A stretch of 64,000 bases of DNA. Origin: an uncultured delta proteobacterium (GTDB taxonomy: Bacteria > Desulfobacterota > Desulfomonilia > UBA1062). Below the pieces are notes generated by a model. It did not search any database and had not been told where the DNA came from. It was given only the letters and a program-made list of their open reading frames with translations. The position numbers and the translations under genes were made by a program. Below are positions 1-64,000 of the stretch, piece by piece. Location of the stretch: NCBI GenBank assembly GCA_963785235.1, contig CAWAUM010000005.1:96001-160000 (forward strand), given 5' to 3'. Each line of letters opens with the position of its first letter. Position 1 is the first letter of the stretch.

Positions 1-321
1 GTCCAGGTGGTTTTCAAGGGTTAACGGGTCCTTATCCGAATCAGCCAGCACCTTTCCTGTGGTGTCAATCACCGTCACCCGGAGATCGAGCTCACTTCCG
101 TACCGCTTTGCAAGGGTATTCAGGGCAGCCGTATTATTCCCTTTCAGAGGGGGTATTATCACCTGCTGCAGCGGTATGGCGATATTCTTCAGATTATCTT
201 CCGTGGTCTGCTCATAATGCGACTTGACGATCTCATAGGTGAATGTGAGGATAAGGATTGCCATGGCGATCATGATCACCAGGTATCCCATGAGCATCTT
301 GAAAAAGATGGATTTTCTCAT
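1..321 (-). CDS. Sensor histidine kinase, PhoR-like (N-terminal part; runs off the window)
   Basis: ATG at 319-321 overlaps the response regulator stop (ATGA). Reads MRKSIFFKMLMGYLVIMIAMAILILTF (TM helix) then ...RVTVIDTTGKVLADS, typical of PhoR-type N-termini. The kinase core lies outside the window. Confidence 0.75.
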   Translation of the reverse strand, partial: MRKSIFFKMLMGYLVIMIAMAILILTFTYEIVKSHYEQTTEDNLKNIAIPLQQVIIPPLKGNNTAALNTLAKRYGSELDLRVTVIDTTGKVLADSDKDPLTLENHLD

Positions 322-992
322 ACCTGAACCTTATACCCCACACCCCGGATATTTTTCACAAGTTCGCCTGAAGTGCCAAGTTTGTCCCTGAGGTTCTTGA
401 TATGGACATCCACGGTCCTGTCGATCACCGCCTTTTCGTTTCCCCACAGGTGGTCGAGTATGCGCTCTCTTGAAAAGACCTTTCCCGGGTTCTGTGCAAG
501 CAGGTGGAGGATCTTGAACTCAACAGGGGTAAGGTTCACGGGTTGCTGGTCAATAATAACCTCAAATCTTTCAGGGTCAATGGTTATCTCGCCAATGAAT
601 AATGTTCCATGCTTGGAGGTGGTGGTTCTCCTGAGAACGGCCTTGACGCGTGCAATGAGTTCCCGGGGTGAAAAAGGCTTTGTCAGGTAGTCGTCGGCGC
701 CAAGCTCGAGTCCCTTCACCTTGTCAGACTCCTGGCCCTTGGCAGTAAGCATGATGACAGGAATGGAGGAGTATCTTGAATCATTTTTCATCATTTTGCA
801 TAACTCGAATCCATCGAGATCAGGCAGCATGAGATCGAGGATGACAAGGTCAGGGATGCTTGCGGCAAGAAACTTAAGGAAGGAGGTTCCATTGAGAAAA
901 CTATCTACGGAAAAACCGGCTTTTTTAAGATGTATGCTCAGCAGGTGGATGATATCAGGTTCGTCATCTACAACAGCTATACGGTTACCCAT
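318..992 (-). CDS. phoB: OmpR/PhoB-family response regulator (PhoB-like)
   Basis: Receiver motifs VVDDE, LDLMLP, MLTAK, ADDYLTKPF; winged helix with DRTVDVHIKNLRDKL and RGVGY; pho-box-like repeats upstream. Confidence 0.8.
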   Translation of the reverse strand: MGNRIAVVDDEPDIIHLLSIHLKKAGFSVDSFLNGTSFLKFLAASIPDLVILDLMLPDLDGFELCKMMKNDSRYSSIPVIMLTAKGQESDKVKGLELGADDYLTKPFSPRELIARVKAVLRRTTTSKHGTLFIGEITIDPERFEVIIDQQPVNLTPVEFKILHLLAQNPGKVFSRERILDHLWGNEKAVIDRTVDVHIKNLRDKLGTSGELVKNIRGVGYKVQV

Positions 993-1031
993 AAACTATC
1001 ATCCTTCCTTCCATGACGATTTAAACTAATA

Positions 1032-1073
1032 ATGATAGAGCGCTATGTCAGATAATTGTTAAGAATCAATGAA
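1032..1073 (-). promoter_or_regulatory. Pho-box-like direct repeats (3 units, 11-bp period) plus -10 element
   Basis: Minus strand reads TTCAT-N6-TTAAC-N6-CTGAC (units at 1069-73, 1058-62, 1047-51), followed 9 nt later by TATCAT (1032-37). Confidence 0.55.
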
Positions 1074-1237
1074 GAGCGCATTTAAACCTCTATTATATCT
1101 CAGTTGGTTCTGTGCCTAAATGAGCATCAATATCCCTTTTATATCCTTTATTATAGGTTGAGACAATAGATCTGAACTGAATTTATACAGATTTAATCAC
1201 ATCCGGGTTTATTGCCCGCAGCTTGCTGCGGGGTGGT

Positions 1238-2710
1238 TCAAATTATGGAACTGAGCATTATAAAGTTTCTCTTTTTGTCTTCTTCCCAAATGCCTTTATA
1301 GAACCACTTCGGGAAGTTGAAGTACGAGGTGATGGACCGGGGAAGCAGGAGGGCGGCTTGCAGGAATGCCTCCAGGTCGGGGACGTTGTAGATATTGACA
1401 TCATAGCCCCAGTTCTGGAGCTGGGTGATAAGCCGCCTGCATTCGTTCGTGCTCCAGTTCACTGAGAACCGGTTGATGCCGCAGCGAGAGTACATAGAAA
1501 GGTACCTTCTGGCCTCGGTTGGAGATGACATGATCAGGTATGCCAGGGAGTCCACCGGGCACTGTTTGATTGAACCTGGGAAGGCGTCTAGTATTTTCTT
1601 GAATCCGCCAAGGTTCAGCCCGGTAAAGTTCCTGTTGATCCAGATCTGTTCATCGGTAAAGCCCAAATCTTTAAGTATAATGCTCACCCTCTCAAGAAGA
1701 CCGTCTTCCTTGATGTCGAGCTTTACCCCTTTGCCTGCATCCTTGAGAATGGACAGGAAGTATTCTAATTTGATTGGTTTCTCACCCGGGGCCTTTAACA
1801 CTTCAGAGAAGCTCTTTCTGCGGATAATAATTGAATCGTCATGAGGATATAATCGAACATGCATCTCCGCCCAGTTTACATTGGAGACAAGGAACTGGCG
1901 GAGTATGGATTCATCATCCACGCCGTGCCAGACAAACTCTATGTGTTTGGGTAACCCTTTTTTACTGATGAGCTCGGTGATGTCATACCTGCTTCCTGCA
2001 ACTGCACCAAGCGGGATATGGGCAGGTGCGGATTCGAAAATGGTGTCCGCATGCAGAAGGAGGATGTCGTGGGCAAGGTCGGTATCATTGATGGCCTTGA
2101 GGTTTGCCGGTTCATTATCGATCATGGCAACGATGCGGAAGCCCATGTCCTTGAAGGCCTGGAGACCTTCGACCTTTGATCCGGCAATATTGTTCCCGGG
2201 GTTCATGTGGAGCAGGTCAGATGAGAACTCAACTCGGTATTCAGCCCCAAGGGTATTGAGGACTTGAAGGGTTTCATGGCGCATATGTTCTGATCTTCCT
2301 GTGTTAAGACCGATGTAGGTACCGGGTTGAAGCTGGAACCACCTGATCACATCCAGGACCCCGTCGAAAGGGCGGTGTGATTGGAGTATGGCGTCAGGGG
2401 ACCAGAAGTTGAGAATGTACCATTCGATGATGTTCGTCTTGTCCGGCTCCGGTATTCCAAGATCATTCAAGAGATCCTCTATCTCGTTTTCGTGAATATG
2501 GATATCATCAGCGCCTAGAAACCTGAAATGCCTTGTCCTATGCTCTCTGTCATAGGCATGAAGGATCGAAACGATCATATACCGGGTATCGAGTATGGTT
2601 CCATCGATATCAAAAATGATCAGCAGCCTGTCTTCCGGGTAAGCATTGCGCATTGATTCATAGTGGAATGCTAGATCGCGCATCCAGCTTGTTGTTGTCT
2701 TTTTTTCCAT
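1238..2710 (-). CDS. HAD-family phosphatase fused to a FAM151/menorin (DUF2181)-like PLC/GDPD-type barrel domain
   Basis: N-terminal HAD motifs DIDGT, NTGR, K, IDNE. C-terminal WHGV...AEMHV...GKGVKLDIKE resembles FAM151 (W-x-H...IEADV...KGIKLDFK). No signal peptide. Confidence 0.7.
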   Translation of the reverse strand: MEKKTTTSWMRDLAFHYESMRNAYPEDRLLIIFDIDGTILDTRYMIVSILHAYDREHRTRHFRFLGADDIHIHENEIEDLLNDLGIPEPDKTNIIEWYILNFWSPDAILQSHRPFDGVLDVIRWFQLQPGTYIGLNTGRSEHMRHETLQVLNTLGAEYRVEFSSDLLHMNPGNNIAGSKVEGLQAFKDMGFRIVAMIDNEPANLKAINDTDLAHDILLLHADTIFESAPAHIPLGAVAGSRYDITELISKKGLPKHIEFVWHGVDDESILRQFLVSNVNWAEMHVRLYPHDDSIIIRRKSFSEVLKAPGEKPIKLEYFLSILKDAGKGVKLDIKEDGLLERVSIILKDLGFTDEQIWINRNFTGLNLGGFKKILDAFPGSIKQCPVDSLAYLIMSSPTEARRYLSMYSRCGINRFSVNWSTNECRRLITQLQNWGYDVNIYNVPDLEAFLQAALLLPRSITSYFNFPKWFYKGIWEEDKKRNFIMLSSII

Positions 2711-2975
2711 AATAACTCCTGTTCACGCTGTTCTTCTTGCTTAAAGAAGATCAGCAATCTAGTACTGCATGCTGGTCCTTGGATTCCTCAACCCTTGCTG
2801 TCTCCGGCTTCTTGTGAAAAGTTGAAAGATTCTTTCACACAGGGAATTGTAACCATAGATGTTCCTTGTACGGAAAATGAGGATTATCTTAGAGGCGTAA
2901 ATTGATACTGTACTCATTACACAAAGGTTGTTGGAATTCTCTTTCATCCTTTTTTCTCCATTTTATTTTGCCAGC

Positions 2976-3029
2976 ACTCTACGCCCTGATTATGAATTAC
3001 AGATGAACAAAGGATGAATTTATCGTTAA
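2976..3029 (-). promoter_or_regulatory. Pho-box-like direct repeats (4 units, 11-bp period) plus -10 element
   Basis: Plus strand ATGAA at 2992, 3003, 3014 and GTTAA at 3025, i.e. TTAAC/TTCAT/TTCAT/TTCAT on the minus strand; TAGAGT -10 at 2976-81, 10 nt downstream. Confidence 0.6.
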
Positions 3030-3104
3030 GTATCTCTTCATGAAAAATTAACAATTGTCTTGTATGTTGGCTTGAAAACTCTCATTTGCACTGGAGGTGC
3101 CTTC

Positions 3105-3545
3105 ATGGAAAAACCAAGAGTCCTCTTTCTCTGCACAGGGAACTCGGCCCGTAGCCAGATGGCAGAGGCATTCTTACATAAATACGCGTCGCATGCTTTT
3201 GAGGCTTACAGCGCCGGTCTCGAGCCCAAGGGCATACACCCTCTGACCGTTAAGGTGATGGAAGAAATTGGTATCGACATGAGCACACAGCGATCAAAGC
3301 CATTGAGTGAATACATGGGAAGGCTCCTGTTCGGATACCTTGTCACGGTGTGCGGCCATGCAGATGCTAACTGCCCGGCTGTTTTCCCCGGGGTAGGGCA
3401 GAGGCTTCACTGGGATTTCGAAGACCCCGCCGCCTTTGCGGGAACTGATGAAGAAAGGCTCATGAAATTCCGTCAGATCAGGGACCTCATACAGGACAGG
3501 GTCCTTGCATGGATCAGAGAACAGGGTGTTAAGCCCTCTGAGTGA
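3105..3545 (+). CDS. arsC: Arsenate reductase, thioredoxin-coupled (LMW-PTP fold)
   Basis: CTGNSARSQMAE P-loop, two further Cys (TVC...NCP), HWDFEDP; GGAGG RBS before ATG 3105. Confidence 0.85.
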   Translation: MEKPRVLFLCTGNSARSQMAEAFLHKYASHAFEAYSAGLEPKGIHPLTVKVMEEIGIDMSTQRSKPLSEYMGRLLFGYLVTVCGHADANCPAVFPGVGQRLHWDFEDPAAFAGTDEERLMKFRQIRDLIQDRVLAWIREQGVKPSE

Positions 3546-3586
3546 TAGTCTAACCCGGACCTCACAAGCGGTTTCTTCCTTGAGGC

Positions 3587-4210
3587 TTATCCTTTATCGA
3601 GTACCTTCCGTACGGTTTCAGCCAGTAAACTCATTCTGAAGGGCTTCAGGATATAATCACGTATACCGATGCCTAAAGCCTTTTCCTCTGTGAAGGACTT
3701 ATTGTATCCGGTGCACATGATAATCGGGATGTCGTTACGAAGCTCAAGGATTTTTTGTGCCAACTTATCTCCAGGCATGACAGGCATGGTAATATCGGTA
3801 ATCACCAGATCAAATTCATCAGGGGTTTCCTGAAACAACTTAAGGGCCTCTATACTGCTTGTTGTGGCAATCACCTTATATCCTAGTATACTCAACATCT
3901 CTTTTTCCATATTCGCGATTACCTGCTCATCATCGATGACAAGAATCCGCTCGGTTCCGGTGGGGAGAGGTCTCTTCACGGTGAATTCACTTACCTGTGG
4001 CGCGATATTCATATCCGGTAGATATTCATGATCGGTAAAATTCCGGGTTGCAGCACCCGTCAACGTATCATCCGGGCTGGCACACCATTTGACCCAGTGA
4101 CACTTTCTTTTTATACAGGATAGTGGGCGATCACCGAACTCATCTTTCTTATCCTGTGACCTCTCTACCTTTTCTCTTTTGCTTTGCTGATTTGAGCTTG
4201 TATTTATCAT
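3587..4210 (-). CDS. Stand-alone response regulator receiver protein with N-terminal extension
   Basis: ILVIDDE, VITDITMP, MCTG, LKPF; resembles the C-terminal REC domain of hybrid kinases; GGGGGA RBS before ATG. Confidence 0.75.
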   Translation of the reverse strand: MINTSSNQQSKREKVERSQDKKDEFGDRPLSCIKRKCHWVKWCASPDDTLTGAATRNFTDHEYLPDMNIAPQVSEFTVKRPLPTGTERILVIDDEQVIANMEKEMLSILGYKVIATTSSIEALKLFQETPDEFDLVITDITMPVMPGDKLAQKILELRNDIPIIMCTGYNKSFTEEKALGIGIRDYILKPFRMSLLAETVRKVLDKG

Positions 4211-4403
4211 GCAAGTTCCCCCCTTAAGGTATAGGGACTTCGACCAGTTTGTCCGCTCACCATCAGACGATATAACCTTGTTGATGACTTCTTTTGTTTG
4301 AAGTGCATCTCTGCATGAATCCCCACCCTTAAAAACGGTAGATTGTTTCTTAAGGAGAGTGATTCATAGTGATCCCTGTAATACCATTGCATGGTTTTAA
4401 GAG

Positions 4404-4419
4404 AGCAATAAATGGGCCA
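4404..4419 (-). promoter_or_regulatory. Candidate sigma-54 (-24/-12) promoter
   Basis: Minus strand TGGCCCATTTATTGCT has exact GG-N10-GC spacing and faces the REC gene. Confidence 0.55.
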
Positions 4420-4560
4420 GATTGATATCAGACTATATAATCAGTTAGATACAAGAAGTTTAAGGTTCTATGAGTTAACATTGTTGTACATGGGTCTGCA
4501 TTTTTTGTAACCACATCGACGTATGAGAAAAAGTGGTTGCATACCATAAGGGCCAGGTAT

Positions 4561-5526
4561 CTAAGCGGCAAAATGATCGTACCCCTTTTTTACACCCTGC
4601 CTGCTGCCATCCTTGAGGATAGAGATGCCGGCTTCTTTCGGCAGGATCTCGCCTACAATCGTGAAGTCGGAAAATTCCTTTTGCAGGGCAGGGATATTAC
4701 CCTTTGAAATCGTGAACACCAGCTCAAAGTCCTCACCGCCGTACAGGGCGTATTCATGGGGATCGCCGGATATCATCAGTGCAGCCTCCATGGTGTCCTT
4801 GGAAAGGGGTATCTTCTCCCAGTTGATGCACGCCCCGGTACCGCTCTCCTCGCAGATATGTGTTACCTCGCTTCCCAGCCCGTCGCTCACGTCGATCATG
4901 GCATGGGCGTAACGGGCAATGGCCTTGCCTTCCCATTCCTGCCGGCATTGCGGTTCCAGGTGCCCTTTCAGGTAGCCGTCTCTCCTGTCGTTCAGGAGGA
5001 GCTTGAGACCTGCCTGGCTCTTGCCCAGGGTGCCGGTTACGCATATGAGGTCGCCCGGGACGGCATGTGAACGCAGGCGTACAAGACCCTTATCCACATC
5101 ACCCACAAGCGCCAGGTTGATCACCAGGTCACGGCCGTGGGTGGTGTCGCCGCCCACAAGGGCAACACCGTGTTTCCCGGCGGAATCGTACAGGCCGCGA
5201 TAGAATTCATCCATGAACTCCACATCGGTTGCCTGTGTCAGTGACAGCGATATAAAGGCCCAGCGCGGTGTTCCACCCATGGCAATGATGTCCGACACAT
5301 TCGACTCCATGAGTTTTTTGCCCACCTGGTAGGGCGTGTGCCATGTAAGGGAGAAGTGGTCGTTTTCCACCATCATGTCGACCGTAACCAGGAGGTATTT
5401 GTCAGCAGTATATTCCAGCACCGCACAATCATCTCCCACACCCTTGATAATGGCCGGGTCATTATACGAAAGGCTTGTGAGGCGCCTGATCAATGCGAAC
5501 TCGCCGCCGATATCCGCTATCTTCAT
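4561..5526 (-). CDS. thiL: Thiamine-monophosphate kinase
   Basis: GEFALI, GVGDDCA, NVSDIIAMGG, GGDT, MIDVSDGL, GGEDFELVFT, GYDHF; ATGA overlap with thiC. Confidence 0.95.
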   Translation of the reverse strand: MKIADIGGEFALIRRLTSLSYNDPAIIKGVGDDCAVLEYTADKYLLVTVDMMVENDHFSLTWHTPYQVGKKLMESNVSDIIAMGGTPRWAFISLSLTQATDVEFMDEFYRGLYDSAGKHGVALVGGDTTHGRDLVINLALVGDVDKGLVRLRSHAVPGDLICVTGTLGKSQAGLKLLLNDRRDGYLKGHLEPQCRQEWEGKAIARYAHAMIDVSDGLGSEVTHICEESGTGACINWEKIPLSKDTMEAALMISGDPHEYALYGGEDFELVFTISKGNIPALQKEFSDFTIVGEILPKEAGISILKDGSRQGVKKGYDHFAA

Positions 5527-6794
5527 TTGTGGTAGTGCCCCCGGCATTCCTTGTTGATCTTGGCCGAGCAGAAATCGCCGCACATGGTGCAGACGTCTTC
5601 TCCTTCCTTGCCGGTCTCCTTCCTTATGGCGCGTGCCCTTTCCGGGTTCATAGAGATGTTGTACATGCTCTCCCAGTCCAGGTTGCTCCGTGCCCTTGAC
5701 ATGGCGTCGTCACGGTCGCGTGCGCCCGGTATACCGCGTGCGATATCCGCTGCATGTGCAGCGATCTTTGATGCAATCACCCCGTCGATGACATCCTGAA
5801 TGTCCGGGAGCCCCAGGTGCTCCTTGGGCGTGAGGTAGCACAGGAAGTCTGCGCCAAAGTAGGCTGCAAGTGCCCCGCCGATGGCGCCGGTGAGATGGTC
5901 ATACCCGGGCGAGCAGTCGGTCACCAGCGGGCCCAGAACATAGAAGGGTGCGCCGTTGCACAATTTTTTCTGCAGCTCGATGTTCTCTTTGATCATGTGG
6001 AGCGGCACGTGCCCCGGACCCTCGATCATGACCTGCACGCCCTTTGCCTGTGCCCGGGCAGCCAGCTCGCCCAGGGTCTTGAGCTCTGCGATCTGGGCCT
6101 TATCCGTGGCGTCGGCGAGACATCCGGGACGCAGACCGTCGCCGAGGCTGAGGACCACATCATGCTTCTTCGCCATATCAAGGATCTCGTCATAGCGGGT
6201 ATAGAGCGGGTTTTCCTTGTCATGATGGAGCATCCACTTGATGAGAAAGCTTCCCCCGCGTGATACTACGCCCATTATGCGTGATTTCAGCAGGGGAATG
6301 CACGTGTGCGTAATCCCGCAATGCACGGTAATGAAGTCCACACCGTCGGCGATATGCATCCGGATGGAATCCATGAAGTCATCTTCTGTAAGCAAGGCCA
6401 CATCAGGGCAGCGTACGATGGCCTCATATACGGGTACCGTGCCTATGGGCACCTTGGAGGAATTGATGATCATTGTGCGCATGGCATGGATATCACCGCC
6501 AGTGGAAAGGTCCATTACCGTATCTGCCCCGTACTTGACGGAAACAATGAGCTTCTCAAGTTCTTGAGACGGGTCGGCATTGAAGTTGGAAGTGCCGATA
6601 TTGGCGTTGATCTTAATCTTCAGGCCTTTGCCTATGGCAACGGGGACGCAGTCATGGAGCGCGCTCTTGAGGATCACGGTATTTCCGGCTGCAACATTAT
6701 CCCGGATTTCTTCTGCGCTTAACGGTTCATGCTCGGCCACTGAGCGCATCTCCTTGGAGACCTGTCCTTTTTTTGCATATTCAAGTTGTGTCAT
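5523..6794 (-). CDS. thiC: Phosphomethylpyrimidine synthase
   Basis: KINANIGTS, MDLSTGG, SRGGS, GDGLRPG, EGPGH, TPKEHL and C-terminal CTMCGDFC cluster; lies in a TPP-riboswitch operon. Confidence 0.93.
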   Translation of the reverse strand: MTQLEYAKKGQVSKEMRSVAEHEPLSAEEIRDNVAAGNTVILKSALHDCVPVAIGKGLKIKINANIGTSNFNADPSQELEKLIVSVKYGADTVMDLSTGGDIHAMRTMIINSSKVPIGTVPVYEAIVRCPDVALLTEDDFMDSIRMHIADGVDFITVHCGITHTCIPLLKSRIMGVVSRGGSFLIKWMLHHDKENPLYTRYDEILDMAKKHDVVLSLGDGLRPGCLADATDKAQIAELKTLGELAARAQAKGVQVMIEGPGHVPLHMIKENIELQKKLCNGAPFYVLGPLVTDCSPGYDHLTGAIGGALAAYFGADFLCYLTPKEHLGLPDIQDVIDGVIASKIAAHAADIARGIPGARDRDDAMSRARSNLDWESMYNISMNPERARAIRKETGKEGEDVCTMCGDFCSAKINKECRGHYHK

Positions 6795-7402
6795 AATCCG
6801 AACTCCTTTTGGAACTTTAGAATTTCTGCTCTCACATCCGGTTTGGCTACAACCGCGGATATGGCGCATGCCATATCCGCACCCGCCTCAATGACCAGTC
6901 CGATGTTCGAAAGGTCGATACCCCCGATGGCTACGATTGGCAAATCACAGGCATTCCGGATCGCCCTCAATCCTTCTACACCACATGGCTTCCCTGCGTC
7001 CAGTTTGGTGGCGGTAGTAAAGATGGGGCTCACCCCCAGGTAGTCTGCACCCAGGGCTTGGGCGGCTTTTGCCTCTTCAAGGGTATGCACGGTGACCCCG
7101 ATGATCTTGTCCATGCCCAGGAGCCTTCGGGCCACTTGATAAGGCATGTCTTCCTGACCGATGTGGACACCGTGGGCATCCACTGCCAGGGCAATGTCGA
7201 TACGGTCGTTGATGATGAGCCGGGTGGAGGTTCCCATGCAGATATTCTTTATGAGGAGGGCCTCGTCATACAGCGTTCGCGAAGCTGCTTCTTTGTTGCG
7301 GTACTGTATGATTCCCACATTGCAGGCAACCGCCTTTTCACAATCACTCTTCAACCCTGCGGTGCTTAAGCCGGTGTCGGTGATGAAGTAATAGCCCCTC
7401 AT
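6791..7402 (-). CDS. thiE: Thiamine-phosphate synthase
   Basis: YFITD, QYRNK, IINDRIDIA, GVHIGQED, TATK, AIGGI; ATG at 7400-7402. Confidence 0.93.
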   Translation of the reverse strand: MRGYYFITDTGLSTAGLKSDCEKAVACNVGIIQYRNKEAASRTLYDEALLIKNICMGTSTRLIINDRIDIALAVDAHGVHIGQEDMPYQVARRLLGMDKIIGVTVHTLEEAKAAQALGADYLGVSPIFTTATKLDAGKPCGVEGLRAIRNACDLPIVAIGGIDLSNIGLVIEAGADMACAISAVVAKPDVRAEILKFQKEFGL

Positions 7403-8192
7403 TGCCCGACCTTCTGCATGGAAACTATGGTCATCTTCTGTCAATGTAAAGCAATAATCCAGGAGGTACTGCTTGAACGAGGCAGGCCCGAGGGCTTTTT
7501 TTGCAGCCAGTTCAGCAGCGATCTCAAAACAGCAAAGACCTGCTGCGGCAGCCGATGTCATGTCGCCGGGCGTTGCACCCACAAAGGTGCCCATGACGGA
7601 AGCGGCCATGCACCCGGTGCCCACCACGTGGGACATCATGTCCACACCGTTGCGGACAATATATGCCCTGTGTGCATCTGCAACGATATCCTCCTTGCCG
7701 GTGATCACCACGGTGCATTGCCTCAATGCAGCAAGTCCTGAGGCAATCCCTTTCAGGTCAGACCCTACGTGCCCGGCATCAACGCCCCTGGTGCACACGT
7801 CCAAACCCGCGATCCGTGCGATCTCCGAGCTGTTCCCTTTAATGACGCTTATGTGCGTATGATCCAGCAGCTCAAGGCATTTTCTTGTCCCTGAACGGGG
7901 TCGCTCCGGCGCCGCATACATCCAGCACTACCGGGATATTGCGGCTGTTTGCCGCACATGCCGCAAGCTTCATGCTCTCCATGAAATCGGCGGTGAGTGT
8001 GCCGATGTTCAGCACCAGGGCTGATGCAATACCTGACATATCTGCGACCTCTTCGGCGGCATGTGCCATGACCGGAGAGGCCCCGAAGGATTTGACCACC
8101 TGTGCGCAGTCATAGATGGTGACCCAGTTTGTAAGATGATGCACCACAGGGCTCTTCCGGCGGACAGCTTCAAGAAAGGAATACACATCCAT
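7399..8192 (-). CDS. thiM: Hydroxyethylthiazole kinase (two apparent single-base frameshifts, ~7880 and ~7430)
   Basis: [29 protein letters not shown] in one frame; [13 protein letters not shown] in the next. Removing one A (~7880) and one C (~7430) gives a normal ThiM ending TGA over the thiE ATG. Confidence 0.88.
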
Positions 8193-8257
8193 AAGTCTAT
8201 ACCCCATAATGTATTATAATTTATGCGGGAAGGATATTAGGGAGACTGATTTCTCAT

Positions 8258-8338
8258 ATTGAGTTCCTACGCTGGCATTACCCAGATCAGGTTCAACGGG
8301 TATGATCTCAGGCCCCTTATGGAACCACCCCACACGGG
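8258..8338 (-). ncRNA. TPP (THI-box) riboswitch
   Basis: Minus strand GGGGTG...CTGAGA..TACCCGTTGAACCTGATCTGGGTAATGCCAGCGTAGGAA matches the THI consensus, upstream of thiM. Confidence 0.95.
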
Positions 8339-8511
8339 CAATACAATACTAGCATTCCGGGAATACCGTCAATAGGAACAACCTGGAGAGAGTTTATTTG
8401 CAGTTATTTCACACACTCATGCCGCATATCCATGGTAGAAAAGGGCATTCATACAATATCAATCATGAATGGAGGACAGTATCTTTGGAAAGCGGCAAGG
8501 GCATTGTACAG

Positions 8512-9166
8512 ATGATCCGGCGATTACGCGACCCCATGAGCGGCCTCACTCACTTTATCGGTGCCCTGCTTGCCGTGGCAGGTCTTGTGGCCCTCATCAT
8601 CAAGGCATCGATCCCGCTGAAGCCCTGGCATCTCACCTCTTACTGTGTCTTCGGTATAGGCATGATCCTCCTCTATACGGCCAGCACCCTCTATCACTGG
8701 CTGCCCCTTTCCCAAGAGGGGACGGACGAAGCTCAGGAAGTTCGACCATATGATGATCTTCGTGCTCATCGCAGCCACGTACACACCCATCTGCCTCGTC
8801 CCGCTCAGGGGTGCCTGGGGTTGGGGCATCTTCGGAACAGTCTGGGCCGTGGCCATCATGGGCATCGTATTCAAGCTCTTCTGGATACACGCCCCCAGGT
8901 GGCTTACATCACTCATTTACATATGCATGGGCTGGATCGCCGTGGTGGGCATTGTACCGCTGGTCCGTACCCTCCAGCCTGGGGCCCTTTTCTGGCTCTT
9001 TGCAGGCGGGGTGCTTTATACTATCGGCGGCATTATCTATGCCCTGAAGAGGCCTGACCCTATCCCCCATTTCTTCGGTTTCCATGAGGTATTCCATATC
9101 TTCGTGATGCTGGGGACCGCTGCGCACTTCTGGACCGTGTACCGGTACGTAAGTGCATTTGCATAG
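8512..9166 (+). CDS. Hemolysin III / PAQR-family membrane protein (frameshift ~8725)
   Basis: SGLTH, ASTLYH, then in the next frame KFDHMMIF, ATYTP, FGFHEVFHIFV. Confidence 0.88.
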
Positions 9167-9184
9167 CCTGTTACCAAGATATTT

Positions 9185-10072
9185 TCACCCTGCGAGGTGA
9201 TACCTCCCGCCATCCTCATAGACCCTGTCCTGTTCCATGAGCACCTCCAGGTGTTTTCGCATCATCATGCGCTCTGAGACGGACAGGTCCCAGGCTCCCA
9301 GGGCCTTGGGTTTACCGTAGATGATGCAGGCACTCGTTATCTCATCAAGAGTTTTGGGGCCTTTTGCAAGCAGGTCGAGCAGTTTTGCCTCCCGCTCATA
9401 GATGATGTTGAGGTAATCAAGGATAAGCTGGCTCGAGGCATCGAAGACCCCGGCGCCATGGGCGGTGAGGTAGACATCGGCCCTGATGGCGGCGAGCTTC
9501 GTAAGGGAGGAAATGGTATGCTCCAGGCTGGAAATGACATCGCCGTAATATGGGCCGGCCTTGACAAGGTCATAGTCGGCCAGGAAGAGTACACCTTCCT
9601 CCGGAAAGTGGAAGCAGAAGTGGCCGGGTGTATGGCCCGGGGTGTGGATGGCCACGGCATAGGTGTGCCCGAAATCGAGGATGTCGCCATCCTTCAGAAG
9701 CCTCTCCGGTTTCCTCGGCGCATAATGGCACTCGCCAACCAGGAAGTCTTCCCAGAAGAGGGACTCCTCACGAGTGAGCCCATACTGGTCTATAAGGGCG
9801 CTGATATCGCTGAAGGGCAGTGCATCGAGCTGTGGGACCCATAGTTCGGCATCGGGGAATAGAGAGTTGTACATGATGTGGTCTTCGTGGGCATGGCTTG
9901 TAATGATGATATCCACGCTGCGTTGCCGGTGAAAGGCCAGGAGCTTGTCCTTGTCGCTCGCTGCATCCATGAGGGCACGACGCTGATCATCCACCACCAG
10001 TGTATGGCAATGGGGGTAGCGGCCCCCGAGGATGAGCCCGATTGCTCCTTTCTGAAAGTCGAACAATTTCAC
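9185..10072 (-). CDS. Metallo-beta-lactamase-fold hydrolase with C-terminal winged-helix-like extension
   Basis: SHAHEDH, TPGHTPGH, AD, TAHG motifs. Confidence 0.85.
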   Translation of the reverse strand: MKLFDFQKGAIGLILGGRYPHCHTLVVDDQRRALMDAASDKDKLLAFHRQRSVDIIITSHAHEDHIMYNSLFPDAELWVPQLDALPFSDISALIDQYGLTREESLFWEDFLVGECHYAPRKPERLLKDGDILDFGHTYAVAIHTPGHTPGHFCFHFPEEGVLFLADYDLVKAGPYYGDVISSLEHTISSLTKLAAIRADVYLTAHGAGVFDASSQLILDYLNIIYEREAKLLDLLAKGPKTLDEITSACIIYGKPKALGAWDLSVSERMMMRKHLEVLMEQDRVYEDGGRYHLAG

Positions 10073-10243
10073 CTCTTGGAGTTGAAGCTTTGTACTGCTG
10101 TCTCTTCGAGCCTAGATGATTTGGCTGACCAGGGCAATAGGGAGATGTTTTGTGAAAGTTTGGTAAAAAGAGAACACCTGGGTTGCTATCAAGGATCTCA
10201 TGACTAATATAAGAAACTCCTAATAAACCTCCTCATAACATTT

Positions 10244-10277
10244 GCCCCCTTCGACCTAAAAGAAGAGGGTTTTTTTG
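10244..10277 (+). terminator. Rho-independent terminator on the strand opposite the flanking genes
   Basis: CCCCTTC-gacctaaaa-GAAGAGGG followed by T7. Confidence 0.55.
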
Positions 10278-10345
10278 TCCGGACAATCCAAAAGATAACA
10301 ATATAATTGTTATAATTATATCTGCTTTGGATTGGCCACCTTATA

Positions 10346-11263
10346 TCATGGAGGGCACTGGGCACAGAATGAGCGGAAGACCTCGGTGGAAAGATAACGG
10401 TCTCCCCGGTCAGGGAAGATGACAACCACGGTAGACCCGCGCGGGAGGTCGCGTGCAACCTGAATCGCACCCCACATGGCTGCGCCCGAACTGAGACCGC
10501 AAAACAAGCCTTCCTGAATGGAAAGGTCGCGTGTAGTCTCAAAGGCATCCTCGTCATTGCAGCTTATGATGCCATCGAGGCGTGCCGGGTCATAGATCTT
10601 GGGCACAATTGCCTCATGCATGTTCTTCAGACCCTGTATGCGATGATCCAGGTTGGGTTCAACGCCTATGATTTTCACGGCTGGCTTTTTTTCCTTGAAG
10701 AACATGGAGCAGCCCATGAGTGTGCCGGTAGTACCCATACCGGCAACAAAGGCATCGACCCCGCCCTTTGTCTGCGCAAAGATCTCAGGACCGGTCGTGT
10801 GGTAGTGTGCAAGGTAGTTCTGGGGATTGTCGAACTGGTTGGGCATGAAATATTGATCCCCCACGGATTCCATGATGTGATGAGCGCGGTTTATAGCCCC
10901 ATCTGTCTTGTCGCATCCGGGAGTCAGCTCGAGTTCCGCTCCAAGGGCCTGGAGAACAGCCCGGCGCTCTGTGCTTACACAGGTGGGCATGGTGAGCTTG
11001 ATCTTGAAGCCCATGGCCGCCGCCACCATGGCCATGCCTATTCCGGTATTGCCGGAGGTGGGTTCCAGGATGATCTTGCCCTTTGTCAGCTTACCTGATG
11101 CAACGGCATCCTTGATCATGAAGAACGCCGGTCTATCTTTGACTGAGCCACCTGGATTGGATCCTTCCAGCTTGGCCATGATCCGCACACCTGTCTTGTC
11201 GGAATCCCAGATATTCTTTACTTCAACAAGCGGTGTATTCCCGATTGCATCCAACACACTCAT
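10346..11263 (-). CDS. Cysteine synthase (CysK/CysM family, PLP)
   Basis: IGNTPL, NPGGSVKDR, EPTSGNTG, GMGTTGT, PDRGDRYLS; C-terminal CAQCPP tail. Confidence 0.92.
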   Translation of the reverse strand: MSVLDAIGNTPLVEVKNIWDSDKTGVRIMAKLEGSNPGGSVKDRPAFFMIKDAVASGKLTKGKIILEPTSGNTGIGMAMVAAAMGFKIKLTMPTCVSTERRAVLQALGAELELTPGCDKTDGAINRAHHIMESVGDQYFMPNQFDNPQNYLAHYHTTGPEIFAQTKGGVDAFVAGMGTTGTLMGCSMFFKEKKPAVKIIGVEPNLDHRIQGLKNMHEAIVPKIYDPARLDGIISCNDEDAFETTRDLSIQEGLFCGLSSGAAMWGAIQVARDLPRGSTVVVIFPDRGDRYLSTEVFRSFCAQCPP

Positions 11264-11550
11264 GTGGAACTCTCCTTTGAATCCTTGCCTGATGTTGTAC
11301 AGGGCTATTCATTCACCTGTTTTTCTTTTCGGCTCCTATTCAAGGTTCATTCCTGTATCAGGATCCGTTTGACGAGTCATTTTATAGTACACATAAAACA
11401 TATTTCAAGAAGCGTCTTAAGTATATTCTATTTTTGTATGAATGTCAGAAAAATGGTTGTTAAATTTCCAGTTGCCCGTTGCTCAAACACTGGTTTATGA
11501 AGACAATAGTGCTGTATGCTTTTTAGCGGCCCAATCTTACAGCACTACCG

Positions 11551-12222
11551 ATGGGAGATGGTATGATGCACCCTTTGCCTGATGATGAAACCCTCTATAA
11601 TGCATTGCTTAACAAAGACAGCACCTTTGAAGGCACCTTTGTGGCAGGGGTGAAGACTACCGGCATATTCTGCCGTGCAACCTGTACTGCACGGAAACAG
11701 AAACAGGAGAATGCGGCATTCATTCGACCAACAAGAATCCTTACCCCATTGGGCCCCATGCTGGCAGGGGCCACTGATGCCGGGGTCTGTCTGCTGGAAT
11801 TCATTGACCGGAAGAGGCTGGAAACGCAGTTATCGAGGTTGAAGAGAATGTTGAAAGCGGAATTAGTCCCCGGCTCCAACAGACACTTTGAAGCACTTCA
11901 TCGACAGGTTCAAGAGTACTTTGCCGGGGAGAGAAAGGAATTCCTTCTCCCGCTGGTAATGCAGGGCACCCCTTTCCAGCAGGAAGTATGGAAGGCCTTA
12001 CAGACTATCCCTTACGGTGAAACCCGCTCATACCAGGAACAGGCCGAAATGCTGGGGAAGCCCAGGGCTGTCCGGGCTGTTGCTCAGGCCAACGGCGACA
12101 ACAGGATTTCCATCATCATCCCATGCCACCGGGTAATCGGAAAGGATGGGAAGCTGGTAGGCTATGGCGGAGGGCTATGGCGGAAAAAGTTCCTGCTGGA
12201 TCTCGAATTGAGGGCAAGATAG
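11551..12222 (+). CDS. Methylated-DNA-[protein]-cysteine S-methyltransferase with partial Ada N-terminal metal-binding segment
   Basis: GVKTTGIFCRATC (Ada-N), GTPFQ, YGETRSY, RAVA, IPCHRV, GYGGG. Confidence 0.88.
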   Translation: MGDGMMHPLPDDETLYNALLNKDSTFEGTFVAGVKTTGIFCRATCTARKQKQENAAFIRPTRILTPLGPMLAGATDAGVCLLEFIDRKRLETQLSRLKRMLKAELVPGSNRHFEALHRQVQEYFAGERKEFLLPLVMQGTPFQQEVWKALQTIPYGETRSYQEQAEMLGKPRAVRAVAQANGDNRISIIIPCHRVIGKDGKLVGYGGGLWRKKFLLDLELRAR

Positions 12223-12349
12223 GGTATAACCCATAGCAACGTCAATTCCCTCGATTTATCCCCGTCATATGTATGCTATTTGCACCGCTGCGAACAATGT
12301 ACATACACGCTGTACCTTGGAGGGTATCCGAAAAGCAGTCAAATCGCTG

Positions 12350-12995
12350 TCAGCTTTTTTTCCCCAAGATCGACCAGTACAATTTTGCGTTGCAGATTGT
12401 GAAGTATTCGATCTCCTGAATTTTGCAGCCTGAGCCTTCCACAAGGGCAGGGTAGTTCCATACGGGGTGGAAGACTGCCTCGGTGGTTGCGCTGTAGAAC
12501 GATATGGCAAAATACCAGTTAAGCTTCTGGACGATTCCCTGCCATCCGGTTTTCTCCGGCAGGACGAATTCTCCCACAACAAAATACCCGCCAGGTTTAA
12601 CCAGTGTTCCAAGGTGGTTTGCTACTTCGACTACCCTTGTCTCGGAAAAGACATTCAGGAAGAAGTTTGCAATAACCATGTCATACTGTCCGGTTTCCTT
12701 GACATTGAAGATGTCGTCATGGATAACCCGGATCTCGTTTGGCGGGTTCTCTCTTTGCGATGCGCTTGCGGAATTGATTGAGCATGGTCTCCGACAGGTC
12801 GACGGCCGTCACATGAGCACCCAGCCTGCTTGCCTCTACAGCCTCGGTTCCATGACCTACTCCGGCGACAAGCACCTTGTCACCCGGTTTAACATGTTTG
12901 AGCATCGCGGATTTGCACTTGGGTATCCTCCCCAGACTATATAGATTCCCGGTCAGCTCATATTGATACCCAACCAGCCAATACCCGTCTTTCAT
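12350..12995 (-). CDS. Class I SAM-dependent methyltransferase (frameshift ~12740); paralog of 37765-38415
   Basis: VLVAGVGHG, TAVDLS, then MVIANFFLNVF, VKPGG in the next frame. Confidence 0.8.
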
Positions 12996-13214
12996 AAAAC
13001 GCTCCTTTCATAATAGGTGCAATCATTACATGGAGGCAGAATTCATTATCTGCACTTTTCCAGTGTACTCTTCTTGGTCGCACTATGCAAGCCATTGAGA
13101 TGAATCGATGATTCTTAAGCGCATTCATGTATGGATCAGTCATATTGCCTATAAACGGATTAAGCGAGGATATGGTGCTGATATTTTCCGTACGATGTGG
13201 TTTATTGTGAACAG

Positions 13215-14147
13215 ATGGCTGAAGACCTGAAATATATTTTTTATCGTTCACTCCTCAAGAGTATCAGGGTGTCAGGGACCATCCTTATGATCATGGTCCC
13301 TGTCTCTTTCTGTGTAACCATGCTGCAGTTTACCGGTGTGCTTGAACGTATCGCGTGGGTCCTTTCGCCTGTCATGAAGATTGTCTCCCTGCCACCGGAG
13401 GCATCGTTTGCACTCATTGCAGGGGCGCTCATCAATATCTATGCGGGCATTGCAGTGATGGGCACGCTCAGCCTCACTGCCTGGGACATCAATATCATGG
13501 CCGTGATGATGCTCATCTGTCACAACCTCATTGTGGAGTCAGCCGTGCAATCCAAGACAGGTGTCTCAGGGTTGAAGATGACCCTTTTCAGGATCATAGC
13601 TGCAATTGGAATGGGCATATGCCTGTCTTTTATCCTCCCTGAGGGATTCAAACAGGTGAGTACTACCTTGGGGGGGAAGGTCTTCTCATCTGCACAAGGA
13701 TTTGTCGAGGTGATCGTCTTGTGGGTCAAACAGACATCGATGCTCACGCTCAAGGTCATACTCATCATTGCTGCTATTAACCTCATCATAGATGTAATGC
13801 GTTATCTTAAGGCCTTTGATCCGGTGATAACGCTCTTGAGGCCGCTTACCTTCATGCACGGTCTTCCGAAAAAGGCGTCCTTCATGTGGATGGCAGGCAT
13901 CCTTTTCGGCCTTGCGTATGGTTCAGGGGTTCTGATTGCAGAGGCACAGACTGGCCGCGTGGACAAGGACTCCCTGGTGAGGCTGAATCTGTCCTTAGGG
14001 ATCAGCCACTCACTCATAGAAGATACCCTCCTGTTCGTGGCCATAGGGGCTTCACTCTTCTGGGTACTCATACCGAGAATGGTCGCTGCTGCTGTTATGG
14101 TGTGGATTTATGCCCTTATGAGGTCTTTTTCGGATTCATTACAATAG
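13215..14147 (+). CDS. Nucleoside-recognition (Gate) domain membrane protein
   Basis: Multiple TM segments; CHNLIVE, GLAYGSG, SHSLIEDT motifs typical of this family. Confidence 0.75.
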   Translation: MAEDLKYIFYRSLLKSIRVSGTILMIMVPVSFCVTMLQFTGVLERIAWVLSPVMKIVSLPPEASFALIAGALINIYAGIAVMGTLSLTAWDINIMAVMMLICHNLIVESAVQSKTGVSGLKMTLFRIIAAIGMGICLSFILPEGFKQVSTTLGGKVFSSAQGFVEVIVLWVKQTSMLTLKVILIIAAINLIIDVMRYLKAFDPVITLLRPLTFMHGLPKKASFMWMAGILFGLAYGSGVLIAEAQTGRVDKDSLVRLNLSLGISHSLIEDTLLFVAIGASLFWVLIPRMVAAAVMVWIYALMRSFSDSLQ

Positions 14148-14183
14148 AGCCAGGTTTTGAGTTTCAGAAAAGTAAAACCTTGA

Positions 14184-14269
14184 TCCGTTCAAAACATCAA
14201 TCTTGCAGCCATTGTGGCACATTGATTCTAGCTGTCTTTCAAGGCTGCAAGATTGATGTTTTGAACGGA
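14184..14269. repeat. Palindromic element copy 1: perfect 27-bp inverted arms with 32-nt spacer
   Basis: TCCGTTCAAAACATCAATCTTGCAGCC (14184-14210) and its exact reverse complement (14243-14269). Confidence 0.9.
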
Positions 14270-14396
14270 CCTGATTAAAAAAAATACCATGGTCGCTATA
14301 AGTTTTATGCATAAGGCCACTCAACGTGCATGCTGCAGATATGGGTACAGTAAAAGGCAGATTCTGAGCTATTTGGAAAAGTGAACCGGCAGCTTG

Positions 14397-15140
14397 TCAC
14401 TTGGCTACTTCGAAGCTGTCTTCCAGCAATTCGATCTCTTCCCGCCGGATCTTTCCGGATGTCTTGTAGCTGAGTTTTTTCTCCAGGTATCTGCTGGTTT
14501 GGGTGAGGCCGAAGCAGATGATGAAATAGATCACCGCGATGGTGAAAAAGATCTCTGCCGGGGCATTCATGGTGCGGTTGTTGACCTGGGTGGCCACACG
14601 GGTAAGCTCCTGGACGCCGATGATGAAGGCAAGGGAGGTGTCCTTGGTCAGCGAGACGAACTGGTTTACGAATGAGGGGATCATGTTTCGCAGAGCCTGG
14701 GGAAGGACAACTGATGTCATGCCCTGCATATAGGTAAGCCCTGAGCTGCGGGCAGCCTCCATCTGGCCCTTGGGAATGGACTGGATGCCGGCGCGGACGA
14801 TCTCGGCGACGTAGGCGCCGGTAAACACCGAGAAGGCAGCCAGGGTGCTCCTCGCCTCGGGCATGGGCCTGTGCAGAAGAATGGGGGACAGGAAATAGAA
14901 CCAGAAGATAAGCAGCAGCAAAGGTGTGCCGCGGATGATCTCGATGTATATAATGGAGGGAATTCTTATGTACCACCGTTTAGATAATCTCATGAGGCCG
15001 AAGACAAGGCCGATCCAGGAGGCGAAGAATATCCCGCCGGCGGCCAACGCGATGCTCAGGGCAAGACCTCCCAGGGGGCCATTGGGGAATCGTCCCAGCA
15101 TGAAATATTCCATGTTGTTCCAGACTACATCCCAGTGCAC
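14397..15140 (-). CDS. Polar amino-acid ABC transporter permease
   Basis: RGTPLL, AEIVRAGIQSIPKGQMEAA, KDTSL. Confidence 0.92.
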   Translation of the reverse strand: MHWDVVWNNMEYFMLGRFPNGPLGGLALSIALAAGGIFFASWIGLVFGLMRLSKRWYIRIPSIIYIEIIRGTPLLLLIFWFYFLSPILLHRPMPEARSTLAAFSVFTGAYVAEIVRAGIQSIPKGQMEAARSSGLTYMQGMTSVVLPQALRNMIPSFVNQFVSLTKDTSLAFIIGVQELTRVATQVNNRTMNAPAEIFFTIAVIYFIICFGLTQTSRYLEKKLSYKTSGKIRREEIELLEDSFEVAK

Positions 15141-15149
15141 CTGTTCCTC

Positions 15150-15851
15150 CTAGTACTTGAGCAAACGCAGATATTTTCTGTTGTATATGGTTATGGCAAA
15201 CGAGACGATAAGCGAGATGGCTATGTAAAGCAGCGTTGCCACGGTGAATGCCTCGAATCCGCGAAAGCTGTATGATTCGATCTGCCTTGTCATATAGGTC
15301 AGATCCATGACCCCGATGGTCATGACCAGCGAGGAGTTCTTGATGAGGTTCAGAAATTGGGAAATCAGCGTGGGAATGACTATCCTGAAGGCCTGGGGAA
15401 GAACCACGTACGACATGGCCTGGATGAAGGAAAGGCCGGTGGCCCGGGATGATTCCATCTGCTCCTTGGGGATGGAGATGATACCCGAGCGGATCTCTTC
15501 TGCAATGAACGCAGCTGTGTAGAGGGTAAGGGAAAAGACCCCGATGGCGAATTCATAATCCTGGGCATAGAGCCACTGGTTGAGTGACTCGGGCAAGATC
15601 ATGGAGGAGCCGAAATACCAGAAAAAGATCTGGATCAACAGCGGGGTATTCCGGAAGAACTCGATATAGGAGAGCGTAATCCATTCGAAGACCCTGATCT
15701 TGGTCATCCGTAAGGTGGTGACGAGCGTTCCCAGCAGAAGAGACAGGACTATGGAGATAGCTGAGATCTTCAGGGTAATGATAAGGCCCTGAATAATCCA
15801 GTCCCGGTATTCACCGGTCAGTACGACCATCCAGTTGAATTCGTAGTTCAC
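15150..15851 (-). CDS. Polar amino-acid ABC transporter permease
   Basis: FRNTPLLIQ, AEEIRSG, LPQAFR, KNSSL; likely GTG start. Confidence 0.92.
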   Translation of the reverse strand: MNYEFNWMVVLTGEYRDWIIQGLIITLKISAISIVLSLLLGTLVTTLRMTKIRVFEWITLSYIEFFRNTPLLIQIFFWYFGSSMILPESLNQWLYAQDYEFAIGVFSLTLYTAAFIAEEIRSGIISIPKEQMESSRATGLSFIQAMSYVVLPQAFRIVIPTLISQFLNLIKNSSLVMTIGVMDLTYMTRQIESYSFRGFEAFTVATLLYIAISLIVSFAITIYNRKYLRLLKY

Positions 15852-15908
15852 TGCCTTGCTCCGCAAAGGGACGTGCCTCCGTGCAGAGGCACGTCCAACA
15901 GGATAGTC

Positions 15909-16736
15909 TTATTCCGGGATGGTCTCCATCTCCCAGGTCAGCGGCATGTAGAACTTGGTCTGGGGACCGAGCCACTTATCGTAGATTTTCTTGTACGTGC
16001 CGTCGTTCCACATTTCCATGAGCGACTTGTTTACAAAATCGCGCAGGTTGGATTCGTTCTCCCTTATGCCGATGCCGTAGGGTTCCTTGGAGAAGAAGTC
16101 GCCGACGATATCCCATTTTTCCGGATTTTCATCGCTGCCCTTGAGCCCGATGAGGATCACCGAGTCGGTAGTGACAGCGGCAACCTTGCCCTGTTTCAGG
16201 GCCAGGAAAGCCTCGGGATATCCTTCGAAAGACAGCACCGTGCACTTCGGCTGGGCTTTCTTGATGTTTATCTCGCTGGTTGAGCCCTTGGCCGTCCCGA
16301 CCTTCTTGCCTGCGAGGTCCTTAAAGCTTTTAACCTTACCTCCCTTTTTGACGAGCAGTTTCTGTCCGTCCATGAAGTACGTGATGCTGAAGTCGATGAC
16401 ATCCTCCCGGGCGATCTTGCGGGTCATGGTGCAGGCAGCGATATCCACCATGCCTTCGGAGAGCTGGGGAATCCTTGTGGCAGAGGTTACGGGTTTGAGC
16501 TCCAGCTTGACGCCCATCTTGTTTGCGATCTCTCTGCAGATGTCCACATCGAACCCGACGAGCTGCTTTGACTGCTCATCCACATATCCGAAGGGAACTA
16601 CGGCATCCTTGACACCCGCCACAAGTACGCCCTTTGACTTGATGTTCGCCAGGGCATCTGCGGATGCTAAACCAGCCATGCTCAGAACCATGAGTAAAGC
16701 CAGGGCACAGATGACGAAATAAGATGTTCTCCTCAT
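15909..16736 (-). CDS. Polar amino-acid ABC transporter substrate-binding protein (family 3)
   Basis: Signal peptide, PFGY, GFDVD, ATRIP, KGSTS, EPYGIG. Confidence 0.92.
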   Translation of the reverse strand: MRRTSYFVICALALLMVLSMAGLASADALANIKSKGVLVAGVKDAVVPFGYVDEQSKQLVGFDVDICREIANKMGVKLELKPVTSATRIPQLSEGMVDIAACTMTRKIAREDVIDFSITYFMDGQKLLVKKGGKVKSFKDLAGKKVGTAKGSTSEINIKKAQPKCTVLSFEGYPEAFLALKQGKVAAVTTDSVILIGLKGSDENPEKWDIVGDFFSKEPYGIGIRENESNLRDFVNKSLMEMWNDGTYKKIYDKWLGPQTKFYMPLTWEMETIPE

Positions 16737-16763
16737 ATACATACCTCCTCGAAATAGTGTCTG

Positions 16764-17486
16764 TTACAGGATCTCTTTCAAAAAGAGCTTTGTTCTTTCA
16801 TGCTGGGTGTTCTTGAAGAAATTTTCCGGCGTGCCCTGTTCAAGGATCTTGCCGTAGTCCATGAAGAAGATTCGGTGGGCAACCTCCCGGGCAAATCCCA
16901 TCTCGTGGGTCACGACGATCATGGTCATGCCTTCTTTTGCCAGGTCCTTCATTACGTTCAAGACCTCGTTGATCATCTCGGGGTCAAGTGCTGAGGTGGG
17001 CTCGTCAAAGAGCATGATCTTGGGTTTCATGGCAAGGCCGCGTGCGATTGCCACCCGCTGCTGCTGGCCGCCCGAGAGTTCTGCCGGGTACTTGTGGGCC
17101 TGGTCATGAATGCCGACCTTTTCAAGAAGCCCCAGCGCAAGTTGTTCAGCCTCTTTCTTCGGCATCTTCTTTACCTTGATGGGTGCAAGGGTGACATTTT
17201 TCAAAACCGTGATGTGCGGATAGAGGTTATAGTGCTGAAATACCATTCCGATGTCGGCCCTGAGCGTGTTTATATCGATATGGGGGGTGGTAATGTCTTT
17301 CCCCTCGATAAAGATCTTGCCCTGCTGGACTTCCTCCAGACGGTTGATACATCGGATGAACGTGCTCTTTCCCGACCCTGAAGGACCGCATATGACAACG
17401 ACTTCGCCCTTGTTGATCTGTTCTGAAATACCCTGGAGCACATAAAAATCACCGAACCATTTATGGATATTCTCTATCCTAATCAA
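16764..17486 (-). CDS. Polar amino-acid ABC transporter ATP-binding protein (GlnQ-like)
   Basis: [35 protein letters not shown]. Confidence 0.95.
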
Positions 17487-17657
17487 GAGAGACCTCTTTG
17501 AGATGGCGGTTTTATTGTGAATACTTTACGGGTTATGGTCTAAGAGTGTCAAGAAATTAGATTTTGTGTGCACTGTTATGATTCCTTGGTTTGTTTCTGA
17601 GTTAAATTAAAAAATGTTCAACACGGATTTTGCATTTTCGATGCGTAAAAAACCTGA

Positions 17658-17743
17658 TCCGTTAAAAACCTCAATCTTGCAGCCTTTGCTGGATGCTAAT
17701 TATCTCGGTCATTCCAGGCTGCAAGATTGAGGTTTTTAACGGA
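17658..17743. repeat. Palindromic element copy 2: perfect 27-bp inverted arms with 32-nt spacer
   Basis: TCCGTTAAAAACCTCAATCTTGCAGCC (17658-17684) and its exact reverse complement (17717-17743). Confidence 0.9.
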
Positions 17744-17765
17744 CCTATTAAAAAAAACTATGCTT

Positions 17766-17804
17766 AAAAAGGATGAGGGATGGGGGGTGTGTCCCCCATC
17801 CCTC
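17766..17804 (-). terminator. Terminator hairpin downstream of acyl-CoA dehydrogenase
   Basis: GAGGGATGGGGG / CCCCCATCCCTC 12-bp stem with T-run on the minus strand. Confidence 0.7.
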
Positions 17805-17833
17805 CTTGAGGTTCAATAATGCATGCTCAGGGT

Positions 17834-19663
17834 TTAAGCCAGGAAGGTTGCCTCGGGCACTTCCATGACGGAATTGTCTCCTTCCTTGATGACCCGCAGG
17901 ATCATCCCCACGGTGGGCAGGATGTTGTGGCAGAAGAACTTCGCTGAAGCCACTTTCCCTGCATAGAATGGGTAGTCAAAATGCTCTGCACCCAGTTCAT
18001 CGATCTTCTTCTGGGCTATTATTGCCTGATCGATCAGGAGTTTTGCGCCATAAAGATAACCGGTGGCATGCAGGATGCGGGTTGCATATAATCCGATCAG
18101 GCCGAACTTGCCCTCTCCAAGGTATCCGGCCATGGTCATCTGGATGTCCTTGTAGTTGGTCAGCGCCTCTTCCAGCAGGCCGATCTGCGTGCAGAGTGCT
18201 GCATTGTCCTTGTTGGCGCCTATGAATTTCTCGATCTCGCTGAGCCACGTGGCAAAGACCTGTCCGCCTGCCATCATCCACTTGCGGCCGATGAGGTCCA
18301 TGGACTGGATGTAGTTGGTGCCTTCCCATATGGGGTAGATCCGGCAGTCTCTGAGCTGCTGTGCAATGGGGTACTCTTCGGAGAAGCCGTAGCCGCCGTA
18401 GCACTGCATGGCTTCCGAGATGCTCAAAAACGCCATGTCCGAGCACCATGCCTTGACGATGGGGATATTTACCTCGATATAGCCCTTGGCCATCTTGCGC
18501 TCGTTCTCGTCGGCCGTGTTCTCGGCAATGTCCATGACATAATAGGAATACGCAATCATGGCCCGGGACGCATCGGTCAGCGACTTCTGGTACATGAGCA
18601 TGCGGCGCACGTCTTCATGTTTGATGATGGGCACTCTTCCGGCCTTGGGGTTGGTGAGCTGCCGGCCCTGGACGCGCCCGCTGGCGTACATGCATGCATT
18701 GTTATAGGCCACTGTTGCCGCCGACATTGCGGCCAGGCCGGTTACTGTGCGCTCTTCGTTCATCATCTGGAACATCTGGGCCATGCCATTGCCTTTTCCG
18801 TCAACCGGGGCATCGCCCAGCAGGTAGCCGCGGCACTTGCCTTCTTCGCCGTAGTTCACGATTGCCGTGGCAGAGCCCCTGAGGCCCATCTTGTTCTCGA
18901 TGCCGCCGCAGTTCACGTCGTTGAAGTCGCCCTTCTCGCCGTTTTCGGTGGGCCAGTACTTGGGCACTACAAACAGGGATATGCCCTTGGTGCCGGGGAC
19001 ACAGCCCTCAATGCGGGCCAGTGCCAGGTGGATAATGTTTTCGGTGATATCCTGCTCGCCGCCGGTGATGAAGCATTTGGTGCCCACGATCTTGTATACG
19101 CCGGGCTCATCGGTGGGGAAGGCCTTGGTCGAGATGTCGCCGACGTCGGAGCCGCTGTTGGGTTCGGTAAGGTCCATGGTGCCGGCCCACTGTCCGCAGA
19201 ACATCTTGGGCAGGAATATATTCTTCACCTTGTCGCTGCCGAAATCCCTGATCAGGCCGGCTGAGCCGGTGGTAGCCATGGCATAGGGGCCTAATGCGGC
19301 ATTTGCGGCTGCGAGGTATTCATTGGTAGCACCCATTAAGCACAGCGGCATGGAGCTGGGGTCGGTGTGGTCGCCATTGCTTGAGCCCAGGCCGTTTTCC
19401 TGGACAGCCCAGTAAGCCTTTTTGAAGGATTCGGGGACAGTGACCTTGCCGTCGCTGTATACGGCATGCTTGGTGTCGCCGTCTTCGTTCGTAGGTGCCA
19501 CGACCTCTTTGGCGATCTTCATGGCGTTTTCAAGGATCGAATCGATATCTTCGACGCTGTAACCGCCTTTGAATCGTCCGGCCTCAAAGACCCTTGACAT
19601 GTCGAGCCATTCTTTCAGGATGAATTTCTGTTCACGGGTTGAATAGAGGAAGTTAGCTGCCAT
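17834..19663 (-). CDS. Acyl-CoA dehydrogenase (long, ~600-aa FadE5-like class)
   Basis: TMDLTEPNSGSD, GTKCFIT, KMGLRGSAT, GGYGF, IWEGTNYIQ. Confidence 0.93.
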   Translation of the reverse strand: MAANFLYSTREQKFILKEWLDMSRVFEAGRFKGGYSVEDIDSILENAMKIAKEVVAPTNEDGDTKHAVYSDGKVTVPESFKKAYWAVQENGLGSSNGDHTDPSSMPLCLMGATNEYLAAANAALGPYAMATTGSAGLIRDFGSDKVKNIFLPKMFCGQWAGTMDLTEPNSGSDVGDISTKAFPTDEPGVYKIVGTKCFITGGEQDITENIIHLALARIEGCVPGTKGISLFVVPKYWPTENGEKGDFNDVNCGGIENKMGLRGSATAIVNYGEEGKCRGYLLGDAPVDGKGNGMAQMFQMMNEERTVTGLAAMSAATVAYNNACMYASGRVQGRQLTNPKAGRVPIIKHEDVRRMLMYQKSLTDASRAMIAYSYYVMDIAENTADENERKMAKGYIEVNIPIVKAWCSDMAFLSISEAMQCYGGYGFSEEYPIAQQLRDCRIYPIWEGTNYIQSMDLIGRKWMMAGGQVFATWLSEIEKFIGANKDNAALCTQIGLLEEALTNYKDIQMTMAGYLGEGKFGLIGLYATRILHATGYLYGAKLLIDQAIIAQKKIDELGAEHFDYPFYAGKVASAKFFCHNILPTVGMILRVIKEGDNSVMEVPEATFLA

Positions 19664-19714
19664 TTTTAAATTCTCCTTCTCGGTTTTTGTGGGGACTTAC
19701 CTAAGAACGTCGAC

Positions 19715-19744
19715 ATTATAATGAATTGCCGTTCATTTTGTCAA
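19715..19744 (-). promoter_or_regulatory. Sigma-70 promoter with palindromic operator in the spacer
   Basis: TTGACA (19739-44)-N18-TATAAT (19715-20) on the minus strand; AATGAA-N6-TTCATT palindrome at 19720-19737. Confidence 0.7.
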
Positions 19745-19836
19745 CAAATGAAAGTGCAGTTTTACTGCACGGCCGGATATAGGTTCCAGTTTACTTTACT
19801 ATCAGATGCATAACAGGCTGGCTGTTCACCAGGCGA

Positions 19837-20052
19837 CTATTTCTCTTGATCCTTATCCGAGCGCTGGCGGGCGGCCTCTATGATGAGGTTGGCCGTGAAT
19901 ACGCCGATGTAAACGAACAGGGCGATACCCCCCTTGAAAACGTTCAGTCCGGGCTGGGCCAAATGAATCATGATTACGATAGCAACAGTGGCCACGAGAG
20001 ACACAACGGCTGTAATGATAATAAGCTGAGCATCGAGTTTAAACAGTCCCAT
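19837..20052 (-). CDS. Small two-TM hypothetical membrane protein
   Basis: 71 aa with two hydrophobic segments; overlaps the thioesterase stop; GGAGG upstream. Confidence 0.6.
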   Translation of the reverse strand: MGLFKLDAQLIIITAVVSLVATVAIVIMIHLAQPGLNVFKGGIALFVYIGVFTANLIIEAARQRSDKDQEK

Positions 20053-20536
20053 CGATAGCCTCTTTATTCAAGGAATTCATCTGTTCAGGCATCATTACAA
20101 CAACCACTTCACCCTGTGCACATAGAGTTCCCCGGGCAGAGACCGTAACGTTCACGATGACTTTGCGCCCTTTCATTTCCGTAACCTTTCCCCTCAAAGC
20201 AAGAGTCACACCCAATGGTGTCGGCTGCAGATAATTCACGTGCAATGACGCAGTCACAAATCTCAGAGGCGGTTCGGTGCCCATGTCACGGCCTTCCTTG
20301 CGGTATGCGGCAGCCGATGCAGTGCCGGTGGCGTGGCAGTCTATGAGCGATGCAATTAACCCGCCGTACACATAACCCGGGATTGCGGTGTGGTAAGGTT
20401 GCGGGGTAAACAGGGCTATGCTCTCATCTCCATCCCAGTAGCTCCTGATATGCAGGCCCTGCTCATTGAGGCGGCCGCATCCATAGCAGTGACTCAGATG
20501 GTCCGGGTAGTATTCTTGGAATGACTTTTCATCCAT
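20039..20536 (-). CDS. PaaI/hotdog-fold thioesterase
   Basis: CYGCG, YGGLIASLIDCH, FVTASLHVNYLQPTP. Confidence 0.88.
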   Translation of the reverse strand: MDEKSFQEYYPDHLSHCYGCGRLNEQGLHIRSYWDGDESIALFTPQPYHTAIPGYVYGGLIASLIDCHATGTASAAAYRKEGRDMGTEPPLRFVTASLHVNYLQPTPLGVTLALRGKVTEMKGRKVIVNVTVSARGTLCAQGEVVVVMMPEQMNSLNKEAIDGTV

Positions 20537-20545
20537 TTCGATATC

Positions 20546-21088
20546 TTAAGCAGCGCCGCCTTTTATCGCGATAAAGCCCTGCGCAGGTGTCCCGGTGTCG
20601 GCCGGTGTCCCGGCAATCTGTGAAAGGTATGCCGGACCAAGCTTGGTTATATGTTCTCCGACATTGTCAAAGTAATTGTAGTGGGTCTGCTCTTCATCAA
20701 TGATGGTCTCAAAGAGCTTCATGCTTGTGCTGTCACCGTTCTCCCTGCATACCAGCACGAACTGATTGTAGATATCGATGGCATCGTCCTCGAGAGCGGC
20801 ATTGAAAGGGAAGATGGCCTCGACCTTCTGCCCCTTCTCAATCTTAGAGACCGGCTCTGCCGTGGGTTCACCCCCGAGTTCCTTGATCCGCTCTGCGAAC
20901 ATCTCGGCATGGCGCATCTCGTCTATTGCAATGAGCTTCACCTTCAATGCCAGATCACCATAATCCATGTTGTCCAGGTTATAGTGCTGGTTCATGTATT
21001 GATAGATAGCCTTGAGTTCCATGGAGCGTGCCTTGTTGAGAACCTCAACAACTTTTTTCTTTTTCGTATCTCTTGAGTCACGTGCCAT
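20546..21088 (-). CDS. bfr: Bacterioferritin (Desulfovibrio type)
   Basis: ELKAIYQYMNQH, IAIDEMRHAE (heme Met and ferroxidase ligands), EDDA, DEEQTH. Confidence 0.9.
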   Translation of the reverse strand: MARDSRDTKKKKVVEVLNKARSMELKAIYQYMNQHYNLDNMDYGDLALKVKLIAIDEMRHAEMFAERIKELGGEPTAEPVSKIEKGQKVEAIFPFNAALEDDAIDIYNQFVLVCRENGDSTSMKLFETIIDEEQTHYNYFDNVGEHITKLGPAYLSQIAGTPADTGTPAQGFIAIKGGAA

Positions 21089-21377
21089 CACATACCTCCA
21101 TCATGTAATATCATTTCATTATAAGGATTTGTTAGTAAACTTACAAGACCTCACTGGATGCATGGAAATATTTTGTGCTTGACAGTATCCCGCTTCACGT
21201 TTATTTATATTTCATATCTGAAATATGAATATATCTGACCCGAATCTTGCGTTACGAATGGTACCTTCGGATACACTTCTCAAGCAAAATTCCATTGATG
21301 ATAGATTCTGTTTTCAGAAATACACAAAAACAGACCCAAGGTTTTGCCGAGCTGGGATCTGGATTAAGAGGTAAGCA

Positions 21378-21578
21378 ATGGCACAAGGAACAGTAAAATG
21401 GTTTAACGATTCAAAAGGTTTTGGTTTCATCACAGCAGACGGTGGACAGGATGTATTCGTGCACCATTCATCGATCAATGGGGAAGGGTTTAAATCTCTT
21501 GAAGAGGGTCAGCGTGTAACATTCGACATCGTTGCAGGACCCAAGGGGCCTCAGGCTTCAAACGTAAGCAAAGCCTAA
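21378..21578 (+). CDS. Cold-shock protein (CspA family)
   Basis: GTVKWFN, KGFGFI, DVFVHHS; long 5' leader with TTGACA at ~21179. Confidence 0.95.
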
Positions 21579-21587
21579 GCAGTTCAC

Positions 21588-21611
21588 AGGGGCAGGTTTA
21601 TCCTGCCCCTT
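21588..21611 (+). terminator. Hairpin after csp (terminator or REP-like)
   Basis: AGGGGCAGG-tttat-CCTGCCCCT. Confidence 0.6.
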
Positions 21612-21847
21612 GATCTTTATGAGCAGCACCCGTTATCAACGGGTTGAGTTATAAATTAATACACGAAGGTATAGTTGTATTTACAGCACTGATTGCTCAC
21701 CGAGGATTAGATCAGAACAAGTCTTACAATCTTTAGAGTTATCCTTTCTCCAGGCAACAATCAATGCGGCGCCCTTGATATGGTGAAATTGGTTGCAAAA
21801 TCAGGGGGTCAATCGGTTTCCTTTTTCCGGACAGATCATCTTCCGCT

Positions 21848-23300
21848 TCAGCACGCCCGCCCTTTAAGATTGAAGAGCAGTCTGAGAATTGACCGGGTCT
21901 TATCCGAGAAAAGTTTCGAGGCAAAGTATTTTCCTGCAGCACGTTTGGAGATCTCGGATAATGTCGGATAGAGGTGAACAGCGCCTGCCATAGTGGCCAG
22001 GCCCACATTGCCGTTTCTGGCGAGAATCCATTCATGTATGAGCTCTCCGGCATGAACCCCGATAATCTGAGCACCCAGCAGCTTGCCACCACCGTCCAGC
22101 AACAGCTTGATCTTGCCCTGTTGCTCTCTCTCGGCTTGGGCACGATCGTTTTCAGAGAAAAACTCTTCCATCACGCTATAGCTGGTGCCTTCCTTTTGAG
22201 CGCGTTTCTCATTGATTCCAATGCTTGCTATTTCAGGAGAGGTATAGGTACACCAGCCTATCCTGGTGTAATCAGCCCTGCGCGGCAGGCGCAGGACAGC
22301 ATTTGAAAGGGCAATACCTCCTTCGTAGCCTGCCACATGGGTGAAGGGCATCACCCCGTTTATATCTCCGCAGGCATAGATGTGGGACATGTTCGTCTTC
22401 ATGCGGTCATTTGTCGGGATGCCTCTGGGCGTGTAATCGATCCCTGCGGCCTCCAGTGAGAGTCCATCCACATTAGGTTTTCTTCCTGCTGCAACGAGCA
22501 GGGCGTCTGCCTCAATGACTTGCTCAAGGCCCTCTCCCCGGGTAGAACCGATGGTGAGAAGGATGTGTCCATTCCCTTTTTCCACCCGCATTGCCTTGGT
22601 ATCGGTATGGATCACCACACCCTCGGACATGAGCTGATTTTTAAGGATTTCAGCCATATCAACGTCTTCAGAGCCAAGGATCTGATCCATGAATTCTATT
22701 ATGGTTACCTTTGATCCGAGACGCGCGAAGGCCTGGGCCATCTCGCAGCCGATGGGTCCGCCTCCGAGCACGATAAGACGCCCCGGGAGCGTTCGGGCAG
22801 AGAACACGGTCTCGTTTGTCAGGTAAGGGACATCTTTCAGGCCATCAATAGTCAGGCAGGGCAGGGGAAGATCCTGTGGCGATGATCCAGCTCCTGGCCG
22901 AAATACGGTTACCGTCCAGGTTTACGACATGATCATCAACAAATTCCGGGTCACCGAACCGGACAAGTGCGCCCAATGAGCAGAAACGTTCAGGCGAGTC
23001 GTGATGCTGGATAGTTTCTATCACCTCAGCCACCCTGTCCATTACTGCGCCGAGGTCTACAGGCGGCAGCGCCAGGCCTGGCAGGCCGAATTCTGCAGAT
23101 CTTCGGGCCAGCGCCCAGACGGATGCCGTACGGATGAGTGTCTTGGAGGGCACACATCCGAAGTGCAGGCAGTCCCCTCCGAGCTTGCCGGACTTTTCCA
23201 TGAGGATGGTCTTTGCACCGAACTGTGCAGCGCCTGCGGCAGCAGTAAGCCCTGCAGCCCCACCGCCGATGATACCGAGATCATAGTCATAGCGAGCCAT
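21848..23300 (-). CDS. Pyridine nucleotide-disulfide oxidoreductase (MerA/LpdA-like; frameshift ~22850)
   Basis: GGGAAG, GGDCLHFGCVPSK redox pair, GGGPIGCE, IYACGD, HLYPT. Confidence 0.85.
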
Positions 23301-23320
23301 GCGTTTCTCCTCATGGAAGG

Positions 23321-25021
23321 TCAATGAACCTCTTGGATTATCCGGTTAATGGCCGCAGTGATGTCAGGCCCTGAGATATGAAGCCTGATGAGTTGCCTGC
23401 CTGCAGCCTTGAGCGCTTCTCCATCGCCCATGGCCTGGGCCGCTTTCAGGACACCGAATGTCATGGATGAGCTTTCTGATCCTGCCTCGTCGGGGATGGC
23501 CAGGTCAAAGGCATCATCGCATGTTATCTGGATAAACATCCCTTTCCCGGCATCGCCCTTGTGGAGCTGGCCGGTCGAATGCAGAAAACGCGGGCCAAAA
23601 CCGAGTGTGGTCGGGATACGGTACTTATCGAGGAGCCCTAGCCTCAATTCCTGTAAGGCCTGTTCAATCTCACGGGTGGGATTTAGGTAAGCCTGGATCG
23701 AGATGTAGGAGCCTTCCTGTATATGGGAGAAAAAATCCTGCATTACCTGGGTCAGGTCAGAAGAGGGTGAGTCGTAAAACACACAGAGGTCTTTGTCCAC
23801 AAGGGCTGCGGAATGGGTGCACAGGTTCCCCTTCCGGCGGTATTCGTCCATGGCCTTGCGGGAGAGCACCTTGGCAGATTCCACATCAGGCTGGTCAAAG
23901 GGATTGATTCCAAGGACATGACAGGCAACGGCCACGGCAAATTCCCAGAGGAAGAACTGGCCGCCCACGTCGTAGATGTCATCCAGAAAAATCCGTATAA
24001 CCGGGTGGCCTGCATCTGAGAGCCTGCCCAATTCAGGCTCGATGGTATCATCCCCGGGGAGTTTCATGGAGATGAAGACCCTGTCATTACGGTACAGTTC
24101 AGGGCTGTCGGGGGGCTCGCCGATAACCGGGAGTATGCCGTTGCCTTCCTTGCCTGTGCTCTCGGCAATGAGCTGCTCCACCCAGTCTCCGAAAGCGGCA
24201 ATCTTATCAGCAATGAAGAAGGTAAGCTTGTCTCTCCCCGCACAGGCCAGGGCGCCCAGAGCAGCACCGAGTTTAGCGCCGTCATTGCGGCCCGACCATG
24301 AGCAGTCGTTCTGTCCGCAGGCTTCTACAGAGGCAATTGCACGCTCCAGCAGCAGGGGTATGTCCATGCCCATGAGAGATCCCGGGACAAGGCCGAAAAC
24401 GGATAAGGCGGAAAAACGGCCGCCGATTGTAGTGTCCCCGGGAAAAACCTTGCGGAACCCTAATTCTGAGGCAACCTCGTTAAATGAATTTCCCGGGTCC
24501 GTAATGGCTATGAAATGCTCTCCTGCCTTGTCTTTGCCTACGGAGCTTATGGTCCGGTTATAGAAATATTTAAAAAAGGACAGCACCTCGGCAGTAGTAC
24601 CTGATTTGGAAGACACGATGAAAAGGCGCTTTTCAGGATTGACTGCATCTGCAAGGACCGTAACGGCAGCAGGATCGGTGCTGTCGAGCACTGCGAGGTC
24701 AAGGAAACCGTCTTGGACACCGAATATTCTTTTCAGCATGTCCGGGGCCAGTGATGAACCGCCCATGCCCAGCAGGAGTGCATGGGTATAGCCCTCAGAG
24801 CGCACTTCATCGGTAAATGTTTTCAGCTCTGTGACCCGTTGCCTCATGTTCATGGGACTTCTCAGCCACCCGAGCCTGTTGGTGATTTCCTTTGGTTCCA
24901 TCTTCCAGACCGTGTGGTCCATGTCCCAGATCCGCTTGATTGTCCTGTTGCTCTCGATCTTCTTAAAGGCATCCTCCACAGCAACACGGTAAGGGCCGAG
25001 GCTCATTTCAATTTTTACCAT
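23321..25021 (-). CDS. pgi: Glucose-6-phosphate isomerase (type usually linked to transaldolase)
   Basis: GMGGSSL, SSKSGTT, GGRFS, EQLIAESTGK, NPFDQPDVE, HSTGQLHKG. Confidence 0.88.
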   Translation of the reverse strand: MVKIEMSLGPYRVAVEDAFKKIESNRTIKRIWDMDHTVWKMEPKEITNRLGWLRSPMNMRQRVTELKTFTDEVRSEGYTHALLLGMGGSSLAPDMLKRIFGVQDGFLDLAVLDSTDPAAVTVLADAVNPEKRLFIVSSKSGTTAEVLSFFKYFYNRTISSVGKDKAGEHFIAITDPGNSFNEVASELGFRKVFPGDTTIGGRFSALSVFGLVPGSLMGMDIPLLLERAIASVEACGQNDCSWSGRNDGAKLGAALGALACAGRDKLTFFIADKIAAFGDWVEQLIAESTGKEGNGILPVIGEPPDSPELYRNDRVFISMKLPGDDTIEPELGRLSDAGHPVIRIFLDDIYDVGGQFFLWEFAVAVACHVLGINPFDQPDVESAKVLSRKAMDEYRRKGNLCTHSAALVDKDLCVFYDSPSSDLTQVMQDFFSHIQEGSYISIQAYLNPTREIEQALQELRLGLLDKYRIPTTLGFGPRFLHSTGQLHKGDAGKGMFIQITCDDAFDLAIPDEAGSESSSMTFGVLKAAQAMGDGEALKAAGRQLIRLHISGPDITAAINRIIQEVH

Positions 25022-25023
25022 GG

Positions 25024-26112
25024 TTACAGCACCTCTTTGCGCTTGGTATCGATACTGTTCAGAAGCGACTCAAAGGATGAGGCAAAGGATCGCACCCCAT
25101 CTTCTTCGAGTTTTTTCGTTATGGCATCCAGGTTCAATCCAAGTTCGGCGAGTTGATCCATCAGGTTTTTCGCATGCTCAAGACCTGCTTCCAAGCTGGG
25201 CGATACCTGTCCATGGTCAAGGAACATCCCTAACGTTGAAGGGGGCAGTGTGTTCACCGTGTGGGGGCCGATAAGCTTGTCTACATACAGGGTGTCGGAA
25301 TATCCGGGGTTCTTGGTCCCGGTGCTGGCCCACAAGACCCGCTGCACATGCGCACCGTTGCCGGCCAGCCTCTCCCAGCGATGTCCTGAAAAGATCGACT
25401 TGAAACGGCCATAGGCGATCTTGGCGTTTGCAATTGCAGCCTTGCCCAGCAGATCCTTATTCCCGATTTTAGCAAGCTCCGCATCCACCGAAGTGTCTAC
25501 CCGGCTTACAAAGAACGAGGCCACAGAGGCGATTTTAGAGATGTCACCACCTGCTGAGAGGTGTTTTTCCAACCCCGAGATGTAGGCTTCGGCAGCCTTG
25601 ACATACTGAGACAGGGAGAAGAGCAGTGTCACATTCACGTTCACCCCGCCGGCAATAAGCGCCTCAACTGCCGGGATGCCGGCATCAGTTGCAGGGACCT
25701 TGATCATGACATTGGGTTTACCCAGCGCCTTGAAAAGCCTTTTCCCCTCCTGAACAGTGTTGTCGGTGTCATAGGCCAGTTTCGGGCTTACCTCCAGGCT
25801 TACGAACCCGTCGAGCCCGCGGGTGTTCACATAAACCGGAAGGAACAGATCAGCTGTCAGCAGGATATCCCGCAGGACGAGCTCCTCATATATCTCTTGA
25901 GTGGATTTTCCGTTTTTTGCGAGCCTCCTCAAGGCATCATCATAATCGTGGCTCCCTGCAATGGCCTTCTCAAAGATAGTAGGATTGCTGGTTACACCCC
26001 GGACGCCCTGATCGATGAGGTTCTGCAACTCGCCCGAGCTTATCAGCGAGCGCTGGATATAATCGAACCATATGGCCTGGCCGAGATCGGCAAGATCGTG
26101 CAGTTTTCCCAT
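25024..26112 (-). CDS. tal: Transaldolase
   Basis: GVTSNPTIF, VSLEV, MIKVPAT, NVTLLFS, ASFFVSR, LWASTGTK. Confidence 0.95.
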   Translation of the reverse strand: MGKLHDLADLGQAIWFDYIQRSLISSGELQNLIDQGVRGVTSNPTIFEKAIAGSHDYDDALRRLAKNGKSTQEIYEELVLRDILLTADLFLPVYVNTRGLDGFVSLEVSPKLAYDTDNTVQEGKRLFKALGKPNVMIKVPATDAGIPAVEALIAGGVNVNVTLLFSLSQYVKAAEAYISGLEKHLSAGGDISKIASVASFFVSRVDTSVDAELAKIGNKDLLGKAAIANAKIAYGRFKSIFSGHRWERLAGNGAHVQRVLWASTGTKNPGYSDTLYVDKLIGPHTVNTLPPSTLGMFLDHGQVSPSLEAGLEHAKNLMDQLAELGLNLDAITKKLEEDGVRSFASSFESLLNSIDTKRKEVL

Positions 26113-26250
26113 GAACGTACTCCTTTGAGTGTTGGATCGTGTGTAATCTTCTATTAACAGGAATAAGGTATGGGACACAAGACGGAAGGGTGAATGCAGT
26201 AGTAACATTTTCACACCCAGATTCTGAGTAAAAGCTTTTTAAAAACCTGA

Positions 26251-26299
26251 ACCGAAAAAAATGTATGAGTTCCGAAGGAACTCATACATTTTTTTCGGT
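26251..26299. repeat. Perfect 23-bp inverted repeat with 3-nt loop
   Basis: ACCGAAAAAAATGTATGAGTTCC-gaa-GGAACTCATACATTTTTTTCGGT. Confidence 0.85.
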
Positions 26300-26410
26300 C
26301 TAAGTTTTTGTGCTCTAGGGCAAAATATGAGGATCAAGCAAGGTAGAACGTCTAAGAGGAAGGCGTACCCAAACAGAAAATCAGGAGATGTGTTGTTGCG
26401 ATCAAAATAA

Positions 26411-26438
26411 ACAGGGCAGGTACGTGGACCTGCCCTGT
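26411..26438 (-). terminator. Hairpin downstream of tkt (terminator or REP-like)
   Basis: ACAGGGCAGGT-acgtgg-ACCTGCCCTGT. Confidence 0.6.
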
Positions 26439-26462
26439 CAGCACTATCTTCTTAGTGATTAA

Positions 26463-28538
26463 TCACTCACTTTTTTTCTTGCCCTTCTTTAACAAACTGC
26501 GTGCAGCATCAACAACAGCCAGAACAGTTATGCCGAACTTTTCATAGAGAACCCCGGCAGGGGCGCTGGCACCGAAACCATCCATGCCGATTATGATGCC
26601 TTCGAGTCCCACATAGTGTTCCCATCCGAGCCGTAAGCCTGCCTCAACTGCCACCCTGGCCTTGACTTCGGGGGGCAGAACACTCATGCGGTACTCAAGA
26701 CATTGCCTGTCAAAGATCTCCCAGCTGGGCATTGAAACAACACGCACCTTGATTTTATCGTTCGACAGGACATATGCGGCATCCAGGGCGAGGCTCAGCT
26801 CGGATCCTGTTGAAATGAGTATAACATCAGGCACCGCCTTGGCGGATTCCCACAAGATGTACCCGCCTTGTTCCAGCCCCTTTGCCTGTGAGCACTTTTT
26901 TCTGTCAATTGCAGGCACGTCCTGCCGGGTGAGGATCAGGGCCGTTGGGCCATCAATCCTGCTTATGGCTGCTTTGAATGCATGGGAGGTCTCCTGGGCG
27001 TCACAAGGACGAATCACTGTCAGGTTCGGAACTCCCCTGAGGCCCATGATCTGTTCTATGGGCTGGTGGGTAGGGCCATCCTCACCGACGCCGATACTAT
27101 CATGGGTGAAAATATAGAGACTGCGGACCCCTGAAAGGCATGCAATGCGGATTGCAGGCCGCATGTAGTCGGAAAACATGAGGAACGTGGATGCATAGGG
27201 GATTATGCCGCCGTGCAGCGCCATGCCGGTGGTGATAGCGGCCATTGCATGCTCGCGAACCCCGAAGTGGATGTTTCTGCCATCGAAACCCCAGCATGTA
27301 CCCACGGATCCCTGGACGTTATCACTGCAGAGTTCGGGGTTCTGGAAATCCCCGCATTCCTTTAGCCAGGTGAGCGTGGATGGATTCAGGTCGGCAGAGC
27401 CGCCTGCCAGGGCGGGAATCTTTTTGGCAAGGTGCTGGAGCACCGTCTCACCTGCCTTTCTCGTGGACATGGCCTTCTTGTCAGGGAAGAGTTCCGCAAT
27501 ACCCGCATCCAAAGCCTTTGGCAGCTCTGAGCTCAAAGAGCCTCTTAATTCTTCCGCCTGTTCGGGGAAAGACCTGCTGTACCGGAAAAAGGCCTGCTGC
27601 CAGTCTGATTCACAAGCCTTGCCTCGCTCTCTGGCCTTGAGAAAATGGTCATGAACGTCATCTGCAACAAAGAACTGCCTTGATTCATTCCAGCCCAGGG
27701 CCTTTTTTGCTTGGCGAAGTTCATCATCCCCAAGCGGAGATCCGTGAACCTTGTATGACCCCTGCTTGTTCGGGGAACCGAAGCCGATTACCGTGTCCAC
27801 AATGATGAGCGAAGGCCGGGTCTTTTCTTCTTTCGCCGTCAGAATAGCCAGGTCAATCGTGGCGAGATCATTGCCGTCATGTACATGCTGGGTGTTCCAC
27901 CCGCAGGCCTCGAAGCGTTTTTCAGTGTCTTCGGTAAAACACAGGTCAGTAGATCCGGCCAGAGATATCCGGTTGCTGTCGTACAATACAATGAGCTTGC
28001 CGAGCCCAAGATGACCTGCAAGCGAGCATGCCTCATAGGCTACACCCTCCATGAGGTCTCCGTCCCCTGCAAGCACATAGGTATAGTGGTCAATTACGGT
28101 ATGGCCGGGTTTGTTGTAGAGTGACGCCAGGTGCGCTTCGGCCATGGCCATGCCGACTGCGCTCGATATCCCCTGACCCAGGGGGCCTGTGGTTATCTCA
28201 ACACCTGGTGTAATGAGGCTTTCAGGGTGCCCTGGCGTCTTGCTGCCCCATTGGCGGAATTTCTGGAGTTCACTGATCGGCAGGTCGTAGCCTGTAAGGT
28301 GCAGCAGCGCATAGAGCAAGGATGACCCATGACCTGCCGAGAGGACGAACCGGTCCCTGTCAACCCACTTGGGATTGGAAGGGTTGTGCTTCATATGTCC
28401 GGTCCAGAGCATATAGGCCATGGGCGCTGCGCCCATGGGCAATCCGGGGTGACCGGAGTTTGCTTTCTGGATGGCATCTGCTGCGAGAAAACGGATGGTA
28501 TTGATGCAGCGTTCGTCAAGCTCCGAGTTTATCGACAT
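26463..28538 (-). CDS. tkt: Transketolase
   Basis: [51 protein letters not shown]. Confidence 0.96.
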
Positions 28539-28824
28539 ATAGTAAGCCTCCTCTTGTTGGCTATTTTCTCTAACAGTCATGTCTTCATACGAGGCACCCA
28601 TGAGGAACCTGTTTTCTTTGATGACATGTATAAGTATATTTTTGCAGTCTCTATTACAATAATCATTTCCGGTAGTCTATAACTTAGGCGTCAGGTGCGG
28701 GTGCGCCTCCTAAAAGATTGCACCTGAAGCCGGGTAGCCAAAGCCTTCTTTGACTTTTTCAGTGGCAAATCTTATTCTTTACATGAGGTATATGTACTGA
28801 ACGAAAGCCTTAGAAGGGGGAATT

Positions 28825-29271
28825 ATGTTGAAATTCAGCAGTGCAATAGTGCTGTGCCTGTTCATGTCATGCTGTTCGGGTACCAGGCCCGCTACGCTCG
28901 GGATCAAGGATGGGAGGCTCTCACCATGTCCGGGAAGCCCTAATTGCGTTTCAACCCAGGCAGTAGGTAACAAGCACAAGATCGATCCGATCCGGTACAC
29001 AGTGACAAAGGAGCAGGCAAAGCAGCTTCTAGTGCAGGTGATAACCTCCATGAAGAGGTCAAAGATCATCGCTGATGAGGGTGATTACCTCCATGCAGAG
29101 TTTACCTCGCTGATCTTCAGGTTCGTAGACGATGTGGAGTTCTCTTTTGATGATGGAAACAAGCTCATCCACTTCCGGTCCGCCTCCCGGCTCGGTTACT
29201 CCGATCTTGGCGCTAACCAGAAACGTATGGAGGCAATCAGGAAGGGCTTTGAAGGGGCATCGGGTCAATAG
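28825..29271 (+). CDS. DUF1499-family lipoprotein
   Basis: Lipobox-like Cys; CPGSPNCVS, FVDDVEF, RSASRLGYSDLGAN. Confidence 0.85.
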   Translation: MLKFSSAIVLCLFMSCCSGTRPATLGIKDGRLSPCPGSPNCVSTQAVGNKHKIDPIRYTVTKEQAKQLLVQVITSMKRSKIIADEGDYLHAEFTSLIFRFVDDVEFSFDDGNKLIHFRSASRLGYSDLGANQKRMEAIRKGFEGASGQ

Positions 29272-29274
29272 AAA

Positions 29275-30678
29275 GTGGCAGGACAAGACACAATCATCCT
29301 GTTCACCCGCTGTCCAGAACCGGGCAAGGTTAAGAAGCGTCTGGTCCCTGTGCTGGGCGAACATGGAGCTGCAAATCTGCAGATTGATATGACCAGACAT
29401 GCACTTGAGATTGCCCGCAACCTCGCAACCACTGATAAAATAGTCCTTGAAGTGAATTATGCAGGTGGTGACAAGCAAAGGATGCAAACCTTGTTCGGGA
29501 GAGATTATGTATATATACATCAGGAAGGTTCTGACCTCGGAGAACGGATGCGGTTCTCCATGCATAAGGCATTTCTGGATGGAGCACAGAGAGTGGTACT
29601 CATTGGTGCGGACTGCCCAGGCATCACAGGGGCCACACTCAGGCAGGCCTTTGCGGCCCTTAGAGGGCATGACTGCGTTTTGGGGCCTGCCCTTGACGGC
29701 GGTTATTACCTCATAGGATTAAGACAGGATCAGCCAGAGATATTTTCATCCATACCTTGGGGTACGGACAAGGTTCTCGAACACACCCTGGGTGCACTAG
29801 TGCGGCTGGGTTTGAAAGCTGCGCTGCTTGAAACCCACGTAGACGTGGATCGGCCTGACGATCTGCACATCTGGGAAAAGATGAAACGTGCATGGTCGGC
29901 ACCCACGATTTCAATCGTCATACCCGCAATCAATGAAGAGGCAACAATCGGCAATGCCATCAAGAAGGCGCTGACCGGGAAGAATGTCGAGGTGATTCTG
30001 GCCGATGGCGGCAGTGAAGACCACACCAGGGATATCTCAGCGAGTTTGGGAGCCCAGGTTGTCACGGCCCAGAAGGGAAGGGCCTTGCAGATGAATGAAG
30101 GCGCCCGTGCAGCATCCGGGGATATCCTGTTGTTCCTTCATTCCGACAGTATTTTGCCGGTTGACTTCGATAATGACATCAGGCGTGCGCTTGCCGATCC
30201 GAGCATGGTTCTTGGGGCATTCGGGCTGTGCTTTGATGCAAATACATCTGCCATGAGAGTAATGGCCCTGGGTGCGAATCTGAGATCAAGACTTTTCAGT
30301 CTGCCCTACGGCGACCAGGCCCTGTTTGCGAGGAAGGCGGACTTCCATGAAGAAGGAGGTTTCCCCCAGATCCCCATAATGGAAGATGTAGCCTTTGTCC
30401 AAGCCATGAAAAAAAGGGGCCGGATAGCGATACTTAGCTCAAGAATCACCACCTCTTCAAGGCGCTATCAGGCCATGGGACCTTTCAGGACCTGGGTAAT
30501 CAACCAGATCGCCATGGCAGGGTTCTTTCTGGGCATACCGCCTGAAGAACTTGCTGTTCTGTACCGGAGCCGGGAGAAGTCACTTGCCCTTTGGATCAGG
30601 CACCTGATGAAGACCGACTGTGGCAGAGGCAGTTGTCATTTCGACCAAAGGGAGAAATCTGCAGATGATCAAGATTAA
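29275..30678 (+). CDS. Fused TIGR04282-type (DUF2064) and TIGR04283-type GT2 glycosyltransferase
   Basis: N-half PEPGKVKKRL, QEGSDLGERM, IGADCP, LGPALDGGYYLIG, DVD; C-half SIVIPAINE, DGGSED, GRALQMN, FLHSD, PYGDQ, MEDV. Confidence 0.85.
   Translation: MAGQDTIILFTRCPEPGKVKKRLVPVLGEHGAANLQIDMTRHALEIARNLATTDKIVLEVNYAGGDKQRMQTLFGRDYVYIHQEGSDLGERMRFSMHKAFLDGAQRVVLIGADCPGITGATLRQAFAALRGHDCVLGPALDGGYYLIGLRQDQPEIFSSIPWGTDKVLEHTLGALVRLGLKAALLETHVDVDRPDDLHIWEKMKRAWSAPTISIVIPAINEEATIGNAIKKALTGKNVEVILADGGSEDHTRDISASLGAQVVTAQKGRALQMNEGARAASGDILLFLHSDSILPVDFDNDIRRALADPSMVLGAFGLCFDANTSAMRVMALGANLRSRLFSLPYGDQALFARKADFHEEGGFPQIPIMEDVAFVQAMKKRGRIAILSSRITTSSRRYQAMGPFRTWVINQIAMAGFFLGIPPEELAVLYRSREKSLALWIRHLMKTDCGRGSCHFDQREKSADDQD
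30634..30660. repeat. REP-like half element GTCATTTCGACC-AAAGGGAGAAATCT within the glycosyltransferase 3' end
   Basis: Resembles a dispersed palindromic repeat type (GTCATTTCGAC...GAGAAATCT) recognised from memory; encodes the terminal CHFDQREKS. Confidence 0.45.
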
Positions 30679-31414
30679 CAACCATAAGGGCAATATTCAG
30701 AAGCTTGTCATAATCGTCTTTTTCATGGGTGCCTTTGCATACCCTTCTATTTCCAGGTGTGATCAGGTGCTCTTCCGGGAGGAGTTCAATGACCTGTCTG
30801 CCTGGAAAGAGGTATTTTTTCCCAAGATACCTAAGCATACCATTTATAAGACGGAAAAGATCGGCTCCGAATCCTTTCTCGTTGCCGGCAGCAATTCATC
30901 CGCATCACTGCTGGTCTATAAAAAGCCTTTCGATGTGTATGAATATCCGAACATAAGGTGGCGCTGGAAGATATCCAACATTTACAGAAAGGCCGACCCC
31001 AAGGTGAAATCAGGAGATGACTACCCAATAAGGATATATATCGCCTTCGAATATGACCCGCAGAAGGAAGGGTTGATAGACCGAGCCATCTTCAACCTTC
31101 TCAAGCTCATCTATGGCGAGTATCCCCCTTCAGGCTCGCTCAATTATGTATGGTCAAGTAAGGTGCTTTCCGAGAGATCCATGCCAAGCCCGTATACCGA
31201 CCGTAACAGGATGATCTTCCTCCAAAAGGGCAGCCCGCGGGTGGGTCAGTGGGTTGACGAAGAGGTGAACATTATCAAGGATTATGAAGAGACTTTCGGG
31301 AAAAAGCCGCCCCGGCGCGCCACCATCGGCATCATGAATGACTCGGACAACACGGGTGAAAAGGCAACTTCATATGTGGAATATATAGAGGTATTCAAGC
31401 AAGATGGTAAATGA
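30665..31414 (+). CDS. DUF3047 domain protein, exported
   Basis: Signal peptide; WRWKI, DDYPIRIY, LNYVW, IMNDSDNT. Confidence 0.85.
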   Translation: MIKINNHKGNIQKLVIIVFFMGAFAYPSISRCDQVLFREEFNDLSAWKEVFFPKIPKHTIYKTEKIGSESFLVAGSNSSASLLVYKKPFDVYEYPNIRWRWKISNIYRKADPKVKSGDDYPIRIYIAFEYDPQKEGLIDRAIFNLLKLIYGEYPPSGSLNYVWSSKVLSERSMPSPYTDRNRMIFLQKGSPRVGQWVDEEVNIIKDYEETFGKKPPRRATIGIMNDSDNTGEKATSYVEYIEVFKQDGK

Positions 31415-31524
31415 GAAGATAGTGATGAGGGGGAGGGCAATGGGAAAAATGTAAAGTATGGATACCGATCGGAGAACAATGGCGAAGTGGTTATTTCAGT
31501 ATTTTAAAAACCTTTATAGGATAT

Positions 31525-31959
31525 GTGAGAATCCAAGTGGCTAGGCTAATAGAAGTAGAATTCATTAAGTTCTGCACAGTTGGGTTCTCAGGTTTGTTTG
31601 TTGATATGGGTGTTGTTATAGCATTAAAGACAATCTTCGCTCTTGATACTCGTATATGTGCAATAGTTGGTTTCTCAGCAGCTGTTACAACAAACTATAT
31701 TTTAAACCGTCTATGGACATTTGAGGGTGCCCGGAATACGTCATTAGTAACGAGTTATGCTTGTTATGTTGCAGTTTGTTGTGTGGGGCTCTTAACTCGA
31801 CTCGGAGTGATGCACCTGCTAATAGAATATACAAATCTTGACAAAGGTTATGGTTATATATTCAATAATCTTATTGGAATAGGAGTTGGAACATTTGTTA
31901 ATTTTATTGGTAGTAAGTATTTTGCCTTTTCCCCCTTGCAAAAAGCCTTTAAGAAGTAA
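31525..31959 (+). CDS. GtrA-family flippase-like membrane protein
   Basis: KFCTVG, NYILNRLWTF, NFIGSKYFAF; four TM segments; AT-rich. Confidence 0.85.
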   Translation: MRIQVARLIEVEFIKFCTVGFSGLFVDMGVVIALKTIFALDTRICAIVGFSAAVTTNYILNRLWTFEGARNTSLVTSYACYVAVCCVGLLTRLGVMHLLIEYTNLDKGYGYIFNNLIGIGVGTFVNFIGSKYFAFSPLQKAFKK

Positions 31960-31962
31960 CTG

Positions 31963-31990
31963 CAGGAAGATGAAGACAGGAAGATGAAGA
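31963..31990. repeat. 14-bp perfect tandem duplication
   Basis: CAGGAAGATGAAGA twice, just after the GtrA stop. Confidence 0.8.
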
Positions 31991-32344
31991 TAATGCTACT
32001 ATAGGCCAAGATGTGAGTTGGGATTTTAAAACCATAACTTACGCGGTATTATGCGTGGTCAGTAATGAGGCAGATTTTAGTATTAGGTTACATTAGCAGA
32101 TCATTGGTTTTCAGATTCTTATAAAGTCTCCATCTATCCCAGTTATCAATGGTTCATGATCTGAGTTTGGAACTAGCAATTTATCGAAGGAATCAACAGC
32201 GACAGAGTATCCCTCAATATATAGAGGTTCCACCAATTACTGAGGCTAAACAAATCATTTCTTACTTTTCCACTGTTCAATCCTATTAAGCTAACCCTCT
32301 ATCTTTAAGTGATTAAACCAAACTTATGATTTTTAATCGGCTAC

Positions 32345-32360
32345 TGGCCTGCCAATTGCT
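32345..32360 (+). promoter_or_regulatory. Candidate sigma-54 promoter
   Basis: TGGCCTGCCAATTGCT with exact GG-N10-GC spacing, 37 nt before the PKD lipoprotein ATG. Confidence 0.55.
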
Positions 32361-32397
32361 CTAATAGCCTGGGAAAGGATTCCATTAAGGAGAAAAC

Positions 32398-32781
32398 ATG
32401 ATCAAAATAAATCAGATTATTAAAGTGTTACTTTGTCTTACTCTCTTATCAGCATTACTTGTGTTGCCCGCTTGTGGAGGTGGTGGAAGCAATGGTAGTA
32501 ATTTAAACCCGGAGGCGGGAAGTGATTTTGTCGCTAAAATTATTACTCCTCTTGAACCGGATGTGTCTATCCACCCTGGAGACTACGTTTATTTCACTTG
32601 CTTGCACCTTGTACAGACAGACGTTACTTACAGATGGGATTTTGGCGATGGCACTACATCGGAAGATAAAGATCCAGGCAAGGTTACATTCATGGAGGAA
32701 GGTGACTTTACAGTAACACTGACTGTGAGCAAGGGTGAAATTGTAAAGACTGATACCCGCGAGGTCAATGTAGCCCAATAA
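32398..32781 (+). CDS. PKD-domain lipoprotein
   Basis: Lipobox LPAC-GGGGS; YRWDFGDG; FTVTLTV; AGGAG RBS. Confidence 0.85.
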   Translation: MIKINQIIKVLLCLTLLSALLVLPACGGGGSNGSNLNPEAGSDFVAKIITPLEPDVSIHPGDYVYFTCLHLVQTDVTYRWDFGDGTTSEDKDPGKVTFMEEGDFTVTLTVSKGEIVKTDTREVNVAQ

Positions 32782-32982
32782 TTACAAAGGGGGTAGCTTA
32801 GACATCCTTAAAATATCTAAGCTCTTAATGAAGATGTTGATTTCTGTAACTTGAACATTATTATTTTATTACATGTTTTGGCAATGCCTGCTGCATGGAT
32901 TTCACGAAGTGAATTATGAGAGAGGTTGTCTGCATCAGCATGTTTGTCGGAACATGAAATAAAAAATCAGAGGAGAGAGCTT

Positions 32983-33846
32983 ATGATTACAGGGAGAATG
33001 CGTAGTAAGGGATTACAAGCTGTTCTGGTCTCGTTTTTATTGGTCCTCAGCGTCCTTTCATTTGGGGGCACGGCTTTTTCTTTCCACGATATCCTCAGCT
33101 TTGGAGACAGTCTGACCGATAACTACGTGGGACCCACTGGCTACGATAACTTATATGATAGCTATGGGCTCGGGCGCTATACAGATGGGGCTGAAGTCTG
33201 GGTTGAGTATCTCGCCGATGATCTGAACCTGCCTCTCTACGATATGGCATTCGGTGGTGCTACCACAGCATATGACGACCCGGCAGCTAATAACTCACCT
33301 ATTTATGGGTTGCAATGGCAGGTGGATACATTCCTGTCTTTATATGCCAAAGATACCAGAAATTTAACCAACAATACCCTGGTGGTCGTCTGGGCGGGCG
33401 CCAATGATTTCTTGCAAAACAGATCGCCTATTGACGCTGCAAATAATGTAGCATTAGCAATCACGAAGCTCGCTGATAATAAATTCAAGAGATTCCTGGT
33501 CATTAACGTTCCTGATATCGGGATGACCCCGGCATTCATGTACCTGAATACGTTGTATCCTGGTATAGCCGCAGGGGCAACGCAATGGTGCCAGATTTTT
33601 AACACAGCGCTCCAGACAAACGTTAACACTCTGCGTAATCAGAAGATAATGAATGGTAAAACTATCTACTGGTTTGATGCGTTCGAAATGATTCATGAGG
33701 TTGTTGTCGATCCCGCAGAATATTTGAAATATGGAGTCACATCATACCAGGGTTGGTTCTGGACTGATGGGTTCCACCCGTCGGGGGCAGCCCATCTCGC
33801 GATTTCCGACTTTGTATATGAGGTCGTCAACAAAAAGAATAAGTAA
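32983..33846 (+). CDS. Secreted SGNH/GDSL lipase/esterase
   Basis: Signal peptide; FGDSLTD, GRYTDG, GGAT, WAGAND, DGFHP. Confidence 0.9.
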   Translation: MITGRMRSKGLQAVLVSFLLVLSVLSFGGTAFSFHDILSFGDSLTDNYVGPTGYDNLYDSYGLGRYTDGAEVWVEYLADDLNLPLYDMAFGGATTAYDDPAANNSPIYGLQWQVDTFLSLYAKDTRNLTNNTLVVVWAGANDFLQNRSPIDAANNVALAITKLADNKFKRFLVINVPDIGMTPAFMYLNTLYPGIAAGATQWCQIFNTALQTNVNTLRNQKIMNGKTIYWFDAFEMIHEVVVDPAEYLKYGVTSYQGWFWTDGFHPSGAAHLAISDFVYEVVNKKNK

Positions 33847-33863
33847 TGATCCTCTTCGGCTCG

Positions 33864-34024
33864 GGGGATGCTCGGCCTGCTTGTGACCAGGGGGGAACTG
33901 AACCACTCAAAGCATCTCCATCCTTGGTGGCACGGCCCGAGTTTTTCTGCTTCAGGCCCTGAAAACAGCCCGGACCTACCCATTCCGTGGGCGTACCCGG
34001 CAAGTGGACGCTAGTACAAGCAAG
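33864..34024 (+). ncRNA. Structured intergenic non-coding element; resembles an IS110-family bridge-RNA region without transposase
   Basis: Three predicted stem-loops; internal loop CGGCCTGCT-TG...CTCAAAG and terminal ACAAG recall the IS621 bridge RNA layout; followed by a strong hairpin. Confidence 0.45.
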
Positions 34025-34027
34025 AAA

Positions 34028-34067
34028 CGCTGGGACACGTTGAGATCGACGTGTCCCAGCGCATTTT
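34028..34067. terminator. Strong hairpin, probably a bidirectional terminator
   Basis: CGCTGGGACACGT-N8-ACGTGTCCCAGCG (13 bp) with A/T runs on both sides. Confidence 0.7.
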
Positions 34068-34173
34068 CTGTGGCATATGCGGCACAGACAAAAAAATAAT
34101 GAATATGCTGTCCCTAGTATTGCAAGAAAGTCTTTTTCCCGAACTCACCAATTACCTATTCCCCATTTCATTT

Positions 34174-36273
<2,100 letters not shown>

Positions 36274-36300
36274 TGTGCCTCCTCTAGTAATATAAAATAC

Positions 36301-36420
36301 AGCTAATTGCGAAACTCAAAATAAAGTGTCACCCCCGCGAAAGCGGGGGTCAAGAAGTTCTTGAAAATACTGGATTCCCGCTTTCGCGGGAATGACGACT
36401 CGCGAATTTTGCAATTGGCT
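36301..36420. repeat. REP/dRS3-like composite palindromic element
   Basis: Inverted pair GTCACCCCCGCGAAAGCGGGGGTC and GGATTCCCGCTTTCGCGGGAATGAC, enclosed by imperfect 17-bp outer IRs (AGCTAATTGCGAAACTC / GAATTTTGCAATTGGCT). Confidence 0.8.
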
Positions 36421-36434
36421 CAATAGTCGTGATT

Positions 36435-37754
<1,320 letters not shown>

Positions 37755-37764
37755 TTAAGGTTTA

Positions 37765-38415
37765 CTATGCCTTTTTCTTGCCTCGAATAGACCAGTGGCA
37801 ATCCATGGTAAACATTTTAAAGGTTTTTATTTCATCAATCTCAAAGCCCAATGATTTTAAGAGGTTTGGATAATCATATATGGGATGCACGGCATTATCC
37901 GCTGTAACCCAGTAGATTGTGGCGGCCAGGTACCAGTAGATATTTTGAAATGCCTTATAGAACAATCCACCGTCATACGGCAGCTTGAAATCACCGATTA
38001 CCATGGATCCGCCGGGTTTTACAAAGGTTGTGAGATGGGTAAGAATTTTGAGCATCTTTTCTCTTGGAAATACATTCAGAAAATAATTAGCAATAACCAT
38101 GTCGAACTCTGGTTCATAGTTTACTTGAAGGATGTCATTGTTTATGATCCGGATCGGTGTATTCAGGTTTGCCTTATCAATCTTTTTCTGCATGTACTTT
38201 AACATGGTTTCAGAAATATCAACCGCTGTAACATTAATCCCTTTTCTGGCGGCGGCTATTGCCTCGGTACCGTGTCCCACGCCTGCAATGAGAAGCTTAT
38301 CACCCGGGTTCAAATGATCCAGCATTGCGACTTTACATTTTGGAATCTGCCCCAGGCTGTAAAGACTGCCCGTAAACTCATACTGAAATCCCATTAACTT
38401 GTAGCCGTCTTTCAT
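37765..38415 (-). CDS. Class I SAM-dependent methyltransferase
   Basis: LLIAGVGHG, TAVDIS, FDMVIANYFLNVF, KPGG; paralog of 12350-12995. Confidence 0.85.
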   Translation of the reverse strand: MKDGYKLMGFQYEFTGSLYSLGQIPKCKVAMLDHLNPGDKLLIAGVGHGTEAIAAARKGINVTAVDISETMLKYMQKKIDKANLNTPIRIINNDILQVNYEPEFDMVIANYFLNVFPREKMLKILTHLTTFVKPGGSMVIGDFKLPYDGGLFYKAFQNIYWYLAATIYWVTADNAVHPIYDYPNLLKSLGFEIDEIKTFKMFTMDCHWSIRGKKKA

Positions 38416-38567
38416 GTGATTCCTCCCACTTTATTCTTATCACAATGTATACCCGTGGAGAATATAAAACAACCAATTACACTTGTATAATATCCAAGAC
38501 TTCAGAACCTGGATTCCAATGTTTCAAAATTAATATTTCTGTTATCGAATAATAAGGCAGCTCAATT

Positions 38568-39206
38568 TTACAGGCCCACGACTAAGCATGTGAGCCCTTG
38601 TGAGGTGCATTTTTGCTCAAAAGACTTGGCAAGGTCCAAGGTGGTGAATGCACCGAACCGTACGCGGTATACAGTATTTCCATAGACCTTGGCTTCCTCG
38701 ATATTTGCTGTGTAGCCCTTCGACTCGAGCATGCCGGAGAGCTTGCGGGCATTCTCTTTATCGGCAAAGGAACCAAACTGCAGGGTGTATCTGCCGCCTG
38801 AATAATACCTGGGCATATCAAGCACCTCGACCCTTACCTTTGCAAGTCCGCAATCAACCATGTCGAGCTCTTTGGCTGCGCCATATGACATGTCGATGAT
38901 CCTGTCTCCCACAAACGGGCCCCGGTCATTGATGGGGACTATGACCTGGTTTCCGTTGGCAAGGTTGGTTACGCGCACCCTGCACCCGAGGGGGATGGTC
39001 TTATGGGCTGCAGTTACCCCGTACATGTTGTAGGGCTCGCCTGAAGCCGTGGGCTTGCCGTGAAAATCCTGGCCATACCACGAGGCTGTCCCGGTCTCTA
39101 CATATCCCGCGCCGGGACGCTGATAGTGTGCGCAACCAGAAAGAAAGACAATAGCGGCGATGATGAATACATGATGTCTATACTTCCAGATATCCCTCGA
39201 TCTCAT
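38568..39206 (-). CDS. rlpA: Septal ring lytic transglycosylase RlpA-family lipoprotein with SPOR domain
   Basis: Lipobox LSGC; GTASWYG, TAAHKT, INDRGPF, IIDMS; LQFGSF...YRVRFG. Start codon uncertain. Confidence 0.88.
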   Translation of the reverse strand: MRSRDIWKYRHHVFIIAAIVFLSGCAHYQRPGAGYVETGTASWYGQDFHGKPTASGEPYNMYGVTAAHKTIPLGCRVRVTNLANGNQVIVPINDRGPFVGDRIIDMSYGAAKELDMVDCGLAKVRVEVLDMPRYYSGGRYTLQFGSFADKENARKLSGMLESKGYTANIEEAKVYGNTVYRVRFGAFTTLDLAKSFEQKCTSQGLTCLVVGL

Positions 39207-41655
39207 GAACAAGCTCCTTGATAGGACGCTCATCTTTGATGCGGTTCTTGTCATCGATGAGTCCCTTTGCCCTGAATGTATCCAATGCCCCTTTATACAC
39301 CGGAAGGCACAAGGACTCGAACCGCTTGATTTCCCCCATTTTGAACATCCTGGTGGCATGACGGTTGATTGCCTTGAGGATGTCTTTATTGTTTACGCCC
39401 TTGACCTTTTCGAGGTTCCTGGCCACGCAGAGGTAGGATTCCAGGTAGTTCTCGATGAGTCCGGCGTACATCTTGAGGATATCAGAGGTCCCGGCGCTTC
39501 CGGCATACATCCCTTTCGTAGTCGTAACAATCCCTGTTTGGGTCATGAACTGTACTGCCTTCTCCACGCTCTTACTGTTGAGAATAAATTCATTCTCCAG
39601 GAGAGCGGCCAGGTTCCTTACCTGTTCTTGAAAGCCCTTCTCGGCAATACCGCCAGGATTCTTTAAGAGTACACTTGAAATGAGCGAAGCCGGGACAAAG
39701 AAATTGAGTATGGTATTTTTATAATACTCAAGGTGAATCCGGTCTTCACTGCCGACAGTTATGAGGTTTGATTCCGGCTCACCTGCAGTTTCGTCAATGG
39801 TGATAAGCCCTTTAACCTTCATCAGGATAAGGGCGTCCCGGAACGAATCCTCCTCACTGGCAAGGGTAGCGCTGAGGTTGCACCCGAGGTGCTTGAGGTA
39901 CTCCAGATAGACATGGAAGCCCTTTTTCAGCGCAACCTCTTCCATGGACGAGGCAGTGCTCATGAGCAAGCACGACATGATGGCAAACGGAGTGGCAACG
40001 GTCTGCTCGTAGATGGCCTGGATGATTTCGTCCGCTACGTTGTCATTTACCCCTTCCTTCTGTCCTGAATCCATCTCAGAATAGGCAGACCTTTGAACCA
40101 TATAGTCATTGAGCGAGATGGGCTTTGCAAAGCGGATATACACCTTGCCGTAGCGGTTTTTCAGGATTGAACCTGCCTGGAGGAGCTGCCATACGTTTTC
40201 CTTCTTTTTCGTTGCGCCCTTCATCTCACTGATATGCGAGTTTTCCTCCACTACCGTGTCATAACCCACATAGACCGGAACAAAGATAACGTCTCTGCTC
40301 ACCCCGGACTCCCAGCCCTGGATGATCATGGACAGAAGCCCTTTTTTCGGGAGCATGAGCTTGCCGGAACGGCTCCTGGTACCTTCGATGAAAAATTCCA
40401 GGGGGATGCGCTCGCCCAGCAGGGTCCTCACATAGGCGCCGAATGTCTGGGCATAGACGGGATTGTCCTTGAAGCTGCGCTTCATGAAAAAGGCGCCGCC
40501 TTTCCTGAGCAGGGTTCCGATGGGGAAGAAGGCGAGGTTGATGCCGGCAGCGATTACAGGCACGCTCATCCAGTTCTCATACAACCAGTAAGACAAGATG
40601 AGGTAGTCGATATGGCTCTTGTGGCAGGGCACATACACGAGAGAGCCTTTCCTCGCGATATCCCTGAGTGCCTGTATCCCCTTGGGGTCAATATCTATGC
40701 CGTCGAATATATTGTTGAAGATCCAGTTAAGCGATTTGGCCATGAAATTGATGACAGCAGGGGTCAGGTCTGCAGCGATCTGTTCGAGGTTTTTCTCCAC
40801 GGAGTCTTCGAGTTCTTTGAGCGATTTTCCTGATTCAGTGGAGAATGACTTCAGAAAAGACTGGAGCATGGGGTCACGTATGGTCTTCTCGATAAGGAAA
40901 GACCGCTCTCTGATGGGTGCGCCTGAGATATTGCTGCCCAACACTGCCAACCTGTGAAGAAGTTCGCCCCTGATCTCGACGGCGATTTCCTCAAAGAATT
41001 TACGCCCGGTCTGGGCCCGTTTGAGCTCATCTAAAAGGTTGATGGGCTCACCATGCTCAACGAAGCCGTGTTCACGCCCCCTGAAAAGGGTTATGAACTT
41101 TCTGAAGCCCGTGACCCGTACCTGTTCTTCGTCCGAGGTGTCCTTGAGCTTGAGCGGGGCGCGATGGTAGACTATGCGTTGGGGAACGAGGAAGATGGGC
41201 GTGTCAGTTTCCCTCTGGACCTTGAGAAGCTCCAGGACAGGGTCAGGCGATTTTTTGGATGGCTCGCTATCGAGAAAGATCAGGGATGCGTTGTGCTTGC
41301 TCTCCATAAATGCTCGGTAGAATCCGTGATCGAATGGGGATGAACCTGCAAGTTTGCCCAGCAGGCGCAAAAAGGCCTTTGTGATCGGCTGGAGCAGCGG
41401 GAAGGAGCGCCCGAAGATGAGGTCAGGGTAGGGCAGGCCGTCGCGTTTGAGCCTGAAGTTGAGCAACAGGGCGTCAATGGTGCTTTTTGAGCCATGAGCG
41501 AAAACGATATGGCCCTGCCCGGCGAGCGCGGTAATGGATTCCTTGTAGAGCTCCGGGAGGTTGATGGGGGAAAAAATGCGCCTGATGAAGGGTCTCAGCA
41601 GCGGCCCGTACGTGCCGGCAAATAGAAAAGGCGAGTCTTTATCTTTCTCTGTCAT
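39178..41655 (-). CDS. plsB: Glycerol-3-phosphate acyltransferase
   Basis: PCHKSHIDY (HX4D), GAFFMKR, FFIEGTRSRSGK, VPV. Confidence 0.88.
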   Translation of the reverse strand: MTEKDKDSPFLFAGTYGPLLRPFIRRIFSPINLPELYKESITALAGQGHIVFAHGSKSTIDALLLNFRLKRDGLPYPDLIFGRSFPLLQPITKAFLRLLGKLAGSSPFDHGFYRAFMESKHNASLIFLDSEPSKKSPDPVLELLKVQRETDTPIFLVPQRIVYHRAPLKLKDTSDEEQVRVTGFRKFITLFRGREHGFVEHGEPINLLDELKRAQTGRKFFEEIAVEIRGELLHRLAVLGSNISGAPIRERSFLIEKTIRDPMLQSFLKSFSTESGKSLKELEDSVEKNLEQIAADLTPAVINFMAKSLNWIFNNIFDGIDIDPKGIQALRDIARKGSLVYVPCHKSHIDYLILSYWLYENWMSVPVIAAGINLAFFPIGTLLRKGGAFFMKRSFKDNPVYAQTFGAYVRTLLGERIPLEFFIEGTRSRSGKLMLPKKGLLSMIIQGWESGVSRDVIFVPVYVGYDTVVEENSHISEMKGATKKKENVWQLLQAGSILKNRYGKVYIRFAKPISLNDYMVQRSAYSEMDSGQKEGVNDNVADEIIQAIYEQTVATPFAIMSCLLMSTASSMEEVALKKGFHVYLEYLKHLGCNLSATLASEEDSFRDALILMKVKGLITIDETAGEPESNLITVGSEDRIHLEYYKNTILNFFVPASLISSVLLKNPGGIAEKGFQEQVRNLAALLENEFILNSKSVEKAVQFMTQTGIVTTTKGMYAGSAGTSDILKMYAGLIENYLESYLCVARNLEKVKGVNNKDILKAINRHATRMFKMGEIKRFESLCLPVYKGALDTFRAKGLIDDKNRIKDERPIKELVHEIEGYLEV

Positions 41656-41706
41656 ACCTGTGTATATAGAACAGCACTTTGAAAATGTGAAGACAGGAGT
41701 TTATAC

Positions 41707-43471
41707 TCATCCTTCTAAAAAAAATGAGATGATGTTCCTGATATCCTTTTTGCTCAAACCTTTAATGCCTTGAAGGTCTGCAGGCGTGATCCGCGAAAGG
41801 TCAGCCAGATGAGATGTGTGCATAAGCAAATATCCGGCCTTTTTCGGTCCGATACCCCGGATACTTTCAAACGCTGAAGTAAATCTGCTTGGAGCGCAGT
41901 TGCCGGTGGTATTTGACGGCAAAGCGGTGCGCCTCATCCCTGAGCCGCTGCAGTGTCCGCAGCCCCACGCTCCGCTCGGGCAGATGGATGGCATCCTTTC
42001 TGCCTGGAAGGAAGAACCGGTCATTCTTTGAACCGTGGGCCTTTGCTATGGAGACAACCGGTATTTTAGGCACACCAAGGTCTTCGAGCACCTTCAGAAA
42101 CACGCCCAGCTGGCCTTTGCCGCCGTCTATCACGATGAGGTCGGGCCGGGTTTCATCATGGTTAAGCCTGCGCTCAAAGACCTCCTTCAGCATGGCGAAG
42201 TCGTCCTGACCGGCAATTGTGCGGATGCGGTAGTGGCGGTACAGGGTTTTGTCCGGCTCACCATCCATGAACACAACGCGTGAGCCTGTCCCCGATCCTC
42301 CCTGGAGATTGGATATGTCATAGCACTCCATCCGGTAGGGGATGGAGCCCAGGTGAAATGCCTTGGCGATCTCTTCAAGTGCCGAGGAGTCCGAGCCTCG
42401 TGCGTGGGTGCGTGCGTTATCCTGTGCCATGGCCATCCACTGCAGAGGTTTTCCCCTGGAAGGCTTTGTTATCTTCACCAGGCTGCCTTTGAGTGTGCCC
42501 AGCACCTCTTGAAGCATGCGTTTGTCCCGGGGCAGGGTATCGGTAAGGATCTGTCCGGGGATCTCACTACCCGCCAGGTAGAACTGGAGCATGATGGTGG
42601 TCATGAGGTCTTCGGCGGCCGCCTCTTTTACCAGGATATTGCGGCTGTCCGTGAGTGTGCCCCGGGCGATCTGCAGCACTGCAACCTGGACATGGTTACG
42701 TGAACGGAATGTGGCGAAAACATTCGTGTCGCCGCGTCCCTGGCCTACTATCACCTGGGGAACAAGGGTTATGCGGATGGCCTCGATCTGGTCCCTTATC
42801 CTGGCTGCCTTTTCAAAGTTGAGTGCTTCGGATTCCTTGAGCATGCGTCCCTGCAGGAGCTTTTCCAGTTCCTTGTCCCTGCCCTCGAGGAAGGCCAACA
42901 GGTCTTTTACCGCCTGGTCATATTCTTTTTTCACAGTCTTGTAGACGCACGGCGCCAGGCACAGGCCGATAGAGTGATAGATGCACGGCCTGGTGCGGTT
43001 GGCGAATTCCGTGTCCTTGCAGCGTCTGATGGGGAAGATGCGGCCGATGGCTGACAGGGTGTTGCGGGTGGCCTGGGCCGAGGAGTAGGGGCCGAAGTAG
43101 CGTGATCCGTCCGAGGTCACCTTGCGGGTTATGGATATGGAGGGCCACTCCACATGGGTTGTTACTTTGATGCGGACATAGGTTTTGTCGTCTTTGAGGT
43201 CGATGTTGTACCTGGGCTTGTGTGCCTTGATGAGCTGGTTTTCCAGCAGCAGGGCCTCGGCCTCGTTCTTGGTGAGGATATAGTCCACGTGTTGCGTAGT
43301 ATCCACGATGCGGCCGACCTGGAGCCGGTCGTCCCCCTTGAGGTATGACCGCACACGGGTCCTTAAATCTTTTGCCTTGCCGATGTAGATGATCTTGCTG
43401 GAAGGGTCCCTGAGTATGTACACGCCCGTGGCCCTGGGCAAACTCTTGATAAGTTCCTCTGTCAGCGCCAT
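41707..43471 (-). CDS. uvrC: Excinuclease ABC subunit C (frameshift ~41880 before the HhH tail)
   Basis: GVY-YIGKA (GIY-YIG), FEKAARIRD (UVR), ECYDIS, IDGGKGQ, RDEAHRFA; GIGPK in the next frame. Confidence 0.93.
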
Positions 43472-43531
43472 GGCTGTCGATGATAGCATGTTCACCCCAT
43501 GCAGGCAAAGCCGGCTTGCATGAATTCATAA

Positions 43532-43574
43532 ACCCCCTCTCCCCGAGCGGGAGAGGGTCCGTGGAGAGGGGGGT
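43532..43574. repeat. GC-rich REP-like palindrome
   Basis: CCCTCTCCC-gagc-GGGAGAGGG followed by GGAGAGGGGG. Confidence 0.55.
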
Positions 43575-43670
43575 ATCATGATATTTAATAGACAATGATA
43601 TTTTTCATGGAATATGATTCAATACAGCGAGATATAACAGTCATAATACTTTGAGAATAGTGGTGCAGTC

Positions 43671-44249
43671 ATGAAAGTTATTTACGGTCTCGGCAATCCG
43701 GGCAGGAGCTATGAGCTGACCCGGCACAACGTGGGCTTCATGGTGGTGGACCACCTTACCAAGAAGTGGGGCATCCCCATGAAGAAGAAAAAGGCGGATG
43801 TCATCTACGGCACAGGCAAGGTGGCAGGCATAGAGGCCATGCTCTGCCAGCCACAGACCTTCATGAACTTGAGCGGAGCGCCGCTGAATCCCCTTTACGT
43901 CAAGTCGGAAGACCTCATTGTGATCCACGACGATATGGACATCCCGTTAGGCCAGGTGCGCGTGAAAACAGGGGGCGGCACCGGGGGCCACAAGGGGCTC
44001 ATTTCCATAAAGGGGGCGCTTTCTACCGGTGAGTTCCTCCGCATCCGCTTCGGCATAGGCAGGCCGCCTTCAGAATGGGACCCCAGCGACTACGTCCTGG
44101 GCAGGTTTGCGAAAGAGGACCACGACACGGTACAGGAGCAGATCATCAAGGCAGCCGAGGCGGTGGAGCTGTGCCTCAAGGGCGAGGTGACAAGGGCCAT
44201 GAACACCTTCAACAAGCGCCTGGGCGTGGGCGCGGAAGAAAAAGAATAG
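43671..44249 (+). CDS. pth: Peptidyl-tRNA hydrolase
   Basis: GLGNPG, TRHNVG, TFMNLSG, HDDMD, GGHKG, GIGRP. Confidence 0.96.
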   Translation: MKVIYGLGNPGRSYELTRHNVGFMVVDHLTKKWGIPMKKKKADVIYGTGKVAGIEAMLCQPQTFMNLSGAPLNPLYVKSEDLIVIHDDMDIPLGQVRVKTGGGTGGHKGLISIKGALSTGEFLRIRFGIGRPPSEWDPSDYVLGRFAKEDHDTVQEQIIKAAEAVELCLKGEVTRAMNTFNKRLGVGAEEKE

Positions 44250-44348
44250 CATCAAAATTTATGAAGGTACTTGCCTGGGCAAAGGCATGGATTATTCTAT
44301 TATGCACTACAATCGCTTGTCCCTGCTTTGAAAGGAGAGCTTGATACT

Positions 44349-44744
44349 ATGAGAAATCTCTTTTACCTCCATGTCTTCTTCATGGCCGCAACGTTCATCA
44401 TCGTCATCTCTGCCGCCACCATCGCCCACAGGAAGAAACAGGGCTGGTTCATGCTGCACCGCAAGGTGGCACTTACAGGGGTGGTGACCGTCCTGGCCGG
44501 CTTTGCTGCAGAGTTCACCTTTAAGGCTGTCTTGCATTACCCGCATTTCCAGTCCCCCCATGCCATAGGAGGATTGATCACTTTGGCCTTGCTGATAATT
44601 ACCCCGGCAGCCGGTTTGCTGATTGCAAAAAATCCTGAAAAGATCAGGCCGATCCACATTACCCTTGGAAAGATCGCCTCTGTTGCCGTCATTGCTACCG
44701 CACTCATGGGGGTAGTTCGCTTTATCGAGATCTCCAGTAATTAA
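44349..44744 (+). CDS. Four-TM membrane protein with conserved His (cytochrome b561-like)
   Basis: LH, LHR, PHA, IH motifs on four hydrophobic helices. Confidence 0.6.
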   Translation: MRNLFYLHVFFMAATFIIVISAATIAHRKKQGWFMLHRKVALTGVVTVLAGFAAEFTFKAVLHYPHFQSPHAIGGLITLALLIITPAAGLLIAKNPEKIRPIHITLGKIASVAVIATALMGVVRFIEISSN

Positions 44745-44757
44745 TTGAAAAAAACCA

Positions 44758-46908
44758 TCACCCCAGTATCCCGGTCTCGGTTGAAGTCGCGCTGGCTGCG
44801 GGCATATAGAAGCGCTCCGCATAGTCCTTGACCATGCGGTCTGCAATGAAGCGCCAGCCAAGGGTCTGCATGGCGTGCTTCATGCGTTTGACCCACTGGG
44901 AGGGGATGCCGTGGATGTCCCGCTGGTAGTAGAGCGGGATCACTTCCTTTTCAAGTGTCTCATAGAGATATCCGGCATCCCTTGTATTCTGTACGGCCAG
45001 GTCGTTGTGCATGCCTCCGTGGCCGATGGCAAAACCGTTTTTGCCGTCGTACGCCTCGTTCCACCACCCGTCCAGCACCGACAGGTTGAGGCCGCCGTTC
45101 AGGACGATCTTCTCCCCGCTGGTGCCGCATGCCTCAAGCGGTCTGCGCGGGGTGTTCAGCCACACATCCACCCCCTGTACCAGGTGGCGTGCAACGTTGT
45201 AGTCATAGTTCTCCACGAACACGATGCTGCTCCTGTAGTTTTTGGTGTAGCTGAGCTGGGCGATCTTCTGCAGGAGCAGTTTGCCCTCGTTATCCATGGG
45301 GTGGGCCTTGCCTGCGAAGATGATCTGGATGGGGCGGCGGGAGTCATTGATCAACTTGGTAAGGCGCTCCATGTCCGAGAGGATCAGGTCTCCGCGTTTA
45401 TAGGTGGCAAACCTGCGTGCGCAGCCTATGGTCAGCACATCCGGATCCAGGATGTGTTCGACCTGTTTGGCCATATCAAGGTCTCCTCTGCGCTCGGCCT
45501 GTTTGAGTAAGCGACGCCTTACAAAACGGATGAGCCGCATCTTCAGGCTCTGATGAGTCTCCCACAGCTCCCCGTCTTCGATGTCTTCCACACTCTCCCA
45601 GATATCCGGGTGCACCATGCGCGTGGCCCAGTCCTGGCCGAGGCGCGTCTGGAACAGCTGGTACATCTGGGGAGCCAGCCAGGACAAGACATGCACCCCG
45701 TTGGTGATGTGGCCGATAGGCACCTCCGCCTCTGGCCGCTCCGGCCAGAGGCTGTTCCACATGAGGCGGCTCACTGTCCCGTGGATGGCCGAGACACCGT
45801 TTGCATGACGGCAGCTCTTCAGGGCCAGCACGGTCATGCAGAAGGTTTCAGTCTTATTGCCGGGATCGACGCGGCCAAGGGCCATGAAATCATCATGGGA
45901 CAGCCCCAGCCTCTCCCGGAAGAGGCCGAGGTGCTCTTCAATCAGCTCAGGCGAGAAGCGGTCATGGCCTGCAGCAACAGGGGTATGCGTGGTAAAGACG
46001 GTATACAGAGACACACGCCGGTGTGCGCGCTTGAATGGGATCTGGTCATACTCCATGATCCGGCGCACCTCTTCAAGGATGGCAAAGGAGCTGTGTCCTT
46101 CATTCAGGTGGAGCACACCGGGGAAGATGTTCAGACCCTGAAGGATGCGGGCACCACCGATACCCAGCAGAAGTTCCTGCCGGATACGCAGTTTATTGTC
46201 GCCGCCATAGAGACGGCGAGGTCAATTCCCGGTCTTCGGTGGAATTGCCTTCTATGTTGGAGTCAAGGAGCATCAGTCGGATGCGTCCCACCTGAATCTG
46301 CCAGACGCGGGCCAGCAGGGGTGTACTCCTGGTATCCACCCGTACGATCAATGGCTGCCCGATGGAGTCCATGACCGGCTGCAATGGAAGCTTGGCTAAC
46401 ATCGAGGTTGACATACTCTTCTTCCTGCCACCCTTCCTTGTTCAGACGCTGGGTGAAATAGCCCTGCTGGTAGAGAAGCCCGATCCCGATCAGGGGGATC
46501 CCCAGGTCAGAGGCGCTTTTCAGATGGTCACCCGCCAGGATGCCCAGGCCCCCGGAATAGATCTGCAGGGATTCATGCAGGCCGAATTCGGCAGAGAAAT
46601 AGACCACCGGCCGGTTGTTCAGATTGCCGCAGTGAATGGCGCCCCAGGTCTTCTGCAGCTCGATATATTCATTGAGCCTGCCTGAATGCATAGTTTATAC
46701 GGCTGTGGAGCACCAGTTCAGAGGCGCGTTCCTCGACCTGAGCAGGGGTGATCTGATTCATGAAGGCAACCGGGTTATGTTCGACCTGTCGCCAGATATG
46801 GGGGTCCAGGTCGGTGAAGATGCTTATGACCTCTGGATGCCATGTCCACCAGAGGTTATCGGCCAGTGCCCGGAGACGTTTATGAAGATTGATGTTCATG
46901 TCTGTCAT
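44758..46908 (-). CDS. glgP: Alpha-glucan (glycogen/starch) phosphorylase (three apparent frameshifts, ~46680, ~46400, ~46200)
   Basis: [53 protein letters not shown]. Confidence 0.92.
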
Positions 46909-47064
46909 AGGTAAACCCCTCAAAAGTTTAGTGTGTAGAGAATCTGCCAAGACAATTGTAAAACCATAGGTAATATTTATCATTAATATTCTATTACAGG
47001 AAACGGTAAAATATAATATATTCAGTATTCATCACCGCCAAAGAGTGTGATAATAAATGCTTCC

Positions 47065-47292
47065 ATGATTGAAAAAATCCCTTTCATGCACCGGGGCAAG
47101 ACGTATAACATCATCGTAGAGGACGACATCTCTTTTGCGGCCCTGCATTCCATCCTGGACGACCTCATGAGGCAGGGTGCATTCCCGGCAGAGGAAGGAT
47201 GTGCAGAACTTTATCAAGTGACCCACGAAGAGTTGTGTTACACGATCGGTATTGACGGCATTGATGTCATTATCTCGGTGAGCGCGATGTGA
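47065..47292 (+). CDS. Small acidic hypothetical protein
   Basis: 75-aa ORF at the head of the apparent operon leading to nadCAB. Confidence 0.55.
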   Translation: MIEKIPFMHRGKTYNIIVEDDISFAALHSILDDLMRQGAFPAEEGCAELYQVTHEELCYTIGIDGIDVIISVSAM

Positions 47293-47295
47293 TCC

Positions 47296-48097
47296 ATGGT
47301 CGATACCCACCTGTGCCAGCCTGATGCCACAAAATCATGCGCTGCCTGCTGCGGAATCTATAATTACGTGGACAACACCAGGGACTCCCTGGAAAAACGC
47401 TTTGAATCCCGCACGCAACTTTTCTCCAGGGTAAGGGAAAACACGCTTCCCATAGAAGACTATCAGGCCATTATCCGTCACAAGGAGAACCCCAAGCGCA
47501 TCTATGCCACCATCTATACCTGCGAGTTCGTGGGTTTTCTGGATGATGGCTTCAAACGGGTAGGGTGCATGCTCCATCCTCTGATGAATCACGGGGAAGA
47601 CCTGCGAGTGATAAGTTTTTACGGTAGGGATATCTGTGAAGGCCACTTCTGCCCCAGCTACCAGAAGCTCGATGCACATGAGGCGCACATCCTCCTGGCA
47701 GCCCTTGATGACTGGTACCTCTACGGCAGCGCCATTACGGATATCGACTTTGTGAAAAGCTTTTTCAAAATCATCCAGGACCGTCTTGGCGAGACACTGG
47801 ACGTGAAGAAAGGTCCGGTCCACACCTGCACTCCTTGACATTATCAGACGCTATTGCGGCCTGAAGGTATCCTGGCCGTTTCGGGATACTCTCAGGCCCC
47901 GGTTCGGAAAGTATTACTTCGTGGGTGAGGAGTATGATATTGCCCGCATCGACTATGCATCGCTTTCTGCCCCTGTCTCTGTCTATGACGCCATCTTTGT
48001 GAGCCTGTCCTCCCGGTTTAAAAGCAAGGTTGAGCTGGACAAGGCCGCACGGATGATAGATGCTCTCATGGAGGAGTTCTGCCTTGGATACAGCTGA
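47296..48097 (+). CDS. Cys-rich hypothetical protein, possible Fe-S/Zn binder (frameshift ~47810)
   Basis: C..CAACCG, CEF, GCMLHP, CEGHFCP; a second frame stays open to TGA 48095-97, just before nadC. Confidence 0.65.
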
Positions 48098-48101
48098 GCT
48101 G

Positions 48102-48915
48102 ATGGATGATATCATTCAACTGGCGCTGGATGAGGATGGAAGGGACATCACCACCGAGGCCATCTTCTCCGAGGAAAACTCTCTGCAGGCCGTCATGAAG
48201 GCAAAGGCGGACGGCATCATAGCGGGCGTACAGGTGGCCGGAAGGGTCTTTACCCTGGTAGACCCCGGCATTACCTGCAAATTCGAGGTGCACGACGGAC
48301 AATCCGTGGTTGCAGGCGCTACGATCGCTGTTATCACAGGCCCTGCAAGGGGCATACTCAAGGCGGAACGGGTGGCGCTCAATTTTTTGCAGCGCATGAG
48401 CGGCATTGCCACCAGAACTGCAGTATATGTGAAAAGGCTTGAGGGCACCAAGGCCCGCATCCTGGACACCCGCAAGACCTCACCGGGACAGCGCGTGCTC
48501 GATAAGATGGCCGTGCGGCTCGGAGGCGGAAACAATCACCGCATGGGGCTCTTTGACATGGCGCTCATCAAGGACAACCACATCGATGCGAGCAGGGTCC
48601 ATTACAGAGGCGGTGAACAGGGTCAGAAAGGCTTCCCCCGGTGTTGCCATTGAGGTGGAGGCCAGGAATCTTGATGACGTGAGGACTCTGCTGGGACTGG
48701 ATGTTGACAGGATCATGCTGGATAACTTTTCCATCAAAGACATGGAACAGGCAGTTTATCTTGTACATGGCCGCATCCCGCTGGAGGCCTCGGGAGGCAT
48801 AACGCTGGAGACCATCCGGGCAGTGGCCCTGACCGGGGTGGATTATATCTCAGTGGGCGAGATCACCCACTCGGTCAAGGCCCTTGATATATCCATGATC
48901 ATCGAGGTGGAATAA
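48102..48915 (+). CDS. nadC: Quinolinate phosphoribosyltransferase (frameshift ~48590)
   Basis: ERVALN, DTRKT, HRMGL, IKDNH; then EVE, MLDN, EASGG, ISVG. Confidence 0.93.
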
Positions 48916-49949
48916 TGACGGACCAAGAGGCTCGCGATATCATAATCAAGGTGAAACAGGACCTGGGCAGCAGGCTCGTCATCCTGGGCCACCACTACCA
49001 GAAAGACGAGATCATCGCGTTCGCTGATTATGTGGGGGACTCTCTGGAGCTTGCCAGGAAGGCCTCGCAGATTGAAGCAGCCGAGTACATCATGCTCTGC
49101 GGGGTGTACTTCATGGCCGAAACGGCTGCCATCCTGGCGCCTGCGAAATCCGTGTTTATCCCGGAAAGGGCGGCAGGCTGCCCCCTGGCTGACATGGCGA
49201 AGATGGATGATGTGAACACTGCCTGGGATGTCATCACGCGTATAATTCCCGAAGTGATACCCGTCACCTATGTAAATTCCTCGGCCGAGCTCAAGGCCTT
49301 TTGCGGCAGGAACGAAGGTGCGGTCTGCACCTCGGCCAATGCAAAAAAGGTTGTGACCTGGGCCCTGGAAAAAGGCACAAAAGTGCTTTTCATGCCTGAT
49401 ATGAATCTTGGCAGGAACACGGCCCGGACGATGGGTATCCTCGATGAAGAGATAGCAACCTGGGACCCTGATCTGCCGGGTGGGGGGCTCCAGACAGCCG
49501 AGGTAATAAGGGCGCGGATGATCCTGTGGAAGGGCTGGTGCCCGGTGCATTGCCCGGTGTTCACCGTGACGGATGTGGAAAGGGTGCGTGCACTTTACCC
49601 CGGCATCTCCATCATGGTGCACCCGGAGACAGACCCGGCAACGGTCAAGGCGGCCGCGTCATCGGGTTCCACCTCCCAGATGCTTGAATATATTGCATCC
49701 ATGCCCATAGGGGGGCGCCTGGCAATGGGGACCGAGGCAAACATGGTCCTGCGTGCTGCAAAAAAGAATGCCGGCCGTGTTGAGATTATCCCCTTAAAAG
49801 AGGTATACTGTGACGATATGGCCAAGATTACGCTTTCAAAACTGGCCGTGTCATTGACGGGCATGACGAAAGGGCAGGGCAGGGTCGAGCTGCCTGCTGC
49901 CGTCGCGGCAGAGGCCAAAAAGGCACTGGATGCCATGTTGAGGATATAG
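48915..49949 (+). CDS. nadA: Quinolinate synthase
   Basis: GHHYQ, CGVYFMAE, AGCPLA, YVNS, CTSANA, CPVH, HPE, C-terminal Cys. Confidence 0.95.
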   Translation: MTDQEARDIIIKVKQDLGSRLVILGHHYQKDEIIAFADYVGDSLELARKASQIEAAEYIMLCGVYFMAETAAILAPAKSVFIPERAAGCPLADMAKMDDVNTAWDVITRIIPEVIPVTYVNSSAELKAFCGRNEGAVCTSANAKKVVTWALEKGTKVLFMPDMNLGRNTARTMGILDEEIATWDPDLPGGGLQTAEVIRARMILWKGWCPVHCPVFTVTDVERVRALYPGISIMVHPETDPATVKAAASSGSTSQMLEYIASMPIGGRLAMGTEANMVLRAAKKNAGRVEIIPLKEVYCDDMAKITLSKLAVSLTGMTKGQGRVELPAAVAAEAKKALDAMLRI

Positions 49950-49951
49950 CC

Positions 49952-51584
49952 ATGGGCACCAAACGCAAAGAGACCGAATGCCTTGTCATCGGCACGGGTA
50001 TTGCGGGCACAACGTGCGCGCTCATGGCTGCCAAGATGGGTATCAAGGTCTGCCTTATCACCAAGCGTTCCGACATCTATGCCACCAACACCAACCGGGC
50101 CCAGGGGGGCATCGTATACAAGGGCAGCGGCGATTCTCCAAAGTTGCTCGTGGACGACATCATGCGGGCAGGCAGGGATATCAACTCGGTCGAGGCCGTG
50201 GAATTCCTGGCCACCAGGGGGCCCGACGTCGTCAAGGAGATGCTCATCGACGAGCTCAAGGTGGACTTCACCCACCTTACCGGTGCAAGGGACGAGGATT
50301 TCGACCTGACCCGGGAGGGGGCGCACTCGGTCAACCGCATCCTCTACTCGGCAGACAACACCGGAGAGGTCATCGAAAAGGCACTTATCAAGGCGGTGAA
50401 GGCGCACCCCAATGTGGAGATCATCACCGAGGCCACTGCCATCGACCTTATAACCCTCCACCATCACTCTAAGGACATACAGGCATCCTACCAGCTGGAC
50501 AACCGCTGCCTTGGTGCATATGTATTCCGGAACCGGAAGAAGGAAGTCATGGCCATCCTGGCCCAGAACACCGTGCTGGCCACGGGCGGCCTCGGGGACA
50601 TCTACCTGCACACCACCAACGAGAAGGGCACGGTGGGCGACGGCATGGTCATGGCACAGCGCGCAGGAGCCCGCATGATCAACATGGAGTTCATGCAGTT
50701 TCACCCCACCACGCTCTACATTCCAGGGGCAAGGAGGTTCCTCATCTCGGAGGCGGTTCGCGGCGAGGGTGCCACGGCTCAAAAATCTTCGAGGCGAATA
50801 TTTCATGGAGCGCTACAATCCCGAGCTCAAGGACCTGGCTCCCAGGGACGAGGTGGCCCGCGCCATCTGGGAGGAGATGCTCCACAATTCCGAGGACCAT
50901 GTCCTGCTTGATGTTGCAAATTATGTCCATGAGGATATTCCAACCCGGTTCCCGACCATCTATGCCACCTGCAAAGAAGCAGGTATTGACATCACCAGGG
51001 AGCCTGTGCCCGTAGTACCTGCAGCCCATTATTTCTGCGGAGGGGCGCACGTGGACATACGGGGCCGGACATCCCTGAAGGGACTCCACGCAGTGGGAGA
51101 GGTCTCCTGCACCGGGCTCCACGGCGCCAACCGGCTTGCCTCCACCTCGCTGCTCGAGGGCCTCACCTGGGGATACTATGCGGCCATCGATATCACGGAG
51201 CGGATCAATGCAGGCAAGACCGTGAGTCCGTCCGTGCTCGGCTCGGCCCGTGACTGGATCCCTGCGGGCAACATTGAAAATGAAGATCCGGCTCTCATCG
51301 CCCAGGACTGGATGGCCATCAAGAACACCATGTGGAATTATGTGGGCATTGTACGGACACCGCCCAGGCTTAAGCGCGCCATTGAAGACATGCGGCACAT
51401 GTACCTGAGGATCGAGGAGTTCTACAAGGAGACCCCGGTATCCAAAGACATCATCAGCCTGTTCCAGGGCACCCAGTCGGCCATCATGGTGGCAGAGGCC
51501 GCCTTAAGAAACCGCACCTCCATCGGGTGCCATTACATAGCACCCTCGCGGGGATTGGAAGGCAATTTTCCGGCGATCAGGTAG
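49952..51584 (+). CDS. nadB: L-aspartate oxidase (frameshift ~50770)
   Basis: GTGIAG, AQGG, REGAHS, QFHPT, SEAVRGEG; then LAPRD, AHYFCGG, HGANRLASTSL. Confidence 0.93.
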
Positions 51585-51687
51585 TGTCAAAGGTAGACAT
51601 GGGCGATCCTGGCTCTGTAATAACCATTGGCATTGGCATATTATCATGCTCCGGCTGCATAGCGTGTTTCAACCTTAGACATTCAGT

Positions 51688-52533
51688 TTACTCCCTCCGG
51701 TGTGCGGTGATAATAGAAGCTATTATTACCGCCAGTACAATTATTCCGCCCCCTATAAGTGCATGAGAGCCCGGGGCTTCCCCTATTGCAAAGAACACCC
51801 ATACGGGATTAAATACTGGCTCGATGACTGCTATGAGATTTGCTTGAACCGCAGAAACGCGTTTGATCGCAATGGAAAATAAAATCGCCGACAGGCCGAT
51901 CTGAACAACTCCCAGCACCGCGATGGCGCCAATCGATTTCATTGTTATACACGGCAATGGAAGAAAAATCGATATGATGAAACAGACCCCTGCCGTAAGC
52001 CAATGGGAGAGAAGGATCGATTCAAGCGGGGATTCGTCTTTCTGCATACGCATGAACACAAAATAGAAACTGAAGGTTATGGCCGACATGATCGCAAGGA
52101 CATTACCGAACAGTTTTCCCCCGCCGAGTTTGTCAAAAAACATGAAGACCATACCTGCCACAACCAGAGGGATTGCCGCGTAATGCTCCGCATGTGTTTT
52201 CTCCCTCAGTAAGATGGCACCGATAAAGGCAGTGAACACCGGGGCGCAATATTGAAGCAGAATCGCGTTGGCCGCAGTTGTAGTTTTATTGGCGGATACA
52301 AAAAGGAGCATGGTCACCGCATTGGCTACAGCAGCGGCAATCTGTGGGAATGAAAGATGAATCCTGGGATGCCTTAAATAGATGTAAATGACGATCGATG
52401 CAATGAAGCTGCGCATGCCTGCTATTGCAATGGGGTTCCAATCCATTATCTTGATAAACAGACCCGCACTGCTCCAGAGAAATGCCGTAACGGCCATTGC
52501 CAGAATGCCCATACTTTTATATGAATTCACCAT
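51688..52533 (-). CDS. EamA/DMT-family transporter
   Basis: About ten TM segments in two repeats; NAILLQY, IEPVFNPVW. Confidence 0.88.
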   Translation of the reverse strand: MVNSYKSMGILAMAVTAFLWSSAGLFIKIMDWNPIAIAGMRSFIASIVIYIYLRHPRIHLSFPQIAAAVANAVTMLLFVSANKTTTAANAILLQYCAPVFTAFIGAILLREKTHAEHYAAIPLVVAGMVFMFFDKLGGGKLFGNVLAIMSAITFSFYFVFMRMQKDESPLESILLSHWLTAGVCFIISIFLPLPCITMKSIGAIAVLGVVQIGLSAILFSIAIKRVSAVQANLIAVIEPVFNPVWVFFAIGEAPGSHALIGGGIIVLAVIIASIITAHRRE

Positions 52534-52772
52534 TCAATATCCCATATGAACCCGGCATTGATGAAGGGCATGAATGCTGTGGCAAGGAGCAGCAGGACAA
52601 ACAGGGCAATAAGAGCGTGATGAACAGGGACGATGGTGTATTCGAGGGCATGCGCATCCGTGCTCAGGAAGGAGATAATGAGCGGGATAAAAGCCGCCTG
52701 TGCCATGCATGTCTTTCTCATCTTGAGCATCCAGCAACTCGATCCGTATGGAATAATCTTCTCAACCATCAC
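52527..52772 (-). CDS. Small hypothetical membrane protein
   Basis: 81-aa ORF with a hydrophobic C-terminal helix, overlapping the DMT start; no recognisable motif. Confidence 0.3.
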   Translation of the reverse strand: MMVEKIIPYGSSCWMLKMRKTCMAQAAFIPLIISFLSTDAHALEYTIVPVHHALIALFVLLLLATAFMPFINAGFIWDIEW

Positions 52773-52879
52773 AGAGCATAAAACCCAAACGGTGTCCCTC
52801 GTTTAAGAGGGTTGCACCTCGGCTCCCCATTGTCCTGTGTCCTGTGCAGTGGATATAAAGAACCAGTTCCCGGCTGGAG

Positions 52880-53872
52880 TTACCTGACGAGACCTTCGGG
52901 CGTGTGCCCCATCAGGATGTCTCTGGCCTGCCGGACCACGGAATCGGAGAGGCGGTCCCCCGCTTCTCTGCTCAAGGCACCCAGGTGGGGAGAGAGGATC
53001 ACATTCTCCATTCCGGTCAGGGGATGACCGGGACTCAGGGGTTCACGGGTGAATACATCCAGTGCGGCCCCCTCGATCCGGCCTTGCTGCAATGCCTCGA
53101 GGAGGGCCTCTTCATCGATCACCCTTCCACGGGACGTGTTCACCAGGATCATGCCAGGTTTCATCATTGCCAGGGCGCGTGAATCGATAAAATTTTCCGT
53201 GTCTTTAGTAAGTGGAATATGGATGGTGACTATGTCCGAACGAGACAACAGCCCGGGCAGATCAACCGTTTTCACTTCCAGGGCGACACACTGCTCAGGA
53301 CTCATGAACGGATCATGCCCGATTATTTCCATGTCAAAGCCCCTGGCGATCCCTGCTACTCTCGATCCGATCTGGCCCAGGCCGATAATGCCAAGGGTCT
53401 TTCTCCATAACTCTCTGCCGGATGCCCATTCGGGCAAAGCCCTTCCTGCCTGTGCCCAATCCCCTGATCTCACCCACAAGTCGGCCTTGTGGATTCGCCT
53501 CAAAAGACAGAGCATCAGGGCGAAGGTCAGCTCGGCAACAGACTGGGCATTCTGGCCCCGGCAGTTGCATACCTGAACGCCGCCTTTCTTCATGGCCCCC
53601 ACATCGATGTGGTCGTACCCGGCCCCATAGGCGATCACCCCCTTCAGGGCAGGCGCTGCCCTCAAAACCGCATCATTCACCGGAACATACTCGGAGACGA
53701 TGAACTGGACCGATGATGATCCCCGGATCTTGTCCGAGAGGTCTTCGGCATTCTTCGCGTCGGCAAAGGCATAGCCCCCCAGGCCGGAGAGTTCGGCAAG
53801 GGCCTTTTCAGACATGTAGAACCGGTCGGCAAAGACGACCGCAGCGGAAGATACACTATGAGCGTTCATCAC
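52880..53872 (-). CDS. D-isomer-specific 2-hydroxyacid dehydrogenase (hydroxypyruvate reductase/SerA-like)
   Basis: GAGYD, SVAE, GLGQIG, NTSRG, ALDV, EP, SPHLG. Confidence 0.9.
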   Translation of the reverse strand: MMNAHSVSSAAVVFADRFYMSEKALAELSGLGGYAFADAKNAEDLSDKIRGSSSVQFIVSEYVPVNDAVLRAAPALKGVIAYGAGYDHIDVGAMKKGGVQVCNCRGQNAQSVAELTFALMLCLLRRIHKADLWVRSGDWAQAGRALPEWASGRELWRKTLGIIGLGQIGSRVAGIARGFDMEIIGHDPFMSPEQCVALEVKTVDLPGLLSRSDIVTIHIPLTKDTENFIDSRALAMMKPGMILVNTSRGRVIDEEALLEALQQGRIEGAALDVFTREPLSPGHPLTGMENVILSPHLGALSREAGDRLSDSVVRQARDILMGHTPEGLVR

Positions 53873-53884
53873 TGGACTGAGAGC

Positions 53885-55239
53885 CTACATGACCAGCATC
53901 AGCTTGATGTCGTTCACGTTGGTGCCGGTGGCCCCGGTGATGACGGCATCACCCAGCTTTTGCAGCACAGGGGTCACGTCGTGACTCCTGAGCGCGGCAT
54001 AGATGTCTATCCCCAGAGCCCTCGCACGTTCGAGCGTGAAGTTGTCCACAACCCCGCCGGCAACGTCCGTGGGACCATCGGTCCCGTCCGAGTCCTGCCC
54101 GACGATGACCACATCGCCGATTCCATCGATCCAGAGTGCGGCCCCCAGCGAGAACTCCTGGTTCGGCCCTCCCTTTCCCGCTTCGCCCGTGATCCTCACC
54201 GTGGTTTCCCCGCCGCCGATGATCGCACATGGAGGCTTCAAAGGACGCCGGTTCAGGAGGATCTCCTTGGCAATGGCTGCAAAGGTGCTCCAAGTTCCCT
54301 GCTTTCCCCCTCCAGCATGGTGGAGAGGATCATGGTCTCGAAGTTCAGCTCCCTGGCCTTTTCGGCAGCGCCCTCACAGGCCGCGGTACCGGCAACGATA
54401 ATGAAGTTGTCCATATTGTGGTCCGAGAGGTCCTTGGGTGTCTCCTGGGCCGGGCCTCCTTCCTTCAGATACCGGCTTACCGAGGCCGGGACCTTGTCCC
54501 AGAGTTCGTATTTGGTGAGCGTCCTGCGTGCATCGTCAAAGCTCGACGTGTCGGGCACCGTGGGACAGGTGATGTAGTCCAGCGGATCGCCGATCACATC
54601 TGAAACCGTGAGGTTGATGAGATGGGCCTGGGGATGGATGGCCTTGGCAAGCCACCCTCCTTTGATCCGGCTCAGGTGCTTGCGCACCGCATTGATCTCG
54701 ATGATATTGGCGCTGCAGGTCAGAAGCAGCTTGTTAACCAGCTTTTTTTCATCCAGACTGACCCCTTCGACCGGATAGGGCATGAGTGCCGAGCTCCCAC
54801 CGGTGATGCCTGCAAACACGATGTCTCCCGGCAGGGTCTTTCGGGCCAGAGCCAGCGCCTCCCCGGCTGCCTTGTATCCGGCCTCGTCGGGAATGGGGTG
54901 GCTTGAAAAGTAGAGCCGGGAGCGCCTCAGGGCGCCTTCCTGGCCGTATTTGCAGATGATCACCCCGTCTTCTATCCGGTCTCCCAGGATATCTTCCAGC
55001 GCTTTTGCGATGGGGTAGGTTGCCTTGCCGGTGCCAAGGAGGAAGAGCCTTCCCTGCTTCTTCAGATCAAGGCGTATCTCGCCCACCTGCAGGATATCCC
55101 CCGTGAGGTGGACCAGGTCTTTTACTGCCTTGTAGGGATCGGCCTTGGCGAGCGCATGATCCACAATGTCAAATGCTATTCTGCGTAGCCGCTCGTTGCC
55201 GTGCGCCAGCAGCGTATCCAGGTTTCTGATATAGCTCAT
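53885..55239 (-). CDS. Glycerate 2-kinase-family (MOFRL/TtuD) kinase (frameshift ~54290)
   Basis: GKA, HPIPD, GGSSAL, RKHLSRIKGG, SDVIGD; then GGETTV, GGPNQE, DGTDG, TGTNVND. Confidence 0.88.
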
Positions 55240-55391
55240 GAGTTGACCCTCCTGACGTTCCCCGTGCCCGGTAAGGGGCACGGGGTTGGATCTGCTCTCG
55301 TGCACTGCAGGGGAATTACAGGGACGGATACGGTGATCCACAGGGGTGTGGTCTCCCCGTAATACCCCTCTTTATCGTGTCTCCCATATCA

Positions 55392-56666
55392 TTAGAATGC
55401 AGCCTTGAAGTTCCTCCCGGCATAGACGGCCTGGGACCCGAGCTCTTCCTCGATGAGCAGGAGGCGGTTGTACTTGGCGGTCCTTTCGCTGCGGACACCT
55501 GCGCCTGTCTTGATCTGTCCGGCATTGATGCCCACCACGAAGTCCGCGATGATGGGGTCCTCGGTCTCTCCCGAACGCTCGGAGACCATGATCCCGAATC
55601 CCTGCCGGTAGGCAAGCTCTGCAGCGTCGAGCGCCTCGGAGAGCGTCCCGATCTGGTTGAACTTCCACAGAAGGGCATTGGCTGCGCCCTTGGGAGCCCG
55701 CTCCCTGATGCGATCCGGGTTCGTGCAGTAGAAATCGTCGCCCACGATCTGGATCCCCAGCTCTTTGGTCGCCCGGGTGAAGCCCTTGATGTCGTCTTCT
55801 GCAAAGGGGTCCTCGATGGATATGATGGGGTAGTCCTTGCAGAGCTTCTTGTAGTAGTCGAAGAGCTGATCCGTGGTGTAATCCACGCCTTCGAGCGTAT
55901 ACTTCTTGGTCTTGGCATTGTACCAGTGCGTGGCCGCGCAGTCGAAGCCGTAGCCGATCTTCTTGGCGTACCCGGAGCGGTCCACCGCCTCCACCAGGCA
56001 CTCCATGGCCTCGCGGACCTTCTTGATGGGCGTGGCGAAGCCGCCTTCGTCACCCACGTTGGCCGCTATCTTGCCGTACTTCTTGATGATGATGTCGCGG
56101 AGCTTGTTGTTGACCGCGTTTCCGATCATCATGGACTCGGAGAATGTCTCGGCGCCAATGGGGTAGATGCAGAACTCCTGAAAGTCGAGGTCGTTCGAGG
56201 TCAGCTTGCCGCCGTTGAGCAGGTTCAGCAGCGGTACTGGCAGTATGTGCGCATTGCAGTTGACGTACCGGTAAAGCGGCAGCTGGACCGCATTGGATGC
56301 GGCGCGCGCCACGGCCACCGAAACGCCTGCGATGGCGTTGGCCCCGAGCTTGGACTTGTCCTTGCTCCCGTCAAGAGCGCGGAGCTTCTCATCCACTTTG
56401 CGCTGATCGGTCACATCCATGCCGATCACGGCGGGCCCGAGGATAGCGTTGATGTTCTTCACTGCCTTGCGCACACCCATGCCGTCGTAGCGCTTCTCCT
56501 TGTCACGGAGCTCCTTGGCCTCGTTGGCCCCTGTTGACTTGCCTGCAGGGACATCGGCCCTGCCCAGTATCTCGTCGTTCACGAGCACGTCCACCTGGAC
56601 CGTCGGATTCCACCTGCAGTCCAGTATCTCCCTGGCAAAGACGTCTGTGATTTTGAACTTTTTCAT
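55392..56666 (-). CDS. Divergent second enolase (enolase paralog)
   Basis: Full-length enolase fold with QEF, GDEGG, IED, GDD, KFNQIG, KTG, but PAGKS, NGGKL and SERSGETED variants. Confidence 0.9.
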   Translation of the reverse strand: MKKFKITDVFAREILDCRWNPTVQVDVLVNDEILGRADVPAGKSTGANEAKELRDKEKRYDGMGVRKAVKNINAILGPAVIGMDVTDQRKVDEKLRALDGSKDKSKLGANAIAGVSVAVARAASNAVQLPLYRYVNCNAHILPVPLLNLLNGGKLTSNDLDFQEFCIYPIGAETFSESMMIGNAVNNKLRDIIIKKYGKIAANVGDEGGFATPIKKVREAMECLVEAVDRSGYAKKIGYGFDCAATHWYNAKTKKYTLEGVDYTTDQLFDYYKKLCKDYPIISIEDPFAEDDIKGFTRATKELGIQIVGDDFYCTNPDRIRERAPKGAANALLWKFNQIGTLSEALDAAELAYRQGFGIMVSERSGETEDPIIADFVVGINAGQIKTGAGVRSERTAKYNRLLLIEEELGSQAVYAGRNFKAAF

Positions 56667-56699
56667 GATATTGCCACTCCTTTCGAATTTTTGGATTTA

Positions 56700-58001
56700 T
56701 TATGAAATGGTACTGTCGAGGACAGTTAACGCCCGCTGTGCCTGGGGGAAGAACAGCACCGACGGGTCGGGTTTTGAAACCATGTCGAAGGCCTTCTCGA
56801 GGGCCTTCTGCGGTGATGCAGCGGAGTTCAGGAGCATCTTGTGCAGTATGGCGTCTTCCACGTTCGGCGTAGACACCACGATGCGGACGCCCTTCAAGAG
56901 TATCTTACCCAGCAGAAGGGCGTGATCCATCTGGATCTTATAATCTGCATTCAAGCGCTCTATGACCTCGTTCACGTCATGGGCACCCTCGTAGGGTATC
57001 AGCATGTCCGCCGTGCCGATCCCGTCGTAGCAGGAACTGTACAGGACGAGTACCCCTCCTGAAGCCATGACCGGGGCCAGGGCAATCAGGGGTTTGACGG
57101 ACTGGTAGAAATTGATGTTGAGCGGCCTGCCCGGCGTGGTTACGATGATGTCGGGCCTGGCCTTCAGGGAGATCTGGCAGAAGGACCTCATGAACTCGAC
57201 TGCCGCCAGGTGCGCCTCGATAACGTCGCCGGTGAATATCCCGATGGTTTCGCCTGCCTGATTCAACACCAGGTTGATGGTGAAATGGATCTTCATCATC
57301 CCGGCCGCTTCGATCATGTCGAGATGGATAGGGTTGTTCAGGAGCTGACCGGGACGGGCCTCGGCCGACATGAGCATCTCCGGCCGGTGGTTTATTTCGA
57401 TGGACCTCTCGCTCGCGACCCCCGGGAGCACAGACTTCCTTCCTCCGGAGAATCCTGCGAATTCATGGGGCTCCACCTTTCCCACGGAGATCCTCAGGTC
57501 CGCTTCATGAACGGTCCTGGATACCTCGATGGGTGTGCCGTATGAGGTCTTTCCCAGATACACGAGCTTTCCGGCGTCATACGGGTCATGGCTGATGACC
57601 GTGATCCCGTCCAGGTTCTCTTTGCCCACGATGTCGCTGATCTCGGCATCCGTAGCCGGGCGGTGCACCCCCGTGGCTATGACTACCGTGATGCAGCCTT
57701 TGTCGACCCCGGCACAGGTGAGCTCGTCGAGAATCAGGGGCATGACTTTTGCGGTGGGGACGCCCCGGGTCGAATCGGCGACGATGACGGCAACCCGCTT
57801 GGCACCCCGGGCGATATCACGCAGCAGCGGGGTACCCCTGGGAGATCCGAAGGCACTCCTGAAATCCCCGGGCCAGGAAACCCCGGACGGCTCTTCGAAT
57901 CCGATCAGGCCGAGGCAGCGCTGCCTTTGAGTCGAAATTTCAACGTCCTCGATCCCGTCGTGATAGACGAGATCGGATCCCTGTTCATGGATTCTGTACA
58001 C
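56700..58001 (-). CDS. LarA-family nickel-pincer (NPN) 2-hydroxyacid racemase/epimerase
   Basis: DSTR, ATGVHR, PHEFAGFSGGRKS, NH, FYQSVK motifs; AGGAGG then GTG start. Confidence 0.9.
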   Translation of the reverse strand: MYRIHEQGSDLVYHDGIEDVEISTQRQRCLGLIGFEEPSGVSWPGDFRSAFGSPRGTPLLRDIARGAKRVAVIVADSTRGVPTAKVMPLILDELTCAGVDKGCITVVIATGVHRPATDAEISDIVGKENLDGITVISHDPYDAGKLVYLGKTSYGTPIEVSRTVHEADLRISVGKVEPHEFAGFSGGRKSVLPGVASERSIEINHRPEMLMSAEARPGQLLNNPIHLDMIEAAGMMKIHFTINLVLNQAGETIGIFTGDVIEAHLAAVEFMRSFCQISLKARPDIIVTTPGRPLNINFYQSVKPLIALAPVMASGGVLVLYSSCYDGIGTADMLIPYEGAHDVNEVIERLNADYKIQMDHALLLGKILLKGVRIVVSTPNVEDAILHKMLLNSAASPQKALEKAFDMVSKPDPSVLFFPQAQRALTVLDSTIS

Positions 58002-58011
58002 GAGAGGCCTC

Positions 58012-58536
58012 CTATTCCCTGAGCTCCGCATGGTTTGCGTTCAGAGGGGGCAGGCCTTTTAGGTCCCGGATGATATGCATGATACCGTAGATGGTCATGA
58101 GGAAGAAGCTGAGCGGAATGGCCGCATAGGGCAGTGCCGTGGAGATGCCCAGCGCCGGGGTGACCTGCTCCCATGTCTCATTCACCAGGATGGCCCCTGC
58201 CACCGTTACGATACCAACGGTAACGGTCGCCAGGTAGATGACCATCCGCTCCAGGAACTTCTGCAGCCCCTTGGGCATCATCTCCCGGAAGATGGTGATG
58301 CCCAGGTGCCCGTTGCGCTTGTGCAGTATGCTTGCGCTGAGCAAGGCAAACCAGACGATGGTGAAACGCAGGAATTCCTCCGACCAGGTCAGCGCACTGT
58401 TGAAGACATACCGCCTGATCACATGCATCCAGGCGACCATGAGCATGACTGCGCAGATGACCATGGTGACGTCGAGCGTTGCCTTTTCGACCAAGTCACA
58501 GAACCGTTCCAGCCTTGATTTTTCCATTTCAGCCAC
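58012..58536 (-). CDS. dctQ: TRAP transporter small permease
   Basis: RYVFNSALTWSEE, HLGI, TPALG; four TM segments. Confidence 0.92.
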   Translation of the reverse strand: MAEMEKSRLERFCDLVEKATLDVTMVICAVMLMVAWMHVIRRYVFNSALTWSEEFLRFTIVWFALLSASILHKRNGHLGITIFREMMPKGLQKFLERMVIYLATVTVGIVTVAGAILVNETWEQVTPALGISTALPYAAIPLSFFLMTIYGIMHIIRDLKGLPPLNANHAELRE

Positions 58537-58594
58537 TCCTTTGAATCACTCTTCCCGGCTTTGTATTGCGCTTCCGGATCGGTGCAATTCAATC

Positions 58595-58634
58595 AAAGGG
58601 GCGGGGCTGCCTTTCGTGCAGACCCCGTCCCTTT
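58595..58634 (-). terminator. Intra-operon hairpin after dctP (attenuator or mRNA stabiliser)
   Basis: AAAGGGGCGGGG-CTGC...GCAG-ACCCCGTCCCTTT. Confidence 0.6.
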
Positions 58635-58642
58635 CTCACGGA

Positions 58643-59674
58643 TTAGAAGCCGGCATTCACGTCCTTGTTAACGGCGGTAATCGCTGCGAGCCACTGATCC
58701 ACGAAATTTTTGTCCGTGCTCGCCTTGATCTTCGCCACCACGGCACCCTGGGACTTGAGTCTCATCTTCTCCTTGTTGGCAGGGGTGACGTCGTTCACCT
58801 TCATGCCCTTGGTCCGCAGCTTGTCGATGATGGCATCCTCACGGGCCCTGTTGATGAACCGGCTGTAATTCTGAGCAAGGACAGCTCCCTGCAAAATGAC
58901 TGCCTGCTGATCCTTGGGGAGCTTGTTGAACCAGGTAAGATTCGCCACCAGGGGCATGGGGTCATAGATATGGCCGGTCAGCGAGGTGAACTTCTGCACC
59001 TCGAACATCTTGACTTCCCAGATGTTGGCCAGGGGGTTTTCCTGTCCGTCAACGACCTTCTGCTGCATGGTCAGGTAGAGCTCGGTCCATGGGACAGGAG
59101 TCGGGTTGGCGCCCAGCGTCTTGAAGTTCTCCATGTGCATGGGGGCTTCCATGGTGCGGATCTTGATTCCCTTCAGGTCATCGGGGCCGTTGATGGGGCG
59201 CACATTGTTCGTCACATGACGGAACCCGTTTTCCAGGTAGGCCAGGCCCTTGAGCCCGATGCCTTCACTGGAGTTGAGCAGGTTCTGCCCCGTGGGGCCG
59301 TCGAGCACAGCCCAGGCGACATCGTAGCTGTCAAAGGCAAAGGGGATGTCCAGGACCATGAACTTCTTGTTGAAGGTCGTGAGAGGTCCTGCTGAGGCAG
59401 TGGCCATCTCCAGCGAACCGGCTTTCACCTGCTCCACCGATTCCCGCTCTCCGCCGAGCTGGGAGTTGTAGTACAGCCCGACCGAAATCGCGCCTTTGGT
59501 CTTGTCCTCCACATACTTCTTGAATACCTGCATGCCTATGGACTGCGGATGTGACGGGGCGTTGCAGAGGGATACCCTGATCTTCTTGGGTGAAGCGGCG
59601 AAGAGCATCCCGGAGAAAAGGAATGAGACTGCCACAGCCAGAACCACCATAGTGAACCATTGAGACTTCTTCAT
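58643..59674 (-). CDS. dctP: TRAP transporter substrate-binding protein (carboxylate type)
   Basis: Signal peptide; NGFRH, KIRTM (conserved Arg), DGQENP. Confidence 0.93.
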   Translation of the reverse strand: MKKSQWFTMVVLAVAVSFLFSGMLFAASPKKIRVSLCNAPSHPQSIGMQVFKKYVEDKTKGAISVGLYYNSQLGGERESVEQVKAGSLEMATASAGPLTTFNKKFMVLDIPFAFDSYDVAWAVLDGPTGQNLLNSSEGIGLKGLAYLENGFRHVTNNVRPINGPDDLKGIKIRTMEAPMHMENFKTLGANPTPVPWTELYLTMQQKVVDGQENPLANIWEVKMFEVQKFTSLTGHIYDPMPLVANLTWFNKLPKDQQAVILQGAVLAQNYSRFINRAREDAIIDKLRTKGMKVNDVTPANKEKMRLKSQGAVVAKIKASTDKNFVDQWLAAITAVNKDVNAGF

Positions 59675-59755
59675 AAGCTTACCTCCGTGATAATTTTTTT
59701 GGCTTGCATAGTTGAGTCTGCGTTTTCCAATGTATTGTTCTCCAAAAACCGCCGC

Positions 59756-61036
59756 CTAATATCCGAACATGCGCGGCAGCCACAACGTGAGGGGCGGGAA
59801 GTAGGTCAGCAGGAACAGCACGGCCATGCTGGCCACGAGCATGGGCCAGCTCCCCTTGAAGGTGTCCTCCACCGATACCCCGGCCATGGGGCTCGTGACG
59901 AACAGGACAATCCCGAAAGGTGGCGTAGCCAGGCCGATGACCAAATTGACGCAGATGATGACGCCGATCTGGAGCGGGTCCACACCCAGGGCCCAGGCGA
60001 TGGGAGCCAGGATCGGGCCCAGCACGATGACCGAGGCGTAGTCGTCCATGAACATGCCGTTGATCAGAAGGCCGATGTTCAACAGAAGGAGAAAGCCCCA
60101 CAGCGGGAAGTTCGCGAGCGAGGCGGCCAGGATGTCGACGACCTGCTCGTTGGCGATGGCCCAGGCCGTCACCGTGGCGCTCCCGGCAAGCAGGATGACA
60201 AGGCCCGAGGTGACCGCCGTCTCCATGAAAATGGCGGGAAGATCGCGCCACTTCACATCTTTGGCAAAGAACATGGAGATGACGAAGGCATACGCCGCAG
60301 CGGCCGCCGAGGCCTCGGTCACGGTGAAGATGCCCCCGAAGATGCCGCCCAGGATGATGACCGGCAGGAACAGGGCGGGCAGAGCCTTCTTTAACTGCCT
60401 GCCCCGCTCAGGCCAGGCGACCCGTTCGTGCCTGGCCAGCTTGTCCCGCCTGGCGATGAAATATATCACCAGCATCTGGGCCACCGCGATGAGAACGGCC
60501 GGGATGATGGAGGCAAGGAAGATCCCGGCAATGGAAGTACGTCCCACCGAGATGCAGTAGAGGATCATGAGCACGCTGGGCGGCATGATGGGCCCCAGCA
60601 GCGAGGCGCTTGCCATGACGCCCGAGGCGAACGCCGGCTTGTACCCATCCTTCTTCATCATGGGGATGAGGAAGGAACCCAGAGAGGCTGTCTCGGCCAC
60701 GGCCAGGCCCACGATGGCACCCATGAACAAACACGTGCCCACCGTCACCAGGGCCAGCGCCCCCCGTACGTGCCCCACAAAGGCGTTCACGAAATCCGTC
60801 AGGTCCCTCAGAATTCTCCCCTTGGCCATGAGCTGTCCTGTCAGGATGAAGAAGGGGACGGCGAGCAGCGCGAACCCGTTCATGCCCTGGAACATCCGCT
60901 GGGGGATCAGGGTGAGCGGGTAGCCGCCGACCAGGAGGTAGATGAACGAGCTGAAGATCAGATTTAACGCAATGGGAAACCCGATGATGAGCAGAAAGAC
61001 GAAGCAGATGATCAGGGCTAGCAGGGCCGTGGACAT
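59756..61036 (-). CDS. dctM: TRAP transporter large permease
   Basis: LLAVPFFIL, IMPPS, GGIFTVTEA, TPPFG. Confidence 0.93.
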   Translation of the reverse strand: MSTALLALIICFVFLLIIGFPIALNLIFSSFIYLLVGGYPLTLIPQRMFQGMNGFALLAVPFFILTGQLMAKGRILRDLTDFVNAFVGHVRGALALVTVGTCLFMGAIVGLAVAETASLGSFLIPMMKKDGYKPAFASGVMASASLLGPIMPPSVLMILYCISVGRTSIAGIFLASIIPAVLIAVAQMLVIYFIARRDKLARHERVAWPERGRQLKKALPALFLPVIILGGIFGGIFTVTEASAAAAAYAFVISMFFAKDVKWRDLPAIFMETAVTSGLVILLAGSATVTAWAIANEQVVDILAASLANFPLWGFLLLLNIGLLINGMFMDDYASVIVLGPILAPIAWALGVDPLQIGVIICVNLVIGLATPPFGIVLFVTSPMAGVSVEDTFKGSWPMLVASMAVLFLLTYFPPLTLWLPRMFGY

Positions 61037-61218
61037 AGCCTAAACCTCCTTCAGAAACCAGGCTCTCTTCCGTTTCAGAAAATCCGTTGAACTGGGCTGT
61101 ACCGGTGGTAATCCGACGATGACCTCATTTTCTCCGCAGCCGAGAGGGAAAGCCTCACTCCTAACATGTAATAATAATCTCTCGAATTTAATATGCAATG
61201 GACAAGACGGTTGCATGA

Positions 61219-61998
61219 TCATGCACGTCCCCCTGCATCTCTCTCGGAGCGCCCCAGCAACAGGGAGATCTCCGCTGCGGCATCCAGCGCCGCCTGGATG
61301 TTCTTCTTTTTCTGTTCGTCCGAGAGACGGAAGATGGGCCCGCTGATGGTGAGGCTCGCCACGATTTTCCCCTTTTTCCCCAGGACCGGCGCCACCAGTG
61401 AATAGCTCCCCGGCTCCCGCTCTTCCAGGCTGACCGCATACCCGTCATGGCGGATCTTCTCCAGGTCCGCCTCCAGCTCCTCCGGGTCGGTGATGGTGCT
61501 CGCCGTGAACGTTTCCAGGGGCTTCCCGAAGATGATACCCCGCCGGATTTTTTCAGGGAGATACGCAAGGAGCACCTTGCCCGAAGCACCGCAATGAAGC
61601 GGAAAAACCTTTCCAACCTGAGTCACCTTGGCAACACCGTGGTGACTCTTTACTGCCTCGATGCAGATCCGGGTGCCTTCACCGGGTACATAGAGGGAGA
61701 CTTCTTCGCCACAGAGGTCCCTGAGTCTCTCCATTACCGGCCGCGCCAGATCAGTGAGGGTTGTCTCCTGAGAGATGATGCTTTTCCACTGATGGAATTT
61801 GATGCCCAGCCGGTATTTGCCCCCGGGTGTTTCACGCTCCAGGCACTTCTTCTTTTCCAGTGTGGCCAGGATACGGGAGACCGTGCTCTGGTTGAAACCT
61901 GTGATGATGCTTATCTCCGTGACGTTGAGTGAGGGGGTTTCCACCGTGAAGCAGGAGAGGATGTCAACGGCCTTCTCGACGGATTTGATGTTCGTCAC
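61219..61998 (-). CDS. IclR-family transcriptional regulator
   Basis: N-terminal HTH (SVEKA...STVSRIL), PLHCGASGK, GYAVS, LTISGP. Confidence 0.92.
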   Translation of the reverse strand: MTNIKSVEKAVDILSCFTVETPSLNVTEISIITGFNQSTVSRILATLEKKKCLERETPGGKYRLGIKFHQWKSIISQETTLTDLARPVMERLRDLCGEEVSLYVPGEGTRICIEAVKSHHGVAKVTQVGKVFPLHCGASGKVLLAYLPEKIRRGIIFGKPLETFTASTITDPEELEADLEKIRHDGYAVSLEEREPGSYSLVAPVLGKKGKIVASLTISGPIFRLSDEQKKKNIQAALDAAAEISLLLGRSERDAGGRA

Positions 61999-62147
61999 CG
62001 CATCTCCTTATGCACATATGTGATATGACCATGCACATCATGCATATTGCACAATCGTTTTATTGTTGTCAACATATTTTTACAGTACATGAATAATCCT
62101 GGATTCCCCTCCACCCGGAGGCTGGTTTCTGGTAAGAGAAGAGGAGT

Positions 62148-63134
62148 ATGGAGTACGAAATCATCGCAACCCTGGGGCCCGAGAGCAGTACAGAGCCGCT
62201 CTGGCTCAGCCTCATCTCTGCAGGAGCCTCCTCGTTCCGGCTGAATACTTCCCACCTCTCCCTTGAGCAGATCGAACACTGGCTTTACAGGCTCCTTCCT
62301 TTCCTGAAAGGGCAAGGTCTTTTTAACCGCCTCGTTCTTGACCTTCAGGGGAGCAAGTGGCGCCTCGGAGATTTTGCCCAATTCTTCATGGAGCCAGGCC
62401 AGCTTGTCGAGCTTGTATGCGCCTCGTCGGCCAAGAGTGCCGGCATAGTGCCGGTCCCGCACCAGGACTTTTTCCAGGCCGTCCTCTCCTCCGACGGGAC
62501 CATCGTGCTGAACGATGCCAGGATCGTCCTGGCTGTGGAAAAGGCTGACGCCCTCACCTTACAGGCACGCGTAGTCAGCGGTGGAGAGATCTCTTCGCGC
62601 AAAGGAATCACCTGCTCCTCGACAAGTTTCCGCAGAGAATCTCTGGGCGACAAGGACGTTGCAATACTCAATCTCACAAAGGGCATGGATGGTGTCTGCT
62701 ATGCCGTATCCTATGTGAAGGATGCACAGGAGATGGCCTGGTATCGGACCAGGACCGGCGATCAGACATATGTGATCGCCAAGCTCGAACGCAAAGATGC
62801 CCTCGAAGGGGTGGAGGGGATCGCGATGTTCTCGGACGAGCTGTGGCTCTGCAGGGGTGATCTTGGTGCAGAGATGGGGCTGGTAGCCATGGCCGAGGCG
62901 GTCCACCGGTTCTCCCACAGGGTGCGCTCCATGTCCAAGCCCGTACTTCTGGCTGGGCAGGTTCTGGAGCACATGACAACATGTCCGATCTCAACCCGTT
63001 CCGAGGTGTGCTGTCTGCATGATGCCCTGGCTAAGGGATACAAGGGCATAGTCCTCTCCGACGAGACTGCTATAGGCAAATATCCAGTCGAAAGCTGCCA
63101 TACGGCGGCCATGTTCAAGACAAGCGCTCCCTAA
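62148..63134 (+). CDS. Short divergent pyruvate kinase-family protein (lacks the C-terminal regulatory domain)
   Basis: IATLGP, RLNTSH, DLQG, AKLE, RGDLG, TRSE, LSDETAIGKYP; 328 aa. Confidence 0.88.
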   Translation: MEYEIIATLGPESSTEPLWLSLISAGASSFRLNTSHLSLEQIEHWLYRLLPFLKGQGLFNRLVLDLQGSKWRLGDFAQFFMEPGQLVELVCASSAKSAGIVPVPHQDFFQAVLSSDGTIVLNDARIVLAVEKADALTLQARVVSGGEISSRKGITCSSTSFRRESLGDKDVAILNLTKGMDGVCYAVSYVKDAQEMAWYRTRTGDQTYVIAKLERKDALEGVEGIAMFSDELWLCRGDLGAEMGLVAMAEAVHRFSHRVRSMSKPVLLAGQVLEHMTTCPISTRSEVCCLHDALAKGYKGIVLSDETAIGKYPVESCHTAAMFKTSAP

Positions 63135-63328
63135 AAACCGGGTTTTGAAGGTTGCAGAAGTATTCATTACTAGAAAGCCTGTCCTATGGTTAGAAAACAT
63201 TCAGTAATCAGAAACCATTGCCCCCGGCATACGTGATCTATGGTTCAAGTATCTTGGCCTTGCATTCAATATAATGATATACAGCAAAGGCGCAGTATAA
63301 AAAAATGAGACACTTATAGGAGAAATAA

Positions 63329-64000
63329 TTGTCTGATCCGACTATAGGCATCCTCGCAGGAATGGGGCCTCGGTCGACGGGTTCCTTTCTCGACTTGGTA
63401 GTTACAGCTTGCCAGGACTTGTATGGGGCGCATCATGACATCGACTTTCCCAGGATGCTGATCTGCTCACAGCCTGCACCGTTCTATGAGGATCGTCCCA
63501 TCGACCATGCTGCGCTTGAGGCTGCAACACTCAATGGTCTGAAGTACTTGGAGTCAGCGGGTGTTGATTTCCTCGCAATGGCGTGTAACACAGTGCACAT
63601 TTATTACCATCGGCTCGCCGCTTCGGTTTCTGTTCCCTTGCTCAATATTGTTGATTCGGCCGTACACGCAGTGCCTAGAACGACTGGGCCAGTCGCCCTT
63701 GTAGCCACGCGGCCAACCGTTGCATCATACATCTTTCAGAGTGCGCTGCAGGCCGCAGGCCATAGCTGCGTCGAATTGGATTGGCAAGAACAGGTTGACG
63801 CCATGCTTTCGGGCGTACGCGAATCAAGCGATCCCGCGTTCTTTCGTCGCCAATGGGCACTTATCCTCGAGAAGGCTTACGCGGCGAAAGTCGGGGCTGT
63901 TTTGGTCGCCTGCCTCGACCTCAGTGGAGTCTTACGCTTCGCTGAAACTAAATTGACTGTCGTTGATGCCGCAGAGTGTTTGGCGCAGGCCTTAGTGAAT
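63329..64000 (+). CDS. Aspartate/glutamate racemase-family protein (runs off the window)
   Basis: AGGAG + TTG; reads IGILAGMGPRST, MACNTVH, LVACLDL (two catalytic Cys). Absent from the ORF track because no stop codon is in the window. Confidence 0.85.
   Translation, partial: MSDPTIGILAGMGPRSTGSFLDLVVTACQDLYGAHHDIDFPRMLICSQPAPFYEDRPIDHAALEAATLNGLKYLESAGVDFLAMACNTVHIYYHRLAASVSVPLLNIVDSAVHAVPRTTGPVALVATRPTVASYIFQSALQAAGHSCVELDWQEQVDAMLSGVRESSDPAFFRRQWALILEKAYAAKVGAVLVACLDLSGVLRFAETKLTVVDAAECLAQALVN

Follow-up and report, generated by a model that had tools for sequence, protein, structure and literature searches.

A cross-phylum, undescribed operon with a TRAP importer, a LarA homologue, a class II glycerate-kinase-like gene and a variant second enolase

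The window is a 64,000-nucleotide stretch of contig CAWAUM010000005.1 from an uncultured delta proteobacterium. A run of genes on its minus strand comprises iclR, the DctM, DctP and DctQ genes of a TRAP transporter, a LarA homologue (LarAh), a second enolase (Eno2), a class II glycerate-kinase-like gene and a D-2-hydroxyacid dehydrogenase. A short pyruvate-kinase-like gene (short PK) is divergent from iclR. The features are as follows.

52880..53872, minus strand: D-isomer-specific 2-hydroxyacid dehydrogenase, last gene of the operon (Pfam 2-Hacid_dh_C, 213 bits)
53885..55341, minus strand: class II (DUF4147 + MOFRL) glycerate-2-kinase-like gene, frameshifted (DUF4147, 229 bits, frame A)
55392..56666, minus strand: variant second enolase, Eno2 (TIGR01060, 518 bits; cut-off 300)
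56700..58031, minus strand: LarA-superfamily homologue, LarAh (Lar_N, 181 bits; LarA_C, 52 bits)
58012..58536, minus strand: TRAP small membrane subunit DctQ (Pfam DctQ, 101 bits)
58643..59674, minus strand: TRAP solute-binding protein DctP (TIGR00787, 252 bits, above cut-off)
59756..61036, minus strand: TRAP large membrane subunit DctM (TIGR00786, 379 bits, above cut-off)
61219..61998, minus strand: IclR-family regulator, first gene of the operon (IclR_C, 132 bits; HTH_IclR, 41 bits)
62010..62057, no strand: three operator-like boxes in the region between iclR and the short PK gene (by eye)
62148..63134, plus strand: short pyruvate-kinase-like gene, divergent from iclR (PF00224, 147 bits)

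The gene families, order and coordinates given in the original prediction were confirmed by profile searches, with matching open reading frames. As had also been claimed, the window holds a canonical enolase at 36435-37724, which scores 675 bits with TIGR01060 as against 518 bits for the copy in the cluster, making the latter an extra one.

The terminal dehydrogenase is probably of the hydroxypyruvate/glyoxylate-reductase type. It falls below every NCBIfam equivalog cut-off (highest scores 255 bits for PGDH and 240 bits for glyoxylate reductase), and in the PDB it best matches 1wwk and two glyoxylate reductases of Pyrococcus, 5aov and 2dbq. A frameshift near 54290-54300, overlooked previously, interrupts the kinase gene and places the DUF4147 part (54253-55341) and the MOFRL part (53885-54289) in different frames. 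The homologue at locus L002 matches P. horikoshii PH0495 (1x3l) with 351 bits.

Eno2 exceeds the TIGR01060 cut-off and, like canonical enolase (EC 4.2.1.11), retains the metal ligands and the equivalents of the catalytic residues Lys345, Glu211, Lys396 and Arg374/Ser375. Unlike canonical enolase, it has Glu in place of His373 (11 of 11 sequences) and Leu in place of His159 (10 of 11), and it always adjoins its own kinase gene. Mutation of the equivalents of these histidines cripples yeast enolase. Further changes in Eno2 are SGASTG to AG[RK]STG, DSRGNPT to DCRWNPT and AASxF to AATH[WFL]; the top PDB match is M. jannaschii enolase (2pa6). A housekeeping enolase is also present in the window and in all five other carriers tested, which together with the motif changes bears out the claim that the cluster enolase is an extra, altered copy. 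Active-site changes had been proposed for all three glycolytic paralogs. They are found in the enolase and in the short PK, but the kinase shows only subfamily-specific changes at conserved motifs (SGGGSxLFxLP to TGGSSALMPYP and IASGP to ITCP).

LarAh is predicted from its sequence to be a nickel-pincer-cofactor 2-hydroxyacid racemase or epimerase of a subgroup that has no characterised member. It lies below every NCBIfam equivalog cut-off, the best match being malate racemase LarAH6 (341 bits; cut-off 500). All 12 sequences compared carry EPHEFAGFSGGRK and IQMDH unchanged, and the cofactor (NPN) genes larB, larC and larE are located elsewhere in the genome. Because homologues align from residue 10-11, translation probably begins some 10 codons after the listed ATG. 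As described in the passages of PMC7583248 and PMC11770544 used here, LarA1, Mar2/LarAH6, GntE and LarAH43 are of the same fold family and have in common with LarAh the catalytic His-His pair and the NPN-binding Arg/Lys/His motifs. The specificity positions of LarAh (Glu, Phe, then invariant Q-M-D-H) differ from those listed there for LAR (F, F, W, E/Q), MAR (H/Q, K), HGR and GntE (E, V, A, H), and LarAh falls outside the glycerate-preferring group (LarAH43), a point against glycerate as the substrate. PMC11770544 reports that LarA enzymes racemise glycerate in vitro (Table 2) and that malate and tartrate racemases use a Lys for the second carboxylate (section 6). LarAh lacks this Lys and has an invariant Glu/Asp/His set instead, so tartrate is an unlikely substrate.

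By sequence, DctP groups with solved proteins that have pantoate or D-erythronate bound. Its top PDB matches are 4PDH, 4P9K/4PAK and 4XEQ, with one or the other acid bound, and the open 4P47 (211-225 bits, compared with 157 bits for the isethionate binder 8t9t). It has the same carboxylate-binding Arg/Arg/Asn set, aromatic lid and acidic residue as these proteins (Arg152, Arg173, Asn213, aromatic 196 and acidic 76 in 4P47 numbering; PMC11668362). The ligands of these nearest solved proteins are C4-C6 acids and not glycerate, which is a further point against a glycerate substrate.

The IclR protein scores below the cut-off of its nearest equivalog (BhcR, 160 versus 350 bits). Three operator-like boxes (62010-62024, 62031-62045 and 62046-62057) were recognised by eye directly downstream of the TTGACA -35 element of iclR. 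Related boxes (ATCACATTGTGCAT / ATGCACAATGTGCAT) occupy the same place in all six related promoters scanned, indicating a conserved putative operator upstream of iclR that is common to related clusters.

Nine related loci were found with LarAh, in MAGs of Syntrophaceae/Deltaproteobacteria, Bacillota and Synergistaceae. LarAh, Eno2 and the kinase are adjacent in all nine, across three phyla, with identities of 66-91% for Eno2 and 49-82% for LarAh. DctM, DctP and DctQ are all present at seven loci; at an eighth (L007) only DctQ is seen, as the short contig breaks off at that point. IclR occurs in 6/9 and the dehydrogenase in 6/9. In two related genomes the same chromosomal site holds a second, GntR-regulated version of the cluster, with 45-65% identity. 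Several loci carry informative neighbours: L051 has a co-directional LarAh-Eno2-kinase-PEPCK-dehydrogenase run in which PEPCK exceeds the NF006821 cut-off (588 versus 369 bits), L050 has a canonical pyruvate kinase beside Eno2, L010 has an aldehyde:ferredoxin oxidoreductase directly upstream of Eno2-kinase-LarAh, and two Bacillota loci have an additional FMN-dependent L-2-hydroxyacid dehydrogenase. The gene arrangement is far beyond chance and recurs in Desulfobacterota-type, Bacillota and Synergistaceae genomes. With the shared operator upstream of iclR, this core upholds the proposal of one conserved catabolic unit, and the gene-neighbourhood check that had been suggested found LarAh, Eno2 and the kinase together in 9/9 loci, although not the short PK. 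No published description of this operon was found and, in line with the original prediction, no published pathway with this gene set. The operon is real, cross-phylum and undescribed.

The short PK is a protein of 328 amino acids that consists of the barrel and lid only and has no PK_C domain. It falls below the pyruvate-kinase cut-off (TIGR01064, 180 versus 306 bits), and its structure model (pLDDT 88) matches pyruvate kinases with Z-scores of 33-34. The catalytic motifs are invariant among 13 orthologues. A Gly replaces the Thr of the canonical ATQMxES motif, a residue that we take to lie next to C3 of enolpyruvate. The best sequence match (170 bits) is the short pyruvate kinase of Entamoeba histolytica (8iw2, 321 amino acids), which is similarly short, likewise lacks the C-domain and has the AG[QE]V[LM]EH motif in common but, unlike the window protein, is eukaryotic; a literature search found no paper on the activity of 8iw2.

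We lean towards a reading in which the operon imports a small hydroxy acid and feeds phosphoenolpyruvate (PEP) formation through a racemase, a glycerate-2-kinase-type enzyme and the altered second enolase. Gene content, conservation, the operator, the kept and altered residues and the co-occurrence are observed, whereas we infer what the substrate is, which way each step runs, what the dehydrogenase does and why the operon keeps an enolase of its own. In the proposed scheme, IclR would repress the catabolic operon, and the TRAP system would take up a small monocarboxylate with several hydroxyl groups, glycerate in its D and L forms being the most likely. LarAh, with its nickel-pincer cofactor, would invert C2 so that both enantiomers reach the D form, and the dehydrogenase would connect the pool of hydroxypyruvate with that of D-glycerate. 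Phosphorylation of the C2 hydroxyl would fall to the class II glycerate-kinase-type enzyme, after which the dedicated enolase would remove the C3 hydroxyl to give PEP. In one bacterial family, the short PK, having no allosteric C-domain, would then make pyruvate and ATP from PEP without depending on the sugar-phosphate activators by which the housekeeping enzyme is controlled.

The PEPCK gene in the L051 operon and the canonical pyruvate kinase beside L050 suggest that the product is PEP and that glycerate is the likeliest substrate, and the Bacillota and Synergistaceae carriers, which have a canonical pyruvate kinase only, argue that the enolase product is PEP itself. According to the relevant passages of PMC2063504, all characterised class II glycerate kinases make 2-PG. 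Also in line with glycerate are the match of the kinase homologue to PH0495, the L010 oxidoreductase, the Bacillota L-2-hydroxyacid dehydrogenases, the carboxylate-binding residues kept in DctP and its grouping with the pantoate and erythronate binders, the missing second-carboxylate Lys of LarAh and the in vitro racemisation of glycerate by LarA enzymes. The kinase motif changes, the Gly of the short PK and the position of LarAh below all cut-offs point the other way. Moreover, the housekeeping enolase would suffice for an ordinary 2-PG intermediate, so the strict retention of Eno2 speaks against glycerate.

Membership of the short PK in this pathway is open to a rival account, possible but doubtful, in which it is a lineage-specific paralog that stands beside the cluster in two genomes by chance. 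At 11 other loci examined it is alone in varied contexts. No operator box was found in the 13 upstream regions scanned (one only 26 nt long, one belonging to an operon-internal copy in genome G048), and the gene is missing from all nine ±10-kb loci fetched around LarAh and from the Bacillota and Synergistaceae carriers. Against chance stand two independent adjacent arrangements, one divergent, in the window, and one at the end of the operon, in G048. Among 52 genomes of the order, which are related so that the counts are not independent, the short PK is present in 13 of the 14 with the cluster and in 2 of the 38 without it (plus one fragment), a pattern that recurs within three genera. The short PK is lineage-specific and outside the core except in one bacterial family; its original inclusion in the cluster is supported by adjacency and co-occurrence but does not extend beyond that family. 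A different doubt concerns the window operon as a whole, which would be dead in the source genome if the kinase frameshift were real. Relative to all intact homologues (453-458 amino acids) the gene is one base short and meets a stop after 362 codons. We consider inactivation improbable: the frameshift is probably an assembly error because nadB, nadC and the canonical pyk of the source genome show the same splitting, breaks of this kind also occur in a related long-read-type MAG (L008, also G051), and the two kinase frames are otherwise intact and conserved.

The original prediction preferred a C3-substituted 2,3-dihydroxy acid (a tetronate, for instance D-erythronate or threonate, or else 2,3-dihydroxybutyrate), on which LarAh would act as a C2 epimerase and the kinase, Eno2 and short PK would carry out an ATP-neutral phosphorylation-elimination-dephosphorylation to a non-pyruvate 2-oxo acid. 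Such a substrate would suit the subfamily-specific changes at conserved motifs of all three enzymes, among them the loss of the Thr presumed to adjoin C3 in the short PK, and the status of Eno2 as an extra copy. It would also suit the D-erythronate and pantoate found in crystals of the closest solved binding proteins (PMC11668362) and the Glu and His specificity positions that LarAh has in common with gluconate 2-epimerases, as given in part of PMC11770544. We nevertheless judge it unlikely, since it is weakened by the PEPCK and canonical pyruvate kinase neighbours, by carriers that have no short PK, by the lack of a C4 2-oxo-acid gene (aldolase, aminotransferase) in any cluster, by the missing Lys and acidic pocket of LarAh in the case of tartrate, and by the deposition of the E. 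histolytica protein, with the same Gly motif, as a pyruvate kinase. The earlier interpretation thus survives as to the conserved unit and its extra enolase and not as to this substrate preference. A 3-substituted lactate such as 3-sulfolactate or isoserine, from which Eno2, once C2 is phosphorylated, would eliminate sulfite or ammonia in place of water, would reconcile a PEP product with a remodelled leaving-group pocket (Glu for His373, an added Arg/Lys in the Ser39 loop and an added His in AATH). A ComB-type 2-phosphosulfolactate phosphatase gene is convergent to the L051 operon, and an Asp/Glu-racemase-family gene follows the short PK gene in the window (best NCBIfam match cysteate racemase, below cut-off), but each occurs at a single locus. 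The acidic rather than basic LarAh pocket argues against a sulfonate, DctP is nearer to the pantoate and erythronate binders than to 8t9t, the cluster has no sulfite-handling genes, and to our knowledge isoserine is not an abundant substrate; we regard these lactates as improbable substrates.

The cluster resembles the lower part of the non-phosphorylative Entner-Doudoroff pathway, which runs from glyceraldehyde through glycerate, 2-PG and PEP to pyruvate as outlined in the passages of PMC2063504. Both have the three reaction types in one order and a kinase of the MOFRL family, the L010 oxidoreductase recalls the archaeal glyceraldehyde-to-glycerate step described there, and for the cluster kinase and enolase alike the nearest relative of solved structure is archaeal (1x3l, 2pa6). 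That pathway, as outlined, uses the housekeeping enolase and pyruvate kinase, whereas the cluster encodes a private enolase with two conserved histidines changed together with a LarA-type racemase and a TRAP importer, and in one family also a pyruvate kinase without the C-domain. The pairing of a class II glycerate kinase with a pyruvate kinase in one catabolic cluster is itself already known from Agrobacterium vitis ttuA-E (tartrate), the Pseudomonas gcl/glyoxylate cluster and M. extorquens (same passages; for ttuE, a passage of PMC4811896). In those accounts the pyruvate kinase is inducible and not reported to lack the C-domain, the pathway ends in glycerate, and the clusters are described without a LarA homologue, second enolase or TRAP system. 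Their regulators are of the LysR type, whereas those of the present clusters are IclR or GntR proteins.

The cluster spanned positions 52880-63134 of the window, with intergenic gaps of 12-182 nt. Its genes are given here in transcription order from the regulator, followed by the divergent gene.

61219-61998, minus strand: IclR-family regulator (iclR), first gene in transcription order
59756-61036, minus strand: DctM, TRAP large membrane subunit
58643-59674, minus strand: DctP, TRAP solute-binding protein
58012-58536, minus strand: DctQ, TRAP small membrane subunit
56700-58031, minus strand: LarA homologue (LarAh), with Lar_N and LarA_C domains
55392-56666, minus strand: second enolase (Eno2), TIGR01060 518 bits
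53885-55341, minus strand: class II glycerate-kinase-like gene, DUF4147 and MOFRL domains, split
52880-53872, minus strand: D-isomer-specific 2-hydroxyacid dehydrogenase, last in transcription order
62148-63134, divergent from iclR: pyruvate-kinase-like gene, 328 residues (short PK), PF00224

The flanking genes were unrelated, being nadC-nadA-nadB with an EamA transporter gene on one side and an Asp/Glu-racemase-family gene with STAS, CMD and ankyrin genes on the other. The G+C content of the cluster was 0.56-0.62 per kb against 0.50 for its contig, a rise of 6-11 points that fits arrival by transfer. The Asp/Glu-racemase-family gene (window 63329-64000, continuing to L001:1330-2037) lies 195 nt downstream of the short PK gene and in the same direction. 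Its top NCBIfam match was the cysteate racemase CuyB, at 121 bits against a cut-off of 190, and it was not found adjoining the cluster or the short PK gene in any other locus.

Eno2 was identified as an enolase by TIGR01060 (cut-off 300 bits) and by the Pfam domains Enolase_N (171 bits) and Enolase_C (364 bits). The canonical enolase of the window (36435-37724) scored 675 bits with TIGR01060 against 518 for the paralog, and a canonical enolase was also present in all five of the other carriers tested. The closest solved relative of Eno2 was the Methanocaldococcus jannaschii enolase, at 490 bits, with all others at 411 or below. In yeast numbering we take the enolase metal ligands to be Asp246, Glu295 and Asp320, the catalytic residues to be Lys345, Glu211 and Lys396, and the active site histidines to be His159 and His373. 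The motifs containing metal ligands and catalytic residues (FDCAA, SIEDPF, VGDD, LWKFNQ, VGDEGG and GQIKTG) were kept in 11 of 11 Eno2 sequences, as were the metal ligands themselves and the equivalents of Lys345, Glu211, Lys396, Arg374 and Ser375. The two histidines were not. His373 was Glu in 11/11 (SERSGETED; SHRSGETED in the canonical copy) and His159 was Leu in 10/11 (NGGKLTSN; NGGKHADN in the canonical copy). Further changes were SGASTG to AG[RK]STG, DSRGNPT to DCRWNPT and AASx to AATH. The weight of His159 and His373 for function is known from mutagenesis of the yeast enzyme; our literature search on the two residues found no paper on their function. Under either of the readings discussed below, the replacement of His373 by Glu and of His159 by Leu makes Eno2 a natural experiment on positions that have been held invariant for a long time.

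Among the 150 nearest enolase-family representatives at 50% identity, a set that did not enumerate the Eno2 clade, SHRSGET occurred in 101 and the exact motif SERSGET in one. Glu at position 373 was found in variant motifs in representatives P0001 and P0003, both with AATH, and in P0049. In other representatives (P0005, P0036, P0042, P0047, P0052, P0065, P0070, P0078 and others) His373 is replaced by Ala, Val, Ile or Gly, and those without His373 often have QD or ED in place of QE at Glu168. The representatives with Ala, Val, Ile or Gly are further paralog clades beyond the studied ones.

The kinase gene was split, a feature that passed without remark in the original prediction. The DUF4147 part stops at 54253, and a different frame carries the MOFRL part (about 54289 to 53885); alignment with unbroken homologues of 453-458 residues showed that the window is short of one base. 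Overlapping frames were also found for nadB (49952-50911 and 50769-51584), for nadC (48060-48653 and 48439-48915) and, on another contig, for the canonical pyruvate kinase gene pyk (G000:C13:125675-127062, in the window's genome). Because these three genes are split in the same way, the break speaks for an assembly prone to indels and against gene decay, and the kinase gene is probably whole in life. Both class II domains were present, DUF4147 at 229 bits and the MOFRL part as read in the second frame, and the intact homologue at locus L048 carried both (253 and 113 bits). The intact homologue at locus L002 scored 351 bits against Pyrococcus horikoshii PH0495, which is the evidence suggesting that the kinase may convert D-glycerate to 2-phosphoglycerate (2-PG), and 269 bits against Thermotoga maritima TM1585. 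According to PMC2063504, every characterised class II kinase yields 2-PG. The kinase missed the archaeal NCBIfam equivalogs (235 bits against 550), and its subfamily has TGGSSALMPYP for SGGGSxLFxLP and ITCP for IASGP; the unchanged forms are common to both solved proteins and the genome's own second class II glycerate kinase. This second kinase (G000:C5:217313-218668) is 38% identical and has canonical motifs.

LarAh contained PF09861 (181 bits) and PF21113 (52 bits), both above cut-off. Its motifs STRGVP, GVHR, EPHEFAGFSGGRK and INH aligned with their counterparts in 2yjg and 6d6z and showed little or no variation among 12 members of the subfamily. By motif equivalence rather than structure, LarAh keeps the catalytic residues His108 and His174 and the nickel-pincer cofactor-binding residues Arg75, Lys184 and His200, as listed in LarA1 numbering in section 6 of PMC11770544. 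Genes for the cofactor were found elsewhere in the genome, with LarC at 369, LarE at 300 and LarB at 221 bits, all above cut-off. LarAh scored below the cut-off of every curated equivalog (341 against 500 bits for the malate racemase MAR LarAH6; 306 against 460 for the lactate racemase LarA) and falls outside the characterised subgroups, namely the lactate, malate and 2-hydroxyglutarate racemases and the gluconate epimerase. Its specificity positions were Glu and Phe, both after the second catalytic His, and then an invariant Q-M-D-H, the register of the second pair being uncertain by one residue. Where LarAh has Q-M-D-H, section 6 of PMC11770544 gives W-E/Q/T for lactate racemases and H/Q-K for malate racemases. 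LarAh lacks a Lys that could bind a second carboxylate, which makes dicarboxylates, among them tartrate and malate, unlikely substrates; tartrate, which was among the substrates originally proposed, was rejected. The genome also encodes a second, distant LarA-like protein (G000:C5:509248-509931), 26% identical to LarAh.

The TRAP subunits all scored above cut-off (TIGR00787 252, TIGR00786 379 and PF04290 101 bits). DctP retained the equivalents of Arg152, Arg173 and Asn213, the aromatic lid and the acidic residue of its clade, the residues being those given in PMC11668362. Its nearest solved relatives were one open form and proteins with pantoate or D-erythronate bound in the crystal, ligand assignments being taken from the same source. 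These relationships and residues fit a hydroxylated monocarboxylate. The dehydrogenase was closest to Pyrococcus glyoxylate/hydroxypyruvate reductases and short PGDH-type enzymes. Terminator-like hairpins followed its gene at 52875-52861 and 52807-52784; such sites are no more frequent in the region than expected by chance. The regulator carried HTH_IclR and IclR_C domains. Upstream of iclR in six related loci a TTGACA -35 element was followed by the boxes ATCACATTGTGCAT and ATGCACAATGTGCAT, and an 11-mer derived from the boxes was present in 6/6 of those promoters. In the window three variant boxes, read by eye, form a candidate operator (62010-62024, 62031-62045 and 62046-62057) within the 149-nt region common to iclR and the short PK gene, with a promoter-like site for the latter (62069-62097) just beyond. 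A whole-genome scan for the operator gave one perfect palindrome elsewhere (C4:65596), which was single, lay inside a coding region and was taken as chance, not as a regulon site.

The short PK consists of PF00224 only, comprising barrel and lid, with no PK_C domain, and scored 180 bits with TIGR01064 against a cut-off of 306. Its catalytic motifs RLNTSH, DLQGSKWR, AKLER and CRGDLGAE were invariant in 13 orthologues, in which the ATQMxESM of canonical enzymes was AGQVLEHM, with Gly in place of Thr. The predicted model (pLDDT 88) matched pyruvate kinases with fold Z-scores of 33-34. The top sequence match, the pyruvate kinase 8iw2 of Entamoeba histolytica (321 residues), shares this motif; the title of this entry is known from the fold search, and a literature search found no paper on it.

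The 52 genomes of the window's order contained this form in 15 genomes and as one fragment. It adjoined the cluster only in the window, where it is divergent, and in genome G048, where it is the operon's last gene; at 11 other loci its contexts were unrelated. The operator box was found upstream of the short PK gene in none of 13 regions, one of which was only 26 nt long and one of which belonged to the operon-internal G048 copy. The short PK was present in 13 of the 14 genomes with either version of the cluster (the exception being 84% complete) and in two of the 38 cluster-free genomes, plus one fragment. This pattern recurred within three genera. Because the genomes are related to one another, the counts lack independence. 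Carriers of the cluster in Bacillota and Synergistaceae had canonical pyruvate kinase only.

A search with LarAh, taking one genome per species, returned nine loci from metagenome-assembled genomes of Syntrophaceae/Deltaproteobacteria, Bacillota and Synergistaceae, LarAh being present by construction. LarAh, Eno2 and the kinase stood side by side in 9/9; a PK-like gene was present in 0/9. The conserved neighbourhood that the original prediction called for was borne out for the three-gene core. All three TRAP genes were present in seven loci, and in one more a short contig ended at DctQ. The regulator was of the IclR family in six and the GntR family in one; the dehydrogenase was found in six. 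Eno2 was the most conserved protein, with 66-91% identity among loci and about 48% to the canonical copy. With Eno2 as query, six of 401 genomes sampled from the phylum of one Bacillota carrier had an Eno2-type gene, in seven copies; the kinase adjoined four of these and LarAh four, two copies being on short contigs.

Within the window's order, the window's type of cluster was recognised by Eno2 in 11 of the 52 genomes and in a twelfth, the frameshift-rich G051 (locus L008). Two further genomes had a second version, Eno2'-GK'-DctM-DctP-DctQ-LarAh'-GntR (GK', the kinase), with 45-65% identity to the first.

L063 (G045:C23), 3621-11399: second cluster version, GntR-type
L064 (G040:C30), 3771-10766: second cluster version, GntR-type

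The enolase of the second version kept His159 and had Glu373 and AATH. Its site, from a metallophosphatase/PLD pair to an SBF transporter, is that of the first version in loci L003 and L004. The cluster is patchily distributed, has a foreign G+C content and shows sequence identity across phyla, which together indicate a mobile metabolic module.

Several loci carried other enzymes next to the core. L051 (G302:C100, 5147-12941) had the order LarAh-Eno2-kinase-PEPCK-dehydrogenase, with PEPCK above its NCBIfam subfamily cut-off; a gene of the ComB-type 2-phosphosulfolactate phosphatase family is convergent to this operon. At L050 a canonical pyruvate kinase and a CdaR-type regulator adjoined Eno2; at L010 an aldehyde:ferredoxin oxidoreductase with its ferredoxin preceded Eno2-kinase-LarAh; and an FMN-dependent L-2-hydroxyacid dehydrogenase followed the kinase at L006 and L048. 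In one genome (G075:C1, 2866000-2880462, L048/L049) Eno2 occurs twice, at a spacing of 10 kb: one copy accompanies a TAXI-type TRAP binding protein, the kinase and the FMN dehydrogenase, beside hydantoinase A/B and an octopine-dehydrogenase-family gene, and the other accompanies the LarA homologue. At three loci in two phyla (L002 4735-5742, L008 4731-5762 and L006 16610-17542) the cluster has a D-Ala-D-Ala ligase gene as its immediate neighbour; a VanH-like link was considered and dropped, having found no further support.

With enzymes that consume PEP at the exit, and redox or racemase enzymes acting on C2 at the entry, the cluster is best read, and on balance probably, as a route from glycerate to PEP in which C2 stereochemistry is the problem to be solved. 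LarA enzymes racemise glycerate in vitro, but these belong to another subgroup than LarAh (PMC11770544, Table 2), and that paper calls the significance of the reaction undetermined. If the glycerate route is correct, it would provide a physiological role for nickel-pincer glycerate racemisation, so far seen in vitro only, and would explain the use of both glycerate enantiomers by anaerobes. It leaves without explanation, however, a private altered enolase that is kept everywhere. For this reason the C3-substituted substrate that was originally favoured is still in play, shorn of tartrate; together with the related idea of a different C3 leaving group, we consider it unlikely but worth keeping. 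The corresponding pathway, which we likewise hold to be doubtful, would be one in which 2-phospho-D-glycerate is handled neither by the kinase nor by the His-less enolase, nor by the short PK where it occurs; with the LarA-type epimerase these enzymes would form a new route that phosphorylates, eliminates and recovers ATP, the Glu373-type enolases having a new specificity. Candidate substrates would be 2-hydroxy acids not taken by ordinary dehydratases, namely the L-enantiomer of 2-PG, a tetronate, 2,3-dihydroxybutyrate, or a lactate substituted at C3 from which sulfite or ammonia is lost. A new specificity of Eno2 would be a change of function of a kind rarely seen within the enolase family and would bring a new strategy of ATP-neutral dehydration.

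Because all of these genes carry the database names of ordinary enzymes of glycolysis or of lactate racemases, the pathway does not show in annotated genomes of bacteria from anaerobic digesters and sediments. The original prediction knew of no described pathway with this gene set, and our full-text literature search also found none, the supplementary context table of 25 LarAH groups in PMC7583248, which possibly lists glycerate kinase or enolase neighbours, lying outside the search. Parts of the set have precedents. Class II glycerate kinase, enolase and pyruvate kinase make up the lower branch of the non-phosphorylative Entner-Doudoroff pathway as described in PMC2063504, which also reports co-organisation of class II glycerate kinase with pyruvate kinase in Pseudomonas, Methylobacterium extorquens and Agrobacterium vitis. 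The ttuE gene is given in PMC4811896 as a pyruvate kinase gene that is tartrate-inducible and non-essential. What is new in the present cluster is the dedicated LarA subgroup, the His-less enolase clade, the framing by TRAP transporter and IclR or GntR regulator, and the pyruvate kinase devoid of a C-terminal domain.
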